64,000 nt of DNA, from the IMG/VR virus record IMGVR_UViG_3300036770_003657, positions 186,001 through 250,000 of that record; one strand, 5' to 3'. Positions within the stretch are counted from its first letter, which is position 1. The number at the start of each line of letters is the position of its first letter. The translations under genes and the position numbers were made by a program. Positions 1 to 64,000 of the stretch are shown here, in pieces. The notes beneath the pieces are model-generated. The model was not told the DNA's origin and ran no database searches. It saw only the letters and a list, made by a program, of their open reading frames with translations.

Positions 1-645
1 ACTAATCATATTTTTAATAATGAGAATTTTTCTAAAATATCAGCAAAAGCAGTTAGTTCTAAAATAGATACGTTAGTCTTGCCTGCTAGTGGATTTTATT
101 CAGTTCATGCTTTTTCTCATTTTAGGCCTACTAAAATAATTTATTATGATATAGACAATGTTACTCTTAAGGCTAGAAAGTTAATTAATGAAACTTGGAA
201 TGGTGTTGATAATATTGACTTCGGCGATCTTTCTGTAAATATTTTTCAAGATAAAAATGTCAACAATATACAACTTGTTGATAATGAATGGATTAAAACT
301 AGAGAAGAAGCTTTAGAAATATGGAAAGATTTTCAAAAAGTTGACAAAGTGTACCATAATATTGATATTATAGAAGATTATGATAAACTTTTAGGAATTT
401 TGCCTGATAATAATATGTTTATTTGGTTAAATAGTATATATACTTATAGTACAAATATTTGGAACCATAGACCTAGTAAGATATTTAAATCTTATTTTTC
501 TCTTGTATATAGACTTATTGATTTCAAAAGTCAAATTTGGATAGATGTAAAAGAGCCTATGGGACAATATCGTTGTTTTGAAGTACATAAATATAGTCCA
601 GATGCTGTAGCTATGTCTTATGCTAATTATAAAAAATTTATATGA
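1..645 (+). CDS. Hypothetical protein, 5'-truncated by the window edge (possible methyltransferase-like fold)
   Basis: Frame is open from position 1 through the ORF-track start at 79. It resembles the middle region of the 1181..2728 protein (IIYYD..., F.WLNSIY.Y). Confidence 0.55.
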   Translation, partial: TNHIFNNENFSKISAKAVSSKIDTLVLPASGFYSVHAFSHFRPTKIIYYDIDNVTLKARKLINETWNGVDNIDFGDLSVNIFQDKNVNNIQLVDNEWIKTREEALEIWKDFQKVDKVYHNIDIIEDYDKLLGILPDNNMFIWLNSIYTYSTNIWNHRPSKIFKSYFSLVYRLIDFKSQIWIDVKEPMGQYRCFEVHKYSPDAVAMSYANYKKFI

Positions 646-1184
646 TTATTGCTGGTAATAAAAACTATGGGCTCGCTAAAGAATTATATAAATATTATCC
701 TGATGCCTTTTTTGCTAGTAGAACTACAGGATTTGATTTAACTAATTCTACTGATCAAAAAAAGTTAGCAGATTTAGTTTTGGAAAACAAAGTTTTTATT
801 AATTGTAGTGCTTTATGGAAGTTTAATCAAACTGTTTTATTAGACATAGTTTATAAAAAATGTTTAGAAAATAGTCATAGACCTTACATAATAAATGTTG
901 GATCAACAACAGATCGTGTAAAAAAAGGGGGGTCTTGGTTATATAATGCTGAAAAGAAAGCATTGAGAGATTATAGTAATACTTTAGGTATAAATGGAGT
1001 ATGGGATAAGGGACCGAAAGTGACCTTAATAAGTTTTGGGTCATTATCAAATGTACAGCAAAAGCATCCTAGTAGAAAATGTATTCCTATTGATATTGCT
1101 GCTTCCTATATAAAATGGATTTTAGAACAGCCTGAAAGTTTATGCATAAATGAAATAAGTATTGACCCGGTACAGTTTATATGA
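642..1184 (+). CDS. Short-chain dehydrogenase/reductase-like protein
   Basis: N-terminal IIAGNKNYGLA Rossmann-like motif, FINCS, IINVGS and catalytic YxxxK (YNAEK). Confidence 0.75.
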   Translation: MIIAGNKNYGLAKELYKYYPDAFFASRTTGFDLTNSTDQKKLADLVLENKVFINCSALWKFNQTVLLDIVYKKCLENSHRPYIINVGSTTDRVKKGGSWLYNAEKKALRDYSNTLGINGVWDKGPKVTLISFGSLSNVQQKHPSRKCIPIDIAASYIKWILEQPESLCINEISIDPVQFI

Positions 1185-2728
1185 AAATTAAAATAGGAAT
1201 ATTATTTAATGAACTAAATGTTGATAAGGAAATACTTTTTGTAAGGAATTATCTAGAAAATACATTAAGAGCATTCAATACAGATTCTTTTTTTTGGCAA
1301 AAAATTTCTGATATAGAAGAATCAGTAGACTATTTATTAGTTGTTAAAAATGATTTTGTCATTATAAATGCTGATTTATTTGTTCAAAATTTGATAAATT
1401 TATGTGATAATTCTACTTATGAAACAGAAGAGTTTGTATTTACTAAAAAAAATAATTCTGTAGAAACGAGCAAAAAGTTAGAATTATATTATTCCAGTAC
1501 TTATCTTGCATATGATAGATTCAAAAGAGAGTATGACGGTCACGGTAGTAAATTTTTTTTAAAATATTGGGCGTATAATTCTGAAGTTATACCTTATCAA
1601 ATTCCACCACGAACAGATTGCTTGCTAGTTATAGGTGCAGGATTATTGCCTTTGGCTGCTATATCGCATTTAGAAAATCCTGCTACAATAATTATAATTG
1701 ATCATAATAAAAATTGCATTGATTTTCAAAAATTTTTAATAAACAATTTTGATTACATTAAGAATAGTAATTCTTACCACAATTTAGTTGATAACTATAC
1801 AATAGAAAATAGACAAGATTATTGTAATATCAAAAATAATAATAATTTAGAAGTTATTTTAAAAAATTTAGATAAAATACGGAAAAGATTAAATGATAGT
1901 AATATTTTATATTTTTATAATGATATTACTGAACCAAATTTAGAAATATTAGATATTATAAGAAAATCTAATAACCCATATGTATATTTTAGTAATGTAT
2001 TTTGTTATACACCTACTTTATTTGAAAAATCTAATAAAGAAGTTTTTGAAACTTTTTTAAATATGTTATTAGGTTCAAATCTTAACTTAAAATGGCAAGG
2101 TGAATCCTATAATAGATGTTGGTCCACCAATTATGTTAAAAATTCTGATGAGAAATATTATTGGCCAATAAACATTCAAGTGCCTTACACAGAATTTTTG
2201 AAAGAAATTGAAGTATTAGAATCTAAAAATTTATTTGTAAAACACCGAGAAGCTGATCAATATAAGGGTATTTATTTTAATCATGGATGGGAAAGTTTTT
2301 GCATTTGCGGAATAAGTTACAATAAAACTCATGGATCCGAAAAATATGGATATACAGAGGAAACTGCTCCTTATAGGTTTACTCCTCAAGCTATGGAAAA
2401 TTGTCCTAAGCTTGTTGAATGGTTTAGAACTAACAATTTTAAAGATAGATATCATAGAGTTAGAGTAATGAAATTAAAACCTGGAGGATTAATAGGTATT
2501 CATTATGATAATGAAAACCATAATGCTGTAGCAACTAATATAGCAATTAATAATCCTGATAATTGTGAGATGCATTTTATTAATAGGAAATTTCAATATT
2601 TAGGAAAAGTTCCTTGGAAAGCAGGTGATGTTTATAAAATACGAATAGGTCTTTATCATTATGTTATTAATATGAGCAAAGAAGATAGATATCATTTAAT
2701 AGTTCATGGCACAGGTGGTATTCTATGA
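1181..2728 (+). CDS. Multidomain protein with C-terminal aspartyl/asparaginyl beta-hydroxylase-like (2OG-Fe(II)/cupin) domain
   Basis: C-terminal RVRVMKLKPGGLIGIHYD (HxD) ... HYVINMSKEDRYHLIVHG. Central GAG/IIIID region resembles a Rossmann/MTase fold. Confidence 0.7.
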   Translation: MKIKIGILFNELNVDKEILFVRNYLENTLRAFNTDSFFWQKISDIEESVDYLLVVKNDFVIINADLFVQNLINLCDNSTYETEEFVFTKKNNSVETSKKLELYYSSTYLAYDRFKREYDGHGSKFFLKYWAYNSEVIPYQIPPRTDCLLVIGAGLLPLAAISHLENPATIIIIDHNKNCIDFQKFLINNFDYIKNSNSYHNLVDNYTIENRQDYCNIKNNNNLEVILKNLDKIRKRLNDSNILYFYNDITEPNLEILDIIRKSNNPYVYFSNVFCYTPTLFEKSNKEVFETFLNMLLGSNLNLKWQGESYNRCWSTNYVKNSDEKYYWPINIQVPYTEFLKEIEVLESKNLFVKHREADQYKGIYFNHGWESFCICGISYNKTHGSEKYGYTEETAPYRFTPQAMENCPKLVEWFRTNNFKDRYHRVRVMKLKPGGLIGIHYDNENHNAVATNIAINNPDNCEMHFINRKFQYLGKVPWKAGDVYKIRIGLYHYVINMSKEDRYHLIVHGTGGIL

Positions 2729-3459
2729 TATTTGATAAAAATTTATTAGATGAAGTCAATAATAAATTTGGTGTGGTACCACTGGATGATTTAGTTATTT
2801 TAATGTATATTGTAAAACATTTAACACCATACCAACATGTTCTAGAAATTGGATCATGGTTAGGAAGAAGTGCTTATGCAATGGCTAGAATCAAGAATCC
2901 AGATGTAGTACTGCATCTTGTGGATCCTTTTCAAAGTAATCCAGATAATGGGAATTTTAAAACTACAAGTTGGGATATTTTAAATCATTACTATAAATTT
3001 AAGAAAGTCTGTAGTTATATGGATGAAAAGCTTATAGAATCTTATAGAGATAAAATTGTAGAACATAATTATGATAATTTGCCTTTAGTAAAAGAAATTT
3101 TAAGTGATTTTTCTTCTTCAATTAATTATCATAAGTGTTACAGTAAGGATTTTACAATTACATTTCATCCTGCTTTTTCTTTTGTAGATGGTGATCATAC
3201 TTATGAAGGATGCAGGGCCGATTTAGAAAAAATAGGTTTTTATGATGAATTAGTAGCGGTTCATGATTTTGACCAAAAAGAAGTTATGCAAGCTACATTA
3301 GACTATATAAAAGAAACTAAAAAAGAATTCCGAGTATTTAATAATAATAGGTTATGTATTATCTTAGATAAAGATAAGAATTGGCTTCCTATTATAAATG
3401 AATTAAGATTGCAAATTAAACTAGGATATGGATATGAATATAGGAATTTTTGGCGATAG
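2725..3459 (+). CDS. Class I SAM-dependent methyltransferase (Methyltransf_24-like)
   Basis: VLEIGSWLGRS, LVDPF, FVDGDHTYEG..D and VHD motifs. Confidence 0.8.
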   Translation: MIFDKNLLDEVNNKFGVVPLDDLVILMYIVKHLTPYQHVLEIGSWLGRSAYAMARIKNPDVVLHLVDPFQSNPDNGNFKTTSWDILNHYYKFKKVCSYMDEKLIESYRDKIVEHNYDNLPLVKEILSDFSSSINYHKCYSKDFTITFHPAFSFVDGDHTYEGCRADLEKIGFYDELVAVHDFDQKEVMQATLDYIKETKKEFRVFNNNRLCIILDKDKNWLPIINELRLQIKLGYGYEYRNFWR

Positions 3460-4135
3460 TTATGCAGTTGCTCAAAAGGAGCACGGTAATGATACTTTAT
3501 CTTGGGTTGATATTGTAGCATCACAATATAGAGTTACGAATTTAAGTCAAGCTGGGTCTGGATTATACTATATGTATACTAAATTTATTGAAAATAATCA
3601 AAAATTTGATAAAATTGTTTTTTTAATCACCAACTCAGGCAGACTTTATATAGATGAATGTAAGATTCAACAACATTTTGTAAATTATGAGCAATGTGAA
3701 TATCTTTATAGCATGGCTGAAGACCTTAAAGATAAAAAAATTATAGATGCTATAAAATCTTATTATTCTTATGTGAAACAGGATAGTTTCGATTTATTTG
3801 TGCATGATTTAATAATTGAAAAAATTAAAAGCATTAGGAATGATGTTTTATTCATACCTTGCTATTCAGAAAATTTACAATCTCTATCAAATAAAAATTG
3901 TCTTTTTCAAGCCTGTGTTATAGATTGGGCAGGATATAACATCAATGGAAATGAAGCTCATGCTAATAAACGATATGTAGATAAGCGTCATGGGCACATG
4001 AACGAACCTAATAATCGTATACTAGGTGAAGAAGTATTGAAATATTTAAGATTAGGGTCTTTTAATATAGAAAATTGTAAGTGGATATTTGATGAAAGTA
4101 AACCTTTAGAATTTTATTTTGATAAAAAATATTAA
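3428..4135 (+). CDS. SGNH/GDSL-hydrolase-like protein
   Basis: IGIFGDSY block I, NLSQAGSG block II, C-terminal GHMNEPNN. Confidence 0.6.
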   Translation: MDMNIGIFGDSYAVAQKEHGNDTLSWVDIVASQYRVTNLSQAGSGLYYMYTKFIENNQKFDKIVFLITNSGRLYIDECKIQQHFVNYEQCEYLYSMAEDLKDKKIIDAIKSYYSYVKQDSFDLFVHDLIIEKIKSIRNDVLFIPCYSENLQSLSNKNCLFQACVIDWAGYNINGNEAHANKRYVDKRHGHMNEPNNRILGEEVLKYLRLGSFNIENCKWIFDESKPLEFYFDKKY

Positions 4136-4166
4136 TAGAGTTTTAATGTAAAATAATTGGAATAAT

Positions 4167-5372
4167 ATGTCAGAAAATTTAACTTACAGTGCTTATGATT
4201 TTACCAAAATTCCTTATGATGACATTGTAAGGGTAGGCCAACGTACAATGCTATACAAAGATTTGTTTACAGTAAGTTGGTTATTAGGAAGATATTGTAA
4301 TTATAGATGCAGTTATTGCTGGCCATATGCTAGAAGTGATACAAAAGATCATAGACCTACAGAACTATGCTTAAAAACAATTGATGAAATAAAAGGACAA
4401 GCTAGGGAAAGAAATTTTAATAGTTTTCATTTTAGTTTGAGTGGTGGTGAACCAACCTTTCATCCTGGATATATCAAGATATTAGAATATTTAAATGATG
4501 ATGTTGAAAATACAAATTACACAAGTGTACATATGACAAGTAATATGAGCCGACCTATTAAATGGTTTGAAGAAAACTATTGTCCCGCTGTAAGTAAGTT
4601 TCATAGAGCTAGTATAACTGCTAGTTTACATACTGAACATGTTGATACTAAAGAAAAAATGCAAGAGTTTGCAGATAAATTAATACTATGCCAAGAGCAT
4701 GATGTACAAATTACTATCAATATGGTAATGGTTCCTGAGTGGTTCAATAAAGATTATGATAATGCGTTATTTTTTCATGAACAAGGTATTAACGTAACAC
4801 TAAAACCACAAAGTGATCCCACTGCTAGTAGAGTAGTGGATGGTTATACTAAAGAAATGTTGGCCAAATTACATAATGGAATGCCCCAGAGAGCATTCAC
4901 AGAAGATAAGGCCAATAAAGCTAAAAAGGTTAAAAGACCAGAACCAAAATTTTATAAAACTCCCGATCCTATTTTTAAAGAAGAAAATAGTAAAATTCCA
5001 CAACATTTTCAAGTTGAATTCGTAGATTCGAAAAAGAAAATTTGGTATATGGATCAAGCAGAGCGATTTAATGCTTTTAACTTCAATAGGTTTAATGGAT
5101 GGGAATGTAGCAGTGGGTATAGAGGAATAATAATCAGGGAACCTGATGGAAGTATTAAGAGGAGTTATAGTTGTTATGATAAACCTATTGGCAATATAGA
5201 GACTGGGTTTAAATTATATGATGGTCCGAAACCATGTTCTAGTCCAAGTTGTGTAAGTAGTGCAGACAGTAAAATACCTAAAAGAGCTCCAGGTACGCAA
5301 CTACCATTATGGCCAGGTGATAAAACCTATCTAAAGTCAGAAACTAGTGGAAATACTTTGGCTATTACTTGA
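4167..5372 (+). CDS. Radical SAM protein with C-terminal SPASM/twitch-like Cys motif
   Basis: CNYRCSYC (CxxxCxxC), SGGEPT, and C-terminal C..G...I..DG....C ... C....C. Confidence 0.9.
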   Translation: MSENLTYSAYDFTKIPYDDIVRVGQRTMLYKDLFTVSWLLGRYCNYRCSYCWPYARSDTKDHRPTELCLKTIDEIKGQARERNFNSFHFSLSGGEPTFHPGYIKILEYLNDDVENTNYTSVHMTSNMSRPIKWFEENYCPAVSKFHRASITASLHTEHVDTKEKMQEFADKLILCQEHDVQITINMVMVPEWFNKDYDNALFFHEQGINVTLKPQSDPTASRVVDGYTKEMLAKLHNGMPQRAFTEDKANKAKKVKRPEPKFYKTPDPIFKEENSKIPQHFQVEFVDSKKKIWYMDQAERFNAFNFNRFNGWECSSGYRGIIIREPDGSIKRSYSCYDKPIGNIETGFKLYDGPKPCSSPSCVSSADSKIPKRAPGTQLPLWPGDKTYLKSETSGNTLAIT

Positions 5373-6001
5373 GCACAAACTCTAGCAATTGCCTGATGCT
5401 CCAATTGAGTGCCATTAGCACTGCGTAGTTCAACATAGTGTATCCAACTACGCAAAGTACCATTCATGTATAACTTACTTTCCATAATACCCTCAGGCAA
5501 TACAGCACGAGCTTGTTCTTTAGCTATGCCATTATTGACAGCCCAAGTGTAGGCTTTTCTAGCGGCCTTAATGACTTCTTCTTGTTGTTGAATCCACTGT
5601 TCTCTGAGTACACTATGTTCAATGGTAGCATCGAGTTCAATACTGTTTTGTCTATTTTTGGTGTCCTGCAAGCGGGCTTCTCTAAATACGAACGAGAGGT
5701 CTTTAGTAGGGTCAGCGTATCGCTGGCTGAATTCTTGGAAACTAAAACTTCTGTGTCTGAGTATTTGTCGGGCAATGTCTCTTGTGGTTGTAATTTCGAG
5801 GCAGGCACTGACCATTTCCAGCGGGCTCCAGTGTTGGTGGTTAACCAAGTATCTGATGAGTCGTTGGCTTGTCTCCGTGTTGAGCTGATTGCTTGGATTG
5901 GAGACACGGGCGCAGAAAGCAACAAGGTCCTGCGCATCCTCGATACCGTGAGATCTAAATTCCTCAGTGGGTTGGGAGTAGGAGACAAGTTTAACATTCA
6001 T
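5327..6001 (-). CDS. thyX: Flavin-dependent thymidylate synthase
   Basis: HWSPLE and the ThyX motif RQILRHRSFSFQEFSQRY, plus EQARAVLP and TQLEH. Confidence 0.96.
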   Translation of the reverse strand: MNVKLVSYSQPTEEFRSHGIEDAQDLVAFCARVSNPSNQLNTETSQRLIRYLVNHQHWSPLEMVSACLEITTTRDIARQILRHRSFSFQEFSQRYADPTKDLSFVFREARLQDTKNRQNSIELDATIEHSVLREQWIQQQEEVIKAARKAYTWAVNNGIAKEQARAVLPEGIMESKLYMNGTLRSWIHYVELRSANGTQLEHQAIARVCAQVIAKVFPLVSDFR

Positions 6002-6312
6002 TTGAGCCTTCTTTTAAGAAATTTATTAGTTTGCTTGGTTACATCACGCTTAATTTTATCTGTATCTAATTTAAAATCTATGCTATCAATATGACGTTTA
6101 TAATTCATTATGATTTCATATATGTTTTGTTCTATAGATTGCCAATTTTCGTTTCTAAATTCTGGTTTAATATCAATGTTCCAAACTCTTTTATCTTTGA
6201 ATTTAACATGTACACCAGACAAATATTGAATTGGTACTACATTTAACTTTACTTCATCAAAAATCTCAGGCCAACTTTCCACGACATCCTTACTTAGTTT
6301 TTTTATTAGCAT
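5998..6312 (-). CDS. Hypothetical protein
   Basis: ORF tightly overlapping its neighbours in the operon. Confidence 0.6.
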   Translation of the reverse strand: MLIKKLSKDVVESWPEIFDEVKLNVVPIQYLSGVHVKFKDKRVWNIDIKPEFRNENWQSIEQNIYEIIMNYKRHIDSIDFKLDTDKIKRDVTKQTNKFLKRRLK

Positions 6313-6916
6313 TTCGTTTGGTAGGCACCAGCTCTTCGGCTTGCCGTCTTAGGTCAGCGGCCTGTTTGCTAAGTTTATCAGCTTCACCTCTCAACTTAGT
6401 GGCACGTTGTTCAATAGTTAAAACTGGCTCTACTACCGGTTGCTCCGTTAATTCAGTTTCAGTATTAGTTACAGGAACTTCGTTAACCTGTGCTATATCC
6501 TGCACCTCAACATTTGGATCTTTTGCAGTTTCAGTTAAGGCTAAATCATTTACAGCTACCCCTTTTTGTTCTGCAATCATCATATTAAGCTCATCAAGCC
6601 TAATAGTTGTTTGAAAGTTGGGGATCATTTCAACTTCATCGGTAGGAACTTTAACTAGCTTGCCTTGTTTGTGTAAACTTGCTAACATAACACTACCATC
6701 TGTAAAGTGATTTCTTGCTAGCACTTCAGCAAATTCGAAACTATTTTGAGCTGCATTACTTTCGACCAAACTGATCAAAGTGTCATGATAGGAATCTTGA
6801 ACAGCTTCTGTAGGAATTACTAAACAATTATATGCATCACCAGGTAATGTTCTGTATGCAACAATACATTTCCTCTTATTCTTAACAAATCTGCCTATGT
6901 GTTTTAAATTAGTCAT
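6290..6916 (-). CDS. Hypothetical protein with C-terminal coiled coil
   Basis: 208-aa ORF in operon context. Confidence 0.65.
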   Translation of the reverse strand: MTNLKHIGRFVKNKRKCIVAYRTLPGDAYNCLVIPTEAVQDSYHDTLISLVESNAAQNSFEFAEVLARNHFTDGSVMLASLHKQGKLVKVPTDEVEMIPNFQTTIRLDELNMMIAEQKGVAVNDLALTETAKDPNVEVQDIAQVNEVPVTNTETELTEQPVVEPVLTIEQRATKLRGEADKLSKQAADLRRQAEELVPTKRNANKKTK

Positions 6917-7124
6917 TACCTTGTCCCTTTGATTGATCTAAAAACTTAGCTAACTTATTATACACCCTACCAACTGCTTCCATTTCATTAGCCTTAAATG
7001 ATCCTCTACTATTCGTAATTTCAATAATTTGCTTTAGTGCATTTAGATCATTAATATTTAGGTCATCGTTTGATTGTTCTGGCTCACGCTCTGGTTCTTT
7101 TTCTGGAATAGATTTTGTAACCAT
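6909..7124 (-). CDS. Hypothetical protein
   Basis: GAGGAG RBS upstream; overlaps the next gene. Confidence 0.6.
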   Translation of the reverse strand: MVTKSIPEKEPEREPEQSNDDLNINDLNALKQIIEITNSRGSFKANEMEAVGRVYNKLAKFLDQSKGQGND

Positions 7125-7171
7125 ATTATCTCCTCAGTATATATCTATATATCTGGTTTAGGATAAAATGT

Positions 7172-7450
7172 TTACAATTCTGAATATCCTAATAAAAAGA
7201 AACTTAATTCTTTCTGTTCTTCAAAACCAATCTTAGTTGCGTAGGTAATAGTATTAGTGCTATCTAAAATTAAAGTTTGGCCAATGTAATATCTACCATT
7301 CAAATTTTGATATATCCAATCATCTACACTCATACTACGATTAGGATTGTAGCGATTTCTAGTGGTATAATGAAAATGGCGAGCCGGAAACCGCACTCGC
7401 CGCAAATCCAACAAATTTAAAGGATTTGGCTTGCCATGCTTAAGAGCCAT
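7172..7450 (-). CDS. Hypothetical protein
   Basis: TAATG coupling with the upstream VWA gene. Confidence 0.6.
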   Translation of the reverse strand: MALKHGKPNPLNLLDLRRVRFPARHFHYTTRNRYNPNRSMSVDDWIYQNLNGRYYIGQTLILDSTNTITYATKIGFEEQKELSFFLLGYSEL

Positions 7451-8634
7451 TATGCTTGAGCCTCTTCCTCATAGTAAGCATAAGCACCAAAGGGAGGAAC
7501 AATACTGGTAGTACCGTGTATAATAAACAAGGTATCGCAATAGTTCTCATCACCCCATGATCCAAAAGGATAGCCATCAGTAAACATAATAAACTTTTTA
7601 GGACTATAGTCTGTTTCCTTCATATAGTTCCAGTTAGCCTCAAAGTCAGTACCACCACCACCTTTGAGTTCATAGCCTAAAATGTCATCATTGTATCCAT
7701 CAAAGTCCGCCTCATTGTATACTCTAGTATCAAAACACCATACTTTGATCTTAAAGTCTTTGTACTCATCCATAATGCCTTTGATCTCGCTGAGGAAGTC
7801 TTTAGCCATACTATCGCTAATACTACCACTCATATCAATACCAACAGCAATATCAATAGTCTCATCGTTCTTAAGACCTGGAAGTATAGCACCAGTATGC
7901 CAACCTTTACGATTAGGACGCTGAAAACTGTAGTCATTCTTAATCAAACTTTGAATCTGCTGACGTAGCATTTGACGCCAATTGATCTTGGGCTCAGTAA
8001 GATCCTTAATAAGTCGTGCTACACTGGCGGGAGTATTACCAGCACCCGCAGCATTAGCAGCCTGCATAGTAGCCTCACGAACTTCATCACGAATCTGTTT
8101 AAGTTCTTCTTTAGTGTATTGTGGACGACTACCTTTACCGTCACTATCACCCTCCCAGTCAATATGCTCGTCTAATAACTTACCCAATGCTTCAAGTTCT
8201 TCCTCATCATACTTTTCCATCAGTTCATCATAGACCTGTTCCGCACTCTTACCATAATGAGTCTGATCATGAAAGATTGGAATCTTAGGAGGTTGATCGC
8301 CAATCTTGTCACGAATTAATTGACCGTTTACACAATAGTCTGCGGCAATGTTGTAGATTTTAGGATTGCGACTTTCACGACGACCCATATGATCGAACAC
8401 GTTATGGAGAATCTCATGAGCAACTACGAACTCTACATTCTTAGTAGAGAGTTCTTCAAAAAATTGTCGATTGTAGTATAGAGCACGTCCATCAGTGGCC
8501 GCAGTTTGACACCAATCGCTAGCATCAATGATCTTCAAGCGAGTAGCCATATTGCCAAAAAACGGGTGACGTAATAGTAAGCCAACACGGGCAATAATAA
8601 TCTTGTCTATTACGGGATCTAAACTATGTTGCAT
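7450..8634 (-). CDS. DUF2201-like metallopeptidase + VWA domain protein
   Basis: TAATDG, HExxH (AHEILH), MIDAS DMSGS, GGGGTDF and FTDG. Confidence 0.88.
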   Translation of the reverse strand: MQHSLDPVIDKIIIARVGLLLRHPFFGNMATRLKIIDASDWCQTAATDGRALYYNRQFFEELSTKNVEFVVAHEILHNVFDHMGRRESRNPKIYNIAADYCVNGQLIRDKIGDQPPKIPIFHDQTHYGKSAEQVYDELMEKYDEEELEALGKLLDEHIDWEGDSDGKGSRPQYTKEELKQIRDEVREATMQAANAAGAGNTPASVARLIKDLTEPKINWRQMLRQQIQSLIKNDYSFQRPNRKGWHTGAILPGLKNDETIDIAVGIDMSGSISDSMAKDFLSEIKGIMDEYKDFKIKVWCFDTRVYNEADFDGYNDDILGYELKGGGGTDFEANWNYMKETDYSPKKFIMFTDGYPFGSWGDENYCDTLFIIHGTTSIVPPFGAYAYYEEEAQA

Positions 8635-8656
8635 GATATCTCCTTAACAAAAGCAT

Positions 8657-8685
8657 ATTATAACAGGGGTCTGTGCCCCTGTCAA
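8657..8685 (-). promoter_or_regulatory. Consensus sigma70 early promoter (TTGACA-N17-TATAAT); spacer contains an ACAGGGG/CCCCTGT hairpin
   Basis: tgtcaa at 8680-8685 and attata at 8657-8662 on the + strand, 17-nt spacer. Confidence 0.85.
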
Positions 8686-8686
8686 T

Positions 8687-9778
8687 TTATTTGCGCTCAG
8701 TAGCGGCACTAATATACTTACCAAACTTAGCGTGGAAGTCATCAAAGCATTCAATCTCATCTGGATCTAACGGAAGTTGATATTGGGTAAGAGCAAGTTT
8801 AGTGCTCATAATAACCAATTCAGTCTCAAAGTTCTCCATAATAAAGCCAAAGAAGTTATTGACCTGCTTGTTCCAATTCTTAGCCTTCTTGTCTGCTGAA
8901 TCCTTAAGCTCATAACACAATGAAACTGCCAAACTGTACATAGCACTGATCTCTTTTGACTCCATTTTCTTAACCTTACCGCTAAGGATGTCAGTGGGGT
9001 CAGGCATCTTGCTGGCAACTTTGCGATGTGCCATAAACTTAAGTGCCAAACCTTCACCTACTGCGCCTGAGATAAGGTCAGTTAAGGTGTTCTCATCACA
9101 GTCATCATCCTCAAGTAACTCGCTAACAAAGGTCCAGCTACGTGGAGTAGCAAAAGCACGGCTTGAACTCTTAGGATCAAAGTCATAAAGATCTTTCTTT
9201 GAGAAGGTCAAGTAGCCAACTACATCCTTATGGATACGATTCTCGGTAGCCCAAAAACTGTAGTCTTCCCAATCTACCTTCATCTCCAAGTGTACAAAAC
9301 GATTGGCTAACGGAGCAGGCATACGATAAGTTACACCCTTATCACCCTCACGGTTACCAGCAGCCACCAATACTACATTTTTTGGAAGCACATAAGTACC
9401 TACACGGCGGTTAAGTACCAATTGATAAGCCGCTGCCTGTACAGCAGGAGGAGCACTATTCATTTCATCCATAAAGAGGATGATCTTGTCGTGCTGTGAT
9501 GCCATCTCAGCATCAGGCAATTCTACTGGGGGAGCCCAAACCATTTTGCTGGTGTTGCTGTCAAAGTATGGGATACCTTTAATATCAGTGGGTTCCCAAA
9601 GAGAGAGACGAACATCGATAACGTGAGCACCGATATCTGCTCCAATTTGTTTAACAATGTCTGACTTGCCAATACCTGGAGGACCCCACAAGAACAAGGG
9701 ACGCTGTTTAGCAAAGCCTTTGAGAATAGCTTTTTTGGCGCCACGGGGGCCTACAGTGCGGCTTACAATCTCGGTCAT
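8687..9778 (-). CDS. MoxR-like AAA+ ATPase
   Basis: Walker A GPPGIGKS, Walker B ILFMDE, AAGN, LANRF and TPRSW; adjacent to the VWA gene. Confidence 0.9.
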   Translation of the reverse strand: MTEIVSRTVGPRGAKKAILKGFAKQRPLFLWGPPGIGKSDIVKQIGADIGAHVIDVRLSLWEPTDIKGIPYFDSNTSKMVWAPPVELPDAEMASQHDKIILFMDEMNSAPPAVQAAAYQLVLNRRVGTYVLPKNVVLVAAGNREGDKGVTYRMPAPLANRFVHLEMKVDWEDYSFWATENRIHKDVVGYLTFSKKDLYDFDPKSSSRAFATPRSWTFVSELLEDDDCDENTLTDLISGAVGEGLALKFMAHRKVASKMPDPTDILSGKVKKMESKEISAMYSLAVSLCYELKDSADKKAKNWNKQVNNFFGFIMENFETELVIMSTKLALTQYQLPLDPDEIECFDDFHAKFGKYISAATERK

Positions 9779-9821
9779 TTTTGCTTCCTTATTAAAGTTG
9801 AAATAGTGTTGCTATGTTCGT

Positions 9822-9850
9822 ATTATACGACAGGTCCACTATCTAGTCAA
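9822..9850 (-). promoter_or_regulatory. sigma70 early promoter (TTGACT-N17-TATAAT)
   Basis: agtcaa at 9845-9850 and attata at 9822-9827. Confidence 0.8.
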
Positions 9851-10241
9851 GCAAATCAGCCTCTTTTTGTTGCTTTTTGAGCGCCTTCATTAAGCCAAAT
9901 TTGCGTATATCGTCAGCGAAGAAGTGTAGTTCAAATGCCTTTTTTTCACTGAAAACGGTGAGGCTGTGTCTGGTTAAGTAGTATGGGCAATCCAAAAATT
10001 GATCGAAAAAGATAATCAATTGTGGATTCAATTCGATTTCTTCGGTAAATGGTACTGTATAGTCTTTTAATTTCATTTCCGAAATCAAATATTCGCAGCC
10101 TTTTTCGGTAAGCCTAAGTCCACCTACTTCTTTGGTGCGTGTATTCATAAACCAAGTTTTATGATATATTCGAACGTTGGCTTCGTCTATACTCTTATTT
10201 TGAGTTTGAAGGAATATTTTGGTATAGGTCTTACTATTCAT
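9843..10241 (-). CDS. Hypothetical protein
   Basis: 132-aa ORF in operon. Confidence 0.6.
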   Translation of the reverse strand: MNSKTYTKIFLQTQNKSIDEANVRIYHKTWFMNTRTKEVGGLRLTEKGCEYLISEMKLKDYTVPFTEEIELNPQLIIFFDQFLDCPYYLTRHSLTVFSEKKAFELHFFADDIRKFGLMKALKKQQKEADLLD

Positions 10242-10524
10242 TTTTTAGAGTCGGTCCACTATTCAAAACTACTACAGTGAAGTCTCTACAATCGAATTGG
10301 AGGTTTAATTTTTTGGCAAGATTGATAGCATGTCCAGGATTACTAAATGCTACCTTTTTATATTTAGGTCCTGGATAGCTGATCATACTACTAAAACTTT
10401 TTAAATTGAATGGACGATTTTTATAGAATACAGCCCAAATAGCTTCTGCTTCCAAAATTTGATCTGTTTTGAAATTCTTTTTGCTGGTATTTTCTAATAA
10501 AACTTTTGGTTTTGGTCTACTCAT
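10234..10524 (-). CDS. Hypothetical protein (likely start MSRPKPK at 10524)
   Basis: ORF in operon; GATAAATA late-type box at 10550-10557 upstream. Confidence 0.6.
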   Translation of the reverse strand: MSRPKPKVLLENTSKKNFKTDQILEAEAIWAVFYKNRPFNLKSFSSMISYPGPKYKKVAFSNPGHAINLAKKLNLQFDCRDFTVVVLNSGPTLKNE

Positions 10525-10563
10525 ATATGTATACTCAATTATACACACATATTTATCCAAATT

Positions 10564-10800
10564 TTATTTAAATCCGCCACCGTCCATTCGTAGTTCTATG
10601 ACTTCATTATTATTAGATTGTAGCTTAGTAAGTAATTCGTTATAATCTTGATTTACTTTGGCTAGTACTTCTCCAATATTATATGCTAAGATTCTTGCCG
10701 TCTTAATATCTAACTTAATTTCTTTTTGGTTAGTCATTTCGGCAATTCGTATATTCTCCAAAAATTGCTGTACTGGATACGTATTAATATCATTTGGCAT
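10564..10800 (-). CDS. Hypothetical protein
   Basis: ORF overlapping the upstream gene. Confidence 0.55.
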   Translation of the reverse strand: MPNDINTYPVQQFLENIRIAEMTNQKEIKLDIKTARILAYNIGEVLAKVNQDYNELLTKLQSNNNEVIELRMDGGGFK

Positions 10801-11263
10801 GACTCAACGCCTCTTTAGCTTCCTCTTCTGTTTTAAATGGACCATGATATGGATAACGTTCAATAGTAATAAGTTTAGGACAAAAACTTCGTACCCAATT
10901 CTTCGGAAACTTAATTATATAGTGGCCAGCACAGAAAAGACTTTTGCTTTGATTACTCTTAGTAAACAAAGGGAGACGTTTTCTAATATTATACATGCTC
11001 TTATGTGGCTTCCACTTAGTAGGATATCCGTGACAGTCATAGTTTTCTACTTTACTTACAGTAGTTTCTATATCCTTTAAAAAGAATTCCTTACCAAACT
11101 GTTTAGTAACATCACTTTTACGATTGAAGAATAACTCACCATGTTTGGTACTAAACATATAGTGATTGTTTTCTTTCTTATGTAGTGTGCCTACTCTAAC
11201 ACCATCTTTTTCTACTACCCATAATACACCATCTACTACAGGTTTTGCGTGAATATCCGTCAT
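10790..11263 (-). CDS. Hypothetical protein
   Basis: 157-aa ORF, TAATG-coupled to the exonuclease gene. Confidence 0.6.
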   Translation of the reverse strand: MTDIHAKPVVDGVLWVVEKDGVRVGTLHKKENNHYMFSTKHGELFFNRKSDVTKQFGKEFFLKDIETTVSKVENYDCHGYPTKWKPHKSMYNIRKRLPLFTKSNQSKSLFCAGHYIIKFPKNWVRSFCPKLITIERYPYHGPFKTEEEAKEALSHAK

Positions 11264-12240
11264 TATGCCTCCACAGGTTCTGGATAATTAGCTTGAAAAG
11301 GTTCGCTATATTGTTGAATATTATCGCTGATCTTTTTCAAGTCATATAAGTTACAAAATTTTAACAGCCTAATACCAACTTGTGTAATATTTTTTGGTTT
11401 ACTACCTTCTTTAATTGTGTTTTCAATAGTAGACCTAATGTCCTCAGGTTGATAACTTAGATCAATTAGTCTACGATTACGATTATAGCAGTCCAATACT
11501 CTTTGTTCTACTCCATTATGGTCAACCCATCGTTGTAGCATGAGATTATTCCAAGCAAAGCCCTGACGCTTACGATCATTAAATGCTTCCTCCAATTTAT
11601 TCTTACGTACTTTTGGATAAGCACTGAATACATTATCAGTAGGATCACCACGCATACATTTTTCAAATAAAATCCACTCTGGATCTGGAATAGCCTTTTC
11701 TGTATTAGTCTTTTTATCTACTACTCGTTTACCTTTTTTATCAAATATACCATCAATAGTTACAGTTTGTTCAGTCACTCCGTTGTATTGACGCACATTA
11801 GGAGCAATGAGTTGATAAAAATCACTATCAGTGCTTATGATGACATGATCACTATCAGGATGGCTTTGAATAAAACCAGCAATAAGATCGTCAGCCTCAA
11901 GAGTGGGATGTTGGAGTACCGTGGCATTCGTCTTCTCAATTAAGAACTCCTTAAAAGTATCAAAGGCCTCCCAAAAGATTCGATCTTCTTCTTGCTCACG
12001 TTCAGTAGCAGCCGCACGAGCCTCAGCACGGTTACGCTTGTAGGGCTCGTAATAGTCCTTACGCCAAGATCTACCCTCTAAACAGAATACAAGATGGGCA
12101 CCATCAAAGTCTTGCCAAGCCTTTTTCACACTGTTAAGAGTAATATGGAATGCCATACCCAACTTAATATCAGCACTGCCATTGATTACATGGCGGCTAC
12201 GGAAGAAAGTATTAGCAGTATCAATCAAAATGTAGGTCAT
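11263..12240 (-). CDS. 5'-3' exonuclease / T4 RNase H-like (FEN/PIN family)
   Basis: LIDTAN, WRKDYYEPYKRNR, EADDLI, ISTDSDFYQL and GDPTDNV. Confidence 0.9.
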   Translation of the reverse strand: MTYILIDTANTFFRSRHVINGSADIKLGMAFHITLNSVKKAWQDFDGAHLVFCLEGRSWRKDYYEPYKRNRAEARAAATEREQEEDRIFWEAFDTFKEFLIEKTNATVLQHPTLEADDLIAGFIQSHPDSDHVIISTDSDFYQLIAPNVRQYNGVTEQTVTIDGIFDKKGKRVVDKKTNTEKAIPDPEWILFEKCMRGDPTDNVFSAYPKVRKNKLEEAFNDRKRQGFAWNNLMLQRWVDHNGVEQRVLDCYNRNRRLIDLSYQPEDIRSTIENTIKEGSKPKNITQVGIRLLKFCNLYDLKKISDNIQQYSEPFQANYPEPVEA

Positions 12241-12686
12241 TTTACCTCAGACTTAGTGTCGTTTAGTTTAGTTACGTTAATAAACCCTGCACCGCGGGAA
12301 ATATCTTGACCTTCTTCAGCCAAAATGTTGCGTACAATATCTCTAAACCAGCGATCCACGATTTCTTCCTCTTTATCACCTTCAAAACCATATCCAGCTT
12401 CACGTAATTGTACTATAAAATACTCGTTCCAGTCAAGCTCAAAGAAGCCATTTCTGATATTATCTTTATTTACATGCGTGTCTAATACACTGACCCAAGG
12501 TTCTTTACGACGTGTAGCACGATCTTTGGCTGTAAGTTTGGCTTCTTCTTGTTCTTCTAATGCTTTTTGAGCAGCGGCTTCTGCTTCTGCTTTAACCCTT
12601 TCTGCCTCTGCTACTCGTTCTCTGGTTTCAGCAATAGCCTTTTCCATTTCATCAATACCAAATAGCTTACGTAGTATTTTTTTCAT
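12237..12686 (-). CDS. Hypothetical protein
   Basis: Coiled-coil N-terminus and FELDWN motif; ATGA-coupled. Confidence 0.6.
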   Translation of the reverse strand: MKKILRKLFGIDEMEKAIAETRERVAEAERVKAEAEAAAQKALEEQEEAKLTAKDRATRRKEPWVSVLDTHVNKDNIRNGFFELDWNEYFIVQLREAGYGFEGDKEEEIVDRWFRDIVRNILAEEGQDISRGAGFINVTKLNDTKSEVK

Positions 12687-12688
12687 GT

Positions 12689-13360
12689 TTAGCCTAATGG
12701 GTTAGGATATGGATTTGGTCTAAGCCATTTTGCCTGACCCTTAGTAAAAGTGACCATACTGTTATGGAAGCTTACACTGCCAATGTCTCCAAAGTTTTTC
12801 ATAATGAAATCAGTTTCTGGAGTAATCATACCTTGCCAATGGTTTAGATTAACAATATCCACTAGCTTTTTACTAAACTCCATAAAGGTATGACCATGTA
12901 ATAGGCCATTGCCCCAATCCATATAGTAACTAGTATGAGTATCTTCTACCATATATACACCGCCTACACGAATTTTGGGCCATACAGTGAGCATGGTATC
13001 AATTTGATGTTTCATTTGATGACTACCATCATCTAAGAAAACGTCCACAGTGCCTAACTTGGGTAATACTTCAGTCCAAAAGTTGGGGTCACCTTGGTCA
13101 CCAATAAACAGTTCTACATTTTCAGCACGACGTTCCAATACTTTGGGATCAATGTCCATACCAATAATACGGGCCTTGTTACCAAAGTACTTACGCCACA
13201 TTTCTAAACTACCACCACCCTGTACACCTACTTCTACAAAGGTTAAGTCAGTATTTCTATAACCACTAAAGAAGTGTTCATACACTGGAAAGTATGGAAG
13301 GTACTTGTCACAGTGTAAGGTTAAATCATTAATAAAAATTTCCAGTAAACTCTTTTGCAT
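12689..13360 (-). CDS. Class I SAM-dependent methyltransferase (sugar O-methyltransferase-like)
   Basis: VEVGVQGGGS, GMDID, GDQ, LDDGSH and GGVYMVED; start M at 13360 is coupled to the queE stop. Confidence 0.82.
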   Translation of the reverse strand: MQKSLLEIFINDLTLHCDKYLPYFPVYEHFFSGYRNTDLTFVEVGVQGGGSLEMWRKYFGNKARIIGMDIDPKVLERRAENVELFIGDQGDPNFWTEVLPKLGTVDVFLDDGSHQMKHQIDTMLTVWPKIRVGGVYMVEDTHTSYYMDWGNGLLHGHTFMEFSKKLVDIVNLNHWQGMITPETDFIMKNFGDIGSVSFHNSMVTFTKGQAKWLRPNPYPNPLG

Positions 13361-14205
13361 TAGGTTCCCCATTCATTCTTGAATAATGGCACTTGTAGCC
13401 TATCACTATAGCGTACACCACATTGCATGGCCAGTTCAGCTACACGACGATTGTTCATACTATATACACTTTCCACACCACCTACTGGCATCAAATAGAC
13501 ATCACCATTAAATCCAGCTTTTCTATATTGTAGGCTAGCAACAAGAGCATCTTTAGCATCGTCCTCAGTGGCCACTACAAACTTCAAATATACATGACCG
13601 ACTTGTGCGTATTCACATACTACTTCAGGTAGGATAGCTTCTTCCCACTTTTCACCACTGCTAGGAAGTTTAGCACTTACACTAAAAGTAATTTCTCTGT
13701 CATCCCAGTCAGCCCATTCACCTAAATACTTTTTAAAATCAGCTGTAAGTTTTTGAGTACCATTAGTTTCAAAAGTTAATTGCTTCAAAGGCTGCATGAA
13801 CGCATGTTCTAATAGGTCAGGGTAACTGCGTTGCCAACCTAATAAAGGTTCACCACCAGTAATAACAAGATGTTCTCTAGTCCAGCGTTTAAATGGCAGT
13901 AAATCCATAATACTCTGTGCTATGCTGGCAGTGTCCAATACAGGACTAAAGTCCTTAAACCTTGGATCCCAACTAGCATAACTGTCACAGCCAGTATGTA
14001 CTAAGGGAAGATCCTTATAAGTTTTAAACTCTAGGATATGATCTGCGGCTTGGTCACGTTCTGTGCTGCGTAGACCACGTGCCATTCCAAATCCATCACA
14101 GGTAAAGTTACAGCCAAATGTGCGTAAGAACACACTGGGTACTCCCATAAACCTACCTTCACCCTGTAGGCTATAAAATAATTCACTTATCTTTAGTTTT
14201 GACAT
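13360..14205 (-). CDS. queE: 7-carboxy-7-deazaguanine synthase (radical SAM)
   Basis: ISELFYSLQGEG, FLRTFGCNFTC...CDS, ITGGEPL, FETNGT and LMP. Confidence 0.9.
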   Translation of the reverse strand: MSKLKISELFYSLQGEGRFMGVPSVFLRTFGCNFTCDGFGMARGLRSTERDQAADHILEFKTYKDLPLVHTGCDSYASWDPRFKDFSPVLDTASIAQSIMDLLPFKRWTREHLVITGGEPLLGWQRSYPDLLEHAFMQPLKQLTFETNGTQKLTADFKKYLGEWADWDDREITFSVSAKLPSSGEKWEEAILPEVVCEYAQVGHVYLKFVVATEDDAKDALVASLQYRKAGFNGDVYLMPVGGVESVYSMNNRRVAELAMQCGVRYSDRLQVPLFKNEWGT

Positions 14206-14533
14206 TTTGTTCTCTAAAAGTTTCTACATCTTTAATAGCAGATTGTAACACACTAGCATAGTTTAATGCTGCCTGTTTGGAAAGAATAATAGTGCTTTCT
14301 CTACTAATATATCCAGTGAACAGTAGTTTAAAAATATGACTCCATCTATCCTTACTCCAAAAGTTTGTTTTAGTATTAGTATAGATATAGACAGTAACGT
14401 CACTGTCATCTGCTTCAATGTCAATGGTATGGGTATGATCCAAGTCGCCACAGTGGCAAACAGCCTGATACATTTTGCTACTACCCCAGTCATTTACTCG
14501 TAATATACCCTGTGCTGGAGTTTCTGGTGTCAT
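14183..14533 (-). CDS. Hypothetical protein (CHC...H possible metal site)
   Basis: ORF in operon. Confidence 0.55.
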   Translation of the reverse strand: MTPETPAQGILRVNDWGSSKMYQAVCHCGDLDHTHTIDIEADDSDVTVYIYTNTKTNFWSKDRWSHIFKLLFTGYISRESTIILSKQAALNYASVLQSAIKDVETFREQNVKTKDK

Positions 14534-14814
14534 GTCTTCAAACTTTCCAATGTAGCGATTTTAGCAATACGTTCCCCAAAGTCTTGATCGTTGGTAATAA
14601 TATAGGTAGTAGTATGACTACGATCTATTTTACGATCGTAGTACCTAAACTCCACTACTCGACCACCAACAGCAGGGAATACTTTAAAATTAAGTATTGG
14701 ATCAGAACCAACACTTTCACTGTCAGCACTTAAAATCATACCTTCGCGAGCAAGTTTAGGCTCATTATTATAATCATTGACCCATTTGGCTAATTTGCGT
14801 TTAAGCCATCTCAT
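14530..14814 (-). CDS. Hypothetical protein
   Basis: ATGA-coupled ORF. Confidence 0.55.
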   Translation of the reverse strand: MRWLKRKLAKWVNDYNNEPKLAREGMILSADSESVGSDPILNFKVFPAVGGRVVEFRYYDRKIDRSHTTTYIITNDQDFGERIAKIATLESLKT

Positions 14815-14960
14815 TTTTGTGCCTGTGGTGTTTGTTTAGCGTTATGTTCAGCAAGTTTGGCTTGATATTGTGCTTCTGTAAGATTGTGCCAACCAATACA
14901 ATTTCCAGTGGGGCTACGTCCGCAGCCACAAGTACCTTTGGGTTTTTCATTTTGTGTCAT
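14811..14960 (-). CDS. Small CDGSH-type iron-sulfur-like protein
   Basis: CGCGRSPTGNCIGWH matches the 3Cys-1His CDGSH pattern. Confidence 0.65.
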   Translation of the reverse strand: MTQNEKPKGTCGCGRSPTGNCIGWHNLTEAQYQAKLAEHNAKQTPQAQK

Positions 14961-15174
14961 AGTAAAATTCCTTTTCTTTAAAATATGTTTCAAGTACCTC
15001 TAATTTATCCTTGTATTCTGCCATACAATGAATCTCTAGTTCCAAAGCCGCCATAATATCTGTATGTTCATGAATAGCTATTGGATTTGCCAACATTACT
15101 TCAACATTCATACGATGTTTATTAATGTTGCTATGAAAGTGTTGACTTAATGCGTTTAATAGTTCTGTTCTCAT
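14947..15174 (-). CDS. Hypothetical protein
   Basis: ATGA-coupled to folE. Confidence 0.55.
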   Translation of the reverse strand: MRTELLNALSQHFHSNINKHRMNVEVMLANPIAIHEHTDIMAALELEIHCMAEYKDKLEVLETYFKEKEFYYDTK

Positions 15175-15944
15175 CTTGGTGCAAAGTCCTGTTGTAGTTT
15201 AATATTATCAAAAAACTCTTTTTTAGTGCCATGGTCTACTTCAAAAGCACCTTTTAATACTGTAGTTTGTGTAAGACTACTATGTGCCATAATGCCTCTA
15301 TTCTCACAGCATCCATGAGTGGCCTGTATATAAACACCTACATTAGGACTACCTGTAGCCTTTTCAATTTCACGAGCAATTACATTACATAGTTCTTCCT
15401 GTAGAGTTCCTCTACGGGCACACCATTGTGCTATACGAGTATACTTACTTAGGCCTATTACACGACCATTAGGAATAATTCCTATATATGCTACGCCGTT
15501 TACAGGTTGATGATGATGACTACACATACTGCGTAATTCACTACGAACTACCAGCATACCCTTATAAGCATTTTCCCCCTCATTGGGAAAACTTGTAGCA
15601 TCTGGCCTTTCTTCATAACGACCACTCATAATCTCATAAACATACATCTTAGCCAGTCTACGTGCTGTACCTTGGCTGTTTGGATCATTGACTCGATCAA
15701 TTACTAAACTATCTAATACACCTTCGAACTTAGTGGTAAGTTCGTCAATGAGTAGTTCACGTTCATCTTCATTGATGTATTCACTAATATTATCACCAGC
15801 AAAGTACCTACCACCGCCTAGTTTAATACGATCTCTAATAACACGGCTTAAAGGCTTGCCAACAGGATCGTTAAAAATAGCACCCTCATATCCAGGATGA
15901 TATGGTGCTTCTTCTACAAGTTTATTATTCAATTCAATTTCCAT
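15171..15944 (-). CDS. folE: GTP cyclohydrolase I
   Basis: TARRLAKMY, SMCSHH, IGLSKYTR, LQEEL and HGCCENRG. Confidence 0.94.
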   Translation of the reverse strand: MEIELNNKLVEEAPYHPGYEGAIFNDPVGKPLSRVIRDRIKLGGGRYFAGDNISEYINEDERELLIDELTTKFEGVLDSLVIDRVNDPNSQGTARRLAKMYVYEIMSGRYEERPDATSFPNEGENAYKGMLVVRSELRSMCSHHHQPVNGVAYIGIIPNGRVIGLSKYTRIAQWCARRGTLQEELCNVIAREIEKATGSPNVGVYIQATHGCCENRGIMAHSSLTQTTVLKGAFEVDHGTKKEFFDNIKLQQDFAPR

Positions 15945-16444
15945 TATATAATTTTCTCCGCTACTACAGTAAAGCTATGATTTAAGTCTTTATCTCCATG
16001 TAGTATATTAACATATTTTTTATGTTGTAAATAGTCGTTAATTTGCTCAAAAGTTAGAGCATGGATATGTTTGGGATTATTCCAAGGACGCCAATATTGC
16101 TGGTCATAGTGTGGAAGATATAAAAATAGCACTCCATTCTTTTTTAATCGAGTGGTCCAATGATCTAGAGCAGTTACCCAGTTAGGTAAGTGTTCCAAAC
16201 AATGGCTACTAAAAATATAATCTACCTGACGGTCTGGTAAGTTATAGGCATCGTAACCATCATTATAATTTAAGTCTATGCCTTGAGCACCTGGAAAACA
16301 CCACTCTGGTCTATTACAACCAATATCAAATCCATCACCCTTACAAAAGCGTTGAGCAAAAGTCCAACAGAATTGACTACTAAATCCTTCAGCTTGAAAC
16401 TTAGGATAACGCCATGGGCCAAAATTAATAAATTCTATGCTCAC
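15944..16444 (-). CDS. Methyltransferase type 11-like protein
   Basis: DIGC, DYIFSSHCLEH and LKKNGVLFLYLP. Confidence 0.75.
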   Translation of the reverse strand: MSIEFINFGPWRYPKFQAEGFSSQFCWTFAQRFCKGDGFDIGCNRPEWCFPGAQGIDLNYNDGYDAYNLPDRQVDYIFSSHCLEHLPNWVTALDHWTTRLKKNGVLFLYLPHYDQQYWRPWNNPKHIHALTFEQINDYLQHKKYVNILHGDKDLNHSFTVVAEKII

Positions 16445-16845
16445 CAGTTTACACTCTCCACTATAGGTTGTTCTATTACTTTTTTATAGTTACCCTTTTC
16501 TGGGATAACGTGTCTTACACCGCCTCTGGGATCAGCCATATCACCTTTACGACGTGGTATCATATGTACGTGAGGATACATTACTGTTTGACCAGCAACC
16601 TCCCCAATGTTTTGACCAATGTTAAATCCGTCCCACTTTTCATTTTGGACTCCTTCATAGCCAAACTTGTATGCTCCTCTGTAGCATTCAAATAAAGCGT
16701 CCGGTGTTTGGCTGGTAGGCACAAATAGCAAATGCCCTTGGGTAACTGGGTACGCATCTCTGAAAACCCAGAAGTTACGGGTTCTGTATTCAATCTCTGT
16801 CCACGGTGCTGTTTTTTCATTAAGTGCCTTTTCTAAATCAGTCAT
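16441..16845 (-). CDS. HIT family nucleotide hydrolase
   Basis: DAYPVTQGHLLFVP and GFNIGQNIGEVAGQTVMYPHVHMIPRRKGD. Confidence 0.9.
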   Translation of the reverse strand: MTDLEKALNEKTAPWTEIEYRTRNFWVFRDAYPVTQGHLLFVPTSQTPDALFECYRGAYKFGYEGVQNEKWDGFNIGQNIGEVAGQTVMYPHVHMIPRRKGDMADPRGGVRHVIPEKGNYKKVIEQPIVESVNW

Positions 16846-17033
16846 GATAAATCCTTAAACATTTTTTTACGATTTGCTATACCTAAATGGTTGTCATATA
16901 TTTCCTTGGCACTTATCATCATGCAACTAGCCATCATAAGTAAGTCTTCTGTATTATCGCACATCATGACGGCTTTGTCAATAGGTTCGAACAGTTCTCT
17001 CATTCGTTTTAAATCTTGTTCTCTATCACGCAT
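16842..17033 (-). CDS. Hypothetical protein
   Basis: Likely start MRDREQ, overlapping the upstream stop. Confidence 0.5.
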   Translation of the reverse strand: MRDREQDLKRMRELFEPIDKAVMMCDNTEDLLMMASCMMISAKEIYDNHLGIANRKKMFKDLS

Positions 17034-17376
17034 CTTTAAGTTTCTTCCAAGTTCTATATTTTTCCAATTCCCGTATATAAGCATCATAGGCTTTTTTCAG
17101 TTTGGGAAATTCTTTTTCCAACTCTGGGTCACGCTCAGGTATCATTAATACTCTTTCAATAGTTTCCAATCTTTCTTCCAAGTCTCTACCGTTATGAACA
17201 ATTTTACCTTTAACTTCTAAACTAGCTGGGCTGTTATTAATTTTAATATGTTCGCCTAAACTATATCCACTGGCATTAGTAGTAGTATAAGTATAGCCAC
17301 TGGTGCTAGCACCGTTATTGGCAGCGATGTATACTTGATTAGGGTTGGAGTTTACGGGAAGCGAGGTATTGCTCAT
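17026..17376 (-). CDS. Hypothetical protein
   Basis: Low-complexity N-terminus and helical C-terminus. Confidence 0.55.
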   Translation of the reverse strand: MSNTSLPVNSNPNQVYIAANNGASTSGYTYTTTNASGYSLGEHIKINNSPASLEVKGKIVHNGRDLEERLETIERVLMIPERDPELEKEFPKLKKAYDAYIRELEKYRTWKKLKDA

Positions 17377-17824
17377 TAGGTATCCATTTATTCTTTACCA
17401 GGAATCCCCATTCTTTACGCTGTGGGCCTGGCATAAACAGCGTCCAACAAGTAATGTCTGGATCAAGTTCTATACGGTGATAACTACTGGCCTTACTAAA
17501 ACGAAAATGCCCTGCACCACGCCAATGTGCTATTTCGTTTACCTTACGACCTTGCTCATCAAACTGTGGGATCCATTCCCAATAGCCGCCTCTAAGTATA
17601 AAAGTAGCATAGGGCCAAGGATGATCGTGTACATCATCTGGATCACTCTTGAGGAATTTGTGTAGGAATATGTTAAATGGAAACCATTTACGATCTTTTA
17701 GGAAAACATAATAGCGTTCCAAATAAGGTTCCTCACTAACACGATCCAGTATGATACGCTTGCGTCCCATACGATCAAGTAAGTTTAAGAATTTATCTTT
17801 TAGGCGTTGGGTTATCATAGTCAT
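17339..17824 (-). CDS. Cupin-fold (dioxygenase-like) protein
   Basis: HKF..SD.DD.HDHPW, GGYWEW, YHRIEL and WTLF cupin-type motifs. Confidence 0.65.
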   Translation of the reverse strand: MTMITQRLKDKFLNLLDRMGRKRIILDRVSEEPYLERYYVFLKDRKWFPFNIFLHKFLKSDPDDVHDHPWPYATFILRGGYWEWIPQFDEQGRKVNEIAHWRGAGHFRFSKASSYHRIELDPDITCWTLFMPGPQRKEWGFLVKNKWIPNEQYLASRKLQP

Positions 17825-18299
17825 CCTTGACCAAGGTATAAACGGTTGATAAATTTTCTAATGCTTTCTTAATAGCAGGATACTTTTTGGCCATATCCTG
17901 CATCTTATACCAAGCAGGCCAAGTGTCAACAAATTCCTCTTGTTGTGGCCAATGTATCTTAGTATAATCTGTACCTGTACCTAAAGCACCAATCTGGGCT
18001 GTATTTAAAGTAGCCCACTGACTAGTATCTAAAGGCTGTATTGTTATTAGATCATTAAATTGAGCACCTTCAATTGGTGCATTATATGTATAAGTTGGTG
18101 TAGGCCCATTTAAATCAATACCACTCAAAGTAATACTACTCAAATCAATTGCTTGTATTTGATCTGTGGTCAATGCAGGTATTTGCGTATTCATATTAAT
18201 CCAACTATTATCGCTACCAGCACTAATAGTTAGAGTTTCTGTAGCCGTAAAATCACTTAAGGTTATTGTATAAGGGCTGTGCTGAGAAGAATCGTTCAC
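17793..18299 (-). CDS. Hypothetical protein
   Basis: T/S/I-rich ORF in operon. Confidence 0.55.
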   Translation of the reverse strand: MNDSSQHSPYTITLSDFTATETLTISAGSDNSWINMNTQIPALTTDQIQAIDLSSITLSGIDLNGPTPTYTYNAPIEGAQFNDLITIQPLDTSQWATLNTAQIGALGTGTDYTKIHWPQQEEFVDTWPAWYKMQDMAKKYPAIKKALENLSTVYTLVKDDYDNPTPKR

Positions 18300-19311
18300 T
18301 TAGTTGTTCCTTTTGTTGTTGTAATAGTTTCAACCTAGTACTGTAATTATCCATATGTTGTATAATAGTATAACATAATTTTTGACGATGTGTCAAATAA
18401 TACTCATAATTTTCAGTACATACTGATGGATATTTAAATGTATCAAAATACATTTCAGTATAACTTAGGCGATCTGGAACCAATGGGATAGCATCTAACA
18501 CCACACCCTCATAACAACTTATACCCAATGTTTCCTGTAGGTTAGCACTGAATACCATCTTAGCCTCACCTAATAATGTATGGTATTCGTGTTTAGTAAG
18601 ATTCAATTCTTGGCATACTACAAATTCGTATTGAGGCAAGTGTGTAGCAAGGTCTTTGAATATCTCTACCTGCTTCTCTGGTGTTATACGATGTGGGAAA
18701 AGAATTAGGTCACGCTTGGTTAATCCTTTATATGGAAGAAGCATAGTTTCCATATATTCCATTGGCCACCCAGATCGAATAACTTTGTTTTCATCGTAAT
18801 CAACTACATTATGTAATAAATTATGATCAAACATATTGATATGAAACTGTGTGGCAAAATAATTATGATCTATAGCATGAAAGAATGCTTTTTCGCTATG
18901 TCTCACCCACGGGGCATTACCAATAAGCCTGCCTAAAAAGTCTTGGGGATCATATGATCCAGCATGCCATAATGCGTGAATTCTTACAGGAATCTGTAAT
19001 AGTTCACTCATATATTTTAAGTTTATGATACCTGGGTGCCAAGCATCAGTAAAAATAAAATGGTCGCCAGGTGTGATGCGTCCCTCGCAAAACAATCTGC
19101 TAATTGTAGCGACTTGGTGAGACTTGTAGATATTAGTGCCGCCAAAATTAAGAAAGGCACCAGGAGTAGTGGCTTTAGGAATATCCTCTGGACCAACAAT
19201 AACTTCAACTTCATGTCCTAAACTCCGTAATTTTCTTGGTAGAGCACTTTTCCACTCGATGGTATATCGAGTGGAAACGCTTTCCAGATCAACCAGAAAT
19301 ATTTTGCTCAT
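18253..19311 (-). CDS. Glycosyltransferase (GT-B, GT4-like)
   Basis: FPHRITPEKQ and ETLGISCYE (ExxGxxxxE) motifs plus LVPDRLSY.E; likely start MSKIF at 19311. Confidence 0.8.
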   Translation of the reverse strand: MSKIFLVDLESVSTRYTIEWKSALPRKLRSLGHEVEVIVGPEDIPKATTPGAFLNFGGTNIYKSHQVATISRLFCEGRITPGDHFIFTDAWHPGIINLKYMSELLQIPVRIHALWHAGSYDPQDFLGRLIGNAPWVRHSEKAFFHAIDHNYFATQFHINMFDHNLLHNVVDYDENKVIRSGWPMEYMETMLLPYKGLTKRDLILFPHRITPEKQVEIFKDLATHLPQYEFVVCQELNLTKHEYHTLLGEAKMVFSANLQETLGISCYEGVVLDAIPLVPDRLSYTEMYFDTFKYPSVCTENYEYYLTHRQKLCYTIIQHMDNYSTRLKLLQQQKEQLSERFFSAQPLYNNLK

Positions 19312-19531
19312 TACGCTTTTTTCCAGTACGAGTCTGGTTATTGTATGGTCGCTTGGGCCGTTTACTGGCCAAGTACGCACTATACACTGGGCTGTTCTTA
19401 CGATAAAGTTCAGCCTCATTAAAGGGTGCTAGTTCCCAACGACACCAGTCATGATATGCTTCGAGGTCTTCGAAAATTTTAGTAACCTCTGGCTTCATAA
19501 CCAGATACTTGTTAAGCCAACTTGCTGCCAT
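19289..19531 (-). CDS. Hypothetical protein
   Basis: AAGGAAG RBS; ORF in operon. Confidence 0.6.
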   Translation of the reverse strand: MAASWLNKYLVMKPEVTKIFEDLEAYHDWCRWELAPFNEAELYRKNSPVYSAYLASKRPKRPYNNQTRTGKKRNEQNISG

Positions 19532-19564
19532 TTTTACTTCCTTTGTTTATGTTGATTAAAAAAA

Positions 19565-19942
19565 TTAAGGTTTATATTCAATAATGCCGTCTGATTCACC
19601 ATCTTCTGAAACAGTTATTTCATAGTATCTCTCTCCGTACTTGGGTAATAAATGATTTTCTAAAATATCAGTGGCAATCATTTCACAACTTTTATGATTC
19701 ATATTGCCACCTTGGATGAACTCAGCCAGTGCCCATTTTACTAAAAAGAATTCTAACTCTCTATCTAAATGGTTAACACTGATCTTTACTTCTACTTTGA
19801 ACATATGTCTATGTTCATTTTCTAAAAACTTAATTCTGGGATCAATACTGCCAGCATTAGGATAATAGTGAAAACCTTCAAACTCGGTTCTCACTCTAAT
19901 ATATGTCATCTTGCTAGGCCTAACATCTTGTTTAATAATCAT
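19565..19942 (-). CDS. dpdL: QueD-paralogous T-fold protein, probable CDG decarboxylase (DpdL-like)
   Basis: FEGFH, LENEHRHMF (LxxxHRHxF instead of QueD CxxxHGH), SCEMIA and VSEDGE; sits in a dpdA/folE/queE cluster. The motif assignment is recalled from the literature and needs checking. Confidence 0.65.
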   Translation of the reverse strand: MIIKQDVRPSKMTYIRVRTEFEGFHYYPNAGSIDPRIKFLENEHRHMFKVEVKISVNHLDRELEFFLVKWALAEFIQGGNMNHKSCEMIATDILENHLLPKYGERYYEITVSEDGESDGIIEYKP

Positions 19943-20136
19943 CGTAAACCTTGTATTAGTAGTTCAATTTCTTGTTGGTTTAAAAATAGGTTGTAGGTAC
20001 TAGTATTAGTTACAAGACCTTCCTTAACTGTTTCTTGTGCAAATTCGATATTATATAGAGTTTTAGGATTATCACAAGCACGTTTGGTCATTCTAATCCT
20101 ATATTCTGGCATATTCTTAATTAATATTTGGCTCAT
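19939..20136 (-). CDS. Hypothetical protein
   Basis: ATGA-coupled ORF. Confidence 0.5.
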   Translation of the reverse strand: MSQILIKNMPEYRIRMTKRACDNPKTLYNIEFAQETVKEGLVTNTSTYNLFLNQQEIELLIQGLR

Positions 20137-20636
20137 ACTGGTGTATCTCCTTCGTATTCTTTCCAGTCTGTATATACCTCACGACTCATAAGATCGTGTA
20201 AGTAATGACACCATACTCCAGGGTTAGTGTCACCCCAAGTATTGTCGTCGATTTTTAATACTGCGTTATAGTTGTATAGTTTAATATATGGAATTTTTAC
20301 ACTGATCATAGGAATGAATCTATTACTCTCTGTAAAGCTCATTTCGTGAATTTCATCAGCATATTTTACATCAAAGTCAAGAGTGACCCAATAACCAATA
20401 TCTAATAAACCATTGATCATTTTACTCCAAGCACGCCAATCTTCAAGACTAACGGGTGTAAAACTTTGACTAGTGCCTAAATAGACGTGATCAAGGTTAT
20501 CTATTTTGCTAACTATTTCATCTACAGGTTTGACACCAACTACAAATAATGTTCTTTGGCCTTTCATTGGAGTATTTTCAACTTCAGTGCCAATAAAATA
20601 GTCTACTTGTTGTCTACCTTCTGTTCCTATGGCCAT
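20133..20636 (-). CDS. Hypothetical protein in the dpd cluster
   Basis: 167-aa globular-looking ORF (GTEVENT...TNPGVWC). Confidence 0.6.
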   Translation of the reverse strand: MAIGTEGRQQVDYFIGTEVENTPMKGQRTLFVVGVKPVDEIVSKIDNLDHVYLGTSQSFTPVSLEDWRAWSKMINGLLDIGYWVTLDFDVKYADEIHEMSFTESNRFIPMISVKIPYIKLYNYNAVLKIDDNTWGDTNPGVWCHYLHDLMSREVYTDWKEYEGDTPV

Positions 20637-21505
20637 ACTATATAACCTCTGCCGTAATTTGTTGGTCTATCAGCACCATCTTTGAAAGCCTGCTGCCACT
20701 CTGTAGTCCTATTATACGCACGAGTCCAGAACCTGTCAACATTTAATTGACCTTCCTTTATCCATTTTACAGCATATTCCATACTTTGGTGGAATGTTTT
20801 ACTACGTGGGCTTGGACGTACAGTTGTTACGCAATTCCAAAGTAAATGATCTTCAGTTTGTTTACTAGTAGCCTTACCAACAGCATTAACCAATATGCCG
20901 TTTGTAGCTATGGGATAAAGATCCTCTCCTTTAAAATCCATAATCACATCGTATTCACCATCATAGGTACTTTTATGATCCTCACCAAACAGATCAGTAT
21001 GATGATTACCCAATACATTAATATCAAAATTAAAATTACTAATCTTTAGTGTAGTATATGCCACATAACTTAAAAATCCAGTACCATTAATCAGTAGTCT
21101 CCCACCTTCTTTACGTTTGAGATGATAGTAATATTGGTTTACGCTGTTTACTCCACAGGCCACAGGTTCAATGATATAGCGTGGATGTGCTTCTGGCACC
21201 TGTACATACTCTCCACCTCTTACATTATAGAAGTCAGCATAAGCAGGTTCACCTCTGGTTGCTACAAGGTCACCAACTTGTACATCATATACAAACTTAC
21301 CTACTTCTATGACTTCACCTAAACCTTCGTGTCCCTGCATACCTAATGGTAATGGACCAAAGTTGCCCTGCATCATATCAATATCACTACGACATACGCC
21401 GGTCATAATGCTACGCACACGAATACCTGTACTTGGAGTAGGTTCTAATGCTATACGTGTTTCAAAAAACTCACCGTTGCCGGTAGTGGCTAATAGTTTA
21501 TTCAT
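20627..21505 (-). CDS. Zinc-dependent (MDR) alcohol/sugar dehydrogenase
   Basis: GVCRSD and GHEGLGEV catalytic-Zn motifs, EPVAC, Rossmann GTGFL. Confidence 0.85.
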   Translation of the reverse strand: MNKLLATTGNGEFFETRIALEPTPSTGIRVRSIMTGVCRSDIDMMQGNFGPLPLGMQGHEGLGEVIEVGKFVYDVQVGDLVATRGEPAYADFYNVRGGEYVQVPEAHPRYIIEPVACGVNSVNQYYYHLKRKEGGRLLINGTGFLSYVAYTTLKISNFNFDINVLGNHHTDLFGEDHKSTYDGEYDVIMDFKGEDLYPIATNGILVNAVGKATSKQTEDHLLWNCVTTVRPSPRSKTFHQSMEYAVKWIKEGQLNVDRFWTRAYNRTTEWQQAFKDGADRPTNYGRGYIVWP

Positions 21506-22395
21506 AATTTCTCGATTTTACTGTGTATCCAACTGTCCATAAAATATTGATTATCCCAAAACTCTTGGTTATTGATATTGTTTAGTGCTGTTTCAATCAT
21601 TGTTCTATAGGCACTTTCTGGACAAAGACCTAATGGAACAAAATGTTTATGTCCTGTAAATAATTGAAAGTGGATACCAATGTCAGCAGGGTTTAGGCTA
21701 CGCCAATCTGCTGTCAGTGTCCACATAGTTTCAGCACCAAGGAATCCTAGTCTACAATAGTCATCTACATTGTACACACCATCTGGATTGACCTTTCCAT
21801 AACTGGTATTTGTGAGGTCTGCCAAAGTCCAGCGTTGTTTTACATCTTTGCGGGTACGATCTGCGTCGTAATATTGTGGGTCCATAACGCACCAAATACT
21901 TAATAAGTGTGGCATAAGGTCACGGCTAACTCCACCCCAAGCAAGTTCACGGTTAGTAAACCAACTACCTGGACTTGGCACACGATCATCATTGATCCAA
22001 TTTACGTCAACTATAACACTGGCACTGGCCAAATGTTTTATTTCATCAATATTATCTCTATATTGATTATTCTTGACCATCATAATTCGTGTATTAGGGT
22101 GGCTTTCTACAAGTAAATCCCAAGCTTCACTGGTGGGTAATCCTGGTTTCTCAATAAACAATATACTAGTATGATCAACTACTTCAAGTGCTATAGTACC
22201 GTGTGTAAAGTTAGGTGTACAAATATGTGCTGTATCAAACTTATCATTGTCCTCTAGTGCTTGATTTAGACTAGTGTAATCAGCATGGCATAATGGGTTA
22301 GTATCTACAGTGACCACAGTATGTCCCATACTTTCCAATACATCCTTGTATAGTTGACCTATACCCATACCAATGACCAGACTAGTTTTGCTCAT
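21502..22395 (-). CDS. Gfo/Idh/MocA family oxidoreductase
   Basis: IGMGIG, ICTPNFTH, IEKP and GGVSRDLMPH. Confidence 0.85.
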   Translation of the reverse strand: MSKTSLVIGMGIGQLYKDVLESMGHTVVTVDTNPLCHADYTSLNQALEDNDKFDTAHICTPNFTHGTIALEVVDHTSILFIEKPGLPTSEAWDLLVESHPNTRIMMVKNNQYRDNIDEIKHLASASVIVDVNWINDDRVPSPGSWFTNRELAWGGVSRDLMPHLLSIWCVMDPQYYDADRTRKDVKQRWTLADLTNTSYGKVNPDGVYNVDDYCRLGFLGAETMWTLTADWRSLNPADIGIHFQLFTGHKHFVPLGLCPESAYRTMIETALNNINNQEFWDNQYFMDSWIHSKIEKL

Positions 22396-22636
22396 TTTTA
22401 CTGTCCTCGTATTTCATAAACATACGTGTCACAGGTTCCATTTCTTTAGCAAAATCATTAGGCATATGTATAGTCATCATTTCCAAATGATAATCAGTAG
22501 GGTAGTGCTTTAATAAATTCCTAGCACGTTCACGTACAACCTTTGGAACCTTTGGAGTCATAAGTGGACTAGTAAGTTCCATTAGAAACTTTCTAGTTTG
22601 AACAATATTACGATAGCGTTCGTCAGGCAGTGTCAT
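22382..22636 (-). CDS. BPSL0761-like small protein
   Basis: MTLPDER...FL.EL...VRERARNLLKHYP pattern. Confidence 0.55.
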   Translation of the reverse strand: MTLPDERYRNIVQTRKFLMELTSPLMTPKVPKVVRERARNLLKHYPTDYHLEMMTIHMPNDFAKEMEPVTRMFMKYEDSKNEQN

Positions 22637-24173
22637 CTTCTACTTCCATTTCTAAGGTTTCCAAGTTATCAATTTCGTCATCACTAAATTCACCTTCTTC
22701 TAATTGTACAGGATTATCCTCTACAAAGTCAAAGAATTTATTGAATAATGGTTTAAATGCTCTTGGACCACTATCCCCTCTAGTGCCAATAACTTGATCA
22801 TAAAATTTGCCAAAGTCATCTATAATTTCTAAAGCTACTTGTTTATTACTAGTAGAAAATACAGCATTCACTATATCTCTAAAATATGTTCTATCTATTT
22901 TTTCTTTAACTAACATAGCAGGACATATTCCAGCATCATATTGGCGGTTAGCTTCTTGTACAGCATTAATATGATGCCAAATATTGTGACACATCATTAT
23001 ACCGTAGCTAAAACTATCCCAACTTGTTTTATTACTTTGTCCAAACTTATTCAAGTCACCTGGGCCGTATACACATATGTCTCCAACTTGTATTTTATCC
23101 ATAGGTGGACTATTTTCAAATACTGGTAATATGCCATCCTGTACTACTGCGTCCTTATAGAACCTTTGATCATTTTTATATTTTTTGTCATCCAAACCAG
23201 CACTCATTCTATAGGTCCATTTTTTACGATCAATGGTTTCAGTTTGATAATAAATTTGACCATTAGCAGTGGCTAGGAAAGGACTGGCACAATCAAAAGT
23301 AATAGTAAAATTTGGATTATGATATTTTCTTACTGCTCTCTGTAGGTCAGTTAATAATACAGCCCATTCTAATTTACTGGTTCCAAGAAAGTGCATATAG
23401 TCTTGATAGCCTTTTTCTAAAAGACCATCAAACCTTAATGCTACAAGTCTCTTTAACACAAGGTGGATATCACACATATTTTGTCCACCCATAGCCCAAC
23501 CATTAAAATGTTCATTAGGATATTGTTTTGGGTCACTGTATTTTTTCATTTCCTGATACCAACGTTCTGCTTCGGTATGGTCTTCACCTTGTAGAACGTT
23601 CAGGAATTTACAATTACCATTACGATTACGTATAAAGTATTCGTTATTAATATGTGTGCCGGCTACAGCATCATCAAAGTCTTCAATTTTTGTTTTTTTA
23701 ACTGCTTCTTTAAAATTGCCAATCCAACTAGGAATATCTAAAATCATTCCATAGTCCATCAGCGTATCCATCCAAGTTAATACTTGATAACGCTTTTTAG
23801 CCGCTTTAGGACAATTTGGGTCTTTCCAATTGCCTTCCCATTTGCCCTTACCTATTTGGAAACCACCGCTATCACCAAGTACCCAACTTGTCTTACGATC
23901 ACGATTGCGAAACATATCCTCACGCCAACTTACTTTAGTCAAGTCTAAATTAGCGTGTCCAGCACTGTACAAACACCATTGATAATAAAACTCACCCTTT
24001 ACCGGGTCTAAAAAGTTCAAACTTTCCATACCATTACCAAAAGCTTTTGGTATACGAGCAGGATCTACATAGTTAAAATAACGCTGTTTACCTATAAAAG
24101 TAGCATAAAAGGTGCTAGTAGCTGGCAGAAACTTTGCATAATCTAGTTGGGTACTGGTTAAGTCTTTATTCAT
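22623..24173 (-). CDS. dpdA: TGT-family transglycosylase, DpdA-like (deazaguanine insertion into DNA)
   Basis: LGDSGGFQ, ILDIP, VLQG, GWAMGG, HFLG and TFDCASP TGT-fold motifs; no C-terminal Zn-binding CxCxxC of tRNA TGTs; next to clamp/PolB and folE/queE. Confidence 0.8.
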   Translation of the reverse strand: MNKDLTSTQLDYAKFLPATSTFYATFIGKQRYFNYVDPARIPKAFGNGMESLNFLDPVKGEFYYQWCLYSAGHANLDLTKVSWREDMFRNRDRKTSWVLGDSGGFQIGKGKWEGNWKDPNCPKAAKKRYQVLTWMDTLMDYGMILDIPSWIGNFKEAVKKTKIEDFDDAVAGTHINNEYFIRNRNGNCKFLNVLQGEDHTEAERWYQEMKKYSDPKQYPNEHFNGWAMGGQNMCDIHLVLKRLVALRFDGLLEKGYQDYMHFLGTSKLEWAVLLTDLQRAVRKYHNPNFTITFDCASPFLATANGQIYYQTETIDRKKWTYRMSAGLDDKKYKNDQRFYKDAVVQDGILPVFENSPPMDKIQVGDICVYGPGDLNKFGQSNKTSWDSFSYGIMMCHNIWHHINAVQEANRQYDAGICPAMLVKEKIDRTYFRDIVNAVFSTSNKQVALEIIDDFGKFYDQVIGTRGDSGPRAFKPLFNKFFDFVEDNPVQLEEGEFSDDEIDNLETLEMEVEDDTA

Positions 24174-24366
24174 TAACTTCTTTCAAATAGTCTATATGCT
24201 GATTAATCAGCAATATTTTAATGCTAGTAGGATCAACGGCATTATTTCTTTCTATACTTAAATGAACCAGTACATTTTGTTTGTGGAGAGTCACTAGTGT
24301 ATCATTAATTAATGATACACAGTCCTTCAACATTTTTACTTGTTCTTTAATTTGAGGATCCATCAT
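24166..24366 (-). CDS. Hypothetical protein
   Basis: ATGA-coupled ORF. Confidence 0.5.
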   Translation of the reverse strand: MMDPQIKEQVKMLKDCVSLINDTLVTLHKQNVLVHLSIERNNAVDPTSIKILLINQHIDYLKEVNE

Positions 24367-25097
24367 TTGCTCTGTGCTGGTAAGATATAGTTGTATTCGG
24401 CAATACCACTATCTACAGTAATCATCATAGCACCTTGGTCACTGATCTTCATAGTCATGTCACCGTCTAAGTTTAGAATACTAAGAACTTGTTGTACTGG
24501 CCAACTCCATTCTTGCTTAAGTTTACCTGTGACCTTAGGTTGAAAAACAAAACTACCTGCGTGAGTACTAGCATCTCCAAAGCTTACTACAAGGTCTTTA
24601 TTCTCCACTTTAACTTGGAAAATAGTTTCTTCATTATGAACTTGTGCCTGTAGCTTGAGCCGTTGTGTACTACTTAGGCTAGGTGTAAATTCAATATCCC
24701 AACTTGATCCTTTAAACTTTACACTTTTTAGTTTTTCATTAATGATTTGTGTACTCATAAACCTATAGTCATTAACATAGTCCCTATCTTCATTTTCAAA
24801 GTGTAAGCCTGTAGGAATATCTTCACCATTGCGATTACTGACCACTACGTCAATACTAGCGTTTTCTTTATACTCTGGATTTTTCAATAGTAAATTAAGT
24901 TTATCCAAGTTAGGCATACCAAATATACCTTGAAAATCACCTACTGGGTTATGTGTTTTAGCTGTTAAAATTACGCTACGATCTTCTGCCATACTTTCAA
25001 TAGTAGTATCTGTACCTTCACCTGTAATTTTTACTAAGGGTAAAAATCCTAAACTATGAGTATGTGTTACAATATCTGTTAAAATGTCTTTAATCAT
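24363..25097 (-). CDS. DNA polymerase sliding clamp (gp45/PCNA-like)
   Basis: 244-aa beta-rich protein immediately downstream of PolB, ending in the clamp-like ...GIAEYNYILPA. Confidence 0.7.
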   Translation of the reverse strand: MIKDILTDIVTHTHSLGFLPLVKITGEGTDTTIESMAEDRSVILTAKTHNPVGDFQGIFGMPNLDKLNLLLKNPEYKENASIDVVVSNRNGEDIPTGLHFENEDRDYVNDYRFMSTQIINEKLKSVKFKGSSWDIEFTPSLSSTQRLKLQAQVHNEETIFQVKVENKDLVVSFGDASTHAGSFVFQPKVTGKLKQEWSWPVQQVLSILNLDGDMTMKISDQGAMMITVDSGIAEYNYILPAQSK

Positions 25098-25114
25098 TGT
25101 TATCTCCTTCGTTA

Positions 25115-25143
25115 ATTATATTTAGAAAAATGTTATTTGTCAA
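25115..25143 (-). promoter_or_regulatory. Consensus sigma70 promoter (TTGACA-N17-TATAAT) upstream of the clamp/dpd operon
   Basis: tgtcaa at 25138-25143 and attata at 25115-25120. Confidence 0.85.
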
Positions 25144-27809
25144 GCTTCAAATTCAAATAGTTGATTGAATGTGTTCGATTCCTGCGTGTTTATAATCTTC
25201 CATTTTAGAACACCGATAAGATTTTCTAATTTACTATCTATAATGGTGTCTTCCATGGCAGCATGGTCAAAAGGTAACTCCTTAAACCATTGTGGCAATC
25301 TTAATTCATCTACAGGATATGCTACGCTGGTATAATTTAATGGATTAGGTTTTAGTTTACATACTACTACTTTCATACCGTCAACAATATTCATTGAATA
25401 TTTGTCACCATTCATACGTTTAAGAGTGTTCCAGTTAATAGCAGCTCTAACGTGTCCTGGCATATTGGCCTTACCCTGTTTGCGCTCTTTTTCCTCATAG
25501 TCAGTAATATTATTGGCACGACGTGGACTACCTTTTTCCCAACCAGGACGTGACTTAAAGTTTAGTCTAAATTCAGTAATATAGTCTAATACACTGGTTT
25601 CGTCATGTCCAGTAAGCACCATCTCTAGTACTTGACTTAAAAAGTCCTGTATGAATTCTGGAGTATCAGATCTTTTAAGATCCAGTCCCATGGCCTTGAT
25701 CTTGCCTGGTTTATCTTCTAAGTCCTGTCGTTTACCTTCTTTATCATAATACAGTACACTATAGCGTTTTTTGGTAATGAATAATCCTTTACTGGCCACT
25801 AGTTCACGTCCTGCCTTAATTACACTGCCTCTTGATTTAGGACAATGAAATGCTTGCATCATAAAGTCTGGGAATGAAGTATTCACTACATCTGCTACAC
25901 CATCATACAATTGTATAACAGTTTCTTTGGTCCAAGGTATGATACCTTTATCTATATCTTTTTTCAGCGTACGATAAGCACTAAAGTAGGCACTGTCAGT
26001 ATCACCATAAATTATGCTACGACCAACATGATCATAGTCACCAGTGATAACCTCATTTATCTTAGCAGCCATGTGCTTGGTAATTTGCCTGCCACTAAGG
26101 GTAGTACTTTGCCCAATACGCTTATCAAAAAACCTACACCCAGGATTAAGAATAGCGCCATAAAGACTGTTAAGGTTAATCTTCTTAACCAACTGTCGTT
26201 TATCCCAGTATTCTTCCTCAATTTTATTTCCAGCATTTATAGCCTCCTTAAGTTTGGCCTGCATTTCTTTACGTTCTTTGTACCAACGTTCAAGTAATCC
26301 TGGAATTACTCCTTCCTTCTCATAGGTGAATATTGTACCGTTAGCACTGAGCATCCATGGTTGATTGCTGTCAAAGATCAGTTTATATGCTTCAGCAGCA
26401 CTAACTATGTCATGACCACCTTCTTCCCAGTCAATAATAATTTCAGTACCAATCTCCTTATTCATTACTGCGTCATATTCCATGCTACCAAAACGACCTT
26501 CCCATGACCCAGCAAAGCTCTTACCCTTGGCCATTTGCTCGTTCATATAAGTATCAGTCATTGTTTGACGTAGTTGACCAACGATAGTTTCTGGACCCAT
26601 GTTAAGAGCACGAATAGCACTGGGATATAGACTGTTAATGTCCACACTGCCTATCCAATCGTGTATACCTTCTTTGGGATGAGCTACATAAGCACCAGCA
26701 GCACTACCATCATCACGTTCAGCTTTTCTAGTACGATTAGGAACTACTAGTCCTCTACGATGTGCTTCATTGATAATGGCCTGTTCTGTGACTGCCACAG
26801 CGCCCATTGTAGTTTGTAGCAGTACAGTGTTTTCATGGGCTAGTGTATTGGCTAGATCAATAAATCTTAGTTTACGATCTAGCTTATCTAATAAGGCACA
26901 GTCTTGACGATTGTATTCAATAAACTTGGCAAAGTCAGTATTGTAAAGTTGATCCAGTGTACCTTCATATACTGTCTTACGTTCTCCTACTTCCATCTCA
27001 CCAATAGCATCCAGTCTATAAGTATGTCTTTCTTCATAAGTATATCTGCGATAAAGTTCTAAACTATCAAGATGCACTCGACCAACTAGGTCATAGGTTG
27101 TAGCAGTTTTTCCAAACTTTTCATATTCTCTACGTTTGGGATAATGGTTCCATAAACAAAAGCGTCTTGTATCATCTTTACTCAATACTTTGGTAACACG
27201 ATTTACAGTGTAGGGGATATCATAGCCTTCACTGTTCCAACCTGTTAATACATCAGCATCTTCAATCAAGTTTAAAAAAGTATCCAACATATCAGCTTCA
27301 TTATCAAAGAGGTGTGTATTAGGAAAGTCTTTGACTAACTTTTCTGCCTCTTTAATATTTAGGCCTTTAGGTGGAATAGCCAGTGTGACCAATGTATCGA
27401 GCCATTGTAAATGTACACTGATGGCAGTGATGGGCATAAAAGCATCATCTGGACTAGCATATCCACGTTCTGGATCAAAGTCTACCTCAATGTCAAAAAA
27501 TGCTACCTGTAGTTTTGGTGCTTCAGCATTGAGATATTGATCACTTAAACAGACAAATATTTGGTTAATATCTGCTTCATAGATCTTTTTATTTGAGTTA
27601 ATTTTAAGTTCTTTGTGGAAATCCTTTTGTGTTTTACAAATAGTTCTACTTACTGGGGTTCCATATATACTGGTATATTTTCCTTTGGAGTCGTCCGAGT
27701 AAAATACGAACTTAGCAGGATATTCTTTAAAAACACGTTGACCCTTGCGGTCACGTTCCACGACCTTGACAATATCATTGTCCCGATCAAAATAGGCATC
27801 TACATACAT
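25140..27809 (-). CDS. polB: Family B DNA polymerase
   Basis: Exo FDIE, GWNSEGYD and YNRQD; pol DINSLYPS, KINLNSLYG, YGDTDS and KKRY. Confidence 0.97.
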   Translation of the reverse strand: MYVDAYFDRDNDIVKVVERDRKGQRVFKEYPAKFVFYSDDSKGKYTSIYGTPVSRTICKTQKDFHKELKINSNKKIYEADINQIFVCLSDQYLNAEAPKLQVAFFDIEVDFDPERGYASPDDAFMPITAISVHLQWLDTLVTLAIPPKGLNIKEAEKLVKDFPNTHLFDNEADMLDTFLNLIEDADVLTGWNSEGYDIPYTVNRVTKVLSKDDTRRFCLWNHYPKRREYEKFGKTATTYDLVGRVHLDSLELYRRYTYEERHTYRLDAIGEMEVGERKTVYEGTLDQLYNTDFAKFIEYNRQDCALLDKLDRKLRFIDLANTLAHENTVLLQTTMGAVAVTEQAIINEAHRRGLVVPNRTRKAERDDGSAAGAYVAHPKEGIHDWIGSVDINSLYPSAIRALNMGPETIVGQLRQTMTDTYMNEQMAKGKSFAGSWEGRFGSMEYDAVMNKEIGTEIIIDWEEGGHDIVSAAEAYKLIFDSNQPWMLSANGTIFTYEKEGVIPGLLERWYKERKEMQAKLKEAINAGNKIEEEYWDKRQLVKKINLNSLYGAILNPGCRFFDKRIGQSTTLSGRQITKHMAAKINEVITGDYDHVGRSIIYGDTDSAYFSAYRTLKKDIDKGIIPWTKETVIQLYDGVADVVNTSFPDFMMQAFHCPKSRGSVIKAGRELVASKGLFITKKRYSVLYYDKEGKRQDLEDKPGKIKAMGLDLKRSDTPEFIQDFLSQVLEMVLTGHDETSVLDYITEFRLNFKSRPGWEKGSPRRANNITDYEEKERKQGKANMPGHVRAAINWNTLKRMNGDKYSMNIVDGMKVVVCKLKPNPLNYTSVAYPVDELRLPQWFKELPFDHAAMEDTIIDSKLENLIGVLKWKIINTQESNTFNQLFEFEA

Positions 27810-27820
27810 TATAATCTCCC

Positions 27821-27868
27821 TTGTGATTTGAGGCTCACAAATACCATTGTAGTGACTTATGGCTCACT
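27821..27868 (-). promoter_or_regulatory. Tandem RNA hairpins directly upstream of the polB Shine-Dalgarno (putative translational operator)
   Basis: ttgtga-N8-tcacaa (27821-27840) and agtga-N8-tcact (27851-27868). Confidence 0.6.
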
Positions 27869-27873
27869 GGGCC

Positions 27874-28089
27874 TTACATATATACTTTAATTATGCCTAC
27901 AACATAGATTAAAGTAATAACTATCTGCATTACTGTTAGGCTCCACTTGCGCCATATTACACCTAGTATTACCCAACCAAGATTTCCTATCAACAATACC
28001 CAAAGGTTTAAGGGAAATATATTGAAACTAGTTAGAGCAACACCTGCTAGTAATACAATGGTACAGAGCCATTCAAATGCTGTCAGCAT
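27874..28089 (-). CDS. Small membrane protein (about 3 TM)
   Basis: Hydrophobic segments; start MLTAFEW is coupled to the upstream stop. Confidence 0.6.
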   Translation of the reverse strand: MLTAFEWLCTIVLLAGVALTSFNIFPLNLWVLLIGNLGWVILGVIWRKWSLTVMQIVITLIYVVGIIKVYM

Positions 28090-28346
28090 TAGATTTTTTT
28101 GGTAATATCCAAAATTGCTTCTACTTCTTTCCAATCATTATCGTAGTTGCTCCAATCACCCTTATGTGCGATTTTGATAGCACGATTGATAACACTGGTT
28201 TTTACGTTTAGTTCTTCGGCTACTGCTTTAACGGTTTCTTTAAGACCTTCTTGGAGATCTTCAATTTCACGAAGAACAGTGCTGCCTTCGTTAATCAATT
28301 TCTCCAATTTTGCTTTTTCTTCAGGTCCGTAAATTCTTGTGGTCAT
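28089..28346 (-). CDS. dsDNA-binding protein (T4 DsbA/GapR-like)
   Basis: Helical EIEDLQEGLKETVKAVAEEL...INRAIKIAHK pattern; GAGGA RBS. Confidence 0.55.
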   Translation of the reverse strand: MTTRIYGPEEKAKLEKLINEGSTVLREIEDLQEGLKETVKAVAEELNVKTSVINRAIKIAHKGDWSNYDNDWKEVEAILDITKKI

Positions 28347-28398
28347 TGACAATCCTCTAAAGTGAATATATAATACATGTATTGTTAACTTAAGTCAA
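28346..28398. promoter_or_regulatory. Overlapping oppositely oriented sigma70 promoters
   Basis: + strand: TTGACA 28346-28351 / TATAAT 28369-28374. - strand: TTGACT 28398-28393 / TATTAT 28375-28370. Both have 17-nt spacers. Confidence 0.75.
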
Positions 28399-28406
28399 GG
28401 TGTTCT

Positions 28407-28730
28407 ATGAAAAAAGTCATTGCTAGTTTACTCGTTGCTTATTCCAGTGCCAGTTTAGCCTATTTGGGCACTTGGAATGATCCCTTGAAGCCATTTGATG
28501 CTACAAAAAATGATATCAGCAAAATGAGCATAACTTGGAAAATTACTGATGATGTAGTTGGCGAATGTAATAAGGCAAATAGGGCTATGGGATTTACCAA
28601 ACCATTAGGTCCTTTGACTGCCTGTAGTTTTTGGAAATTTGATACTTGTACCATTATCACCAGTAAAACTCCTACCATGCATGAAGTTGGGCATGAGCTT
28701 AGGCATTGCTACCAAGGAAATTGGCATTAA
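28407..28730 (+). CDS. Small secreted HExxH protein (mini-zincin-like)
   Basis: Signal peptide MKKVIASLLVAYSSASLA, Cys residues, C-terminal HEVGHELRHC. Confidence 0.6.
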   Translation: MKKVIASLLVAYSSASLAYLGTWNDPLKPFDATKNDISKMSITWKITDDVVGECNKANRAMGFTKPLGPLTACSFWKFDTCTIITSKTPTMHEVGHELRHCYQGNWH

Positions 28731-28751
28731 AAATCTTTTTTGCCTTTTTCT

Positions 28752-29744
28752 CTACGATTTTGCTGGTCTTGGTGCTGATTTAGCACCACTATCACCGCCA
28801 GGGTTAGGAATTCCGCCATTACCTCTTAATTTAGTATGTCTCAGAAGTAATTTATCAACATCTGGATTGCGGCCCATATGCTTGCCTAATTTATCTGCTA
28901 ATAAGGCTAATTCTTGTTCTTCTTCTGGGCTTAATCCACCTGCACCTGCTGCGGCAGGATTAGCAGCAATACCACCTGGTTTACCACCTGGTTTACCACC
29001 TGGAGTATTAGTGCTACCATCTGGACGTGCTCCGTAAAGTGCTAGGCCCCCTGCTGCTGCTAGGGCTGCTGCCGACTTAGCAACATTGTTATTAGATGGA
29101 GTTCTGCCTGTTGGAATCTGTTTGATTAGTTCATCAGCACTTGGTTCTACTTTAGATGTTGCGGCACGACCTATATCATCTGCACTTGAAGCTGCTCCTT
29201 TGAGCCCTGCTTGAGCACTGTATCTAGCTAGAAGGTCATCCAAACCTTGTTTTCCTATATTTGTTACTGTTGGAAATACTTCTGCTCCAATAGCTGCCGC
29301 TTTAGGTGCAAATTGTTCATCTATCTGTGCTAGTTTAGTTCTAATTGCCTTAATTTGATCTACACTATTCATATTAAAATCTTCTTTGACATCTTTTTTT
29401 GTCTGGTTATCTTTATACCATTGTTGTATATCTCTACCAACGTTGGCGGCATCTCCCATGCCACCAAGCGTCCAACCTCCAGGACCAGGAATAAGATATC
29501 CTGCTGCGGCTAATGCTGAAATGACTGCACCGGTTCTATCACCTTTTTGAAACCTATCCCAAGCGTTCTTTAGTGCTAGACCACTGCCTAATCCTGGAAC
29601 CATTTTAGCTAATTGTTTTGTTCCTAGTTCTTTACCAACCACTGCCATACCAGCTGCACCTGCACCTGCATCTTTAGCCAAGTCTAATGCCCCGTAGCCA
29701 GTATCATCTTCTACTAAAGAAATATAATTTTTTATGCTTTTCAT
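28752..29744 (-). CDS. Putative capsid-internal/ejection protein with Gly/Ala-rich hydrophobic segments
   Basis: CTS-like start MKSIKNYISLVE; hydrophobic hairpin-like stretches. Confidence 0.5.
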   Translation of the reverse strand: MKSIKNYISLVEDDTGYGALDLAKDAGAGAAGMAVVGKELGTKQLAKMVPGLGSGLALKNAWDRFQKGDRTGAVISALAAAGYLIPGPGGWTLGGMGDAANVGRDIQQWYKDNQTKKDVKEDFNMNSVDQIKAIRTKLAQIDEQFAPKAAAIGAEVFPTVTNIGKQGLDDLLARYSAQAGLKGAASSADDIGRAATSKVEPSADELIKQIPTGRTPSNNNVAKSAAALAAAGGLALYGARPDGSTNTPGGKPGGKPGGIAANPAAAGAGGLSPEEEQELALLADKLGKHMGRNPDVDKLLLRHTKLRGNGGIPNPGGDSGAKSAPRPAKS

Positions 29745-31069
29745 ATTTTAAAGGCCCTAATTCTATCTAATATTATATCATCGGCTAGGCGATCTACTGA
29801 TTCCTTTTGTGCCTGAGCTGGTGCTGCTGGACTTGCTGCTTGACCGTCTTCTGGAAATGGTTTAAATGTGTACGATCTTCCTGTACGTTCCCAATATCCC
29901 ATTTTTCCAGTTCTTCGATCTCTCGCAGCAGGTTCTCCGTTTGGTCCTTTTTGTGGTGCCGTTGCTGGTGCCGCCGGTGCTGCTGGTGCTGCTGGTGCTG
30001 CTGGCGGCATAGTACCTTGCATGACATGTGGACTAGTTGCTGCCCCAGGAGGTGGATTAGCTGCTCCTCCACCACTCATACCTCTGGCAATTTTGTCCAT
30101 AGTGTCACCTGCTTTTACTACATAAGTACCACCACCTGGCATTTTTAATTGTTGACCAGGATATATTTTATTAATATCTTTGATTTGTGGATTTAATTTA
30201 TGTATGGCCTGTGCCCCTGCACTGCCCTTATATCCTTGTGCAGCAGGTTTATTAGTCTGTTGACTCGCAGGTGGATTAGCAGCACCTCCTGCACCTTTTT
30301 CTAATTTATCTAATAGTTCACCAAATCTTTTTACATCGTTAGGATCAATAGTTCCTGGATCTTCCTCACCTTGATTATTAGTTGATCCAGGAACTTCAGC
30401 AGCAGACGGAGGATTAGTAGCAATACCACCTGGTTCTTGCCAATTAGCTAAATCAGTTCCAGGATTACCTGGTTGTATGTCTGGACTGCGTACTGGATGT
30501 GATGTTGCTACAGGAGCATTGCTACCAGCGTATCCATAATTTTCTGGATCTTCACCACCACCTGCGTCTGCATCGTCAGCCCCTATAGTAGTTGGTGGAA
30601 CATATTCACCTGGATTGGCAGCTATACCTTGATGTTCTTGTCCACCACTCATCACAGGTTGTCCATCACTACTTCTAACTATTTGTCCATCGCTACCACG
30701 TAATGGTTCACGTCGAATATTTGGTGGTTGTGTTTCTCCATCTTCATCTACTCCCATATCCTGCATAAGAGCTTTGGCGATACTACCTCTAAATTCTGGC
30801 ATTGGTGTAGTTTGACTTTGTTTAGCTACCATTCTATAGTCAGGGTGTACTTGAGCTAGACTTTTTTCTGCATCAGCAGCAGCTTGACTAAATCCTTGAG
30901 CTCTTAATTTTTTAATATGTGCTAACCAAGCAGCCACTTTAGCAGCAGCAGTGCCACCCACAAATTCATCTACTTGACCATCTAACGCCATTGGACTAGC
31001 ATCTTCTTTTAGAACTTTTTTACTTTCAATAGCATCCATACGTGCTATCATTGATTTCATATCCATCAT
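29741..31069 (-). CDS. LysM-domain, low-complexity putative virion protein
   Basis: LNPQIKDINKIYPGQQLKMP and YVVKAGDTMDKIA LysM motifs. Confidence 0.7.
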   Translation of the reverse strand: MMDMKSMIARMDAIESKKVLKEDASPMALDGQVDEFVGGTAAAKVAAWLAHIKKLRAQGFSQAAADAEKSLAQVHPDYRMVAKQSQTTPMPEFRGSIAKALMQDMGVDEDGETQPPNIRREPLRGSDGQIVRSSDGQPVMSGGQEHQGIAANPGEYVPPTTIGADDADAGGGEDPENYGYAGSNAPVATSHPVRSPDIQPGNPGTDLANWQEPGGIATNPPSAAEVPGSTNNQGEEDPGTIDPNDVKRFGELLDKLEKGAGGAANPPASQQTNKPAAQGYKGSAGAQAIHKLNPQIKDINKIYPGQQLKMPGGGTYVVKAGDTMDKIARGMSGGGAANPPPGAATSPHVMQGTMPPAAPAAPAAPAAPATAPQKGPNGEPAARDRRTGKMGYWERTGRSYTFKPFPEDGQAASPAAPAQAQKESVDRLADDIILDRIRAFKI

Positions 31070-33061
31070 TTAATCCTTGTCTGATCCATCAGCCTTTTTA
31101 TGACTCTTATAGCCTTTGTTTTTCATATGCCAGGCCAATGCCCATGGGTTCTTTTCCTTACCATCTTTAGTTTTACCCTTGGTTAGTTCAGGATGTTTTT
31201 TCATAGCCTTTACCGTGCCCTTAAAACCAGGTGGGCTTACTTCTTTAAGGCCAAAACTCTGTAGTATACCTTCACTAATGCTTTCCATCTTAACACAATT
31301 GTCTACAGTTTTGCCACCTTTCTTTTTAGTGCCCATACGCTTATAGCCTTTCCAGCAGGCTTTACCGTCTACACCTTTTTGTTTTTCTTCCGCCACACCT
31401 TGCTCTTTGATCTTGTCTTGAATCTTTTTGTAGCGATGAAAGTTAGCATCTTTATCAGCATCAGTCTTGCCAAACTTACCAGCGTCCATCTTCTTATCAA
31501 TTTCACGCTTGGCATATCCTGGAACAACCTTGCGTAGAGTCTGTGGCAAGCCTTCCGCCACACCTTGCTCTGGCAAATTAGGTTTACGATGTTTTCCATG
31601 TGCATTTTTAATACTGGCTTTCAGACTGTTTATCTGGTCTCTGGATGGGAGACCTTTTCTATTGCCAGCAAGATTAAGGCTATGTTTGATGCCGCTACGA
31701 CCAATGCCCTGCCCCTTTTTCAATAGATCATCGTTATCGAATTCACTGCCTACACCACCCATCCTGCGCTTTTGACCCGGATCGTTTTCTGGACGCTCAG
31801 GAAAATCGTAGCCGTACCCAATGCTGTCATAATCGTCGCTATCCCCGGGCTCTTGAGTATACAATCTGTCTTTGTATTTAGGATCACGCCATTTGGCCGC
31901 TTCCGCCACACCTTGCTCTTTGATGTTTAGTTGCTTTTTTGTATAGGCCACTGCGTCATCCAATGCGGCCAACCCTTTCTGTTCTGAATTCTTACTTAAT
32001 CCAGTATCATATAGTTCATCACCGTTATAGATACGCACCTGCCAGCCCATTCCTGTATCAACCAAATCGTGTCTAAAGTTGCCCACCTTGACAGATTTTA
32101 CTACATTCTTTCCCAAGCCTTCCGCCACAGCCTTCTTTTCATCCTTTTTCTTCTCAGGCTTAACAGGTTTAGCCACATCCTTATCACTTACTGGATAGTC
32201 TCTTAAATGACGAGTAGTAGCATTAGGTTTTTTCACAGCCTCTCTAAGCATTTGAATAAGTTTTGGTAGTGATTTACCTTTAAAACTAGCAGACGTTAGA
32301 TCTGGATATTTGTCTAACAAACGATTAATAGTCTGTTGTCTCATTTTATTACTAAAGTCTTGATCATTTGGACCGTCTCTATCTATACGATCTGTACGTG
32401 GCATACGACCACTTTGACTAAATTGATCATCTCTATTACGACCAAACCTACTCTCTGCTGCGCCACCTACCAGTTTACCTTTAGGATAACCTGTTGGTCC
32501 TGGACTACGTAATTGTCCAGCCTGTCCAATTTTGTGTTTACCTAAACCAGCAAAAGGTATACTATTTTCATCTAAGTTTTTACCTTTATGTTTTTCTTTA
32601 CCCTGCTTTTGATCTTTCTTTTTGTCTTTATGTTTGCCTGCTCCAGTTTGTGGACGTAATGGACCTTGTCTTGGCTTTTGCGGCACACGAGCATCTTCCA
32701 TCATACGTTGTACAATACTACGAACTTGTTCTGTACTCTCATAAGATTCTTGTGATGGTAAAGGAGCAGGTGGACGTGGTCGTTGTCTTGGACTAATACT
32801 ATCTAGTGCTTTCTTTGTAGCAGGCCCAATTTGATCAGCACCTACATAGTCAGTCATCTCTCTGCCACCAGTTACGGTGACTATTTGATAAGCATCAGGT
32901 ATTTTTTGACTGATTAAGATCATTTTATTACTTTGCTGATCTAGTACGCCAGCCATACCGTTATAACGTATGTTAGCAAAGCCATCACCCAACTGGCCTA
33001 TTATTTGCATATTAGGGATGTCAGCCTGCTCAACTAGTTGGATGAAGTTTTTAATAGTCAT
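31070..33061 (-). CDS. Modular basic putative capsid-internal polyprotein with EQGVAE linkers
   Basis: Repeated (E)QGVAE/AVAE and hydrophobic-X-E motifs separating K/R-rich modules. Confidence 0.6.
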   Translation of the reverse strand: MTIKNFIQLVEQADIPNMQIIGQLGDGFANIRYNGMAGVLDQQSNKMILISQKIPDAYQIVTVTGGREMTDYVGADQIGPATKKALDSISPRQRPRPPAPLPSQESYESTEQVRSIVQRMMEDARVPQKPRQGPLRPQTGAGKHKDKKKDQKQGKEKHKGKNLDENSIPFAGLGKHKIGQAGQLRSPGPTGYPKGKLVGGAAESRFGRNRDDQFSQSGRMPRTDRIDRDGPNDQDFSNKMRQQTINRLLDKYPDLTSASFKGKSLPKLIQMLREAVKKPNATTRHLRDYPVSDKDVAKPVKPEKKKDEKKAVAEGLGKNVVKSVKVGNFRHDLVDTGMGWQVRIYNGDELYDTGLSKNSEQKGLAALDDAVAYTKKQLNIKEQGVAEAAKWRDPKYKDRLYTQEPGDSDDYDSIGYGYDFPERPENDPGQKRRMGGVGSEFDNDDLLKKGQGIGRSGIKHSLNLAGNRKGLPSRDQINSLKASIKNAHGKHRKPNLPEQGVAEGLPQTLRKVVPGYAKREIDKKMDAGKFGKTDADKDANFHRYKKIQDKIKEQGVAEEKQKGVDGKACWKGYKRMGTKKKGGKTVDNCVKMESISEGILQSFGLKEVSPPGFKGTVKAMKKHPELTKGKTKDGKEKNPWALAWHMKNKGYKSHKKADGSDKD
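31387..32129. repeat. Dispersed 20-bp direct repeat CTTCCGCCACACCTTGCTCT (3 exact copies plus 1 partial), in frame
   Basis: Copies at 31387-31406, 31552-31571 and 31900-31919; partial CTTCCGCCACA at 32119-32129; periods 165, 348 and 219 nt. Confidence 0.9.
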
Positions 33062-34272
33062 TATGCTACCGCTTTCTTCTTTTTAGCAATGGCAATAGCA
33101 GCTTGTTGTTTAGCATTTGCTGCTTCTGTTTTCAAACGACCATCTCGCTCAGCACTCTTTAACAGAGCTGCTCGATCTCCATAACTGCCACGCTTAACAT
33201 CCCTAGCAGCATCCTTTTCACCCTTTGTTGGATTCTTTACGTGCTTCAAAGGATTAAATGCTTCTTTCATACTACACTCTTTCATACCGTGTACTGGACA
33301 ACTTTTACCTTTGGCTGTATGATTACACTTGGCTGATTCGCTAACTTTTTTATCCTTCACAGCCTTCTTCATTGGCTCTTTTTTATTGCCATCCTTGTCC
33401 ATATCTAAAAAGTCTGGTTTAGCCTTTTTACCTTCTTCAAATGGCTTACCTGACTTGGCTGCTGCCTTAGCACGACTGCCCCATACTTCATCTTTAGGAC
33501 TTTCTTTCTTGCCATCACCATCATAATCTTTTTTACTTACTTTCTGACCTTCTCTGGTTTTTACATTTTTGCCTGGAGGTGGAGCAGTAGCACCATCTGG
33601 AGGACTTGGAATATTACCAGTTACACCACCTTTAGGATATAGTTTATTAGTGGGCTTTGGTTGTGCCATTGTATTTTCACTAGTTTTCTTACGTATGCTA
33701 TCTACACTGTAGCCTTGACTCTTATGATCACGACCTGCACGATCTCTTACTTCGCTTTCGCTTTCACCTTCATCTGCATCATAGTGTACATTTTTAGATT
33801 TATTGCCATCTTTGTGCATGAGTTTTACGCTGTACTGACTCTTAGTACTAGTATCAACTTTGCCCTTACGCTTGTCCTTAGCAGTAAAGCCAGTAGCCTC
33901 ATCTACCTTTTCATCCTTTTTCTTCATCTTTTCAGCCTGGGCCTTTTTAAGGGCTTTCATTTTGTCCTTGGCTTCCATTAGTTTGTTTCTAAGGATACGT
34001 TTTTCTTCGGTAGTGTACATATCACTCATTTCAAGTTTTTGTCCATATTCATTGAACTTCATCTCATACTCTAAATAGTGATATACGCTAGCCATATAGT
34101 CTGCTGCTTTAGTAATTTTAGCCTGTATCCACCCTTCTAGTTGGGCATTATCATCCATCATTTTAAATAGTTTTAATGCGTATCTAGCAGTTTTATAAAG
34201 GTCAGCCTTGGCCATTTTACCTTCATCTTCATTCTCTGGGGCGGGCAAACTGCCCTGCATAATAGGATCCAT
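33061..34272 (-). CDS. Modular basic putative capsid-internal protein
   Basis: Short modules (DYDGDGKKES, KPDFLDMDKDGNKKEPMKKA, CNH...CPVHG..EC) separated by x-x-E sites; late box at 34293-34300. Confidence 0.55.
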   Translation of the reverse strand: MDPIMQGSLPAPENEDEGKMAKADLYKTARYALKLFKMMDDNAQLEGWIQAKITKAADYMASVYHYLEYEMKFNEYGQKLEMSDMYTTEEKRILRNKLMEAKDKMKALKKAQAEKMKKKDEKVDEATGFTAKDKRKGKVDTSTKSQYSVKLMHKDGNKSKNVHYDADEGESESEVRDRAGRDHKSQGYSVDSIRKKTSENTMAQPKPTNKLYPKGGVTGNIPSPPDGATAPPPGKNVKTREGQKVSKKDYDGDGKKESPKDEVWGSRAKAAAKSGKPFEEGKKAKPDFLDMDKDGNKKEPMKKAVKDKKVSESAKCNHTAKGKSCPVHGMKECSMKEAFNPLKHVKNPTKGEKDAARDVKRGSYGDRAALLKSAERDGRLKTEAANAKQQAAIAIAKKKKAVA

Positions 34273-34295
34273 ATCTTACTCCGAATTTGTAATAT

Positions 34296-34502
34296 TTATC
34301 GTTTTAACATTGTTCCGCCAAATAAGCTAATATCACTATCTAGTGCATTTTTGGCTGTTCCATTTTTATTTTTTAATGTTTCTACTTTAACTAACTTTGG
34401 TTTTCCGCCTTTATTAGTTATATGTGGGTTGGCTATGGCAACTACATTACCAGCACTGGTGGCTCCTCCGCTTGCTGTTTCATACAGTTCCCTTAGTCTC
34501 AT
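34296..34502 (-). CDS. Small putative capsid-internal protein
   Basis: CTS-like start MRLRELYE. Confidence 0.55.
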   Translation of the reverse strand: MRLRELYETASGGATSAGNVVAIANPHITNKGGKPKLVKVETLKNKNGTAKNALDSDISLFGGTMLKR

Positions 34503-34880
34503 TTATACTCCATATTGATTACGTTTGATTTTTGCTACAGGGCTTACTGTATTTGTGCTTTTCAGTTCTAAGCTACGCATATCACCTTTGTTTAAATCTT
34601 TGTGATTTGCACCTACAGCTTTACTGGCTTTAACAAACATTTCATGTTCTACTTCTGTATAAGGATGTATAGTTTTCTTTTTACCAAACCAACTCTTGGC
34701 ATCTATATCAGGAACACTTTTTCCATCAGTACTGGCCATAGCTTGTCCTAACTTAAAAGCCACGTAGTCGCTATTGGCTCTTTCTGCGTCACTGTAAATG
34801 CTTACACCGCGTGTAGACTCTTTTTGACGTTTAGTCAATTTGCCTTGTTTACGCTCTGCCAGTATTTCTCTAATCTTCAT
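34503..34880 (-). CDS. Putative capsid-internal protein
   Basis: CTS-like start MKIREILAE. Confidence 0.55.
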   Translation of the reverse strand: MKIREILAERKQGKLTKRQKESTRGVSIYSDAERANSDYVAFKLGQAMASTDGKSVPDIDAKSWFGKKKTIHPYTEVEHEMFVKASKAVGANHKDLNKGDMRSLELKSTNTVSPVAKIKRNQYGV

Positions 34881-36238
34881 TGCTTGAACATATCCTTAGA
34901 TCCAAATACTTGGCCAAACTTATCACCTAACATATTCTTTAACTTAGTACGTTGATCCGCTCTAAGTACAATCATACCATTATCAAACTTGTAGCCCATG
35001 TCACGTAATTTGGGCATTAGGTCAGTAGCCAACAATTTGTACCTAAATACATCTGGTTGTGCCACAGCATGACCACCCATTTGGCTATTTGGTTTACCAG
35101 GTATGGGCGCACGACGTCGTTTACCATCTAGACCAACGACAAAATGATCTACACCTTTAGGTTTAGTTTCTGGTTCTACCCCAGCATCTTTACCTTTATA
35201 CAGTTTAAAGCGTTCATCAGCACCACCACCTATAAGGCTTTTTAATTCCTTTAGTTCAGGTCCAAAGTCACTGCGTAGAGCACTTAGAGGGAATACAAGT
35301 TCAGCAGCCTCGCCACCAATAAAGTCCACGTCACGTATAGCATCTTCTAATTCACCAAGAGCACTGCTGGCATCAGTAAATTCAAAGTTCACTCTAAGTG
35401 GACGACCTTTGCCACCCTTCTTATCTCTAATGCCTACATTTTGACTACGCTGTACAACTTCTTCTGGGAATGTAGCAAAGTCACCTATAACCTGTATTAG
35501 ATTAGTTCTTGGGTTTAGTTTGAATATAATGTATAGTGTGCCACTAGGCTGTTCTAATTCATATAGTCTCATTTCTTTAGCCTTCTTTTTTGGTTTAGCA
35601 GCAGCGAATTGTCCCATACGCTCCTTGGCCTTACGCATAAGATCCATAACTTGATCATCATCTATTTCTGGACTCATAGCATCACGCCATACTGCAAATT
35701 GTTCTTGTTCACTCTTAGTGGGATCTGTTAATACTTGACGCATTGGTGTAGCACGTGGGCCTTCTTCACCAGCACTAGGGTCACCTGTTTCTTGACGGGC
35801 TATAACGTCCAAGTTATCAAACTTAAATGGAATATCACCTGCCTTATTAGGTTTACCGTTATATTGTTTAAGATATTGGAATGCCTGTTTTTGATCAGCA
35901 CCAACAACCACTGTGACGTTGTTATAACCTTGTTGATTTAGGTTAGTCAATACTCTAGTTAGATCAGGCAGTTCATCTGTGGCAGTTTGAAATATATGCC
36001 CTTGTTCTGGGAATACCTTTTTGTATATGGCCAATTTTTCTTCAGGTTGTAAAGGATCATCTGGACCATATGTTCTACTCACTACAAAATATGGATCACC
36101 GCCCATCTTGTCAGCATAGGTTATAACACTACTGGCCAACATCATATGACCTTTATGACCCATACCTCTGCCCCAACCTACCACAGCAGTTGATCCTTCT
36201 CCTGTTCTATCTAGTTCAAATAATTGTCTAAGCCTCAT
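34877..36238 (-). CDS. HxGH cytidylyl/nucleotidyltransferase-like protein with extra C-terminal domain
   Basis: GWGRGMGHKGH, DPL..EEK, VVVGADQ and RATPMR; start MRLRQLFE at 36238 is ATGA-coupled. Confidence 0.72.
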   Translation of the reverse strand: MRLRQLFELDRTGEGSTAVVGWGRGMGHKGHMMLASSVITYADKMGGDPYFVVSRTYGPDDPLQPEEKLAIYKKVFPEQGHIFQTATDELPDLTRVLTNLNQQGYNNVTVVVGADQKQAFQYLKQYNGKPNKAGDIPFKFDNLDVIARQETGDPSAGEEGPRATPMRQVLTDPTKSEQEQFAVWRDAMSPEIDDDQVMDLMRKAKERMGQFAAAKPKKKAKEMRLYELEQPSGTLYIIFKLNPRTNLIQVIGDFATFPEEVVQRSQNVGIRDKKGGKGRPLRVNFEFTDASSALGELEDAIRDVDFIGGEAAELVFPLSALRSDFGPELKELKSLIGGGADERFKLYKGKDAGVEPETKPKGVDHFVVGLDGKRRRAPIPGKPNSQMGGHAVAQPDVFRYKLLATDLMPKLRDMGYKFDNGMIVLRADQRTKLKNMLGDKFGQVFGSKDMFKQ

Positions 36239-38115
36239 TCGCCTTTCCTTGGAGCCCAATTAGCTTGGTCAATTGCTTTGACAAATTGTCCAGGTAAATC
36301 ATTTTGAAATGCTACACCAGGATGAGCACTAACATATCCTTCTGGTTTTGTCTGTCTTATACCATTGTGTGTTCCACTGCTTAGGTTTTGAATCATTTCC
36401 AGTTTAGCTCTAGTTAGTAATTCTACAGCAGTTAATACAGCATCCATACCAGCACGATCTTTAAGTATCATATCTGCTTGTTTAGAGCTGGTATTAGCAG
36501 TGACCCAATCAATAAATTTTTGTTTAACTCCTGGAATACGTAGGTTTTGATTATAAAATTTGTACAATACATCACCTGGTTTACTTAGTCCAGGCTTAGG
36601 AGCTAGGAAGTTGTTGATTAGATTGGCATTTTCCTGTATATATGATTGAACACTATCTAAACTATTTTCTGTAAATTGTGGAGTTTGTTCAGTATACGTT
36701 GTACCCTGCACTATGGTATATGGGGTGCTCAAGCTTTCTGGGTCTGGATAACGTCCTTCATCACTGCTGCCCAAACTTTCATAAAACCCTGTAGCAGCCA
36801 CCATAACTTTGGCATTGCGAATCTTACGACCAAGATCACTATTTTTTCCTATATGGAATGTAGTAATATTTGGAGTGAACTCATACTCTTGCGTTTTTGG
36901 ATTAAGTATTGGTTTGGCACTTTGTCCATCTGGTTTAGTACCTGGATAAAATAATAATCCACCTTCTAAGAATCCATCATCTGGACTGGCCTGTTCAAAG
37001 AAGGGCCAAAGGCTGGCTAATTGTTTGGCATATTGACGTCGTTGTGCTATTTGATCAGGATCAGCTTTACCCGTACCCATTAGGAACTTTTGTACTTCTT
37101 CTGCACTGCGGGGTATGGTGCTTATGCCATTTTGTAACTCTGTCTTACCACGTTTAAGATATTCCCAAGCATTTTTAGGAATCATCATAAACTGTCCATC
37201 CTGTTTGCCCCAATATACTACAGGGCTACCATCCCATTTAAGTTCTATATTACCACCTTGTGTGCTCATATAACGAAGTCGTTCTACAGCATGTAGTCCG
37301 CCCTTGGCACCATTAGTAAAAACTAGATCTTCAATATGTTGATATTTGCGACCTATTGTTGGTGCTGCTGCTTCGAAAAACTTCTTCTCAGGTCCTTTTA
37401 ATGGCGCACTTTTCCAACTTTGTCCACTACTAGCCAAGCTATAAATTTTTTCACGTTGCGTTATAGGTAGTGCATTCATTATACTTTCTACACTGCCTAA
37501 ATCCTGACTACTTGCTCTTGGACCCAATAATTTCTGTGCTATCTCATCCATATCAGTTGATATAAGGTTAGCCTTTTTACCTTTATCGTCTCTAGCAAAT
37601 AACCCTTCATCTGGACTCCATAGCATACCTTGACTGCTAGCAAGAGCATTCATAACCATCTGTTTGTGTACACCTTTATAAGGACTATCTTTTGGTATGC
37701 TATGAACATGGTACCTATGTACCTGTTGTGCATTGGGCACAACTTTTATATCTACCTGATGAAAACTGCGTCCGAATGGTAGTTTAACATGGACCTGTGT
37801 ACCACTTTTTTTAGTATCAAGACCTTTACCTTGTAGGAATCGTTCTAACTCTACTCTAACACCTTTTGCATCTTGTTGTTGAAATACTTTAGCAGCTACA
37901 TTAGCATCTGCCATAACATCAAGATCACCACTCATAACACCTGGTGTAGGTGTTGCTCCACTGCCTATACGATATAGTTTAATGCCTGTACCCTGTAGGT
38001 AGCGTTCCAATTCTGTTTCTAACCTAGGTGCAAGACTTTGGTCAAATGGTTCAACATCGTCCCAAATATTGCCACCTTCCTTAAGTGGCCTAGCAAATAG
38101 CTCACGAAGGATCAT
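36235..38115 (-). CDS. Two-domain protein: Pol-beta-type nucleotidyltransferase + ligase-like (KxDG) domain
   Basis: IGSG...SGDLDV...HQVDI in the N-terminal half; HIED, ELKWDGSP and PEGYV in the C-terminal half. Confidence 0.62.
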   Translation of the reverse strand: MILRELFARPLKEGGNIWDDVEPFDQSLAPRLETELERYLQGTGIKLYRIGSGATPTPGVMSGDLDVMADANVAAKVFQQQDAKGVRVELERFLQGKGLDTKKSGTQVHVKLPFGRSFHQVDIKVVPNAQQVHRYHVHSIPKDSPYKGVHKQMVMNALASSQGMLWSPDEGLFARDDKGKKANLISTDMDEIAQKLLGPRASSQDLGSVESIMNALPITQREKIYSLASSGQSWKSAPLKGPEKKFFEAAAPTIGRKYQHIEDLVFTNGAKGGLHAVERLRYMSTQGGNIELKWDGSPVVYWGKQDGQFMMIPKNAWEYLKRGKTELQNGISTIPRSAEEVQKFLMGTGKADPDQIAQRRQYAKQLASLWPFFEQASPDDGFLEGGLLFYPGTKPDGQSAKPILNPKTQEYEFTPNITTFHIGKNSDLGRKIRNAKVMVAATGFYESLGSSDEGRYPDPESLSTPYTIVQGTTYTEQTPQFTENSLDSVQSYIQENANLINNFLAPKPGLSKPGDVLYKFYNQNLRIPGVKQKFIDWVTANTSSKQADMILKDRAGMDAVLTAVELLTRAKLEMIQNLSSGTHNGIRQTKPEGYVSAHPGVAFQNDLPGQFVKAIDQANWAPRKGE

Positions 38116-38498
38116 TTATATAAACCATCCTTAATATTTTGTATTTCAGTTTCGTAGATATGATGTGCTACTTGCTCTTTAAAATCTTCTTCTAAATTAT
38201 CATCTAGTTCTCTTACTGGAAATTCTTTTTTATATTCATCGTAGGCTTTTTCGATAACTTTTTTAAACACTCTGTGGCTAAATTCTCCACCACTTTCATA
38301 TTGAGCTTTACAGGTTTTTAGTATAGGAAAAAAGTGACGACGATAAAAGTCATCATTGTGATGCATGAAAAATACAAGATCTTCTGCTAGATCAAATTCA
38401 TATTTTCCTTGATCATCCTTAATAATTTTACTGGGACCAGTGTTTAACATGTCCTCAATGGGCATTTCCTTATTCCCAAACATTTCAAATAGTTTCAT
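38112..38498 (-). CDS. Hypothetical protein (CTS-like start MKLFEMF)
   Basis: GGTGAT RBS; late box at 38550-38557. Confidence 0.55.
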   Translation of the reverse strand: MKLFEMFGNKEMPIEDMLNTGPSKIIKDDQGKYEFDLAEDLVFFMHHNDDFYRRHFFPILKTCKAQYESGGEFSHRVFKKVIEKAYDEYKKEFPVRELDDNLEEDFKEQVAHHIYETEIQNIKDGLYK

Positions 38499-38549
38499 AT
38501 CACCAAGCCTTATCATGCTATGTTAATAACCATAGCCAGTCTTACTTAA

Positions 38550-38557
38550 TATTTATC
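38550..38557 (-). promoter_or_regulatory. T4-like late promoter box GATAAATA
   Basis: Same 8-mer in intergenic/5' positions at 10550, 34293, 47887 and 55876; TAAATA variants at 42801, 43861, 54670 and 61945. Confidence 0.6.
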
Positions 38558-38579
38558 AATGTCTGTTTATTGGGAATGT

Positions 38580-39227
38580 CTATTTTTCGCTGATGACTCG
38601 ATCTATACGCTGTATATTTGAGCCAATAAACATCTGTACCATGCTCAAACTTTTGGCATCTTTAACATAAAAGTAACTGTCACCTACTCTGTAACCACGC
38701 TTTACGTGGCGTTGACAGCGTTCTGGCATACGAATTTTGTCATTATCCCTACACCAATTAAAAAAGCTTTCATTATTATCTATACGATTACTAATGGTCA
38801 CTTTATAGTCATAGTTAATACGTTTGAGATATATTGTATTCTTTTCTAAAACTGGAGTAGTTTCAGAAGGGATACTAATATATTTAATTTGATTTTTAAG
38901 ATTTTTGCTAACTGAATAAAAATCATCGTAGCTATCTGTGTAATAACTTACAAAAGGGCTACTGACCATTACTTTGTATTCGTGGCCAGCAGTCTGAAAA
39001 GTTCTTGCTATTAATAATGATATATCATAATCTGACTTCTCTCCACTCCAAATATAGGGAGGAAATTTATCTACACTTTTCCAATATAATATTTTACTAA
39101 CAATTAATTCCATATCCTTATTCCTAAACATAGGCGCAAATTTAGTTACAAGAACTATTTTGTACCTATATTTGTCTAGGAATAGTTTATTGGTTCTCTT
39201 CGTGGGTAACAATGTTAGGTGATTCAT
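38580..39227 (-). CDS. Hypothetical protein
   Basis: 215-aa ORF downstream of clpA. Confidence 0.55.
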   Translation of the reverse strand: MNHLTLLPTKRTNKLFLDKYRYKIVLVTKFAPMFRNKDMELIVSKILYWKSVDKFPPYIWSGEKSDYDISLLIARTFQTAGHEYKVMVSSPFVSYYTDSYDDFYSVSKNLKNQIKYISIPSETTPVLEKNTIYLKRINYDYKVTISNRIDNNESFFNWCRDNDKIRMPERCQRHVKRGYRVGDSYFYVKDAKSLSMVQMFIGSNIQRIDRVISEK

Positions 39228-41451
39228 TTTCAGTTACTTTACTAGTTCTTACACGTTTTGTCACGGTGATTTGGTCATTTTCCAAACCAATTACTGCCGA
39301 ACCACCATCCTTAAGTTCACCAAACAGCATCATACGGCTTAGGGGACGTTTAATCTCCTTGTCTATAACACGTTGTAGTGGACGGGCACCCATTTTACTA
39401 TCAAACCCCTTTTCAATCAAGTTATTTATAGCAGCATCGTTAATACGTATGCGAATGCCCTTGTCTGATACTTGTCGTTTAAGTTCATCAATAAACTTAA
39501 CAACAACCTTATACATTGTATCTTTATTCAACTTGGTAAATGTGATTATGGCATCCAAACGATTTCTAAACTCAGGAGCAAAGAATTTCTTTAGATCCTT
39601 GTCATCATAGTCTTTTTCCTGCTTACCAAAACCAATTTGATTCTTTTCAGCAGCTTGGGCACCAGCATTAGTAGTAAGGATTAGGATAATGTTTCTACAA
39701 TCTGCTTTCTTACCATTGCTACCAGTTACAAACCCATTGTCCATCATCTGTAATAGTATTGTACTAACATCTGGATGACTCTTTTCTACTTCGTCAAAAA
39801 GTAACACACAGTATGGATTTTCTTGTAATTGAGTGATAAGTAATCCTGCATTTTCCTCAAAGCCAACATATCCTGGAGGAGATCCAATCAACTTGCTCAC
39901 GCTGTGCTTTTCTTGATACTCACTCATATCAAAGCGTATAAGTTTTACACCAAGATGTTTGGCTAATGTTTTAGCTGTTTCTGTTTTACCACAACCAGTT
40001 GGCCCCATAAAAACAAATGATCCAATAGGCTTGTTTTCAGGCTTAAGACCAGCACGAGCGACTAGTATTTTATCTACAAGTTCTGTAACAGCATCATTCT
40101 GCCCAAATACTTCATCATTGATTTGCTTTTCAAGATTAGCCAAGTTATTGCTCTCTGTTTCAGCAATTTGTTCTTCAGGCATTTGAATAGCCTGACTTAG
40201 CTCAAATTGAATTTCGTGTTCACCAATAATACGTTCCTGATCTAATTTAAGATTAAATCTACTACAGGCACAATCAATAAGATCAATTGCTTTATCAGGC
40301 AACTTTTTCTCTGTTTGATACTTTATGCTAAGTTTTACAGCAGCTTGAATAGCATCATCTGTAATTTTAACTTTATGGAACTGCTCGTAGTATTTTTTAA
40401 CACCTTTAAGGATTTGAATAGTTACGTCGTATGTTGGTTCATCCACCGTGATACGTTGGAACCTACGCATTAGAGCACGATCTTTTTCAAAGTACTTGCG
40501 ATATTCCTCCCAAGTTGTACTGGCCACTACTTTGATATTACCCTTGCTTAGAGCAGGTTTCATCATGTTAGCAAGGTCATTAGCACTATTACCTGCACTG
40601 CCTGCTCCGCTGATCATATGAGCTTCATCAATAAACAATATTGTTTTACCCTTGGTCTGTAGGCCTTTGAGCACTAGTTTAAAACGTTCTTCAAAATCTC
40701 CACGATATTTACTACCAGCTAACATGCTGCTAATATCCAAACTATAAACCTTGTAATCCTTTAAAAACTCCGGTACATGACCTTTTTCAATATTAAAAGC
40801 CAGTCCTTCTGCAATAGCAGTTTTACCAACACCTGGATCACCGACAAGCATAACATTATTTTTATTGCGACGTCCCATGGCTAAGGCAATATTTTCCAAT
40901 TCTGTCACTCTGCCTACCACTGGATCAACTTTATTACGTTTGACAAGATCATTCAAATTTGTAGTAAATGCTTTTATGGCACGATCTACTTGATGATCAG
41001 TGACTTCTTCTTCTTCAGTTTGTACTTCACTATTGAGATAATCTGCAAACTTATTCTTATCTACCCCAGCCTGTTGAATATAATAACTGGCATAGCTACG
41101 CTTCTCACTCATAATGCTTAGGAACACGTCACTAAGTTCCATAGTTTGTCGGCCATTAAATAGGGCCTGTGTAAATGCACGATTCAATACACGCTCTACT
41201 GCCTGTGTCTTTTTTGGTTTAGTGGCTTCTTCTTTAATAATATCATCAAGTTTATTCTTTAAGTAGTGCTCTAAATTCTTTTTAATGTATTCTGAATCAG
41301 CGCCATATGTTTGTATAGTATTAACAAAATGCTCTTCACCTAACATTGAGTATAATAAATGTTCTAATGTTAAGTATTCATGTTTATAGTTTTTAGCTAG
41401 TTCGATGGCCTGTTCAAAAACTTTTTTAAGATTGTCGCTGGGCTCTACCAT
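39187..41451 (-). CDS. clpA: ClpA-like Hsp100 ATPase
   Basis: Clp-N HEYLTLEHLL; two AAA modules GDPGVGKT and GPTGCGKT; RFDMSEY, IGF loop and GARPL. Confidence 0.92.
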   Translation of the reverse strand: MVEPSDNLKKVFEQAIELAKNYKHEYLTLEHLLYSMLGEEHFVNTIQTYGADSEYIKKNLEHYLKNKLDDIIKEEATKPKKTQAVERVLNRAFTQALFNGRQTMELSDVFLSIMSEKRSYASYYIQQAGVDKNKFADYLNSEVQTEEEEVTDHQVDRAIKAFTTNLNDLVKRNKVDPVVGRVTELENIALAMGRRNKNNVMLVGDPGVGKTAIAEGLAFNIEKGHVPEFLKDYKVYSLDISSMLAGSKYRGDFEERFKLVLKGLQTKGKTILFIDEAHMISGAGSAGNSANDLANMMKPALSKGNIKVVASTTWEEYRKYFEKDRALMRRFQRITVDEPTYDVTIQILKGVKKYYEQFHKVKITDDAIQAAVKLSIKYQTEKKLPDKAIDLIDCACSRFNLKLDQERIIGEHEIQFELSQAIQMPEEQIAETESNNLANLEKQINDEVFGQNDAVTELVDKILVARAGLKPENKPIGSFVFMGPTGCGKTETAKTLAKHLGVKLIRFDMSEYQEKHSVSKLIGSPPGYVGFEENAGLLITQLQENPYCVLLFDEVEKSHPDVSTILLQMMDNGFVTGSNGKKADCRNIILILTTNAGAQAAEKNQIGFGKQEKDYDDKDLKKFFAPEFRNRLDAIITFTKLNKDTMYKVVVKFIDELKRQVSDKGIRIRINDAAINNLIEKGFDSKMGARPLQRVIDKEIKRPLSRMMLFGELKDGGSAVIGLENDQITVTKRVRTSKVTENESPNIVTHEENQ

Positions 41452-41953
41452 ATTTTTTCCTTATTTTGTCGAATTTTTTCATAGCCATACTTTGCTTGAG
41501 TTTACTTACACGATCTGTAAAACAGATACCATCTAAGTGATCTAGTTCATGTAAAAAACATTTAGCATCTATGTCATGTAGTGATATTACACAATTATTG
41601 CCATCGCTGTCAAGATACTCGGCAACAACAATTTTTGGTCTTTTAACTGGAATAAGCATTTTAGGAAAGCTCAAACATCCTTCAATTGACTCCAATAATT
41701 GATCACTTGCTGCCTGTAGCCTTGGGTTAAACATGGCAAATGGTCCTGTTTCTAAACTAATGTCTCTAGGAAAGATAGTAATTACTCTAGCTCTAAGCCC
41801 AACTTGATTTCCACTAAGACCTATACCTCTTTCTTTAACCATTAGTTCTATCATTTCTTTTTCAATTTGTTTTGGATCCATTATGGGATTCTCAAAATCA
41901 AAATCAGGCATTTGTTCTCTTAGTATGTCATTTGGAAAGGTTATTAAGTTCAT
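41426..41953 (-). CDS. def: Peptide deformylase
   Basis: GIGLSGNQ, EGCLS and HELDHLDG. Confidence 0.92.
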   Translation of the reverse strand: MNLITFPNDILREQMPDFDFENPIMDPKQIEKEMIELMVKERGIGLSGNQVGLRARVITIFPRDISLETGPFAMFNPRLQAASDQLLESIEGCLSFPKMLIPVKRPKIVVAEYLDSDGNNCVISLHDIDAKCFLHELDHLDGICFTDRVSKLKQSMAMKKFDKIRKKYGRAQRQS

Positions 41954-42770
41954 TTTTTATATCCAATAATTTTTTCTTTATCTTTTCATCGTGTATTGTA
42001 GGAATTTTAATATAAATTATAATTACAAAATCTCCTTGTTGTCCAGTAGTAATATTTGTGAATCCTAGTCCTTTAGATGAATATTCGCCACCGTGTGTCA
42101 TTCCTGGACGTACTTTGATATTTAATAATCTACCATCTATTGTTTCCACTGGTTTATTACATCCTATCATAGCTTCAATAGCATCAATTTCTATGATAGT
42201 AGTTATGTCGTTATTTCTTCTAGTAAAATTTAAATCCTCTGCTACCAAGATACTAACATTTAAATCCCCACGAGCCAATTGAGGATATGTGTCATCACCC
42301 ATACCTTTAAATTTTAGTATATGTCCACTTTCAATTCCAGGTGGTATATTAATTACCACTGTTTCTTTACGTCCAGAAGGTAAAGCATAACTAGCTTCAA
42401 TTTCCTTGCCAATAAAACTATCAAGTAGAGTAATCTTACACTTGATATTAAGATCTAAATTTTTATTTCTTACATGTCTACGACCAAAATCAAACCCTGC
42501 CCGTCCTCTAAACATATCATTAAATACGTCGTGTATATCTTCAAAACTTCTAAAGTTTCCATTAAAGTTTTGTTTAACATTGATTTCACTGTCGTATCTA
42601 TTACGTTTATTTGGGTCACCTAACGTATCGTAGGCTTGACTAATTTTTTGGAAGTGGCTTTCATCACCACCTCTATCTGGGTGATGCTCCATAGCCAATT
42701 TACGATAGGCTGTTTTTATATCTTGTGCTGTTGCTTCTCGGCTAACGCCTAATATGTCGTAGTAGTTCAT
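41928..42770 (-). CDS. dnaJ: DnaJ/CbpA-type co-chaperone (no Zn finger)
   Basis: J-domain YYDILGV...HHPDRGGD plus DnaJ C-terminal domain. Confidence 0.9.
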   Translation of the reverse strand: MNYYDILGVSREATAQDIKTAYRKLAMEHHPDRGGDESHFQKISQAYDTLGDPNKRNRYDSEINVKQNFNGNFRSFEDIHDVFNDMFRGRAGFDFGRRHVRNKNLDLNIKCKITLLDSFIGKEIEASYALPSGRKETVVINIPPGIESGHILKFKGMGDDTYPQLARGDLNVSILVAEDLNFTRRNNDITTIIEIDAIEAMIGCNKPVETIDGRLLNIKVRPGMTHGGEYSSKGLGFTNITTGQQGDFVIIIYIKIPTIHDEKIKKKLLDIKNELNNLSK

Positions 42771-42807
42771 AAAAATTAAGGCTGTGTGTAGCAGCCTTAA
42801 TATTTAA
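42771..42807 (-). terminator. Stem-loop + U-tract overlapping a late TAAATA box, just upstream of dnaJ
   Basis: ATTAAGGCTG/CAGCCTTAAT 10-bp stem (42775-42801) followed by T4 on the - strand. Confidence 0.6.
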
Positions 42808-42827
42808 CCTACTAGATTAAGATTAGT

Positions 42828-43073
42828 TTATTTTTTAACTTCTTTTTTAGCATCTTCAATCTTTGTAGCTTCGTGTTTTTGATGTGCCTTAACTTCTTTA
42901 CATTGTTGTTTAGGCTTGTTAGTTTTTGGATCCATTACTGGCTTACCATCTTTACCCTGTACATCAACACATACTTTACGTGTTTCTGGTTTAGCATCAT
43001 CCTTCTTATCTGCTGCGTAGGCAGGAATAGTTAATGCTAGACCTAATACAAATGCTGTTAAAAATTGTTTCAT
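42828..43073 (-). CDS. Small secreted protein
   Basis: Signal peptide ending AYA; two Cys; GGAG RBS. Confidence 0.6.
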   Translation of the reverse strand: MKQFLTAFVLGLALTIPAYAADKKDDAKPETRKVCVDVQGKDGKPVMDPKTNKPKQQCKEVKAHQKHEATKIEDAKKEVKK

Positions 43074-43082
43074 AATTGCTCC

Positions 43083-43556
43083 TTATAGTTCTGGAAATGG
43101 TGGTTGCCCAGGCATTGGTTTGCCTTTACTACTATTACTTACCTGTCCCCAGGCGTCTGGTTGTGTCATTGCTCCAAACTGAGTAGGTGCTCCAAACTGA
43201 GTAGGTGCTCCAAATCCACCACCACTGTATGTTGTAGTAGTTGTAGTAGGGGTCGGGCTCACTGGTGGTGGTTTATTGGCTGCTTCTAGTGCCTTGGCCT
43301 TTAAGTCCTTATCGTTACCAGCTAGCATGATGCCACTTAATGTACCTGTTAAAAATGTAGCAATAGGTACAATAAGTTCAAAAAACTTTTGATCAATTGG
43401 GCTTATAGCGTTAAGTGGTTGTGTTACAAATATTAAACTATATAATACTACAAACACAATACCAGTTAGGGTCAATGACAAGCAAATTCCAATAAAGAAT
43501 TTAAGCCTAGCCATTAATTGTTCTTCAGTATAAATTAGTGGTTCTTTACTTTCCAC
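43083..43556 (-). CDS. Two-TM membrane protein (holin-like candidate)
   Basis: Two hydrophobic helices; GTG start at 43556 with GGAGG RBS; in the lysis region. Confidence 0.5.
   Translation of the reverse strand: MESKEPLIYTEEQLMARLKFFIGICLSLTLTGIVFVVLYSLIFVTQPLNAISPIDQKFFELIVPIATFLTGTLSGIMLAGNDKDLKAKALEAANKPPPVSPTPTTTTTTYSGGGFGAPTQFGAPTQFGAMTQPDAWGQVSNSSKGKPMPGQPPFPEL
43170..43214. repeat. 18-bp coding tandem repeat (GAPTQF x2.5)
   Basis: tgctccaaactgagtagg repeated. Confidence 0.8.
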
Positions 43557-43842
43557 AATTACCTCCTTGTGTGTTCGCCCCCCAAACAGGCGTTGCAGGA
43601 CCGAGATTAGGGATTTGATTGCCATTGTTTTTTCCTAAAGTTCTTGGGTCTATTTGACCCTTAAATACGTGTTCTGGACAAGTACGTGTTACATCACATT
43701 GTGGCAGTTGACATATTGGTTTCTCCCAATTCTGCGGATCTTGGCATGGATATCGAAATCTATCTCCACCAAATGCTGCTAGTCCAACCGGTAAAAATAT
43801 CAGTAGTCCTAACCATTTAAATAACTTTTTATCCTCTGCCAT
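43546..43842 (-). CDS. Membrane-anchored Cys-rich small protein
   Basis: N-terminal TM, then RYPCQDPQNW..C....C.....CP. Confidence 0.55.
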   Translation of the reverse strand: MAEDKKLFKWLGLLIFLPVGLAAFGGDRFRYPCQDPQNWEKPICQLPQCDVTRTCPEHVFKGQIDPRTLGKNNGNQIPNLGPATPVWGANTQGGNCGK

Positions 43843-43863
43843 TATTCGCTCCCAATAATGTAT

Positions 43864-44103
43864 TTACTTTATTTCTACCGAATCCTTTAGGTCGTTATAC
43901 TTGTGTTCTGCTGCCAATAAGTCCATATCACGATCAGAAGATTTTTCAGCCCGTTTAATATCTTGTTCGTAGGCCCGTTCTATTTGAACTAGTGCCTTGG
44001 CCTGTGCTTGCCCTAGTTCTTTTCTAATACGATCGAACTCTGCTATAGCATAACGGGCCCTACGATCAGGACTTAAAAATAAGTTTAGTAAAGCTTCAAA
44101 CAT
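43864..44103 (-). CDS. Hypothetical protein
   Basis: Likely start MFEALL. Confidence 0.45.
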   Translation of the reverse strand: MFEALLNLFLSPDRRARYAIAEFDRIRKELGQAQAKALVQIERAYEQDIKRAEKSSDRDMDLLAAEHKYNDLKDSVEIK

Positions 44104-44104
44104 A

Positions 44105-45019
44105 TTACTGACATACACCGTTAGTTAAAATTTGACTTACTGGACATACATTATTGTTAGTACTGGTAGTATTGGTAGTTGTAGTAGTTGTTGTAGTAGT
44201 CGTGCCACTTAACTTACTTATTGCCGTATCTAAAGCACTACGGTATCCGCCAGTTACAGTAGTAAGATTATTACTGGCCTGTGTGCCAAGACTAGTTATA
44301 GTAGTGTTAGCATTGTTAGTAGCAGTAATAAGTCCATTTATACTAGTCGTGCCTAAATTAGTTGTAGCAGTAAGTCCAGCATTAGCAGCATTATTAACAC
44401 CTGTGATACCTGCTGTACTTATGCTTGTAGCTGCCGATAATCCTTCTTTAGATGTACTTGTAACACCGGTAATACCATTATTAGCTACATTAGTTACTGC
44501 GGTCATTGAACTGTTTGCTATGGTTGTAATAGCAGTGTTAGCAGCACCTACTGCATCAAAACCAGCCTTAGCAATATTTGTATTACTGTTGGCCATATTT
44601 GTACTCATAGTAGCAAATGTATTATTGGTGCTTTGAGCAGTAGCAGCGGCATTATTACTTTGTGTGACTGCTATTTGTCTTTGACTGTGTATGCCATAAA
44701 TTTGTGTAACACTTGGTAATAGTACACCTGCCCATTTAAGAAGTTTTGTATCCCAATCTTCTGGAGCAGCCACCTGTTGCTGTGGTCTTGATCCTGCGCC
44801 ACCCTGTCCCATTTGTATACTTAATACTGCGGCTACTTTGGCAGCACTATCACCGTTCTTGGCTATTTCAAGTAGTGCATTATATCTTGCTGTATCTGCA
44901 ATAGCATTGGCCTGTGCAATTTTAGCCTGGGTGTCTGCATAAAGTTGATATGAGCTTGGGCCAGAAGCACAGCTGGCCAATAATATTGTGGTTCCGAGAA
45001 CTAAAATTGACTTTTTCAT
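44105..45019 (-). CDS. Thr/Ala/Asn-rich lipoprotein
   Basis: Lipobox LASC; long low-complexity amphipathic repeats. Confidence 0.65.
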   Translation of the reverse strand: MKKSILVLGTTILLASCASGPSSYQLYADTQAKIAQANAIADTARYNALLEIAKNGDSAAKVAAVLSIQMGQGGAGSRPQQQVAAPEDWDTKLLKWAGVLLPSVTQIYGIHSQRQIAVTQSNNAAATAQSTNNTFATMSTNMANSNTNIAKAGFDAVGAANTAITTIANSSMTAVTNVANNGITGVTSTSKEGLSAATSISTAGITGVNNAANAGLTATTNLGTTSINGLITATNNANTTITSLGTQASNNLTTVTGGYRSALDTAISKLSGTTTTTTTTTTNTTSTNNNVCPVSQILTNGVCQ

Positions 45020-45020
45020 A

Positions 45021-45311
45021 TTAATCCTTCCATTTATGAGTTTGCCATTCTTTACGATTTAATTCGTACCATTCTTTCCATTGATCATTTTTTAAACTAC
45101 ATTCGTAGTATAAACCATAATTTTTAACTATTGATTGTAATAGTTCAGTTATTGCAACTTTATCACCCTCAATTTTTTGTAAGTCAGGACAAGATTGTAA
45201 TAATGAAGTATTTTTCTGTTCAGGAAACTTACGCCAAGTAGGCAAATATTGAGTCATACTTGCACAACTAGACAGTATTAAACAGGCTAGAGCTATACTT
45301 AATTTTTTCAT
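45021..45311 (-). CDS. o-spanin (Rz1-like lipoprotein)
   Basis: Lipobox LSSC, P...LL..CP.L and NY..Y.EC; follows the i-spanin. Confidence 0.72.
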   Translation of the reverse strand: MKKLSIALACLILSSCASMTQYLPTWRKFPEQKNTSLLQSCPDLQKIEGDKVAITELLQSIVKNYGLYYECSLKNDQWKEWYELNRKEWQTHKWKD

Positions 45312-45919
45312 TTTTTAGCTCCCCTATCTGTTATTGTTTGATTAATTTCATCTATAACTCTTTTGGGAACAGGGCAATTTTTAAGTGAATCCAATAATTC
45401 ATTTATTTGACCTTCATATTCCTTTTTCTTTTCTTCATTCATATTTTCATATTTTTTACGCTCTTCATCACTTAGATTTTGTATTACAACCTGAGGCGAT
45501 GGAGGTACTCCGTTATTAGTACCATTTTTTAATGCTTCTTTTAAAGCATTATCAAGTTTACCTATGTCCTTATTTCTTTTATCATTAGCAATCTTTAAGT
45601 CATTAGCAGCTTTTTGTTGAGCCTGTGCTAACTTAATATTTTTTTCTTCTAGTTCTTTATCTTTCTTTTCAGCCTCTAGCCTAGCCTTTTCTATACGATC
45701 CTGCCATATATCATTTATAGCAGTACCACCATACATAAAAACACTGACTATTATAATTAATCCGCCGACAGGTTTGACAAACATCATATAAGGGCGTAAA
45801 GGTGGTATATGACTAAACATACTGGCAAAGAAAAATGCTAAAAATCCTACGACAGCCAGTGCGATCCAAAATTCACTTGGTAAATTAAGTAACCAATGCT
45901 CTACTAACCACATCAACAT
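45308..45919 (-). CDS. i-spanin (Rz-like)
   Basis: N-terminal TMs, coiled coil and C-terminal CPVP..VI; directly after the endolysin. Confidence 0.7.
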   Translation of the reverse strand: MLMWLVEHWLLNLPSEFWIALAVVGFLAFFFASMFSHIPPLRPYMMFVKPVGGLIIIVSVFMYGGTAINDIWQDRIEKARLEAEKKDKELEEKNIKLAQAQQKAANDLKIANDKRNKDIGKLDNALKEALKNGTNNGVPPSPQVVIQNLSDEERKKYENMNEEKKKEYEGQINELLDSLKNCPVPKRVIDEINQTITDRGAKK

Positions 45920-46548
45920 TATGCTACTCCGAATACGTGTAAAGCGTGTTTATAATGCTTTTCACGATCTGCTAGTCCAATAGTACCACCGTTAATCTTT
46001 TTGGTCAATGTTAATATATCACCTTGGTCAGCCCAAGTGTTTAGATTATTCATCTCCCAAAAGAAGCAACCACTTTGTACAGCACCTTCAAATGTTTCTA
46101 AATATTCACTTGCTTCTTCAATTGGAATATCCAAACTACCAGCAAAGAAAGTGTAATTATTTTTACCAGTAAGTTGTATAAGTCCTCTGCCACAATACCT
46201 ATAACCATCTCCACTAGCCTCATCACCGTTGCCCATACGATTAGCATATACACGATTGGCAATACGTTCTGGTTTTCTTTCATATTCTCTAGCAAGATCA
46301 TCTGTTGGAAAATATTTTGGGAACACTTTACGTAGGCTAGCTGCTCTATAATTTAAGTTTTCTTTTAGAAATTTAAAGCCACCACTTTCATGAGCACATT
46401 GAGCAATGAAGGCTGCTACTCGTTGTGGGGTATTAATTTGATATTCAGGTAGTATAGTATGTAAGGCATTGTACCAATATTCAGTGTAAGGGTTACCTGG
46501 TATCATTTGTTTTAATTGTTCTTTTGTAAAGTCAAAAGTAAAACTCAT
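45919..46548 (-). CDS. Glycoside hydrolase family 19 endolysin
   Basis: FIAQCAHESGGF, ENLNY, RGLIQLTGKNNY and KINGG. Confidence 0.92.
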   Translation of the reverse strand: MSFTFDFTKEQLKQMIPGNPYTEYWYNALHTILPEYQINTPQRVAAFIAQCAHESGGFKFLKENLNYRAASLRKVFPKYFPTDDLAREYERKPERIANRVYANRMGNGDEASGDGYRYCGRGLIQLTGKNNYTFFAGSLDIPIEEASEYLETFEGAVQSGCFFWEMNNLNTWADQGDILTLTKKINGGTIGLADREKHYKHALHVFGVA

Positions 46549-47279
46549 CTCGCTCTCTCCAATACAAGGGCACGATTTTCATTTTCAAATACATACACAT
46601 CGTTGACCTTGGTTATGTTATAATTTCCTAAATATTTTGTATAAAAAATACTTTCACTAATAGCTCTAGTACCAATGTCAATACGTCCACCTAATCGTTG
46701 ATATACTTCATTAGTTGGACCAAAGTCTTTAATACGCATAATTACACTTTCGGCAAACATTTTATGGAATGTTATATCATCTTCTAACACTTCTATATTA
46801 TCTACATAACTGCGACTAAAAAAGTTACTAAAGTTGTTTAATCTATTTTCCTTAATACTTATTGAGTAAGCATCCTTATCTAATGGTACAGTATTTCTAA
46901 TATGTTGTTCATCTGCTGGTTGTGTTCTAAAACTTTTATAATACCTAAACCTAAAATTTTCTATATTAGTTAATTTTTTTACAGCATCTAATAGTTCTAT
47001 CAAACGCTCTGGAATATGTTTATTACGCTCTAATTCAACAAATACTTTATATTTGCCAGTATCAATGGGACCATCAGTGGCATCAGCATCCACAACCCAA
47101 TCAAATCCAAGTTCTAAAAAACGTGCCAGATCATCAGCAGGTTCTTTATCATCTACATTAAAACTGAGTACAACCATTTTTTCGTCGTCACCAATTTTAC
47201 TTTTATAACTATCAATTTCAACTACGCTGCTAACTAATAGTCTAAGATCACCTGCTAGTAATGTTTCATTGATCTGCAT
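46545..47279 (-). CDS. Hypothetical protein
   Basis: 244-aa ORF in late operon. Confidence 0.6.
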   Translation of the reverse strand: MQINETLLAGDLRLLVSSVVEIDSYKSKIGDDEKMVVLSFNVDDKEPADDLARFLELGFDWVVDADATDGPIDTGKYKVFVELERNKHIPERLIELLDAVKKLTNIENFRFRYYKSFRTQPADEQHIRNTVPLDKDAYSISIKENRLNNFSNFFSRSYVDNIEVLEDDITFHKMFAESVIMRIKDFGPTNEVYQRLGGRIDIGTRAISESIFYTKYLGNYNITKVNDVYVFENENRALVLERAR

Positions 47280-47863
47280 TACATCGGTGCTCCTGCTACT
47301 GGTGCTGCCATAGGTGCTGCTGGTGCCATACCTGGTTGAGCTGGCATCATACCTGGTTGAGCTGGCATCATACCTGGTTGCATTGGTGGAGCCATTGGTG
47401 TAGGTTGTTGTTTCTTCTCGTCACCTTTACGTTCTTCTCTGATACGATCCATATAACTGTTAAAGATATCAAATACTAGCTTTTTAGGCATTAGTATTTT
47501 CACAACCCATACAGGATGTGCGTCTAGTTTACCCTTTTTAGTACCTGGTCTAAAATCATCTGGGCTACGTATTTTACGTGGCTCTATTAGTTCATCTCTG
47601 GTAAACTTTACTCTACAGCCTATTTCTATAAGACGTCGAGCACCATCAGGATCAGGCATTTTATTCTTTGGCCACATAAATTCAGCACTGACCCAATGCC
47701 TACTGATTTTGGGACCGCTGAGTAATTCACCATCTAACCAGTTTTTATATACGTAGATATCCATTTCATCCAATACACGTTCAAAGTCTTTAAGTACAGC
47801 CAAAGTACTATTGTTGTTATAGATGGTATCTACGTTGCGAATAACGTCTAAAATATCTTTCAT
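47279..47863 (-). CDS. Hypothetical protein with Pro/Met/Ala-rich tail
   Basis: Late box at 47887-47894 upstream; 21-bp tandem repeat 47327-47380 (QPGMMPA). Confidence 0.6.
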   Translation of the reverse strand: MKDILDVIRNVDTIYNNNSTLAVLKDFERVLDEMDIYVYKNWLDGELLSGPKISRHWVSAEFMWPKNKMPDPDGARRLIEIGCRVKFTRDELIEPRKIRSPDDFRPGTKKGKLDAHPVWVVKILMPKKLVFDIFNSYMDRIREERKGDEKKQQPTPMAPPMQPGMMPAQPGMMPAQPGMAPAAPMAAPVAGAPM

Positions 47864-47949
47864 AATGGGCCCAGAATTTACTATATTATTTATCGTGTTA
47901 GAATTCTAGCGTAACCTTATGATAATTCCGCAGAAGGTTAAATAAAATT

Positions 47950-48005
47950 GTAGGACCTCTGTAGATATCGGGCGGTACTACAAGTCCTACTTTTCTAAGT
48001 AGGAG
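47950..48005 (+). promoter_or_regulatory. Structured 5' leader of phoH with alternative pairings
   Basis: GTAGGAC/GTCCTAC stem versus TCCTACTT/AAGTAGGA stem covering the SD. Confidence 0.5.
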
Positions 48006-48012
48006 TTACTGG

Positions 48013-48729
48013 ATGAGCAAAAGAGTGAAAAAACGCTTTACCTCAAATGTGAATGTGATTGATTTTAACACATTCATCCCGCAAAAAAATTGCAGGGTAC
48101 ATCTTTACCCTCGCAATGAAGCACAAAAAATCTATATTCAAAAGCTACAAAATGAAGATAATAGTATATTATTTGCCATAGGACCAGCAGGTACAGGCAA
48201 AACATTACTAGCAGTTCAAGCTGGAATAAAGTTTTTTCAAGAGGGCAAGGTAGACAAGCTCATAGTTACAAGACCCGCCGTTAGTGTAGATGAAGATCTT
48301 GGCTTTTTGCCAGGCACATTAAATCAAAAGATGGAGCCATGGACCAAGCCTATATTTGACGTTTTAGGAGAATATTATAGTCAAAGAGATATAGTAGAAA
48401 TGTTAAGTGAAGGAGTAATAGAGATCAGCCCCTTGGCCTATATGAGAGGACGCACATTTAAGCGTGCCTGGATTATAGCCGATGAGATGCAGAATGCTAC
48501 AGCAAATCAAATGAAAATGCTGCTAACAAGATTGGGAGATCAAAGCCGTATGGTAGTCACAGGAGATTTGGCACAAGCAGATCGTCTTGCTGACAACGGG
48601 TTGATCGAATTTTGCAACCTACTGGGAAATCGCAAAAGAACAGAACACATCGATATCGTTAGGTTTGAAGCCAAAGATATCGAGCGTCATCAAGCCGTAA
48701 AGGAGGTATTAGAGATATACGGTGATTAA
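48013..48729 (+). CDS. phoH: PhoH family ATPase
   Basis: GPAGTGKT, LGFLPG, PLAYMRGRTF, DEMQN and TGD..Q.D. Confidence 0.95.
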   Translation: MSKRVKKRFTSNVNVIDFNTFIPQKNCRVHLYPRNEAQKIYIQKLQNEDNSILFAIGPAGTGKTLLAVQAGIKFFQEGKVDKLIVTRPAVSVDEDLGFLPGTLNQKMEPWTKPIFDVLGEYYSQRDIVEMLSEGVIEISPLAYMRGRTFKRAWIIADEMQNATANQMKMLLTRLGDQSRMVVTGDLAQADRLADNGLIEFCNLLGNRKRTEHIDIVRFEAKDIERHQAVKEVLEIYGD

Positions 48730-49220
48730 TTAACAGGTTCGCCTTGGGCGTCTACTTCTATCCATGAATAGTCGCCCAACCATTTAACTCTAGTAATATA
48801 TTCATATTCAACTGGAGGTGCCGTGGCCCAATCATCAGGTCCCAGCATACTTAATCTTGTACAACTATGTTTGTTATCGTACAAGAGCCAATACACTTTC
48901 CCATGAAAAATCTGAAACTGATACTTAGCAGCATGAACAGCATCAGTAACTTCCAGCCTACGTTTGATCTGATCTGCCTGAGCCTGTAATACTGCCACAA
49001 GATCCATAATGCGTTTATATTCCTGCTGAGCATGTAGACGTGCTACATTGACCATTATATCCTTTTGTTTCTCAATAGGTATAAGATCAAACTTTGGAGC
49101 ACCTACATCAGTAGGATAAGGAGTTACATTTTTATTAAAAAAGTTTACAAGTCCCGTGCCTAACTCTGCATCAAAACTTGTACGTCCCTTGGCACTATTT
49201 GGTCTATCAGTCATTAACAT
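48726..49220 (-). CDS. Hypothetical protein (DUF2452-like)
   Basis: YPT..GAPKF; QQEY.RI; G.VY.LL; L.DYSW. Confidence 0.55.
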   Translation of the reverse strand: MLMTDRPNSAKGRTSFDAELGTGLVNFFNKNVTPYPTDVGAPKFDLIPIEKQKDIMVNVARLHAQQEYKRIMDLVAVLQAQADQIKRRLEVTDAVHAAKYQFQIFHGKVYWLLYDNKHSCTRLSMLGPDDWATAPPVEYEYITRVKWLGDYSWIEVDAQGEPVN

Positions 49221-50127
49221 GAGCCAATCTTATAAGTGTAGCAGCAAGATTAATTTCTGGATCACTGACCAATGTATGATCTACCAGTCCTTGTTTGATA
49301 ATCAGAATAGCTTTCTCTTGTTTAGCATCGTCACCAAATAAGGTGACATTATCATAAAGCCAACGATAAATGTCTTCCATTTCTTCTGGTCTAGCTTGGC
49401 TACAAACTAGTTTACGAGCATCACCAATTTTACCTGCTTTAAATAATTGTACCATTTCTATTTTATAGTCAGATTCAGTATTGTCATCCGCATCTGGTGG
49501 TAGTAATACATTATTAATACAATTCATTTGTACACTGTTAATACATTTCCGCAAGTCAGGATATGAAGCCTTTACTATAGTATCTAAAGTATCTAGTTCA
49601 AATTCTATATTTTCTTCAACAAGAATTGTGGCTACCCTAGCTGTAAATTCTGTTTGATCTATACGTTCAATATGAAAGCCTTGACAACGACTATGTAGAG
49701 CAGGAATAACACGATTAGGATAATTACAGGTTAAAATAAATCTTGCTGTGGTATGATATTCTTCCATCACACCACGTAGAGCTGCCTGTGCGTTAACACT
49801 TAAGTAGTCAGCCTCGTCAAGTAGTATAACCTTAAAATCACCAAATGGAATCATTTGTGCAAAGTTAACAATACGTCCACGAACATCATCTACGCTATTA
49901 ACACGACTAGCGTTGATTTCTAAAATATCTAAATCATTTATTTCTAATTCATTCAGTAAGATTTTAGCCAGTGTAGTTTTACCAATACCAGCATTACCAC
50001 TGAATAATAGATGTGGAATAGTACGATCTTTTACCCAAGTTTCAACTTGTTTACGTTGATGATCATCTCTAAAGACATACTCAGAAAGAGTACGGGGTCT
50101 ATATTTTTCTACCCAAAGTTCACGCAT
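49207..50127 (-). CDS. Clamp loader ATPase subunit (gp44/RFC-small-like)
   Basis: LWVEKYRP, GNAGIGKT, EINAS, LDEADYL, LHSRC and DLRKCIN. Confidence 0.93.
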   Translation of the reverse strand: MRELWVEKYRPRTLSEYVFRDDHQRKQVETWVKDRTIPHLLFSGNAGIGKTTLAKILLNELEINDLDILEINASRVNSVDDVRGRIVNFAQMIPFGDFKVILLDEADYLSVNAQAALRGVMEEYHTTARFILTCNYPNRVIPALHSRCQGFHIERIDQTEFTARVATILVEENIEFELDTLDTIVKASYPDLRKCINSVQMNCINNVLLPPDADDNTESDYKIEMVQLFKAGKIGDARKLVCSQARPEEMEDIYRWLYDNVTLFGDDAKQEKAILIIKQGLVDHTLVSDPEINLAATLIRLAHVND

Positions 50128-50165
50128 AATTACCTCTTAAAAAAGTTTTTAACAGCAGTGAATAA

Positions 50166-50194
50166 ATTATAAAATCTTAAGTGATGATTGTCAA
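50166..50194 (-). promoter_or_regulatory. Consensus sigma70 promoter (TTGACA-N17-TATAAT)
   Basis: tgtcaa at 50189-50194 and attata at 50166-50171. Confidence 0.85.
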
Positions 50195-50220
50195 GAAAAC
50201 TTGGATGATGTGGACATCTT

Positions 50221-50244
50221 CCCTGCCTATAATCACAGGCAGGG
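50221..50244. terminator. GC-rich hairpin downstream of groES
   Basis: CCCTGCCT-N8-AGGCAGGG; no clear U-tract. Confidence 0.45.
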
Positions 50245-50271
50245 CTATATTCCTTACGGCAAATATTACAT

Positions 50272-50589
50272 TTAAAACTCTGAGGGTCGCTCATCAGCTA
50301 CAGCCAAAATACAATCATTATCAATACGGCGAATAGTTTCTTCACCATTGGCAGTTTCAACATTAATGCCTCGGGTCCAACGGCCGTGTTCAACTAGAAC
50401 CCAATCACCAATTTTGACATCTTGCTGTTCATCACCCACAGCCCAAACACGACCCCATCTTGGTCTAATGCCTTCTGTTTTCCCATCATCATTTAATAAA
50501 AGAATTCCAGTACTGGTAGTTCTATTATCAAAATCCATATTGGATACTAGTACATTATCACGAATTGGAGTAATTTTTCCTTTAATCAT
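50272..50589 (-). CDS. groES: Co-chaperonin GroES-like
   Basis: PIRDNVLV, TSTGILL, GRVWAVG, VKIGDWVL and ILAV. Confidence 0.85.
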   Translation of the reverse strand: MIKGKITPIRDNVLVSNMDFDNRTTSTGILLLNDDGKTEGIRPRWGRVWAVGDEQQDVKIGDWVLVEHGRWTRGINVETANGEETIRRIDNDCILAVADERPSEF

Positions 50590-50598
50590 AAGTGCCTC

Positions 50599-50799
50599 TT
50601 AGTTAGTTCCTTTATAATATTTGTCCTGAATTTCCTCTCTACGACGAACAATTTTACCACCTGGACCAAGTTCGTCACCTCGAGCATTCATTTTGGCATT
50701 GCCTACAGCCACAGTGTTCTCATTCATAGTACGAAGTTTTTCCATATCAACTTCTCTGCCCTGCATACTTCTATAAACTTTTTTTGGACCTTCTTTCAT
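50599..50799 (-). CDS. Hypothetical protein
   Basis: AVGN..MNARGDELGPGG motif; AGGAG RBS. Confidence 0.6.
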   Translation of the reverse strand: MKEGPKKVYRSMQGREVDMEKLRTMNENTVAVGNAKMNARGDELGPGGKIVRRREEIQDKYYKGTN

Positions 50800-50809
50800 A
50801 GTATTCTCC

Positions 50810-51304
50810 TTACCTTAAAAATTCCCACCAATCTAAATCATATTTAATTGGATCAATTTTATGTACACCTATTAAGTATAAAACATAACTGGCTACACTA
50901 CTGCCTCGACCCACGCCCCAAACTATATTGTTAGCTCTTGCTGTATCAACAAAGTACTTGAGCCAACGTAATAGATCCATCATATTCCTTACTTCAAACT
51001 CAAACAATTCATCTCTGAGTCTTTGGTTACGATCATCCCAAGGGGGGATTTGATTGTACAACCAAGTTTCTATATCCATTTCTTTATACTTATCAGGCAT
51101 TAGCCATTCGCTTTGACAAATACTATCATAGTCTTCGATATTGATTTCATATAACGAATTATCAATAGTTTTAGTCTCAGTATCTAAAATTTCTAGTTTA
51201 TTGTCTGTGTAAACTAGTTTTATTAGATCAGTTTTATTTTGGTAAACAAGCTCTAATAGATCTTGTTCTTCGTAGATGCAGTGACCAAATTTATCAGTTT
51301 TCAT
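50810..51304 (-). CDS. Stand-alone fragment of a DnaE (Pol III alpha)-like NTPase domain
   Basis: VWGVGRGSSVASYVLYLIGVHKIDPIKYDL..EFLR; ends before the PDID catalytic motif. Confidence 0.75.
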   Translation of the reverse strand: MKTDKFGHCIYEEQDLLELVYQNKTDLIKLVYTDNKLEILDTETKTIDNSLYEINIEDYDSICQSEWLMPDKYKEMDIETWLYNQIPPWDDRNQRLRDELFEFEVRNMMDLLRWLKYFVDTARANNIVWGVGRGSSVASYVLYLIGVHKIDPIKYDLDWWEFLR

Positions 51305-51309
51305 GCTAT

Positions 51310-51338
51310 ATTTTAGTTTACACTGATTAAATTGTCAA
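51310..51338 (-). promoter_or_regulatory. sigma70 promoter (TTGACA-N17-TAAAAT), probably giving a leaderless mRNA
   Basis: tgtcaa at 51333-51338, atttta at 51310-51315; ATG at 51304. Confidence 0.6.
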
Positions 51339-51543
51339 GTCCTTTATCACTATTTTTCTTAAATTGTTCTTCGTAAGTTCGCATTCTGCGTTCTTGTAAT
51401 TCCATTTTATGCAAATCAATTAGTTGAATAATTTGATACTTTAGTTCTCCACTCATTGGCATAAAATATTTTCTACTTAATTCCTGTATTTTATCTTCTA
51501 ATTGATTATCTGTTAATTTGGTTAAGTCTACTAATGGATTCAT
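51313..51543 (-). CDS. Hypothetical protein
   Basis: TAATG-coupled ORF. Confidence 0.55.
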   Translation of the reverse strand: MNPLVDLTKLTDNQLEDKIQELSRKYFMPMSGELKYQIIQLIDLHKMELQERRMRTYEEQFKKNSDKGLDNLISVN

Positions 51544-52217
51544 TATATACCTATAAATTTATTAATATAGTTCACGAATACTGTTAACCCTCCATCGTAA
51601 CTCCAAACTTCTAAAACGTGTTCATAATCATTTAGATTTTCGCTTAGGTCTACAATAATACTAGGTCTCAAAAACCAAATATATTTATTAGTGACTATAT
51701 TGAATTCATATTCTAATGGGCTAGCACCTTTTATAATACCACCCACTTCTGTAGCAAAGTTTAGTCTATAATTAAATTTATTAGGATCAGTATAGTCAAT
51801 ATTAAAGACTACATGTAATATTAATTTTTGAAATCTTCCTTGAGTAGTAGTTTCGGGCCAATTAGTAAATTTTAAAGTAGTGTTACCTATAATGCCTATT
51901 TTTTGTGCCATACCGTTTTGGAGGTTGACTATGACTTGTGATCCTGATAGATTTTGCTGACCGTTAAAATAACTTTGTCCAGAATAATCAATAATGCTAT
52001 CTCTGATTACATTGCCCTGAAAGTCATTATACAATAGATTGTCCTCAATTATTGTAACACCTTGAGCAGTGGATGATTCTAAATTTTCAATTTCATTTCT
52101 TGCTACGTTAAGAGCATTCTTAATAGCTAAAAAATTATCTCTAAATCCTTGGCTAGGATTGTCCTCACCTAATATAGGAAAATTTTCATCTATTACTGCA
52201 TAATTTATATTACTCAT
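51543..52217 (-). CDS. Putative baseplate/tail structural protein
   Basis: DENFP..G.DN.SQGFRDNF..IK N-terminus; beta-rich C-terminus. Confidence 0.55.
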   Translation of the reverse strand: MSNINYAVIDENFPILGEDNPSQGFRDNFLAIKNALNVARNEIENLESSTAQGVTIIEDNLLYNDFQGNVIRDSIIDYSGQSYFNGQQNLSGSQVIVNLQNGMAQKIGIIGNTTLKFTNWPETTTQGRFQKLILHVVFNIDYTDPNKFNYRLNFATEVGGIIKGASPLEYEFNIVTNKYIWFLRPSIIVDLSENLNDYEHVLEVWSYDGGLTVFVNYINKFIGI

Positions 52218-54652
52218 AATACTACCTCTTTGTCTTTAAATACCAAATATTTGTCTTCACTATAGCCATTTACACTATCGATGATATATCTATCTACAGT
52301 ATAGTCTAATAGTTTAAAATTAAACTCACTGTTTTTAATGTTTAATACTATTTCACTAGCAGCACCTTCAATACAATAACATAATGGCATGGCTAATACA
52401 AATCCTAGTTCCTGTCTATTATCTTGAAAACTACGCATCCATAATGGAAGATACTTTGGTTGATATACTACGCCTTCTCCATTAGGAGTAGTATAACTTT
52501 TGATGCGTCTACGCCAATTAGTATATGTGTTTGGATATCTATTTCTAGATTTAAAGTCACTGACCTGTAAATCAGTACGATCAATTGTTATACGTTCTAT
52601 AGGTCTTCTACTATATGGTTCTTTATCTTTAATGAAAAGTTCTTCTTCATCACTACGCCAAATATAATTGCTAGCATCTGTACTAATAACATTATTAGCT
52701 TTGCTTAATTTAATTTTTAGATCTAGGTTTCTTTTGTTAAAATCGTCTATAGTTAAATTTAAAGGTAGTTTATCATCTTTAAAGTCTTGATGATCTACCA
52801 TTTGGATATAAACAACTTCATATACAACATCATTGGTTCCTGGAATCTTGGCCTGTGCTGTCCTTATATCACCAAATCTAAAACGTTTTCTTTTGTGATT
52901 TAGGCCAATCATACTGATATATTCGCTAGCATCTATAGTTTCTATACCAGCAAACATCAACATTCTAAGATCTTTTCTGATTCCAAAGTTTACATCATTT
53001 TGTCTGTAGATTAAATCTTTAGGAAATATACCTTCATTATTGATAAAGTCACTAAAATATTGTCTCTTAGTTTGTGGCATATAGGTAGTAACATATATAT
53101 TACTATAAAGTTTATTATCTGGGGTTCCAATTTCTAAGGTAAATTCTTGATCAATAGCACTGTATATACTCTGATCTGTGGCTCTAACAATGAACTTATA
53201 AATCTTATCTACAGTGGTTTGATTATTATCAAATGTTAGGTTGCTTACACGTTGTCCATTTACCACGTCATAAAATGTGGTTAGGCCTAGTGTAGTATTA
53301 TTAGGATATTGATTTATTTTGCCTATGATTTCACCATTGTTCAATAATGTTAACCCTGGAGGTAAAGTTCCACTAATCAGTCTATAATCTATTCTAGCAT
53401 TAGCTATACTGGTTGTTGCTTGAATTTTTAGTGTACTTATTAGGTTAACATCTAATATACCTAAGTCACTATCACTGAGCCAAGTCATATTACTATCGAC
53501 TTCTCCTAGTGTTTGTATGGTAAAGGTTCTACTTACGCTACCAGTTTCAACTCTGCCAAACCTAGTTGCAGTAATTGTGAATTGGTACGTTTTTATATAA
53601 TCGGATTGATAAGGGATTATACCAAATACTTCACCGCTGCGTATATCCAGTTTCATTCCAGGTGGTAGTTGACTTTTAGGACTGGTTAAATCATTTGGTG
53701 TTAAGTTGGGTTCTAAATAATATTGTACGCTGCCATATGCTATCATATCAACAATATCTAGTTTAATTATATGATAGTTATTGGCTCTTATTACGCCCAA
53801 ATTAGCAGGAGTAATCCAAATTGGTGTTCTTACATCAGTATTATCTGCACGATAAAAGTTTGTTCCTGCTTTGGTAAGTGTATTATCTGCTTTTAAAAAG
53901 TCTTCACCTACTACATATATTCTAAATTTTCGTTTTTTTGGAGTAGTATGTCCATCACTCACTGTAATAATGAATTCATAATTTCTGTTTAATTTTTTTG
54001 GAACACGTAATGGTTCAAAATAATCAAAGGTTATAACATCATAATTAAAGGTATCAAATCCATTATCAGTGATTATGCCATAATCAAAACCGTATCCATC
54101 AAATCTATTACTATCATATCCACCATTACGATCTTTAATAAACACACTGAGTAAGGGATCTATTAGCCCAGTAATCTTTCCGCTATTGCTCAGTTCAAGT
54201 CCAGGAGGCAACGTACCATCTCCGCTACTAATAAAATAGCGTAGTTCTTGTCCTGCTGCTGTGTCAAAGTCTATAGCTTGTATTTGAAATTCTACAGGCG
54301 TTCTATCTAATACAAAAAATGTTTGATTAGGTCCTACAGGTAAAAGATCAGGTGGAGTTATGATTTCTGGTTCATCAGAACCTTCTATAGTGATGAAAAA
54401 CGTTCGATCGGTGATTAGATTATTTTTACTGGCCCTTATAACAAATTTAAATGTCTTCGGCTCAACAACTTCTTTAGCACTACCTTTTATACTATTGCTT
54501 TCTAATCTTAGCCCATCTGGTAATTTACCACTTATTATTTCAAATTTTAGATCTGTAATGTTAGAATTTAAGGGTAAAGGTAGATTAAGTGGAACATTTT
54601 CTTGATGTGTTCCAAAGGTATAACCACTAAGTTGTGTCCAAACATTGAGCAT
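52214..54652 (-). CDS. Ig-like (He_PIG-type) repeat structural protein, probable baseplate component
   Basis: Repeated SG.LP.GL.L...G.I.G motifs. Confidence 0.65.
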   Translation of the reverse strand: MLNVWTQLSGYTFGTHQENVPLNLPLPLNSNITDLKFEIISGKLPDGLRLESNSIKGSAKEVVEPKTFKFVIRASKNNLITDRTFFITIEGSDEPEIITPPDLLPVGPNQTFFVLDRTPVEFQIQAIDFDTAAGQELRYFISSGDGTLPPGLELSNSGKITGLIDPLLSVFIKDRNGGYDSNRFDGYGFDYGIITDNGFDTFNYDVITFDYFEPLRVPKKLNRNYEFIITVSDGHTTPKKRKFRIYVVGEDFLKADNTLTKAGTNFYRADNTDVRTPIWITPANLGVIRANNYHIIKLDIVDMIAYGSVQYYLEPNLTPNDLTSPKSQLPPGMKLDIRSGEVFGIIPYQSDYIKTYQFTITATRFGRVETGSVSRTFTIQTLGEVDSNMTWLSDSDLGILDVNLISTLKIQATTSIANARIDYRLISGTLPPGLTLLNNGEIIGKINQYPNNTTLGLTTFYDVVNGQRVSNLTFDNNQTTVDKIYKFIVRATDQSIYSAIDQEFTLEIGTPDNKLYSNIYVTTYMPQTKRQYFSDFINNEGIFPKDLIYRQNDVNFGIRKDLRMLMFAGIETIDASEYISMIGLNHKRKRFRFGDIRTAQAKIPGTNDVVYEVVYIQMVDHQDFKDDKLPLNLTIDDFNKRNLDLKIKLSKANNVISTDASNYIWRSDEEELFIKDKEPYSRRPIERITIDRTDLQVSDFKSRNRYPNTYTNWRRRIKSYTTPNGEGVVYQPKYLPLWMRSFQDNRQELGFVLAMPLCYCIEGAASEIVLNIKNSEFNFKLLDYTVDRYIIDSVNGYSEDKYLVFKDKEVVL

Positions 54653-54658
54653 TTTAGG

Positions 54659-54681
54659 ATCCTATAGTATATTTATAGGAT
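54659..54681 (-). promoter_or_regulatory. T4-consensus late promoter TATAAATA embedded in an inverted repeat
   Basis: tatttata at 54670-54677; atcctata/tataggat arms. Confidence 0.65.
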
Positions 54682-54682
54682 T

Positions 54683-55357
54683 CTAGCTGTCTACTTTACT
54701 CCGTATACTGGGCATGAACACGTTGTTTCCGCCATATGGTTGAGCACTTCCTGGTAATATGTGTAGTTTAAGATCATTCATTCCTGCTGCTAGAGGGAAA
54801 CTAAGTTGATCCCTACTACTACTCTGTACAATGATATCCCACCAATTTAACATAGCAGCCTGTACTCGAGGACTATTACGATATATAAAGCTAGTCATCT
54901 CATATAATCCAGCATGAGCAGGCCAATTACATCGACGAAATACGTCGTGCATGGCATTTAGGCTTTCCACAGTATCAAACTTACTCAATGCCACAATATG
55001 TATTTCCTCATATACACAATCTCTACTGGCATGTTTGAAGACGCCCATATCATTATCCCCAATCTGCTCTATAATTAGTTTTGGGTCAGTTTGGACTTCA
55101 CAATAATGATCGTGCCAAATATAGTAATCGTATCCTGGTATCATCATAAAACCAAGTACTTTGGGCAGTTTAGCATTACGTCTTGCTGCGTATACTGGGT
55201 CTTTACTGAATTCTATTATAGGACGCTGTCGCCATACCTTAACGTCGTGTAGTCTATCTACATAGGCATAATAGTCTACACCTTCAAACCCACCATTACT
55301 GGGATCACGTAGAGTGGAATTAAGTCCTGATAAACTGGTTATTACTGCTACTTTCAA
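54683..55357 (-). CDS. DUF616 (TOD1/MUCI70-like) glycosyltransferase-like protein
   Basis: KVAVITS..G, YDYYIWHD, FKHASRDCVYEE and SRDQLSF; GGAGG RBS. Confidence 0.75.
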   Translation of the reverse strand: MKVAVITSLSGLNSTLRDPSNGGFEGVDYYAYVDRLHDVKVWRQRPIIEFSKDPVYAARRNAKLPKVLGFMMIPGYDYYIWHDHYCEVQTDPKLIIEQIGDNDMGVFKHASRDCVYEEIHIVALSKFDTVESLNAMHDVFRRCNWPAHAGLYEMTSFIYRNSPRVQAAMLNWWDIIVQSSSRDQLSFPLAAGMNDLKLHILPGSAQPYGGNNVFMPSIRSKVDS

Positions 55358-55368
55358 CCTGCCTCCAA

Positions 55369-55860
55369 TTATAAACTATTGTCAGCATATCCTCCGTCGA
55401 TTATAGCACCATCATCTAGAATAAAAATTGCTGATGCAGCGCCACCATCTAATGTGCTAAATGCTGCATTTACTGGTCCAGGTTGCCATATACCATCTTT
55501 AAATACAAGACCGTCACCGCTACTTGGTGGTTGATCATATATAACATCGCTTAATCCTTCTAAGCTATGATTGCTAATATCAGTTATTTGACCAATAAAA
55601 CTAGCAGCTTGTAAGGCACCTGTTACTGTAAACTTGCTAGTATTTAATGTGACAGGGCTACTGCTATATAAATTCTTACCGTTTAAGTTTAAATCACCAC
55701 CTAAAGTGGGATTAGTATCCTCTGCTAGGCTACTAGGTAAAGCTTCTTGAATTAGGCCAAAGTTAGCATTTACTTTTTCAAATGCTGTACGTAGGTCATC
55801 ACCTGTGCCATCATTGGCATAGTCACCTAGGTTAACTTGTTGTAGTGTGATTTGTGGCAT
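55369..55860 (-). CDS. Baseplate/fibre protein with T4 gp9/gp10-like N-terminus
   Basis: VNLG..ANDGTGDDLRTAFEKVNANF; P.LGGDLNLNG. Confidence 0.65.
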   Translation of the reverse strand: MPQITLQQVNLGDYANDGTGDDLRTAFEKVNANFGLIQEALPSSLAEDTNPTLGGDLNLNGKNLYSSSPVTLNTSKFTVTGALQAASFIGQITDISNHSLEGLSDVIYDQPPSSGDGLVFKDGIWQPGPVNAAFSTLDGGAASAIFILDDGAIIDGGYADNSL

Positions 55861-55881
55861 AGTTCGCTCCCCTAGTATTTA

Positions 55882-56631
55882 TCATAGCCCATACTTGGCT
55901 TTATCAGCATTGTAATTTTGTAATACTTCTGCACTGCTCAATGATGTATTATATATTCTCACTATACCAATCTGTCCGTCAAACCATTGTGGATACTCGC
56001 CACCGTTATAACTGCCTATATATAAGTTATTTGTAGTATTCAATACGCTGGCTAAACTATGATTTACTGAACCTATACTGGCACCATTAACAAATGTTTC
56101 AAAGGTTTTAGTTCCACCGTTTTTCCAAACATAGGCCAATTGACGCCAAGTGTTTAATGTAGCAGAGTGACTTGTGCTGTTTTGATATAGAGTGGATCCA
56201 CTGCCACTACCACTAGCATATTGAGCATAATAAGAATTACTAGTAGTTCTTATACTATAGCCTACATTTTGTGTAAGACCGCCTGGGTCAAACTTACCTA
56301 ATACTACATCATTGCCTGCTACAATTTGTTTGACCCAAACTTCTATAGTCCAATCACCACTACCAGGTTCTAAAGCAATGTCATCAGGTACACTTATTTG
56401 ACTACTTGTTCCATTATAGGTAAAGTAATTAGCACTGGCAGTAATGTCACTCATAGTTCCAGTATGACTTGAGTTGGCCAAATTGTTTATTGTTGTTCCA
56501 CTACCAGGATAACTTAATGGGTTACTGGGGTCATAATGTAATACTAGTCCTGAACTTATAGGCAGTATAACAGATATAAGTTTAGGCCTACGACTTAATG
56601 AACCACCTATGCTGCGAAAGTTTCTAAACAT
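55882..56631 (-). CDS. LamG/concanavalin A-like lectin domain protein
   Basis: GLVLHYD....SYPGSG, WTIEVWVK and FDGQIGIVRIYNTSLS..EV.QNY. Confidence 0.8.
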   Translation of the reverse strand: MFRNFRSIGGSLSRRPKLISVILPISSGLVLHYDPSNPLSYPGSGTTINNLANSSHTGTMSDITASANYFTYNGTSSQISVPDDIALEPGSGDWTIEVWVKQIVAGNDVVLGKFDPGGLTQNVGYSIRTTSNSYYAQYASGSGSGSTLYQNSTSHSATLNTWRQLAYVWKNGGTKTFETFVNGASIGSVNHSLASVLNTTNNLYIGSYNGGEYPQWFDGQIGIVRIYNTSLSSAEVLQNYNADKAKYGL

Positions 56632-56652
56632 AATTATGCAGTCGTTAAATTC

Positions 56653-57237
56653 TTAAGTTGTAGTTAGTGTAATATAATCCACCATAGGACCATGATTACC
56701 TGCCCAAAACCCATTATCTATTCCTGAAATACTTATATCTACAGTGGCTATTGTGTTAAAAGTTGAGGGTATTTCGATTCTATTAAGAACTAATGAGATA
56801 TCAGTATAATTTTGTGGAGCATTTACAGTTCCAGTAGTCTTAGTTATTATGCTTGTACCCCCACTATTTTTAAAATTTAGAGTAAAATTATAAGTATCTA
56901 TCAGGGAATAAGTAGCAGCATCACTTTTTTCTCTATGCTTTATGTTACATATACCAGTAAATGAATTAACTTGACTAATAATACTGCTAACTGATACTGA
57001 TTGACTTACAGTACGATTTACATAACTAAAATATAGGATACCACTATCTACTGCTGCTTGGTTTCCGCCGCTATAATTATAAGTTTGAAATCCCCCTGTG
57101 GCAGTCCAACCTGTAGTACCATTATCAAAACTGCTGTTTGTTACTAATTGTTGAACTATACCTGAAGCAGGAGCATAAACTATAGGATTTATGCTTCTAC
57201 CTATTTTACCTCTAAAAGATTTAAAAGACTTAAACAT
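56653..57237 (-). CDS. Carbohydrate-binding-like virion protein
   Basis: LVTNSSFDNGTTGW; G.DNGFWAGNHGP.VD. Confidence 0.55.
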   Translation of the reverse strand: MFKSFKSFRGKIGRSINPIVYAPASGIVQQLVTNSSFDNGTTGWTATGGFQTYNYSGGNQAAVDSGILYFSYVNRTVSQSVSVSSIISQVNSFTGICNIKHREKSDAATYSLIDTYNFTLNFKNSGGTSIITKTTGTVNAPQNYTDISLVLNRIEIPSTFNTIATVDISISGIDNGFWAGNHGPMVDYITLTTT

Positions 57238-58751
57238 TAACCAAAGCTTACCAATTGACCTAATACAGTATAAGTTCCTGCTACATTCAATATGCTAAAA
57301 CTCATTACATCTTTCTTATTACTATTGCCTGTTGGGGCACTGCTACTACCTTGCCAGTTTATAGTTTGTGCTACACCACCTATTTGTAGTGCGTTACAAA
57401 TATAAGCAGTAGCACCTTGATTAAGAACCAAGGTAATGTTAGTGGCCGTACCAGCAGCCAAGTTTAAATTAGTCAAGTCAGCAGTAAAATCAGCACTAAT
57501 TGAACTGTGAACAAATACTTTATTAGTAGCACAATCATGAGTAACTACACCTGTGGCAGTGCTCTTTGATTCAAATCCATCATCAGGCACTGCTGTCAAA
57601 TAGCCTGCGCCGGAGTGATCACCCCAACCATAAGCAGTATCCCAGTTACCTACCTTGGTAGTTGTTATACTGGCATCAGCAGTGTTTAAGAATGGATCTA
57701 AAAAGTTTATACTACCATCTGTGGCAAAACTCCATTTTTTCTGTATAAATGCTGGAGTAGGAGTGGCTCCGTCGTCACCGTTAATACTAATAACTACTGC
57801 TGCTGCACCATTATCAGTTTCTATTGTATTAGCAGTAAAGGTAAAGTCACCAGTGCTTGCACCACCTAAACCAGTAGTACTGTTTATGCTAGTACCATCA
57901 CTAAATGTAATAGTAGTATCAACACCTGCTTGACCAATATTAACAGTGTCAGTCCGAGATCTACCAATATTAACTGTTCCGTTAACATCATCTAAACCAT
58001 TTCTGCCTCCATCAATCCATACATCTCCTGGTAGTCTGCCAGAAACACTTGCATCTGAACCTGTAATAAAGAATGGTGTTGTTTTGTTACTACCGGTAAC
58101 ATGATCGTTAGTTATGGGAGATATTTCTATGCCATCGTTCCAGGCAACAGATAATTCAGGTCCTGTACCTATATTATTCCAACTTGGACGCAAATTAACT
58201 CCATAATCTCCAAATACAGTGGGGTCACTGCCATTGCCGTAGGAGTTGCCTGGAAGAACTAGTTTGCCATCGGTATTAAATGTCCATTGGTTATTATTTG
58301 ATTTAATATATACAGTAGGATCAACTCCGCTGGCTACCCTAAGGTTGCTGTTTTCTCCACCTATTATTAACTCAGCATTTGAGTTATCAATAGCACCACC
58401 AGCACGTAGATGTATATGTCCTGGATCAGTAGGATCTACAATAAGGTATTGATCGTTACCGTAACTACCAGCACTATAGTGTAGAGCAGAGTCTGGAATA
58501 AGTTTGATTGTGTCAGCACCGCTACCGTCTCCTGCGTCACCATTGCTACCATATAATACGCCAGGCTCTAATACCTTGCTACGAAGGTGTGTCCTAACTC
58601 CGTCGTGTATGGTCAATACGGGTTTATTTGTGGGTCCGTTGCCGTCTATATAGATCGCCGCCTCGCCAAAGGGGCGGATTTCATCGTCGTTGGTATTGTT
58701 AACTTCTCTGCCTTCAACTTGGCTTACATTTATTCTTCTTACTCGTGTCAT
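57237..58751 (-). CDS. Tail fibre protein
   Basis: G/T/D-rich fibre motifs (WTFNTDGKL, WDTAYGWGDH) and C-terminal beta domain. Confidence 0.65.
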   Translation of the reverse strand: MTRVRRINVSQVEGREVNNTNDDEIRPFGEAAIYIDGNGPTNKPVLTIHDGVRTHLRSKVLEPGVLYGSNGDAGDGSGADTIKLIPDSALHYSAGSYGNDQYLIVDPTDPGHIHLRAGGAIDNSNAELIIGGENSNLRVASGVDPTVYIKSNNNQWTFNTDGKLVLPGNSYGNGSDPTVFGDYGVNLRPSWNNIGTGPELSVAWNDGIEISPITNDHVTGSNKTTPFFITGSDASVSGRLPGDVWIDGGRNGLDDVNGTVNIGRSRTDTVNIGQAGVDTTITFSDGTSINSTTGLGGASTGDFTFTANTIETDNGAAAVVISINGDDGATPTPAFIQKKWSFATDGSINFLDPFLNTADASITTTKVGNWDTAYGWGDHSGAGYLTAVPDDGFESKSTATGVVTHDCATNKVFVHSSISADFTADLTNLNLAAGTATNITLVLNQGATAYICNALQIGGVAQTINWQGSSSAPTGNSNKKDVMSFSILNVAGTYTVLGQLVSFG

Positions 58752-58765
58752 TTATCTGCCCCTAA

Positions 58766-59506
58766 TTAATCGTATAATTCTGAACCGTAGAACACTTTTG
58801 CGGCCCAATGTATTTTTAGTGTTTTTTCTTCACCGTCTATCCTGCGATAACTGATGGTGCCTTCATTTTGTACTACCCAGAGGTCATCGTTATCACCGTC
58901 GGTGCCACCACTGGCAACTTCGCTGTGGGTGATGTTTTCTTCACCGTCGTCGTCTACAATGTGTATTGTGCCTATTATTGTTGATTCGCCAGTATAGGCA
59001 TGGTAATCTATAATAGCACCTCTAAAATTAGTACCACCTCCAGGTAAACTATTTTTATCCCACCATACTTGTGGTTGTGCTCCTGTTGTAATTCTTAGGT
59101 AAACTGTGTTGTCTTCTGTCTGTGAAACATAAGAATTATTATTTTCATAATAGAACCAATACTCTGTTGCTTGGATACTTGAAAACCAACCTGGTAGATA
59201 TGTTATATTATCAAAAGATATCTCAAAAGTAGCACCACCGTTATCATATATTGGTTGTAATATTGCGTCTAACTCTAGAGTACGTTTTACAAAAATTTCA
59301 TAGTTAGTTGTAGTGGTTCTAGCACTAGCACCTGTGTAATCGGTGGTTATTCTTTCTGTGACTGAAATGGTGTTATTGCCTGTAACTTCTTCGATTCTAC
59401 GATCTTCGCTAGCTGTTGATTTTACACTACCAACACCGGCTGCTGTGGTCATTGATGTACCATCTGCGAATTCTAACCCATCTTGAACTTTAAATTTGTC
59501 TGCCAT
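58766..59506 (-). CDS. Putative tail-associated protein
   Basis: GLEFADGTSMTTA fibre motif; tail cluster context. Confidence 0.5.
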   Translation of the reverse strand: MADKFKVQDGLEFADGTSMTTAAGVGSVKSTASEDRRIEEVTGNNTISVTERITTDYTGASARTTTTNYEIFVKRTLELDAILQPIYDNGGATFEISFDNITYLPGWFSSIQATEYWFYYENNNSYVSQTEDNTVYLRITTGAQPQVWWDKNSLPGGGTNFRGAIIDYHAYTGESTIIGTIHIVDDDGEENITHSEVASGGTDGDNDDLWVVQNEGTISYRRIDGEEKTLKIHWAAKVFYGSELYD

Positions 59507-59516
59507 TTTATTTTCC

Positions 59517-61373
59517 TTATATTGCTATAATTTGTGCAATAACCTTAAATCTTACTGTTGCAATACTATTAGGTACTGTAGCATTTAATTCTAAATTACT
59601 ACCATTGATTACGGTATCCAATGTGTAAAGAGGAGTAGCACTAGTATGAATAACTGCATAAACTGTTGACTTATGACTAGTATTAGAATTTAGGGTTAAC
59701 AACACTTCACAGGTATGTGTATCACCAGTACTAAGATCACGACCCCTTACTATTAACTTAGCTCCATCTACTGAATTTGTTGGTATATCCCAAATAGTTA
59801 CAGTGGCACCACCATCTACATTTCTATTTTCTATAACAGGTAATATGTTATTAGTATCAGTAAACTGAGCTACATCATCTTGTACTAAGTTCTTAAGAAA
59901 CTTCACTGAATCTAAAACTGTATTTGCCAGTGCAGCAGTACCAACTCCTACATTAAAAATAGTGTTACTGACACCGTTTGGACTGCTATTAATACTAGTT
60001 ACTATTAAACGGCCTGTATTAGAAGTATTATAATAACCAATAATAGTATCACTAATCTTTAAATTGCTCAGTGTTGTAAATAATGTAGAACTATTGTCAA
60101 CATTACTAAACAATACAGTGTTATCGGTTCTCCATTCAATATAATTTACATCAGGAGCACTGCCTGTAAGTTCTTGACCTATTTCAAGTTTATTATCTGG
60201 ATTTACACTTACGATGGTATCTCCTAAATAAATTGAACTAGAGCTTAGATATAAGTCTCTAAACCTTTTAGTTGGGCTACCTAAATCATAAGTTATGTCT
60301 GTGGTAGGTAATATATCTTGTGCTACACTGGCTAAATTTGGTACAGATGGTTTATTCTTAATAAAGTCACTAGCAGTATTATCACTTTGGCTCCAATCAC
60401 TTTGTAGAGCAGCTGGAGTTAGACCAATATTACTCTGTGCTACTAGTTTTTGTGTAGGTGTTAGTGTTTGTACATCATCAAATCTTACTCTATTGCCTAA
60501 GGCTGTAGTTGTTGTAGTAGCAAAATTTTCATCATCCGCTACAGCAGCAGCTAATTCATTTAAGGTATCTAGTAAGCCTGGTGCTCCATCAATGATATTA
60601 CTTATAGCATTATCAACATAAGTTGTTGTTGCATATCCAGTTAAATTAAGTGGAGCACTCCATTGTAGTTCACCTGAACCATTTGTTGTCAAGTAATTAC
60701 CACTACTTCCATCTGTTGTGGGCCAATTTAAGTTATTAATCTTAATGCGGCCTGTACCATTAGATAGTATTTCAAAATCACCATCAGTAGTAACTGCACT
60801 AATTTTATTTGAGTATAATACACCTAAACTATCAATTTTAGTGACAGATCTTAGTGTTCCTGTGTTATCTACAGTTTGAAAATCAAAACTTCCTGGGCAA
60901 AAATTTGTTCCTACAGATGAATCTACTTTAACACTTAATACTGCGGCTGTGCCAAATGTATTTCCAGCTTGACCTATAAAAGCTATATCAGCTATATCAT
61001 CTCCCACTTGCACTGGTTGAGGATTAGTAAAAGTTCCTCTACTTCTATATAATACAATATTATTCGCATCTACATTATCATGACGTTGCATTAGTCTTAG
61101 AATTGGGGTAGATACATATGCATTTTGGTTTATATCTAAAGATCCAAGTCCCAGATCAGATCGGTCACCAATTGTGACTCCGTTAATCGGAGTCATTATG
61201 TATCTATTGTCTACCAGAGCAATTGGATATGGTGTTTCAGATGGTATGCCGCCTACCGTACTACCGTCACCTACATATATTTTTTTAGTATCTGTCGTAT
61301 AAATTAACTCACCTTCAGCAGGAGTTATTGTTAATCGTTCTGCGTCTGTTCCGCGTCTTATTTTAAATGCCAT
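59517..61373 (-). CDS. Tail fibre protein (Mtd/hyaluronidase-type N-terminus)
   Basis: IRRGT...GELIYTTDTKKIYVGDG.T.GG; GAP..LDTL.ELAAA; YDLGSPTKRFRDLYLS. Confidence 0.72.
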   Translation of the reverse strand: MAFKIRRGTDAERLTITPAEGELIYTTDTKKIYVGDGSTVGGIPSETPYPIALVDNRYIMTPINGVTIGDRSDLGLGSLDINQNAYVSTPILRLMQRHDNVDANNIVLYRSRGTFTNPQPVQVGDDIADIAFIGQAGNTFGTAAVLSVKVDSSVGTNFCPGSFDFQTVDNTGTLRSVTKIDSLGVLYSNKISAVTTDGDFEILSNGTGRIKINNLNWPTTDGSSGNYLTTNGSGELQWSAPLNLTGYATTTYVDNAISNIIDGAPGLLDTLNELAAAVADDENFATTTTTALGNRVRFDDVQTLTPTQKLVAQSNIGLTPAALQSDWSQSDNTASDFIKNKPSVPNLASVAQDILPTTDITYDLGSPTKRFRDLYLSSSSIYLGDTIVSVNPDNKLEIGQELTGSAPDVNYIEWRTDNTVLFSNVDNSSTLFTTLSNLKISDTIIGYYNTSNTGRLIVTSINSSPNGVSNTIFNVGVGTAALANTVLDSVKFLKNLVQDDVAQFTDTNNILPVIENRNVDGGATVTIWDIPTNSVDGAKLIVRGRDLSTGDTHTCEVLLTLNSNTSHKSTVYAVIHTSATPLYTLDTVINGSNLELNATVPNSIATVRFKVIAQIIAI

Positions 61374-61375
61374 TT

Positions 61376-61939
61376 CTAGCTCCCTAAATCAATTGGACCT
61401 GCATCGTGGTTAATGTTTACAGGTTGAGTTATAGTTCCATTATCAATATCAATTGATAATAATATCCATTCTATTTTTGTTGCTACATTAGTACCTATTA
61501 TAGTACCAAAATCAAAACCAATTAAACTTTCAGCAATTGAATTAAATTGTCTTACAATGCCTAATTGATCGGTAGTATCAGTTATTTGGCTTAAATCTGT
61601 TGGTATAAATGGTTTATCTGTTAAATCATCATAGTTACCACTAGTAGCCACACTGGCAAAGTTGGGCTTACCAGTTAGATCTGCATAATCACCGCTAAAG
61701 CGTTCTGGTATAATATTCCAACTTATATTGCCATCACCATCATTGGCTAAGTATCCTTCAGCATTGGGTGGTAATTCTAAAGTTTTTATATAGGGTAAAT
61801 TGCTCCAAGTATTAATACCGTCACCAATTTTTACCCTACCACTATCAATTTCAAAACCAGGTTCACCTTGACTCAGAACAGGATTAACATTGTTCCAAGC
61901 AATTGATGAATCTCGTCTTAGTTGTATTAAATTGGCCAT
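61376..61939 (-). CDS. Tail fibre-associated protein (Mtd-N-like)
   Basis: IQLRRD...W...NPVL.QGEPG.E.D....KIGDG...W..LPY. Confidence 0.7.
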   Translation of the reverse strand: MANLIQLRRDSSIAWNNVNPVLSQGEPGFEIDSGRVKIGDGINTWSNLPYIKTLELPPNAEGYLANDGDGNISWNIIPERFSGDYADLTGKPNFASVATSGNYDDLTDKPFIPTDLSQITDTTDQLGIVRQFNSIAESLIGFDFGTIIGTNVATKIEWILLSIDIDNGTITQPVNINHDAGPIDLGS

Positions 61940-61947
61940 TTTAATAT

Positions 61948-62244
61948 TTACTCTATATTGCCTGCATCATAGTCTATTAAAGTGGGATCTGTAATATAGC
62001 CTAAGTCTATAGTGCTTGTTAAAAATAATAATTGTAAAGGACTTGTAATATTATTAAGTTGAATTTTACCAAAATCAAACTCGTTTACACTGTTAGCACC
62101 ATTTATGGCAGCAACATTAAATGTTAAATCTTCTACAATATTATCTAAGTCTTGAAAGTTCTTATTAATTTTATCAAATGCTGTACGAATTGGATCCCCA
62201 TTACCCTTATCAGCCTGTCCAATATTAACTATTCTTACGGTCAT
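61948..62244 (-). CDS. Small baseplate/fibre protein with gp9/gp10-like N-terminus
   Basis: VNIG..DKGNGDPIRTAFDKINKNF. Confidence 0.6.
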   Translation of the reverse strand: MTVRIVNIGQADKGNGDPIRTAFDKINKNFQDLDNIVEDLTFNVAAINGANSVNEFDFGKIQLNNITSPLQLLFLTSTIDLGYITDPTLIDYDAGNIE

Positions 62245-64000
62245 TACATTCTCCCTACAGCCACTTCAATAACACCTGTACCTAAGCTATCTTTATCTTC
62301 AAGAGCTTTACCTATAATTGATCCTAATACTGGGTTGCTGGCCTTAATAGCATATCCAGCAGTGGCACTAGTTGTCAATAAGTCTCCTTTTCTTATCCTG
62401 CCTATTACACGACAAGGCACTCTACCCTGTAATGCTATACATACTGTATTAGGTTGATCAGCAAGTTTATTATTCATAGTATAAGCAGGATCAGTAGTCA
62501 CTATACCTGCTACTCTTGTGTCAGCAAATATGTTTGTACTAGTAGTTTCTCTAGAACCACCAAATATTAATACTACACCTGGTTCATATTTTCCATCACT
62601 AGTATACCATTCTGCCAAGTCAGCATAAGTGGCCTGTAAACTACTACCATCAGTTAGAGCCCAAGCACCAGTAATAGTGCCAGCTATACTTGATCCACCT
62701 GTACTTATTTCTGTTAAACTTGTTAAACTAGTATGAGTATGTTCTGCACTAGCAGCTCCTAGACTATTATAACTTATGGTTACAGCATTAGAACCATTAA
62801 ATGATGAACCACTATTCACACCAGATCCATCATCACTAAATGTTAACGCATTGGCTAGACTAGCCGCAGTACCCACGCTTAGGTCACTAACATTGGCCCA
62901 ACTTGGGTCACTATTAGCTCCATTAGTTCTAAGAATTTGTCCTGATGTACCTGGAGCCAGTAATGCAGTAGCATTAGCAGCTGATTGATATAATATTGAA
63001 CCTTGTACACCACCGTTAATATTATTTGCACTTTCGGCACTGGTAGCATGTAGACTAGCACTATCTCCAGCAGTCCATTGACCCATATACACTACTGGAG
63101 TGGCCGTTATATCGTCACCACTAAATGTAAGTACAGGTATTCCATCATTTGTTTCTATGCCAGTTAGTTGGGTACGTCCATTATTTTTTCTTTGAACTAT
63201 TGTATTGGCTGTAGCATTTGTAGTATACTCTACAGCAGCTTGAGTACTATTTTCTTCCTCCGTTAATTGTAAACTGCCCCACACATATCTTCTAGCAGGT
63301 ATTACACCAGCATTAGTTAAGCTATCTCTAAAACCTTTTTGAAACACTGTAGCGAATGGTATACTGGTTGGAGAGCTAGCAGTGCTAGTTTCATTCCCTA
63401 GTACTGATCTTGCGGCAACATCATCTATATCACTGTGTGCTACACCCTTACTTTTTATTCTAACAAATCCGCGATCTACTTCAAAGTTAAGATCACTAAA
63501 GTTAGCTAATCCACAATCTTCTTGATCTTTATCAGTTTTAGCCCAACCATTATCAGCGTCATCTTCTGGAAATGTTTCAGCTAGCCTCATTGATAATTTG
63601 CTTTGTAATATACCGGCATTGACATTTACGTCAGCATTAACTATAGATCCTGCACGAATTTGTTGATTAAGTTCTAGTTTGTTTAAACTAATAACAGTAG
63701 CACCTGTACTGTGTGATCTTGTAAATCCATTATTAAATTTTGCATTAATATCAGCATCTTCTAAGCTCAACCTTGTTACTATTTGAAGATCATTGCCAGT
63801 TTTATTACCGTAATAGAAAACTTCTTCATCTATTAATACATATCCTTCAACTGGGAAATCACTAGCATCAACTAAAGTTATTTCATTAATAGATCCAGTA
63901 GCTGGTATAGCTACATTTAGTGTACTTGTAGCGCCACTAGTTATGCTTGATTCTAAGTCTCCTGCAACTTTGGCACTTGCAAATCCTTTAATTACTTCAC
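62244..64000 (-). CDS. Long tail fibre protein with C-terminal intramolecular-chaperone/peptidase-G2-like domain; starts beyond the window
   Basis: YADLAEWY...GVVL.FGG...GRVPCRV.G...KGDLL...IIGKALE; frame stays open upstream of 63770. Confidence 0.7.
   Translation of the reverse strand, partial: EVIKGFASAKVAGDLESSITSGATSTLNVAIPATGSINEITLVDASDFPVEGYVLIDEEVFYYGNKTGNDLQIVTRLSLEDADINAKFNNGFTRSHSTGATVISLNKLELNQQIRAGSIVNADVNVNAGILQSKLSMRLAETFPEDDADNGWAKTDKDQEDCGLANFSDLNFEVDRGFVRIKSKGVAHSDIDDVAARSVLGNETSTASSPTSIPFATVFQKGFRDSLTNAGVIPARRYVWGSLQLTEEENSTQAAVEYTTNATANTIVQRKNNGRTQLTGIETNDGIPVLTFSGDDITATPVVYMGQWTAGDSASLHATSAESANNINGGVQGSILYQSAANATALLAPGTSGQILRTNGANSDPSWANVSDLSVGTAASLANALTFSDDGSGVNSGSSFNGSNAVTISYNSLGAASAEHTHTSLTSLTEISTGGSSIAGTITGAWALTDGSSLQATYADLAEWYTSDGKYEPGVVLIFGGSRETTSTNIFADTRVAGIVTTDPAYTMNNKLADQPNTVCIALQGRVPCRVIGRIRKGDLLTTSATAGYAIKASNPVLGSIIGKALEDKDSLGTGVIEVAVGRM

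Follow-up and report, generated by a model that had tools for sequence, protein, structure and literature searches.

A predicted 7-deazaguanine DNA-modification cluster of a giant freshwater phage with a conserved, predicted glycosyltransferase as a core partner

Introduction

Does the gene block that follows the DNA polymerase of a giant freshwater phage merely replace guanine with 7-deazaguanine, or could it also place a sugar on the modified base? We addressed this question for a 64,000-nucleotide stretch (positions 186,001 to 250,000 of IMG/VR record IMGVR_UViG_3300036770_003657, a contig of 399,796 bp), which is called the window below. A preliminary description, made from the sequence alone, had placed an extended 7-deazaguanine cluster at 13360-24173, downstream of polB and the clamp. 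It listed dpdA, a Gfo/Idh/MocA oxidoreductase, a Zn-dehydrogenase, an unknown gene, a dpdL-like gene, a GT-B glycosyltransferase (GT), a cupin, HIT, a methyltransferase, folE, CDGSH, queE and a second methyltransferase, without queC, queF or gat-queC in the window. It was inferred there that the two oxidoreductases could make an unusual (NDP-)sugar or cyclitol, which the GT would attach to the deazaguanine, possibly with further O-methylation, and that the cluster was a candidate for a new hypermodified base.

Results

The cluster was found as described. About 24 tightly packed genes, all on the minus strand and separated by gaps of 33 nt or less or overlapping, run from 24173 down to 12689, and their assignments are collected in Table 1. 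The Methyltransf_24 gene at the end of the block lies just outside the range given in the preliminary description. Several members were recognised directly by profile searches, namely the Gfo/Idh/MocA protein, the Zn-dependent medium-chain dehydrogenase/reductase (MDR), the HIT protein, both methyltransferases, FolE, QueE and the cupin. The DpdA-like, GT and DpdL-like assignments were confirmed only by deeper work. The DpdA-like protein gave no Pfam, PHROG, NCBIfam or PDB sequence hit and the GT gave no Pfam hit; the fold of both is predicted from structural models. The CDGSH assignment could not be confirmed, since the 60-aa ORF has a suggestive motif by eye but no Pfam hit. The absence of queC, queF and gat-queC was confirmed by tblastn, and QueD was also absent, although these results cover only the 64 kb of the window.

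Table 1 Features of the cluster and of its two upstream neighbours, with the observations on which each assignment rests
Position	Strand	Assignment	Observations
25140..27809	-	Family-B DNA polymerase (upstream anchor of the cluster)	49% identical to PA5oct DNA polymerase and syntenic with it
24363..25097	-	Sliding-clamp-like protein (context)	35% identical to PA5oct EST35_0314 and 32% to the Phosso 'DNA polymerase III sliding clamp beta'
22623..24173	-	DpdA-like DNA-guanine transglycosylase, predicted TGT fold, divergent 516-aa clade	DSGGFQ and FDCAS motifs; D101, S102, G104 and D294 invariant in 60 diverse relatives; AlphaFold model with pLDDT 92, top 50 PDB hits all tRNA-guanine transglycosylases (TGTs); hhalign 96% to the X1 'queuine tRNA-ribosyltransferase' and 93.5% to an Amme-1 protein that passes the Pfam TGT threshold
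22382..22636	-	84-aa conserved ORF of unknown function	Homologues at the same position in 16 loci; no family hit
21502..22395	-	Gfo/Idh/MocA NAD(P) oxidoreductase, sugar/glycoside dehydrogenase type	PF01408 at 26.1 bits (cut-off 24); E82, K83 and P84 (EKP) invariant; best PDB profile hit DgpA, followed by inositol 2-dehydrogenase, glucuronide-3-dehydrogenase and WbpB
20627..21505	-	Zn-dependent MDR, paired with the Gfo gene	ADH_N 1.8e-10; C38, H59 and E60 (GHE) conserved
20133..20636	-	167-aa conserved protein of unknown function (u167)	No Pfam, PHROG or PDB hit; at least 7,894 clusters of unnamed homologues; a 36%-identical homologue directly upstream of the DpdA of ACP17
19565..19942	-	DpdL-like T-fold protein (proposed CDG decarboxylase)	LENEHRHMF matches the published LxxxHRHxF signature; hits phiST CGPG_00067 (DpdL) at 30% identity, E 7e-8; present in 46 of 57 loci
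19289..19531	-	80-aa conserved ORF just upstream of the GT	Homologues in 21 loci at the same position
18253..19311	-	Predicted GT-B (GT4-like, probably retaining) glycosyltransferase, 352 aa from M37 of the ORF (probably the real start)	Homologues 350-367 aa long; R-x3-EK and EX7E motifs conserved; model with pLDDT 83, matching GT4/GT5 GT-B enzymes, best PDB hits glycogen synthase, BshA, MshA, PimA and WaaG; best viral structural match the ACP17 GT, TM 0.84-0.86
17793..18299	-	168-aa Ser/Thr-rich protein with an ALTTAQ repeat	PF20080 at 27.1 bits; conserved after the GT in 11 loci
17339..17824	-	Cysteine-dioxygenase (CDO)-like cupin with a conserved His triad	PHROG 4786 at 1.4e-36; H66, H68 and H116 invariant; Atlas neighbours belong to the CDO_I family
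17026..17376	-	116-aa protein, Ser/Thr-rich at the N-terminus with a charged helical tail	Conserved in 8 loci and in PA5oct at 37% identity
16441..16845	-	HIT-family nucleotide hydrolase/transferase	PF01230 at 1.7e-7; HVHMI histidine motif
15944..16444	-	Class I SAM methyltransferase	Methyltransf_23 at 1.7e-9
15171..15944	-	GTP cyclohydrolase I (FolE)	PF01227 at 2.2e-38; PHROG 1e-44
14811..14993	-	60-aa Cys-rich ORF (CDGSH not confirmed)	CxCx2Sx4CxGxH motif by eye; no Pfam hit; conserved in 3 loci
13360..14205	-	QueE-like radical-SAM CDG synthase	PHROG 2076 at 4.3e-48; NCBIfam QueE models at 2.4e-14, below their cut-offs
12689..13372	-	Methyltransf_24 (CmcI/rhamnosyl-O-methyltransferase-like) methyltransferase	PF13578 at 1.4e-6; RMNT_CmcI at 0.0043, below its cut-off

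We next asked whether the GT and the oxidoreductases belong to the cluster or only happen to lie in it, a co-occurrence check that had been proposed with the preliminary description. Starting from the Gfo protein, 71 of 72 testable loci had the DpdA-like gene upstream, 70 of 70 had the MDR adjacent, and 49 of 50 had the GT and DpdL downstream. In IMG/VR, 9 of 9 near-clade loci have the GT, and most far-clade loci have a 21-28% identical homologue at the same position. These loci come from related phages, so that the synteny partly reflects common descent, and only the roughly six cultured lineages count as independent. In these six unrelated lineages, namely the PA5oct group, ACP17, Phosso, X1/BUDD, BUCT-ZZ01 and BCSR5, the GT is adjacent to or within 4 kb of DpdL, DpdA or QueE. 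From the two hit lists (23 GT records and 28 DpdL records among 50,697), we calculated that about 0.01 shared records would be expected by chance, while about 17 shared records in the six lineages were counted. Both the GT and the DpdA-like protein have thousands of metagenomic relatives.

The GT is thus a conserved core member of DpdL-type clusters and not an extension special to this window, and only the Gfo-MDR, cupin, HIT and methyltransferase set is clade-specific. The GT occurs without Gfo and MDR in PA5oct, ACP17, X1, BUCT-ZZ01, one of the compared loci (L013) and the far clade. Other lineages carry epimerase/dehydratase, DegT aminotransferase and nucleotidyltransferase genes at or near the GT instead. 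The ORFs flanking the GT in 13 loci included Epimerase (six), GDP_Man_Dehyd (five), CTP_transf_like (five), DegT (four) and Glycos_transf_1 (two). In related loci classical NDP-sugar tailoring genes directly follow the GT, as in one locus with the order GT, DUF4422, DegT, epimerase and another with GT, epimerase/dehydratase, DegT.

A cultured counterpart is the uncharacterised cluster EST35_0316-0322 of Pseudomonas phage PA5oct (Wroclawvirus), which has the same gene order of polB, clamp, DpdA-like gene (32% identical), GT (44%), DpdL (31%), QueE and RNaseH. PA5oct lacks Gfo, MDR, u167, the cupin, HIT, the methyltransferases and FolE at this locus. Its DNA is reported to be G-modified and to resist several G-containing restriction sites, but we found no published chemistry of this modification in the literature that could be searched.

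Discussion

Our preferred reading, which we consider about as likely as not, is that this is a DpdL-type 7-deazaguanine DNA-modification operon of a roughly 400-kb freshwater jumbo phage related to PA5oct, with glycosylation as a built-in step and lineage-specific sugar tailoring. The analysis itself establishes the gene identities, the tight co-directional packing, the synteny with PA5oct, the association of the GT with DpdL, DpdA and QueE, the neighbouring tailoring genes and the constant Gfo-MDR pairing, whereas every enzymatic step and the glycosylated base itself are inferred. In this view, FolE and QueE would make 7-carboxy-7-deazaguanine (CDG) from GTP, as inferred from the known functions of the families, and QueD would have to come from elsewhere in the genome or from the host. 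The DpdL-like protein would then convert CDG to 7-deazaguanine, an activity that was proposed by Hutinet et al. 2023 (PMC10516641) but has never been shown biochemically, and the DpdA-like enzyme would exchange guanine in DNA for this base, which is inferred from the fold, the motifs and the gene context. The GT would transfer a sugar from an NDP-sugar onto the deazaguanine, most likely after the base is in DNA, with the pyrrole C7/C8, the N2 amine, or the carboxylate if CDG is the inserted base, as candidate acceptors. Finally, the Gfo-MDR pair, with the CDO-like cupin, the HIT protein and the two methyltransferases, would tailor that sugar, for which one possibility is 3-oxidation followed by re-reduction (an epimerisation) and O-methylation; the nearest solved relatives of the Gfo protein are sugar and glycoside dehydrogenases. 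The expected result would be a bulky, lineage-variable glyco-deazaguanine that blocks restriction enzymes. If so, these phages, including culturable ones such as PA5oct, may carry a sugar-bearing purine in DNA, a kind of base of which we found no report.

The interpretation offered in the preliminary description is therefore only partly supported. Its gene calls, apart from CDGSH, and the missing QueC and QueF are right and the co-occurrence holds, but the pathway it assumed needs QueD, which is not in the window, a cyclitol is not specifically supported, and nothing shows that the sugar ends up on the base. Chemical data do not exist for any GT-bearing phage, 7-deazaguanine and CDG offer no hydroxyl, which is the usual acceptor of DNA glycosyltransferases, and no retaining GT4-type enzyme is known to us that forms a C-, N- or acyl-glycoside on a nucleobase. 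In addition, Gfo and MDR lie between DpdA and DpdL and not next to the GT, and the cupin looks like a thiol dioxygenase rather than a sugar isomerase.

These points leave room for the possibility, which we consider unlikely, that the DNA carries plain 7-deazaguanine (dDG) or dCDG, and that the GT and the sugar or redox genes serve another target, such as virion or early proteins or the host envelope, and sit here only because this is a variable early-gene region. GT4-type enzymes usually act on sugars, lipids, small molecules or proteins, and the Ser/Thr-rich small proteins that are conserved next to the GT could be protein acceptors. Cellulophaga phage phiST, which has DpdA3 and DpdL and whose DNA carries plain dDG (PMC10516641), shows that these two yield dDG without such a GT. 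However, the GT stays within 4 kb of DpdL, DpdA and QueE in six otherwise unrelated phage backbones, including T4-like ACP17 and BUCT-ZZ01, far beyond the chance expectation given above, and no homologue of the Ser/Thr-rich ORFs was detected in the locus examined for ACP17.

The phiST system is among the closest known systems. Both clusters have FolE and QueE plus a QueD-like DpdL with the LxxxHRHxF signature, no QueC, and a divergent TGT-like transglycosylase next to the replication genes. The phiST transglycosylase, however, has 259 aa and is only weakly related (hhalign 67%, E 5e-5, over 82 columns), the GT of the window found no match in phiST or other Cellulophaga phages in the phage collection, phiST CGPG_00066 is unrelated to u167, and no Gfo/MDR, cupin or HIT gene is annotated in the phiST cluster.

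In the same study, dpdA plus dpdL of ACP17 and phiST gave no dDG in E. coli, and the authors suspected missing enzymes (PMC10516641); we count this result, like the plain dDG of phiST, also in favour of the preferred reading. The GT and u167 are the conserved unknowns next to these genes in ACP17, so that the GT might instead act inside the biosynthetic pathway on a free base or nucleotide intermediate, either by making a transient glycosyl or ribosyl-like adduct that DpdL or DpdA needs or as a non-catalytic partner, and the final base would carry no sugar. Phosphoribosyltransferase and IMPDH/GMP-reductase genes recur in related clusters, which hints at nucleotide-level chemistry. We regard this reading as somewhat less likely still, because phiST makes dDG with no hit to this GT in the phage collection, and because the conserved donor-binding motifs R-x3-EK and EX7E and the variable NDP-sugar tailoring cassettes next to the GT fit a retained, diversifying sugar better than a transient one.

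Glycosylation of DNA bases in phages is known from the T4 alpha- and beta-glucosyltransferases on 5-hmC and from glycosylated 5-hydroxycytosine (PMC13326640). As in those systems, a predicted GT-B fold enzyme is encoded here next to base-modification genes, the sugars would vary by lineage, and the presumed role is to counter restriction. All of those enzymes act on a hydroxyl of a modified pyrimidine, while here the base would be a purine analogue without a hydroxyl, and the GT model showed no special similarity to T4-type DNA glucosyltransferases, with a cyanophage 'DNA alpha-GT' ranking only 37th at a TM of about 0.5. By analogy only, a sugar on a 7-deazaguanine derivative already inside a nucleic acid occurs in eukaryotic tRNA as mannosyl-Q and galactosyl-Q, and the mannosyltransferase is a GT4-type enzyme. 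There the acceptor is the cyclopentenediol of queuosine in RNA, and no QueA/QueG-type genes are present here.

A missing acceptor could also be supplied if, in this clade, the Gfo/MDR pair and perhaps the cupin acted on the 7-substituent of the base, for example by reducing the CDG carboxyl through an aldehyde to 7-hydroxymethyl-7-deazaguanine, which the GT would then glycosylate in the way T4 glucosylates 5-hmC. Zn-MDR enzymes interconvert aldehydes and alcohols, and the position of the pair between DpdA and DpdL would fit. We consider this the least likely of the readings, because the GT is present without Gfo and MDR in the phages and loci named above, so the acceptor cannot depend on them, no carboxylate-activating enzyme was identified, and DpdL, the proposed decarboxylase, is also present. 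Moreover, the nearest solved relatives of the Gfo protein oxidise sugar ring hydroxyls. The best of them is DgpA (7xr9, E 9e-10), a C-glycoside 3''-oxidoreductase, and WbpB, of the UDP-sugar 3-dehydrogenase type, is a further one (0.025). The similarity is low and covers mainly the N-terminal and central part, and the partner here is a Zn-MDR rather than DgpB/C or an aminotransferase, but the EKP motif is shared.

The gene block and its predicted proteins

The block comprises about 24 consecutive minus-strand ORFs separated by at most 33 nt, many of them overlapping, and it lies directly downstream of a family-B DNA polymerase and a clamp-like gene (the coordinates are collected in the table). 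Most of the gene assignments in the preliminary description were confirmed by HMM libraries, namely Gfo/Idh/MocA (PF01408, 26.1 bits against a cut-off of 24), Zn-MDR (ADH_N, 1.8e-10, 41.4 bits), HIT (1.7e-7), a SAM methyltransferase (1.7e-9), FolE (2.2e-38), QueE (PHROG, 4.3e-48), and a cysteine-dioxygenase-like cupin (PHROG, 1.4e-36), and the observation of a deazaguanine-type cluster with a glycosyltransferase and an oxidoreductase pair held. A Methyltransf_24/CmcI-like methyltransferase lies just outside the range originally described. By contrast, the 60-aa ORF that had been called CDGSH could not be confirmed, because its Cys3-His motif, recognized by eye, is one residue short of CxCx2(S/T)x3PxCDG(S/A/T)H, lacks the P and the D-G-S residues, and has no match to Pfam, zf-CDGSH included. 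A tblastn search with phage QueC, QueF, Gat, YhhQ, and QueD found nothing in the window, and no CxxxHGH motif exists there. Thus, QueD, which the proposed pathway needs, must be encoded elsewhere in the 399,796-bp contig or be supplied by the host.

Table. Features of the window and of related loci, with positions and strand
Feature	Sequence	Position	Strand
Block of about 24 consecutive ORFs	window	12689-24173	-
Family-B DNA polymerase	window	25140-27809	
Clamp-like gene	window	24363-25097	
u167, 167-aa protein of unknown function	window	20133-20636	-
DpdL signature LENEHRHMF	window	19799-19825	
Small Ser/Thr-rich protein	window	17793-18299	-
Small Ser/Thr-rich protein, also conserved in PA5oct	window	17026-17376	-
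Methyltransf_24/CmcI-like methyltransferase	window	12689-13372	-
DUF2201 metallopeptidase/VWA-like protein and MoxR-like AAA ATPase	window	7450-9778	-
Flavin-dependent thymidylate synthase ThyX	window	5327-6001	-
Low-GC island	window	1-5372	+
Asp/Asn beta-hydroxylase-like 2OG oxygenase	window	1181-2728	+
Methyltransf_24 methyltransferase of the island	window	2725-3459	+
Radical-SAM protein of the island	window	4167-5372	+
Homologue of u167	L061 (ACP17)	7278-7646	
Phosphoribosyltransferase and IMPDH/GMP-reductase-family genes	L043; L055; L220 (BUCT-ZZ01)	15495-16568; 13762-14856; 2453-2914	
preQ0/preQ1-type cluster with a DpdA-like protein	L060 (Vibrio phage 2.275.O)	7905-14931	
Gfo, MDR, Cupin_2, and radical-SAM/Fer4_12 genes	L204	7995-11291	

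Three of the proteins have no family hits. Sequence and profile searches of the DpdA-like protein, the glycosyltransferase (GT), and DpdL against the PDB found nothing useful, and structure prediction was needed. The 516-aa DpdA-like protein has no Pfam (PF01702 included), PHROG, NCBIfam, or PDB sequence match, but it carries DSGGFQ and FDCAS motifs, and its AlphaFold model (pLDDT 92, pTM 0.91) has the predicted TGT-type (beta/alpha)8 barrel, with only tRNA-guanine transglycosylases among the top 50 PDB matches (best E 6.7e-6, TM by target about 0.5). A profile search found 1,189 50%-identity clusters of relatives, and in a 60-sequence alignment reaching down to 25% identity, D101, S102, G104, P148, N192, H261, G264, and D294 are invariant, although the equivalence of the two aspartates to TGT D102 and D280 rests on motif resemblance alone. 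The link to Pfam TGT is transitive only: hhalign connects the family to the 'queuine tRNA-ribosyltransferase' of Xanthomonas phage X1 (96%), to a BUCT-ZZ01 protein (92%), with the motifs aligned in both, and to a protein of P. putida phage Amme-1 (93.5%), which itself scores 33 bits against the Pfam cut-off of 26.3. The canonical Zn-binding CxCxxC...H subdomain is missing, as there is no CxCxxC in the sequence and no invariant Cys in the 60-sequence alignment, and the C-terminal part differs from canonical TGT. Comparison with the DpdA3 subfamily gave only a weak match, in which hhalign of one of our profiles (A4) against phiST CGPG_00065 gave 66.8% (E 5.3e-5) over 82 columns, and a second profile (A1) against the ACP17 DpdA gave 43.8%, while the window protein is twice as long. 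We therefore treat it as a DpdA-like transglycosylase of a separate clade near DpdA3. A member of the same clade (about 28-33% identical) in Vibrio phage 2.275.O (locus L060) sits in a full preQ0/preQ1-type cluster with QueF, a YhhQ-like transporter, QueC, a Gat-like amidohydrolase, and FolE, but without a DpdL or GT homologue, indicating that this transglycosylase clade is not restricted to DpdL-type pathways.

The 125-aa DpdL-like protein carries LENEHRHMF, the only motif in the window that matches the published DpdL signature LxxxHRHxF, which stands in place of the QueD motif CxxxHGH (PMC10516641). It hits phiST DpdL (CGPG_00067) by tblastn at 30% identity over 90% of the query (E 7e-8), and the gene context agrees, with DpdA, FolE, and QueE present and QueC absent, at least within the 64-kb window of a 400-kb genome.

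The GT probably starts at M37 of its ORF, which gives 352 aa, in line with the 350-367 aa of its homologues. Its model (pLDDT 83, pTM 0.82) is a predicted GT-B fold with two Rossmann domains and has 131 PDB matches at E of 0.001 or less, the closest being the GT4/GT5 enzymes glycogen synthase, BshA, MshA, PimA, and WaaG (TM 0.57-0.66). The donor-binding motifs R-x3-EK and EX7E are conserved: R208, E212, and K213 are invariant and E268 is nearly invariant, with QETLGISCYEG in the near clade and D-x7-E in the far clade. No Pfam hit was obtained at E of 0.01 or less, Glycos_transf_1 included, but the ACP17 homologue is labelled as having a GT family 1 domain in UniProt/BFVD. We considered whether the protein could be a T4-type DNA glucosyltransferase (AGT/BGT) and rejected this, because there is no specific similarity: none of these enzymes appears among the top 50 PDB hits, and a cyanophage 'DNA alpha-GT' ranks only 37th in BFVD.

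The Gfo/Idh/MocA protein has the N-terminal NAD(P) Rossmann domain with the EKP motif, in which GxGxxG and E82-K83-P84 are invariant, and 54 PDB sequences match at E of 1 or less, most of them Gfo/Idh/MocA-type oxidoreductases. Its nearest solved relatives are DgpA (9e-10), the C-glycoside 3''-oxidoreductase, then inositol 2-dehydrogenase, glucuronide-3-dehydrogenase, and WbpB. In the GroES-like domain of the Zn-MDR, C38, H59, and E60 (the catalytic Zn ligands, with the His-Glu of GHE) are invariant, although Pfam did not detect the cofactor domain. The cupin profile found nothing in the PDB. For u167, an Atlas search gave only low-score, unrelated neighbours, a profile search of the PDB gave only spurious designed-repeat hits, a homologue search returned only unnamed proteins without Pfam domains (at least 7,894 clusters), and hhalign against the Phosso 'glycosylase', PA5oct gp0320, and phiST CGPG_00066 was negative. 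However, a homologue of 36% identity stands directly upstream of the DpdA of the unrelated phage ACP17, and u167 is probably a further uncharacterised core component of the pathway.

Distribution of the cluster and of the glycosyltransferase

No cultured phage is close to the window at the DNA level, but gene order and protein identities (30-52%) match the Pseudomonas jumbo phage PA5oct, in the order polB, clamp, DpdA-like, GT, DpdL, QueE, RNaseH, ATPase. Near-identical sequence occurs in lake, freshwater, and subsurface metagenomes of at least 15 studies. The families are very large, as the DpdA-like, GT, and u167 families each return at least about 8,000 90%-identity clusters.

The comparative analysis showed that the GT is not peculiar to this window. 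Among 50,697 phage records, 23 hold a GT homologue and 28 a DpdL homologue, and by our count about 17 hold both, always within 4 kb of each other, whereas we calculate about 0.01 expected by chance. These records fall into six unrelated lineages. In the PA5oct group, DpdA-like, GT, and DpdL are contiguous; in Acidovorax ACP17 the order is QueD, FolE, u167 homologue, DpdA, GT, DpdL, QueE; in Sinorhizobium Phosso it is polB, clamp, DpdL, GT, FolE, QueE; in Xanthomonas X1/BUDD it is FolE, GT, 'queuine tRNA-ribosyltransferase', DpdL, QueE; in Synechococcus BUCT-ZZ01 it is QueE, XGPRT, QueD, FolE, DpdA-like, DpdL, GT; and the sixth lineage is Burkholderia BCSR5. DpdL occurs without this GT in Cellulophaga phiST, phi13:1, and phi19:2, whose DNA was shown to contain plain dDG, and in a few other phages. 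In IMG/VR, all 9 near-clade loci with enough sequence have the GT, and most far-clade loci have a 21-28% identical homologue at the same position. The IMG/VR loci are related phages, however, and only the cultured lineages count as independent.

Genes around the glycosyltransferase

The preliminary description had named co-occurrence of the GT and the oxidoreductases with dpdA as a test of its interpretation, and this was examined by starting from the Gfo protein in 77 newly fetched IMG/VR loci. The DpdA-like gene was upstream in 71 of 72 testable loci, the MDR was adjacent in 70 of 70, the GT and DpdL were downstream in 49 of 50, and the cupin was present in 34 of 50. The single exception (locus L204), with no DpdA, DpdL, or GT within 8 kb, has Gfo, MDR, a Cupin_2 protein, and a radical-SAM/Fer4_12 protein in a row, which hints that Gfo, MDR, and the cupin form a portable unit. 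Gfo/MDR, the cupin, HIT, and the methyltransferases are confined to the near clade, where DpdA is roughly 55% or more identical, with some mosaic exceptions. In eleven loci (L164-L169, L171, L175, L215, L218, and L219), DpdL is 77-80% identical to that of the window, while the adjacent DpdA-like protein is only 39-55% identical and Gfo about 50%, suggesting that modules are exchanged between divergent backbones.

Lineages lacking this set carry other genes around the GT. Among 72 unassigned ORFs from 13 loci, Pfam found Epimerase (6), RmlD (6), GDP_Man_Dehyd (5), CTP_transf_like (5), DegT aminotransferase (4), and Glycos_transf_1 (2), as well as PTPS (QueD; 8), phosphoribosyltransferase (7), and IMPDH/GMP reductase (3). 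Two of these loci illustrate the arrangement, with GT, DUF4422, DegT, epimerase in L053 and GT, epimerase/dehydratase, DegT in L020. This pattern of a fixed GT with interchangeable NDP-sugar or glycoside tailoring cassettes is what one expects if the GT installs a sugar that diversifies between lineages. The phosphoribosyltransferase and IMPDH/GMP-reductase-family genes that recur inside related DpdA-DpdL-GT clusters, to which the XGPRT of BUCT-ZZ01 can be added, could salvage the guanine released by DpdA back into GTP, or they could do nucleotide-level 7-deazapurine chemistry like that of toyocamycin and tubercidin biosynthesis.

Proposed pathway

What our analysis establishes are the predicted folds, the motifs, and the conserved gene neighbourhood, and the reactions are inferences of two kinds. 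From the protein families we infer that FolE, QueD, and QueE make CDG, that DpdL converts it to 7-deazaguanine, an activity that was proposed (PMC10516641) but has never been demonstrated for any member, and that the DpdA-like enzyme exchanges this base for G in DNA. From gene context alone we infer that the GT adds a sugar to this base, and that in this clade Gfo and MDR (by oxidation and re-reduction at a ring carbon, that is, an epimerisation), the cupin, HIT, and one or two O-methyltransferases tailor it. The suggestion that the two oxidoreductases could make an unusual sugar for attachment to the deazaguanine is partly supported. We consider a glycosylated deazaguanine in virion DNA about as likely as not. 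It could explain two open observations: PA5oct DNA resists restriction at G-containing sites yet is sensed by END nucleases, with its chemistry unsolved (PMC12191111), and dpdA plus dpdL from ACP17 and phiST did not give dDG in E. coli, for which the authors suspected missing enzymes (PMC10516641).

Nevertheless, this reading has weak points. Neither DG nor CDG has a hydroxyl, so the linkage would have to be a C-, N-, or acyl-glycoside, which no GT4-type enzyme is known to us to form, the GT shows no special similarity to T4-type DNA glucosyltransferases, and the cupin looks like a thiol dioxygenase. Moreover, two small Ser/Thr-rich proteins, one with an ALTTAQ repeat, flank the cupin just downstream of the GT and are conserved in related loci, and they could be alternative, protein acceptors of glycosylation. 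It therefore remains possible, though unlikely in our view, that the DNA carries plain dDG and the GT serves another target. Somewhat less likely still is that the GT acts on a pathway intermediate and no sugar is retained. We give the least weight to the idea that Gfo and MDR remodel the 7-substituent, for example, to a hydroxymethyl acceptor, which is weakened because the GT occurs widely without them, and for the same reason we rejected the view that the acceptor of the GT is created by Gfo, MDR, or the cupin.

The closest characterised system is the phiST DpdA3/DpdL pathway to dDG, and the closest by sequence is the uncharacterised PA5oct cluster, whereas T4 5-hmC glucosylation, the recently described glycosylated 5-hydroxycytosine (PMC13326640), and glycosylated queuosine in eukaryotic tRNA are analogies. 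DNA glycosylation is known on modified pyrimidines, and all 7-deazaguanine DNA modifications described so far are small (PMC10516641). Full-text literature searches found no report of a sugar-bearing deazaguanine in DNA, or of any GT or hexose linked to deazaguanine in DNA. In the broadest form of our reading, which we hold only tentatively and rate slightly below even, a large and environmentally abundant group of phages, including freshwater jumbo phages and the cultured PA5oct group, ACP17, X1/BUDD, BUCT-ZZ01, BCSR5, and Phosso, would replace guanine with a glycosylated 7-deazaguanine. This would be the first sugar-bearing purine in DNA known to us, and its linkage might be an unprecedented C- or N-glycoside. 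The sugar would vary between lineages through swappable tailoring cassettes, which in this window would be a Gfo/MDR 3-oxidoreductase pair, a cupin, a HIT protein, and O-methyltransferases. Such a base would add a new chemical class of natural DNA base, and possibly a new glycosyltransferase reaction on a nucleobase without a hydroxyl. Given the size of the families, the modification would matter for metagenomic sequencing bias, for phage-host arms races, and for the design of therapy phages of the PA5oct type, and the prediction applies to several phages that are in culture.

Other genes of the window

A flavin-dependent thymidylate synthase, ThyX (Thy1, 1.7e-43), is encoded outside the block. 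No dCMP or dUMP hydroxymethylase-type enzyme turned up among the ORFs scanned (79-9778 and 12689-24173, leaving out 28-64 kb), so a hydroxymethyl-pyrimidine acceptor for the GT is not evident there. On the opposite strand lies a low-GC island (25-28% against about 37% elsewhere), which encodes an Asp/Asn beta-hydroxylase-like 2OG oxygenase, a Methyltransf_24 methyltransferase, and a radical-SAM protein, and may be a second, unrelated modification module or a recent acquisition. Finally, a DUF2201 metallopeptidase/VWA-like protein stands next to a MoxR-like AAA ATPase, which is 52% identical to one conserved in PA5oct.

What the first reader, a model, noticed from the sequence alone, without database searches (positions are those of the whole stretch)
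19565..19942. QueD paralogue with an LxxxHRHxF motif and no canonical queD or queC in the window
Seen: a T-fold-like 125-aa protein with LENEHRHMF in place of the QueD CxxxHGH motif. Recalled from the literature (needs verification): this signature marks DpdL, the proposed CDG decarboxylase giving 7-deazaguanine. Inference: the inserted base may be DG or CDG rather than preQ0. Canonical QueD would then have to come from elsewhere in the genome or from the host, unless this protein substitutes for it.
Basis: partly seen in the sequence, partly recalled or inferred. Interest (0 to 1): 0.6.

Follow-up and report, generated by a model that had tools for sequence, protein, structure and literature searches.

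The report
DpdL-type QueD paralogue in jumbo phage

Summary

The genome, a complete 399,796-bp virus record, supplies the expected partners. FolE and QueE lie in the window. A phage-type QueD lies 10.8 kb beyond the window's end. A divergent 516-aa TGT-fold protein is the only transglycosylase candidate. QueC is absent genome-wide. The pathway therefore stops at CDG or a derivative, not preQ0.

The "missing" QueD is simply outside the window. The decarboxylase activity itself remains unproven anywhere.

Beyond the finding: a GT-B glycosyltransferase and a 167-aa unknown protein are conserved DpdL neighbours. The same gene order occurs in Pseudomonas phage PA5oct, whose DNA carries a chemically undefined modified G.

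Verdict: new member of a known kind, with moderate interest.

The parts
19565..19942 (-). DpdL-family T-fold protein (125 aa), the finding itself. Signature L40-x3-H44-R45-H46-x-F48. Zn-type His triad H25/H44/H46. Glu87 and Glu113.
18253..19311 (-). GT-B (group 1 / GT4-like) glycosyltransferase, 352 aa from Met37 of the 388-aa ORF. Conserved next to DpdL in ACP17, BUCT-ZZ01, PA5oct, Phosso and X1.
20133..20636 (-). 167-aa protein of unknown function. Homologue of an ACP17 132-aa ORF. Present in 70 of 121 DpdL loci.
22623..24173 (-). 516-aa divergent TGT-fold protein with DSGGFQ (Asp101). The only DpdA (DNA guanine transglycosylase) candidate in the genome.
15171..15944 (-). FolE, GTP cyclohydrolase I (PF01227, 132 bits)
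13360..14205 (-). QueE-like radical-SAM CDG synthase (phrog_2076, E 4e-48; partial NCBIfam QueE matches)
20627..22395 (-). Two variable accessory oxidoreductases inside the cluster: ADH_N-type (292 aa) and GFO/IDH/MocA-type (297 aa). Present in 14 of 121 loci. Role unknown.
24363..27809 (-). Context: family-B DNA polymerase (889 aa) and a 244-aa protein. The 244-aa protein's Phosso homologue is annotated as a sliding clamp. The modification cluster sits directly downstream of them, as in PA5oct, Phosso and ACP17.

Best explanation
The gene encodes a DpdL-family enzyme, a QueD-derived T-fold protein. It works in a phage pathway FolE -> QueD -> QueE -> DpdL, coupled to a DNA guanine transglycosylase (here the divergent 516-aa TGT-fold protein). 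FolE, QueD and QueE make 7-carboxy-7-deazaguanine (CDG) from GTP. Because the genome has no QueC, CDG cannot become preQ0. DpdL keeps QueD's metal site (H25, H44, H46) and the Glu that anchors the 2-amino-4-oxo-pyrimidine ring (E113). It has lost QueD's catalytic Cys (Leu40) and its Asp-His dyad. Most likely it binds CDG and removes the 7-carboxylate by metal-assisted decarboxylation, giving 7-deazaguanine. The transglycosylase then exchanges this base for guanine in phage DNA after replication, protecting the DNA from restriction.

Shown here: family membership, fold, residue pattern, gene context and absence of QueC. Inferred: substrate, decarboxylation chemistry, the base inserted, and the protective role.
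For: Homology: tblastn against 50,697 phage records hits phiST exactly on CGPG_00067 (30%, E 7e-8) and ACP17 DpdL (40%, E 6e-15), with the best hit in Synechococcus phage BUCT-ZZ01 (67%). PHROG 17812, E 4e-21.

Signature and invariants.

Residue mapping to E. coli QueD: H25=H16, L40=C27, H44/H46=H31/H33, E87=E86, E113=E110, with no D70-H71 equivalent. This matches the paper's description.

Context in the genome: FolE and QueE in the window. QueD outside it. The TGT-fold o516 is the only TGT-like gene. There is no QueC.

Context elsewhere: in 13 isolated DpdL phages QueE is present in 12/13, FolE in 12/13, QueD in 11/13, and QueC above cut-off in 1/13. In 121 viral loci DpdL sits with exactly one of three alternative TGT-like types in 96 loci.

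Experiment in relatives: phiST DNA is 100% dDG. PA5oct, which has the same gene order, has restriction-resistant modified G.
Against: No DpdL has been shown to decarboxylate anything. Expression of phiST and ACP17 dpdL with their dpdA in E. coli gave no dDG.

dDG was measured only in phiST-type phages, which use DpdA3 and lack the glycosyltransferase. This window's type (o516 + GT + o167) has no chemically identified base.

The Arg of HRH is not universal: PA5oct and Ahp1 read HFH.

Faecalibacterium phage Roos has a DpdL-like gene without FolE, QueD or QueE.

Sequence-only links to QueD are weak. There is no Pfam or NCBIfam hit, and hhalign to phage QueDs gives 78% over the C-terminal half only.
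Confidence: 0.6

Rival explanations
1. DpdL does what is proposed, but dDG is not the end product in this lineage. The conserved GT-B glycosyltransferase, perhaps with o167 and the accessory oxidoreductases and HIT protein, adds a sugar to the deazaguanine, for instance at the now free, electron-rich C7. That would give a glycosylated hypermodified G.
For: A GT homologue lies within 10 kb of DpdL in 96 of 121 viral loci, and in none of the 7 DpdA3 (phiST-type, dDG-proven) loci. 18 of the 23 phage records with this GT family are DpdL carriers. It is directly adjacent to DpdL in ACP17, BUCT-ZZ01, PA5oct and Phosso. The genome has no ThyA-type hydroxymethylase that could supply a hydroxymethyl-pyrimidine target. 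PA5oct DNA behaves as 'hypermodified' towards END nucleases.
Against: No glycosylated 7-deazaguanine is reported in the papers found. DG has no hydroxyl or amino side chain, so C- or N-glycosylation would be needed. The GT could act on something other than DNA. The window's own GT has no Pfam hit, although its orthologues do.
Confidence: 0.2
2. The transglycosylase inserts CDG into DNA, and DpdL decarboxylates dCDG in place on the DNA rather than acting on the free base.
For: The paper itself considers that DpdA3 may insert CDG as a common precursor. VH7D DpdA2 can insert CDG at low efficiency. Closely related DpdLs (75-82% identical) are paired with different transglycosylase types, so DpdL does not depend on one DpdA type.
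Against: A T-fold active site is a closed pocket at subunit interfaces, suited to small ligands. The authors' model indicated action on the base. No DNA-binding feature is evident in a 125-aa single T-fold domain.
Confidence: 0.12
3. DpdL acts one step earlier, on the pterin CPH4 (QueD's product) or a related pterin. For example, it decarboxylates CPH4 before QueE contracts the ring, so that QueE yields DG directly.
For: DpdL descends from QueD and keeps its pterin/purine-anchoring Glu and metal site. CPH4 also carries the carboxylate. DpdL is often adjacent to QueE or FolE.
Against: From general knowledge, QueE chemistry uses the CPH4 carboxylate for binding. No evidence exists for QueE acting on a decarboxylated pterin. 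The idea is entirely untested.
Confidence: 0.1
4. The protein is a working QueD (CPH4 synthase) that replaces a missing queD.
For: Same fold and metal-binding His triad as QueD.
Against: There is no PF01242 or TIGR03367 match even at E 10. The catalytic Cys is Leu in all 30 aligned sequences, and QueD is inactive without that Cys (paper). The Asp-His segment is absent. A separate QueD is encoded in this genome and in 11 of 13 DpdL phages.
Confidence: 0.03

Closest known systems
DpdL of Cellulophaga phage phiST (CGPG_00067, AGH56765.1) and of Acidovorax phage ACP17 (ASD50405.1); proposed CDG decarboxylase, PMC10516641
   Same: Homologous over the full length (30% and 40% identity). Same LxxxHRHxF signature. 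Same conserved His and Glu set. Same size (115-127 aa). Same partners (FolE, QueD of the CxxxHGY subtype, QueE, a TGT-like protein) and the same absence of QueC.
   Different: phiST pairs DpdL with DpdA3, a MazG-like protein and an AAA_18 kinase-like protein (CGPG_00066), and has no glycosyltransferase. This genome pairs it with a 516-aa TGT-fold protein, a GT-B glycosyltransferase and o167, and has no CGPG_00066 homologue. ACP17 shares the GT and o167 but uses a different 424-aa DpdA type.
QueD, 6-carboxy-5,6,7,8-tetrahydropterin synthase (E. coli, PDB 4NTK; Pfam PF01242)
   Different: Catalytic Cys27 is Leu40. Gly32 is Arg45. The Asp70-His71 segment is missing. New invariant residues: H58, R61, E64, D114, E116. 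No Pfam or NCBIfam match.
Pseudomonas jumbo phage PA5oct cluster EST35_0316-0322 (and Sinorhizobium phage Phosso)
   Same: Same gene order in PA5oct: PolB, clamp-like protein, o516 homologue (32%, E 2e-80), GT (44%), DpdL, then QueE. [quoted passage not shown]
   Different: PA5oct's DpdL reads HFH instead of HRH, and its acidic SEDGE motif is altered. The chemical identity of its modified G is unknown. Phosso's o516 homologue lies about 170 kb from its DpdL.
DpdA / tRNA-guanine transglycosylase family (for the 516-aa neighbour)
   Different: About 130-250 aa longer than the phage DpdAs compared here. No PF01702 hit. No CxCxxC zinc motif. No significant BLASTP similarity to the ACP17-type DpdA or DpdA3.

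Membership tests
DpdL (PMC10516641) | Sequence homology to the type members phiST CGPG_00067 and ACP17 DpdL | tested here: met
   tblastn E 7e-8 (30%) and 6e-15 (40%) in a 2.3-Gb database. The phiST hit lies on CGPG_00067. Same clade as BUCT-ZZ01, support 100/96.
DpdL (PMC10516641) | Signature LxxxHRHxF in place of QueD's CxxxHGH | tested here: met
   L40-ENE-H44-R45-H46-M-F48. L, H, R, H and F are invariant in the 30-sequence alignment. The motif aligns to E. coli C27-GRL-H31-G-H33-S-F35.
DpdL (PMC10516641) | QueD-like T-fold | tested here: met
DpdL (PMC10516641) | Three His and two Glu shared with QueD; fourth His displaced | tested here: met
   H25, H44, H46, E87 and E113 align to QueD H16, H31, H33, E86 and E110. 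Invariant H58 has no counterpart at QueD H71.
DpdL (PMC10516641) | Genome encodes DpdA, FolE, QueD and QueE but not QueC | tested here: met
   FolE and QueE. QueD at C1:260773-261249. TGT-fold o516. No QueC: only a 22-bit partial PP-loop match, E 0.86 against E. coli QueC. Record rated 100% complete.
DpdL (PMC10516641) | CDG decarboxylase activity, or dDG in virion DNA | not testable with these tools
   Unproven even for the type members: the heterologous test was negative.
QueD / PTPS-I (EC 4.1.2.50) | Match to PF01242 / TIGR03367 | tested here: not met
   No Pfam or NCBIfam hit at E up to 10.
QueD / PTPS-I (EC 4.1.2.50) | Catalytic Cys of CxxxHGH and the Asp-His dyad | tested here: not met
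   Leu40 replaces the Cys in every family member. The D70-H71 segment is absent.
DpdA / TGT (for the 516-aa neighbour) | TGT (beta/alpha)8 fold with catalytic Asp in DSGGxQ | tested here: met
DpdA / TGT (for the 516-aa neighbour) | Pfam PF01702 match and TGT zinc motif (CxCxxC...H) | tested here: not met
   No PF01702 hit by hmmscan or by six-frame genome search at E 10. No CxCxxC motif; only C367, H396 and H401 are conserved.
DpdA / TGT (for the 516-aa neighbour) | Membership of a named subfamily (DpdA1-4) | tested here: inconclusive
   BLASTP E 0.06-0.9 to the ACP17-type DpdA and phiST DpdA3. The only weak sequence link is a 'TGT domain' protein of Vibrio phage GR7B, E 2e-5. DpdA1, DpdA2 and DpdA4 references were not compared, and the paper's supplementary table is not held.

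The most novel reading that the evidence does not exclude
This window, PA5oct, Phosso and many uncultivated jumbo phages share a distinct four-part module: DpdL, a GT-B glycosyltransferase, o167 and an enlarged zinc-motif-less TGT-fold protein. That TGT-fold protein would be a further DpdA subfamily. The module's product would not be plain dDG but a glycosylated (or otherwise extended) 7-deazaguanine, which would be the chemically undefined modified G of PA5oct. On this reading, DpdL's decarboxylation frees C7 for the glycosyltransferase.
Probability: 0.2. Interest if true: 0.75.

Novelty: new member of a known kind. Interest (0 to 1): 0.4.

Why it matters
7-Deazaguanine DNA modifications let phages evade restriction, and dDG can replace all guanines. 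DpdL is the only proposed enzyme for making DG, and it is still unvalidated.

This work shows the family is large: 1457 unnamed homologues, none recognised by Pfam or NCBIfam. The family is tightly tied to FolE, QueD and QueE without QueC.

It also occurs in at least three module types with different transglycosylases. One type, which includes the cultivable phages PA5oct, ACP17 and Phosso, always carries a glycosyltransferase. That gives concrete, testable systems for settling both DpdL's activity and the identity of PA5oct's modified G.

Tried and rejected
- Pfam and NCBIfam scans of the protein gave nothing.
- phmmer against PDB sequences gave only spurious Merlin hits, E 0.25.
- The DpdL profile against PDB gave only spurious bacterioferritin hits, E about 0.1.
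- hhalign of the DpdL profile against phage QueDs reached only 78% over the C-terminal half, and only 12% against the single E. coli QueD sequence, although that alignment is full-length and motif-consistent. The fold comparison was needed to settle the relationship.
- A scan of viral contigs with phiST DpdL found no relatives.
- The PF06508 hit at C1:308995-309234 was considered as a QueC and rejected. It covers only model positions 2-77 of 210, PP-loop/TilS models match at similar scores (26.5 and 26.3 bits, both below their cut-offs), and it scores E 0.86 against E. coli QueC.
- A BUCT-ZZ01-type phosphoribosyltransferase is present in 36 of 121 loci but has no homologue in this genome.
- The phiST AAA_18 partner CGPG_00066 has no homologue in this genome.
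- The o516 profile against PDB sequences gave nothing useful.
- The paper's supplementary tables are not held, so I could not check whether PA5oct-type proteins were already listed there.
- The large representative-protein search, the read-mapping tools and the complex prediction were not used. No claim here rests on them.

Full report
OBSERVATION. Window 19565..19942 holds a 125-aa ORF on the minus strand. The plus-strand reading is broken by many stops. LENEHRHMF occupies residues 40-48. The ATG overlaps the stop codon of the upstream 65-aa ORF (ATGA). The next ORF downstream has an AAGGAAG ribosome-binding site. All genes from 13.3 to 27.8 kb run on the same strand. The window is bases 186001-250000 of a single 399,796-bp virus record rated 100% complete, that is, a jumbo phage.

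IS IT A REAL, CONSERVED GENE? Yes. The word-index search found 1457 homologues, many on contigs of 100-355 kb, none with a name or a Pfam domain. A scan of viral contigs found 206 relatives. A 30-sequence alignment spanning 31-85% identity has 17 invariant positions: G23, H25, A30, L40, H44, R45, H46, F48, H58, R61, E64, F65, S85, E87, E113, D114 and E116. Pfam and NCBIfam do not recognise the protein. It belongs to PHROG 17812, function unknown.

IS IT DpdL? The only paper on DpdL (PMC10516641) defines it as phiST CGPG_00067. It describes a QueD paralogue in which CxxxHGH became LxxxHRHxF. It shares three His and two Glu with QueD and has a displaced fourth His. It was found in phages with DpdA, FolE, QueD and QueE but no QueC.
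- The window protein hits phiST exactly on CGPG_00067 (30%, E 7e-8) and ACP17's DpdL (40%, E 6e-15). Its closest isolate relative is Synechococcus phage BUCT-ZZ01 (67%).
- In a maximum-likelihood tree it lies in a 100/96-supported clade with BUCT-ZZ01 and the metagenomic relatives.
- The AlphaFold2 model (pLDDT 91.5, pTM 0.81) has the beta-beta-alpha-alpha-beta-beta T-fold layout.
- Adding E. coli QueD to the family alignment maps H25=H16, L40=C27, H44=H31, R45=G32, H46=H33, F48=F35, E87=E86 and E113=E110. DpdL has nothing at the D70-H71 position.
- Every sequence-testable defining feature of DpdL is therefore met. Two defining features of QueD itself (catalytic Cys, Asp-His dyad) are not met.

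THE REST OF THE PATHWAY.
- In the window: QueE (13360-14205; phrog_2076, E 4e-48) and FolE (15171-15944; PF01227, 132 bits).
- QueD is not in the window but is in the genome: a 158-aa ORF at C1:260773-261249, 10.8 kb past the window's end. It scores PF01242 56 bits and phrog_2389 E 2e-38, and is 66% identical to ACP17 QueD.
- This QueD reads HCxxxHGY rather than CxxxHGH, as do the QueDs of phiST, ACP17, BUCT-ZZ01, PA5oct, Phosso, BCSR5, X1 and MA9V-3. It is the usual partner of DpdL, not an oddity of this genome.
- QueC is absent. The single PF06508 hit (22-23 bits, model positions 2-77 of 210) is a 320-aa generic PP-loop ATPase. PP-loop and TilS models match it at similar scores, it scores E 0.86 against E. 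coli QueC, and tblastn with E. coli QueC finds nothing in the genome.
- No other TGT-like gene exists in the genome. The 516-aa protein lacks the TGT zinc motif, and it shows no significant BLASTP similarity to the ACP17-type DpdA or DpdA3.

CO-OCCURRENCE ELSEWHERE.
- In 121 viral-contig loci with a DpdL homologue (plus or minus 10 kb, many truncated), 96 carry exactly one of three alternative TGT-like proteins: o516 type 66, ACP17 type 23, DpdA3 7. No locus carries two. QueE is present in 79 and FolE in 64.
- Whole-record scans of 13 isolated DpdL phages from ten host genera give QueE 12/13, FolE 12/13, QueD 11/13, and QueC above cut-off 1/13 (a partial, divergent match in Vibrio phage D479).
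- The one record lacking everything is the 54-kb Faecalibacterium phage Roos.
- The transglycosylase type switches repeatedly along the DpdL tree, even between DpdLs about 80% identical.

MECHANISM.
- Shown: an intact QueD-type metal site and ring-anchoring Glu; loss of QueD's catalytic residues; new invariant Arg, His and acidic residues; a pathway that makes CDG and cannot make preQ0.
- Inferred, following the paper: DpdL binds CDG and decarboxylates it to 7-deazaguanine. The TGT-fold protein then exchanges this base for guanine in DNA.
- Support from relatives: phiST DNA is fully dDG. PA5oct has the same order (PolB, clamp-like protein, o516 homologue, GT, DpdL, QueE). Its DNA resists G-containing restriction sites, and a nuclease that senses modified G targets the phage.
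- Against: the only functional test of DpdL was negative. dDG has been measured only in the DpdA3 type.

- A GT-B glycosyltransferase sits at 18253-19311. The atlas places it in GT family 1. The BUCT-ZZ01 orthologue passes Pfam's Glycos_transf_1 and Glyco_trans_1_4 cut-offs.
- It lies next to DpdL here and in ACP17, BUCT-ZZ01, PA5oct and Phosso, and in the same cluster in X1. It is present in 96 of 121 loci but in none of the DpdA3 loci. 18 of the 23 phage records with this GT are DpdL carriers.
- The genome has ThyX but no ThyA-type hydroxymethylase, so no hydroxymethyl-pyrimidine target is apparent.
- In the DpdA3 lineage, DpdL is instead linked to an AAA_18 kinase-like protein (phiST CGPG_00066). 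In five viral contigs the two are fused into one 305-aa protein. This genome has no such kinase.
- These lineage-specific partners may be the 'other unknown enzymes' invoked to explain the failed reconstitution. They also leave open that the final base in this lineage is not plain dDG.

VERDICT. The QueD question is answered: the gene is encoded elsewhere in the genome. This is a new member of a known but biochemically unvalidated family. Family membership is about 0.93 likely; the decarboxylase function is about 0.5-0.6 likely. Interest is moderate (0.4). It would be higher if the glycosyltransferase-linked module proves to make a new base.

Noticed in passing
L122:8794-9711 (+); also L123-L126 (viral contigs IMGVR_UViG_3300045988_*): DpdL is fused to a C-terminal AAA_18 nucleoside/nucleotide-kinase-like P-loop domain homologous to phiST CGPG_00066 (29%, E 1.5e-15). 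Chryseobacterium phage MA9V-3 also has a separate CGPG_00066 homologue next to DpdL and DpdA3. The 2023 paper reported no homologues of CGPG_00066 in other deazaguanine phages.
   Followed up: partly
window 18253-19311 (-): A GT-B glycosyltransferase is conserved beside DpdL across Acidovorax, Synechococcus, Pseudomonas, Sinorhizobium, Xanthomonas and Burkholderia phages. It is absent from DpdA3/phiST-type loci. Its substrate is unknown.
   Followed up: partly
window 20133-20636 (-): A 167-aa protein with no match in Pfam, PHROGs or NCBIfam. It is homologous to a 132-aa ACP17 ORF and present in 70 of 121 DpdL loci.
   Followed up: partly
genome C1:260773-261249 (-), i.e. L003:1462-1938; outside the window: The genome's QueD belongs to a phage subtype reading HCxxxHGY, with an invariant Gln where E. 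coli QueD has its first zinc-binding His. Two of the three canonical zinc ligands are therefore replaced. Nine of eleven QueDs in DpdL phages are of this subtype.
   Followed up: partly
L129:7986-8363 (PA5oct), L136:5983-6375 (Aeromonas phage Ahp1): These DpdL homologues read HFH instead of HRH, and the acidic SEDGE motif is altered (AEDNI in PA5oct, SEEGI in Ahp1). The Arg of the published signature is therefore not universal.
   Followed up: no
L130:8022-8330 (Faecalibacterium phage Roos, 54 kb): A DpdL-like gene in a small phage with no FolE, QueD, QueE or QueC anywhere in the record. It either depends on host CDG or has another role.
   Followed up: partly
L148 (Vibrio phage D479, record 153872-154066): A divergent 224-aa QueC-like ORF with a CGKCAKC zinc motif but a degenerate PP-loop coexists with DpdL. 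This record has no Pfam-detectable QueD.
   Followed up: no
L132:5245-6396 (Vibrio phage Bakedbeans gp176, 383 aa); L137:5458-6339 (MA9V-3, 293 aa): The annotated genes carry the DpdL domain at the C-terminus of longer proteins. The N-terminal parts have no Pfam match. These could be further fusions or mis-called starts.
   Followed up: partly
window 15944-17824 and 20627-22395 (-): Variable accessory genes are interleaved in the cluster: a SAM methyltransferase (166 aa), a HIT-family protein (134 aa), a cupin matching PHROG 'cysteine dioxygenase' (161 aa), an ADH_N-type oxidoreductase and a GFO/IDH/MocA oxidoreductase. Across the 121 loci they occur in 2, 13, 37, 14 and 14 loci respectively.
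   Followed up: partly
window 22623-24173 (-): The TGT-fold protein family (about 480-600 aa) is unnamed in Pfam, PHROGs and NCBIfam, and lacks the TGT zinc motif. Full-length isolate homologues occur only in PA5oct-like phages, Phosso and Vibrio phage 2.275.O.
   Followed up: partly
window 17793-18299 (-) and window 5348-5941 (-): An ALTTAQ-repeat protein (PF20080) lies between the cupin and the glycosyltransferase. A ThyX flavin-dependent thymidylate synthase lies upstream in the window.
   Followed up: no
genome C1:308446-309408 (-), L004:952-1914: A 320-aa PP-loop ATPase of unclear function (TilS-N / ATP_bind_3-like), followed by a 264-aa ORF rich in conserved His motifs.
   Followed up: partly

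What the first reader, a model, noticed from the sequence alone, without database searches (positions are those of the whole stretch)
28752..38498. Ten-kb block of genes sharing a capsid-targeting-like N-terminal peptide
Seen: starts in this block read MKLFEMF, MILRELF..LKE, MRLRQLFE, MKIREILAE, MRLRELYE, MTIKNFIQLVE, MMDMKSMIARMDAIE and MKSIKNYISLVE, downstream of late GATAAATA boxes (38550, 34293). Known: T4 internal proteins carry a ~10-aa capsid-targeting sequence (IPIII MKTYQEFIAE) removed by gp21 after E. Inference: this is a dedicated payload locus of proteins packaged into the head and injected with the DNA.
Basis: partly seen in the sequence, partly recalled or inferred. Interest (0 to 1): 0.72.

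Follow-up and report, generated by a model that had tools for sequence, protein, structure and literature searches.

The report
Head-cargo gene block with portable leader peptides
A 10-kb late-gene block of an uncultured 400-kb freshwater phage encodes enzymes and bead-like polyproteins that nearly all begin with a T4-style capsid-targeting leader, so they are probably loaded into the phage head, cut free by the head protease and delivered with the DNA.

Summary
Eight of nine consecutive minus-strand genes (window 28752-38498) start with M-[KR]-φ-[KR]-[EQN]-φ-φ…φ-x-E. This matches phage T4's capsid-targeting sequence MKTYQEFIAE in register.

The motif is far from random:
- In this genome it marks 6/9 block genes against 9/409 others.
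- In about 46 related metagenomic loci it marks 108/256 block N-termini against 2/311 in the flanks.

The genome is a 399,796-bp T4-superfamily jumbo phage with a gp21-type prohead protease.

The leader behaves as a portable module. Domains that are fused here are separate genes elsewhere, each with its own leader. Inside the polyproteins a second junction, [EQK]-G-V-A-E, plays the same role. The same domain follows either a leader or a GVAE.

GVAE is also fixed at the DNA level (GGTGTGGCGGAA). It coincides with recombination breakpoints between near-identical phages and in other metagenomes.

Relatives of the block's cytidyltransferase were found in purified virions of T4-like cyanophages by mass spectrometry.

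Packaging, cleavage and injection in this phage are inferred, not shown. I rate it a new variant of the T4 internal-protein system.

The parts
38550..38557 (-). Late-promoter-like box GATAAATA ahead of the first transcription unit (p134, p626, p453, p125, p68)
   Evidence: Position. NATAAATA is depleted in the genome overall, yet 52 genes have ATAAATA within 100 nt upstream, structural genes among them.
38112..38498 (-). p134 (128 aa from the conserved ATG). It starts MKLFE|MF. Function unknown.
   Evidence: Orthologues start MKIFELF, MRIKELLE or MKLFEFF. No family match.
36235..38115 (-). p626 has four parts:
- Leader MILRELFARPLKE|GGN, residues 1-13.
- Pol X-like nucleotidyltransferase domain, about residues 20-230 (G51 S52, D64, D66, D122).
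- Disordered linker that keeps a relic leader end, FFE248|AAAP.
- DUF6267 ligase-like domain, residues 249-626, with an invariant K293-W-D-G.
   Evidence: - Residues M1 L3 R4 E5 F7 E13 G14 G15 N16 and E248 are invariant in 13 orthologues.
- AF2 model: pLDDT 69.6, linker 231-259 below 50.
- Foldseek matches to pol lambda/beta: E 4e-5, probability 1.0.
- DUF6267.
- Weak matches to ligase nucleotidyltransferase domains, Z about 5.
- The two halves are separate genes, each with its own leader, in L047, L078, L080 and L081.
34877..36238 (-). p453 has three parts:
- Leader MRLRQLFE|.
- Cytidyltransferase/NMNAT-like domain (GHKGH), residues 1 to about 220.
- An internal relic leader, MRLYELE| at residues 223-229 (window 35552-35572), followed by a C-terminal domain of unknown function.
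   Evidence: - phrog_3041 cytidyltransferase, E 6e-22.
- Homologues in T4-like cyanophages and pelagiphage HTVC008M.
- The S-SCSM1 homologue is a mass-spectrometry-detected virion protein and starts MKSFLQFLKE.
- C-terminal parts vary among homologues, with QGVAE at the junction.
34503..34880 (-). p125, a small basic protein with leader MKIREILAE|
   Evidence: K+R fraction is 20%. Orthologues start MKIRELLE or MKVKEIILE.
34296..34502 (-). p68, leader MRLRELYE|. It is followed by TASGGATSAGNV, which copies the predicted mature N-terminus of the major capsid protein.
   Evidence: The MCP reads YLAE41|TASAGTTSAGNV. This stretch aligns to the start of mature T4 gp23*. The peptide is conserved in L012, L015 and L019.
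34293..34300 (-). Late-promoter-like box GATAAATA ahead of the second transcription unit (p403, p663, p442, p330)
   Evidence: It lies 20 nt before the ATG with an SD-like GGAG between.
33061..34272 (-). p403, a leaderless, Lys-rich protein present in all related loci. It carries the motif KPDFLDMDKDGNKKEPMKKA.
   Evidence: The 23-residue motif is 91% identical to S-SCSM1 gp280, annotated as a virion protein. The motif occurs in 11 related loci.
31070..33061 (-). p663, a polyprotein with leader MTIKNFIQLVE|. Four internal junctions divide it into cassettes:
- AVAE314 (window 32120-32131)
- QGVAE387 (31901-31912)
- QGVAE503 (31553-31564)
- QGVAE558 (31388-31399)
The last cassette holds a phrog_4359/phrog_10346-type domain.
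   Evidence: - Junction positions.
- The three QGVAE sites share an identical 18-mer built with rare codons.
- Similarity to L011 stops exactly after the AVAE314 codon.
- Loose ends and joints of metagenome contigs fall at these sites.
- The C-terminal domain also occurs as a stand-alone gene with its own leader elsewhere in the genome.
29741..31069 (-). p442, leader-like start M-MDMKSMIARMDAIE|. It is Ala/Gly/Pro-rich with a LysM domain and four GG[IA]A[AT]NP repeats.
   Evidence: LysM, E 4e-6. Repeats. The MDMK-type start recurs in relatives, for example MDMKKYITLVE and MDMKRILQAVDG.
28752..29744 (-). p330, leader MKSIKNYISLVE|. It is Ala/Gly-rich with one GGIAANP repeat.
   Evidence: It lies in the segment that is replaced in L011.

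Best explanation
The block is the main cargo locus of a T4-superfamily jumbo phage.

Proposed mechanism:
1. Late in infection the block is transcribed from two T4-type late promoters as two tightly coupled operons.
2. Most products carry an N-terminal amphipathic leader of 5-15 residues, M-[KR]-φ-[KR]-[EQN]-φ-φ…φ-x-E. It works like the T4 capsid-targeting sequence and takes the protein into the scaffolding core of the prohead.
3. The gp21-type prohead protease then cuts after the Glu of the leader. It also cuts after the Glu of the internal junctions ([EQK]-G-V-A-E, and relic leader ends such as FFE|AAAP and MRLYELE|).
4. One leader can therefore load a string of small domains or two enzymes, which are then separated inside the head.
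5. The released proteins stay in the head with the DNA and enter the cell with it. They include a Pol X-like nucleotidyltransferase, a ligase-like DUF6267 domain, a cytidyltransferase/NMNAT-like enzyme, small basic proteins and LysM or low-complexity proteins.
6. The 12-nt sequence encoding GVAE also serves as a standard junction at which cargo cassettes are exchanged by recombination. This makes the distal part of the locus hypervariable.

Shown here: the motif, its enrichment, its portability, the equivalence of the two junction types, the DNA-level conservation, the breakpoints, the late boxes and the protease gene.

Shown elsewhere: homologues detected in virions of other phages.

Inferred: targeting, cleavage and delivery in this phage.
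For: 1. Leaders match the verified T4 IPII/IPIII leader MKTYQEFIAE|A in register. The hydrophobic positions correspond to T4 residues 4 and 7, which matter for targeting. The φ-x-E end corresponds to residues 8 and 10, which matter for processing (PMC9026906).
2. The genome encodes a Peptidase_S77 protease with E 3.5e-26 and E 2e-14 to T4 gp21 structure 5JBL. It sits in a T4-order head module of portal, small core proteins, protease, scaffold and MCP. The 80-aa gene at the gp67 position starts MILRELF, like p626.
3. Enrichment and replication; selection at the peptide level.
4. Portability:
   - p626 is two genes in L047, L078, L080 and L081, each with its own leader (MKLKE|GGN; MRLRQLFE|AAPPAVGRKY). 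The fused form keeps FFE|AAAP in a disordered linker.
   - p453 keeps an internal MRLYELE where homologues have KPKKKQGVAE.
5. Junction equivalence: the NFADGR domain follows GVAE in the 752-aa protein of this genome and follows leaders in L035, L080 and L081. A second domain does the same in L067 and L071.
6. GVAE occurs at 0.34 per 1000 aa in block proteins against 0.015 in flanks. In this genome QGVAE occurs only in leader-bearing proteins. Some homologues end in …QGVAE.
7. The MCP's predicted propeptide end, L-A-E41|TASAG, lies next to the start of mature T4 gp23*. p68 repeats that post-cleavage peptide.
8. Late boxes stand before both units.
9. Virion evidence in relatives:
   - The S-SCSM1 NMNAT/cytidyltransferase and its neighbours are virion proteins by mass spectrometry.
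   - Cytidylyltransferase T4-GC190 gave 25 counts in S-SM1 virions.
   - PMC10665884 states that cytidyltransferases and kinases are frequently detected in cyanophage virions.
10. Leader-bearing genes elsewhere in the genome are plausible ejected proteins: PG_binding_1 + phage tail lysozyme, a T7 0.7-like kinase and a GNAT-containing polyprotein.
Against: - There is no virion proteome, no N-terminal sequencing and no cultured host for this clade.
- The leader pattern was defined after seeing the data.
- The receptor of the T4 targeting sequence is unknown, so binding cannot be modelled. A protease-peptide complex prediction gave no answer.
- p403 and several block genes of relatives (Dps-like, and 76-aa and 95-aa families) lack a leader.
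- The authors of the cyanophage virion proteomes caution that abundant proteins could co-purify.
- The strong nucleotide conservation of the GVAE codons shows that something other than protease recognition also acts there.
- MDAIE in p442 has Ala at P3, outside the classical T4 L/I-x-E rule.
Confidence: 0.62

Rival explanations
1. The leader and GVAE are mainly DNA-level module boundaries, that is, recombination linkers like the boundary sequences of mosaic phages. They have no targeting role, and the shared peptides are a by-product of cassette shuffling.
For: - GVAE is encoded by GGT GTG GCG GA[AG] in about 80% of sites, although GTG makes up 10% of Val codons and GCG 3% of Ala codons.
- The 11-mer occurs 78 times in the loci, always in the same strand and frame.
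- The breakpoint between the window and L011 lies exactly after the AVAE codon.
- Metagenome contig ends cluster at these sites.
Against: - Leader codons vary freely while the peptide is kept.
- The leader matches the T4 targeting sequence at the functionally mapped positions.
- The junctions always end in Glu preceded by a hydrophobic residue at P3, which is the protease rule.
- A pure recombination linker would not need to sit at every N-terminus.
- The two roles do not exclude each other.
Confidence: 0.12
2. The leaders are propeptides or recognition tags for the phage's own ClpA-like unfoldase and ClpP. This could be quality control or timed degradation or activation of toxic late proteins. 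It would have nothing to do with head loading.
For: - A ClpA-type ATPase (Clp_N, two AAA modules, D2-small, an IGF loop) lies two genes upstream of the block in every related locus.
- A ClpP-like gene is present elsewhere in the genome (N-terminus read by eye).
- ClpXP/ClpAP substrates can carry N-terminal Met-basic-hydrophobic motifs (my own knowledge of Flynn et al. 2003).
Against: - The synteny may just be conserved gene order.
- Clp recognition does not explain the φ-x-E ends, the GVAE junctions, the MCP-like peptide of p68 or the virion detection of homologues.
- T4-like cyanophages carry leader-bearing cytidyltransferases next to a helicase-primase gene. No Clp gene is annotated in the stretches read there.
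Confidence: 0.07
3. The proteins are processed late proteins that act in the infected cell, for example polyproteins matured in the cytoplasm for DNA repair or cell-wall work. They are not packaged.
For: The Pol X-like, ligase-like and NMNAT-like enzymes and the LysM protein could all act inside the producing cell. The authors of the cyanophage proteomes allow for co-purification.
Against: - In T4 the gp21-type protease is active only inside proheads (established T4 knowledge, PMC9026906).
- The leader is shared with a head-module core gene.
- Detection in virions has been repeated in several independent cyanophage studies.
Confidence: 0.12
4. Chance resemblance of Met-Lys-rich N-termini.
For: MK starts are common in AT-rich genomes. 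The core pattern alone matches 20% of flank N-termini.
Against: The strict pattern gives 42% against 0.6% and p = 6e-8 in the genome. Leader residues are invariant in orthologues that are only 56-91% identical overall.
Confidence: 0.01

Closest known systems
Phage T4 internal proteins IPI, IPII, IPIII (and Alt) with the capsid-targeting sequence, processed by gp21
   Same: - An N-terminal leader of about 10 residues with the same pattern and register.
- An ending in hydrophobic-x-Glu.
- A gp21-type protease.
- Late expression.
- Unrelated mature parts.
- A hypervariable locus.
- Small basic products.
   Different: - Cargo here includes large enzymes (Pol X-like + ligase-like, 626 aa; cytidyltransferase, 453 aa) and multi-cassette polyproteins with internal GVAE junctions.
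- The genome has about 18 leader-bearing genes.
- Leaders range from 5 to 15 residues.
- The phage is a 400-kb jumbo phage only distantly related to T4 (DNA polymerase 43-51% identical to the Atu_ph07 and Rak2 groups).
Ejection and inner-body proteins of phiKZ, 201phi2-1 and SPN3US, cut many times by a gp21-related protease after Glu
   Same: - Many head-internal proteins.
- Multiple cleavages after Glu within one precursor.
- Propeptides thought to target the proteins to the head.
   Different: Those phages use a short S/A/G-x-E logo, have no shared N-terminal leader, and belong to another lineage with a phage nucleus and virion RNA polymerase. In the present phage the junction is a fixed GVAE that is also conserved as DNA.
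Virion-associated cytidyltransferase/NMNAT-like proteins of T4-like cyanophages (T4-GC190; S-SCSM1 ORF91)
   Same: - Homologous N-terminal domain (28-32% identity).
- Gene neighbourhood: DUF6267 sits beside the cytidyltransferase in S-PRM1 and three genes upstream in HTVC008M.
- Leader-like starts MKSFLQFLKE and MKTLKELL.
   Different: In the cyanophages the module lies beside the helicase-primase gene. It is not known to be part of a large leader-bearing block, and processing has not been reported.
PeSL mobile regulatory cassettes that mediate modular shuffling in T4-type genomes (PMC2839356, PMC4122927)
   Same: Short conserved DNA motifs at module boundaries that coincide with insertion and replacement breakpoints between close relatives.
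   Different: PeSLs are intergenic promoter and stem-loop units. The GVAE 12-mer lies inside reading frames, always in one frame, and also encodes a putative protease site.

Membership tests
T4-type capsid-targeting sequence / internal-protein system | Short N-terminal propeptide (10-19 residues in T4) shared by otherwise unrelated proteins | tested here: met
   Eight of nine block genes and about ten other genes carry it. The mature parts are unrelated.
T4-type capsid-targeting sequence / internal-protein system | The propeptide ends in the gp21 cleavage motif (L/I)-x-E | tested here: met
   The leaders end in LVE, LVE, LYE, LAE, LFE, LKE and LFE. The exception is AIE in p442.
T4-type capsid-targeting sequence / internal-protein system | The genome encodes a gp21-family prohead protease | tested here: met
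   PF03420 at 89.7 bits, above the cut-off. E 2e-14 to 5JBL.
T4-type capsid-targeting sequence / internal-protein system | Late expression from a TATAAATA-type promoter | tested here: inconclusive
   GATAAATA boxes stand before both units, and the motif is concentrated upstream of genes. No transcript data were examined.
T4-type capsid-targeting sequence / internal-protein system | The leader is sufficient to take a protein into the prohead | not testable with these tools
   This needs reporter fusions. Portability between domains is indirect support only.
T4-type capsid-targeting sequence / internal-protein system | The leader is removed by the protease, and the mature protein is present in virions and ejected | not testable with these tools
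   Only homologues in cyanophages have virion mass-spectrometry data. The complex prediction gave no answer.
Family X DNA polymerase / Pol-beta-type nucleotidyltransferase (N-domain of p626) | Palm fold with hG[GS] and three carboxylates | tested here: met
   Foldseek probability 1.0, about 205 aligned columns and about 20% identity to pol lambda. G51, S52, D64, D66 and D122 are invariant. The fingers and 8-kDa domains are absent, so polymerase activity is not implied.
ATP-dependent polynucleotide ligase / covalent nucleotidyltransferase (DUF6267 domain) | Motif I KxDG on a ligase nucleotidyltransferase fold | tested here: inconclusive
   KWDG is invariant, including in the cyanophage and pelagiphage members. 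Structural matches are consistent but weak: Foldseek E >= 0.03, VIA Z about 5. There is no sequence match to solved structures.
phiKZ-type inner-body / ejection protein system | Chimallivirus lineage with virion RNA polymerase and an S/A/G-x-E cleavage logo | tested here: not met
   The DNA polymerase, MCP, portal and protease are of T4/Rak2/Atu_ph07 type. The junction logo differs.

The most novel reading that the evidence does not exclude
The 12-nt GVAE element is a dual-purpose junction. As protein it is the prohead-protease site that separates cargo beads. As DNA it is a standard splice point at which co-infecting phages swap cargo cassettes. The result would be a built-in shuffling system for injected effectors, in which one leader loads any combination of cassettes. 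It would be a phage counterpart of polymorphic-toxin architecture.
Probability: 0.35. Interest if true: 0.85.

Novelty: new variant of a known kind. Interest (0 to 1): 0.7.

Why it matters
If correct, T4's targeting-leader mechanism is not a peculiarity of the T-even phages. It would be a general loading system of the T4 superfamily, scaled up in jumbo phages.

In these phages it would carry whole enzymes and strings of small domains, loaded by one leader and cut apart in the head. That gives a sequence rule for predicting which genes of uncultured phages encode injected proteins: leader, hydrophobic-x-Glu end, GVAE junctions.

The rule points to candidate first-minute counter-defence or DNA-end-repair enzymes: Pol X-like, ligase-like, NMNAT-like, kinase, and sigma-region-4 fusions in relatives.

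It would also explain why cytidyltransferases keep turning up in cyanophage virion proteomes. Finally, it offers a natural, portable tag set for packaging foreign proteins into large capsids.

Tried and rejected
- **Near-identity DNA search of the phage collection:** no match.
- **Sinorhizobium phage Phosso, the nearest cultured relative by DNA polymerase:** it has no such block beside its polymerase. No cultured proxy with a proteome was found for this clade.
- **Sequence searches of p626 and DUF6267 profiles against solved structures:** only noise.
- **Protease plus GVAE peptide complex prediction:** score 0.00, no answer, so it is not used as evidence.
- **First structure job for the DUF6267 domain:** I dropped those rows and did not send them elsewhere.
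- **Exact 6-mer test for junction equivalence:** it found only one domain. A BLAST version found a second.
- **S-SCSM1 gp282:** it is not DUF6267, so virion evidence for the DUF6267 domain itself is missing. I could not link T4-GC15, a virion protein of matching size in Table S8, to DUF6267, because the sequence file is truncated.
- **Sigma-70 promoter and terminator scan of the block:** no more hits than shuffled sequence.
- **RNA-level explanation of the leader (downstream box):** rejected because codons vary.
- **Literature searches for DUF6267 and QGVAE in phages:** nothing relevant.
Full report
**What the window is.** The window is bases 186001-250000 of a single 399,796-bp IMG/VR virus record with 36.6% G+C. 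Its family-B DNA polymerase is 43-51% identical to those of jumbo myoviruses of the Atu_ph07, Phosso and Rak2/CBB groups. The genome has a T4-order head module: portal, small core genes, a gp21-type protease, scaffold and a gp23-type major capsid protein. No cultured phage shares the block at the DNA level.

**The observation.** Nine tightly coupled minus-strand genes fill window 28752-38516, with start and stop codons overlapping or abutting.
- Two mechanical ORF starts need correction. The real starts are the ATG at 38498 and the ATG at 36238. Both are confirmed by orthologues and by about 100 of the 120 closest database homologues.
- The ninth gene (403 aa) has no leader.
- GATAAATA sits at 38550-38557 and 34293-34300.
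- ATAAATA-type boxes are under-represented overall: 11 in the window against 33 expected.
- Yet 52 genes have ATAAATA within 100 nt upstream, structural genes among them. This is the behaviour expected of a T4-type late promoter.

**Is it more than chance?** I used a fixed pattern, written after seeing the data.
- 6 of 9 block genes match against 9 of 409 elsewhere (p = 6e-8).
- 1.1% of internal Met positions match.
- Shuffled N-termini give 4.2 +/- 2.2 matches against 12 observed.

Independent replication comes from 80 IMG/VR loci that hold a 55-100% identical homologue of the 626-aa protein. The comparison below used the 46 of them in which the ClpA-type gene could be located.
- In these 46 loci the block lies between a ClpA-like gene and the DNA polymerase.
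- 108 of 256 dereplicated block N-termini match, against 2 of 311 flank N-termini.
- Position by position the leader reads M, [KRDL], [LI], [RLK], E, [LIF], [FLI], then E or N.
- Codons at these positions vary synonymously, so the peptide is what is selected, not an RNA element.

**Comparison with T4.** I fetched T4 ipII and ipIII; both start MKTYQEFIAE followed by Ala. MKIREILAE, MRLRELYE, MKTLREYINIVE (elsewhere in this genome) and the rest align with it in register.
- Hydrophobic residues fall where T4 has Tyr4 and Phe7.
- A hydrophobic-x-Glu end falls where T4 has Ile8 and Glu10.
- In T4 the first pair matters for targeting and the second for processing (PMC9026906).

**The leader is a portable module.** The 626-aa protein is a fusion. 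In L047, L068, L078, L080 and L081 its two halves are separate genes, and each has its own leader.
- The N-domain gene starts MKLKE, MILLE or MKLLE, followed by GGN.
- The DUF6267 gene starts MRLRQLFE or MKIRELLSE, followed by AAP…GRKYQHIEDL.
- In the fused form the invariant residues include M1, L3, R4, E5, F7, E13-G-G-N and E248-A.
- The interdomain stretch 231-259 is predicted disordered.
- It still reads FFE followed by AAAP. That is the end of a leader.

The 453-aa cytidyltransferase likewise holds an internal MRLYELE at residues 223-229. This is exactly where many homologues have KPKKKQGVAE.

**A second junction, GVAE.** The 663-aa protein has KKAVAE at residue 314 and [EQ]QGVAE at 387, 503 and 558.
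- In relatives, [EQK]GVAE occurs 23 times in block proteins and once in flank proteins of equal total length.
- One protein has six copies, spaced 43-78 residues apart.
- 59 of 120 cytidyltransferase homologues hold at least one GVAE or an internal leader.
- Some of these homologues end in …QGVAE.
- In this genome QGVAE occurs only in leader-bearing proteins.

The two junction types are interchangeable.
- The NFADGR… domain follows GVAE in the 752-aa protein at genome position 285181.
- The same domain follows MKISEIIVE, MFLRELTE or MKITDLIE as separate genes elsewhere.
- A second domain (…WSxKYKSSINCS…) behaves the same way in L067 and L071.

The simplest reading is that both junctions are cut after Glu by the head protease. 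One leader would then carry a string of beads into the prohead.

**Links to the head.**
- The 80-aa gene between portal and protease sits at the position of T4 gene 67. It starts MILRELF, like p626.
- The major capsid protein aligns to mature T4 gp23* from its residue 38. A Leu-Ala-Glu41 site just there is followed by TASAGTTSAGNV.
- The 68-aa block protein reads MRLRELYE followed by TASGGATSAGNV. This is the same peptide after the same kind of site.

**What the cargo is.**
- *p626, N-domain:* a Pol X-type palm and thumb fold with an intact G-S and three-carboxylate signature. Foldseek gives probability 1.0 with about 205 aligned columns.
- *p626, C-domain:* DUF6267. It has an invariant KWDG, shared with cyanophage and pelagiphage members. 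It gives weak but consistent matches to RNA and DNA ligase nucleotidyltransferase domains. I treat the ligase call as a lead, not a finding.
- *p453:* a cytidyltransferase/NMNAT-like enzyme with a GHKGH motif.
- *C-terminal parts of the p453 family:* its conserved N-domain is joined to variable C-terminal parts in relatives. These include sigma-70 region 4, ParB_N, GNAT and NTP_transf_2. This is the pattern of a carrier with exchangeable payloads.
- *Leader-bearing genes elsewhere in the genome:* a peptidoglycan-binding tail-lysozyme protein, a T7 0.7-like kinase, a GNAT polyprotein, and DUF6321 and PGDYG proteins.

**Virion evidence from relatives.** The cytidyltransferase and DUF6267 genes lie side by side in cyanophage S-PRM1. 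In pelagiphage HTVC008M they lie three genes apart.
- In S-SCSM1 the homologue, annotated NMNAT, starts MKSFLQFLKE. It and four neighbouring genes are annotated as virion proteins from mass spectrometry (PMC9602691).
- p403 shares a 23-residue, 91%-identical motif with one of those neighbours.
- Sullivan et al. found the cytidylyltransferase T4-GC190 in S-SM1 virions with 25 counts.
- PMC10665884 notes that cytidyltransferases and kinases are detected repeatedly in cyanophage virions. It also warns of possible co-purification.

**The unexpected part: DNA-level conservation and shuffling.**
- GVAE is encoded by GGT GTG GCG GA[AG] in about 80% of sites across diverged loci.
- In this genome GTG supplies 10% of Val codons and GCG 3% of Ala codons.
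- The 11-mer occurs 78 times in the loci. It is always on the coding strand and always in frame.
- The window and L011 are about 95% identical over 16 kb. That identity ends one base after the AVAE314 codon and resumes 3.8 kb later. The cassettes between are different, and only the last ~75 residues of the polyprotein are shared.
- I laid contigs from four subsurface and freshwater metagenomes on the stretch. Ten of the 24 listed loose ends fall within 6 nt of three of the four junction 12-mers.
- Several joints link one junction to another.
- Depth rises nine-fold over one cassette.
- Contigs can break for assembly reasons, and some joints have short sides. I therefore count as support, not proof.

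Together these results show that the junction is also a recombination boundary. That explains the hypervariability of the distal block, much as in the T-even internal-protein loci and the PeSL cassettes.

**Rivals.**
- A pure recombination-linker reading does not explain the freely varying leader codons or the match to T4.
- A ClpA/ClpP tag reading rests only on synteny.
- Cytoplasmic processing without packaging conflicts with the prohead-restricted activity of gp21-type proteases and with the repeated virion detections.
- Chance is excluded.

No direct test of packaging was possible, and the complex prediction gave no answer.

**Verdict.** The system is a new variant of the T4 targeting-leader and internal-protein system. 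It is enlarged to enzymes and cassette polyproteins, and it has a junction that is conserved both as peptide and as DNA.

Noticed in passing
window 28346-28730 (+ strand): A 107-aa plus-strand ORF (28407-28730) has a signal-peptide-like start and an HEVGHELRH zinc-protease-like motif. It follows a perfect sigma-70 promoter (TTGACA-17-TATAAT, 28346-28374). It lies inside the segment that is replaced in the near-identical relative L011. No family match.
   Followed up: partly
whole genome (G000), e.g. window-external genes at 81624, 88994, 285181, 388081: Late-promoter boxes ATAAATA fall into two spacing classes relative to the ATG. In 16 genes the spacing is 4-5 nt with no Shine-Dalgarno sequence, which suggests leaderless late mRNAs. 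In the other class it is 15-23 nt with GGAG-like sites.
   Followed up: partly
window 39187-42770 and G000 268444-269037: The phage encodes a ClpA-type unfoldase (with an IGF loop), a peptide deformylase and a DnaJ-like protein directly upstream of the block in all relatives. A ClpP-like gene lies elsewhere. Any functional link to the leader-bearing proteins is untested.
   Followed up: partly
window 28752-31069: The motif GG[IA]A[AT]NP recurs five times in the two adjacent Ala/Gly/Pro-rich proteins p442 and p330. It is absent from the related loci examined. Its meaning is unknown.
   Followed up: partly
window 33061-34272; L091 6937-8499: The motif KPDFLD[ML]DKDG[ND]KKEPMKKA has a DxDxDG, calcium-loop-like core. 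It is almost identical in the jumbo-phage clade and in a virion protein of the T4-like cyanophage S-SCSM1, although the proteins are otherwise dissimilar.
   Followed up: partly
G000 about 10200 (+ strand), outside the window: One more copy of GGTGTGGCGGAA lies in a stretch (8981-10501) where my gene caller placed no gene. I did not examine it.
   Followed up: no
L028, L032, L036, L047, L078, L080, L081 block regions: Relatives carry leaderless genes inside the block. One is a Dps/ferritin-like 145-aa gene (by eye: MDEKYHLALKTAFASEYAF…FHWNV). The others are 76-aa and 95-aa families. In this genome the Dps-like gene lies elsewhere, at G000 383772-384212.
   Followed up: no
window 28400-34300 in public runs: Parts of this stretch occur in many lake, freshwater, aquatic and subsurface metagenomes, 20 runs in all. 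The phage clade is therefore widespread in fresh water.
   Followed up: partly
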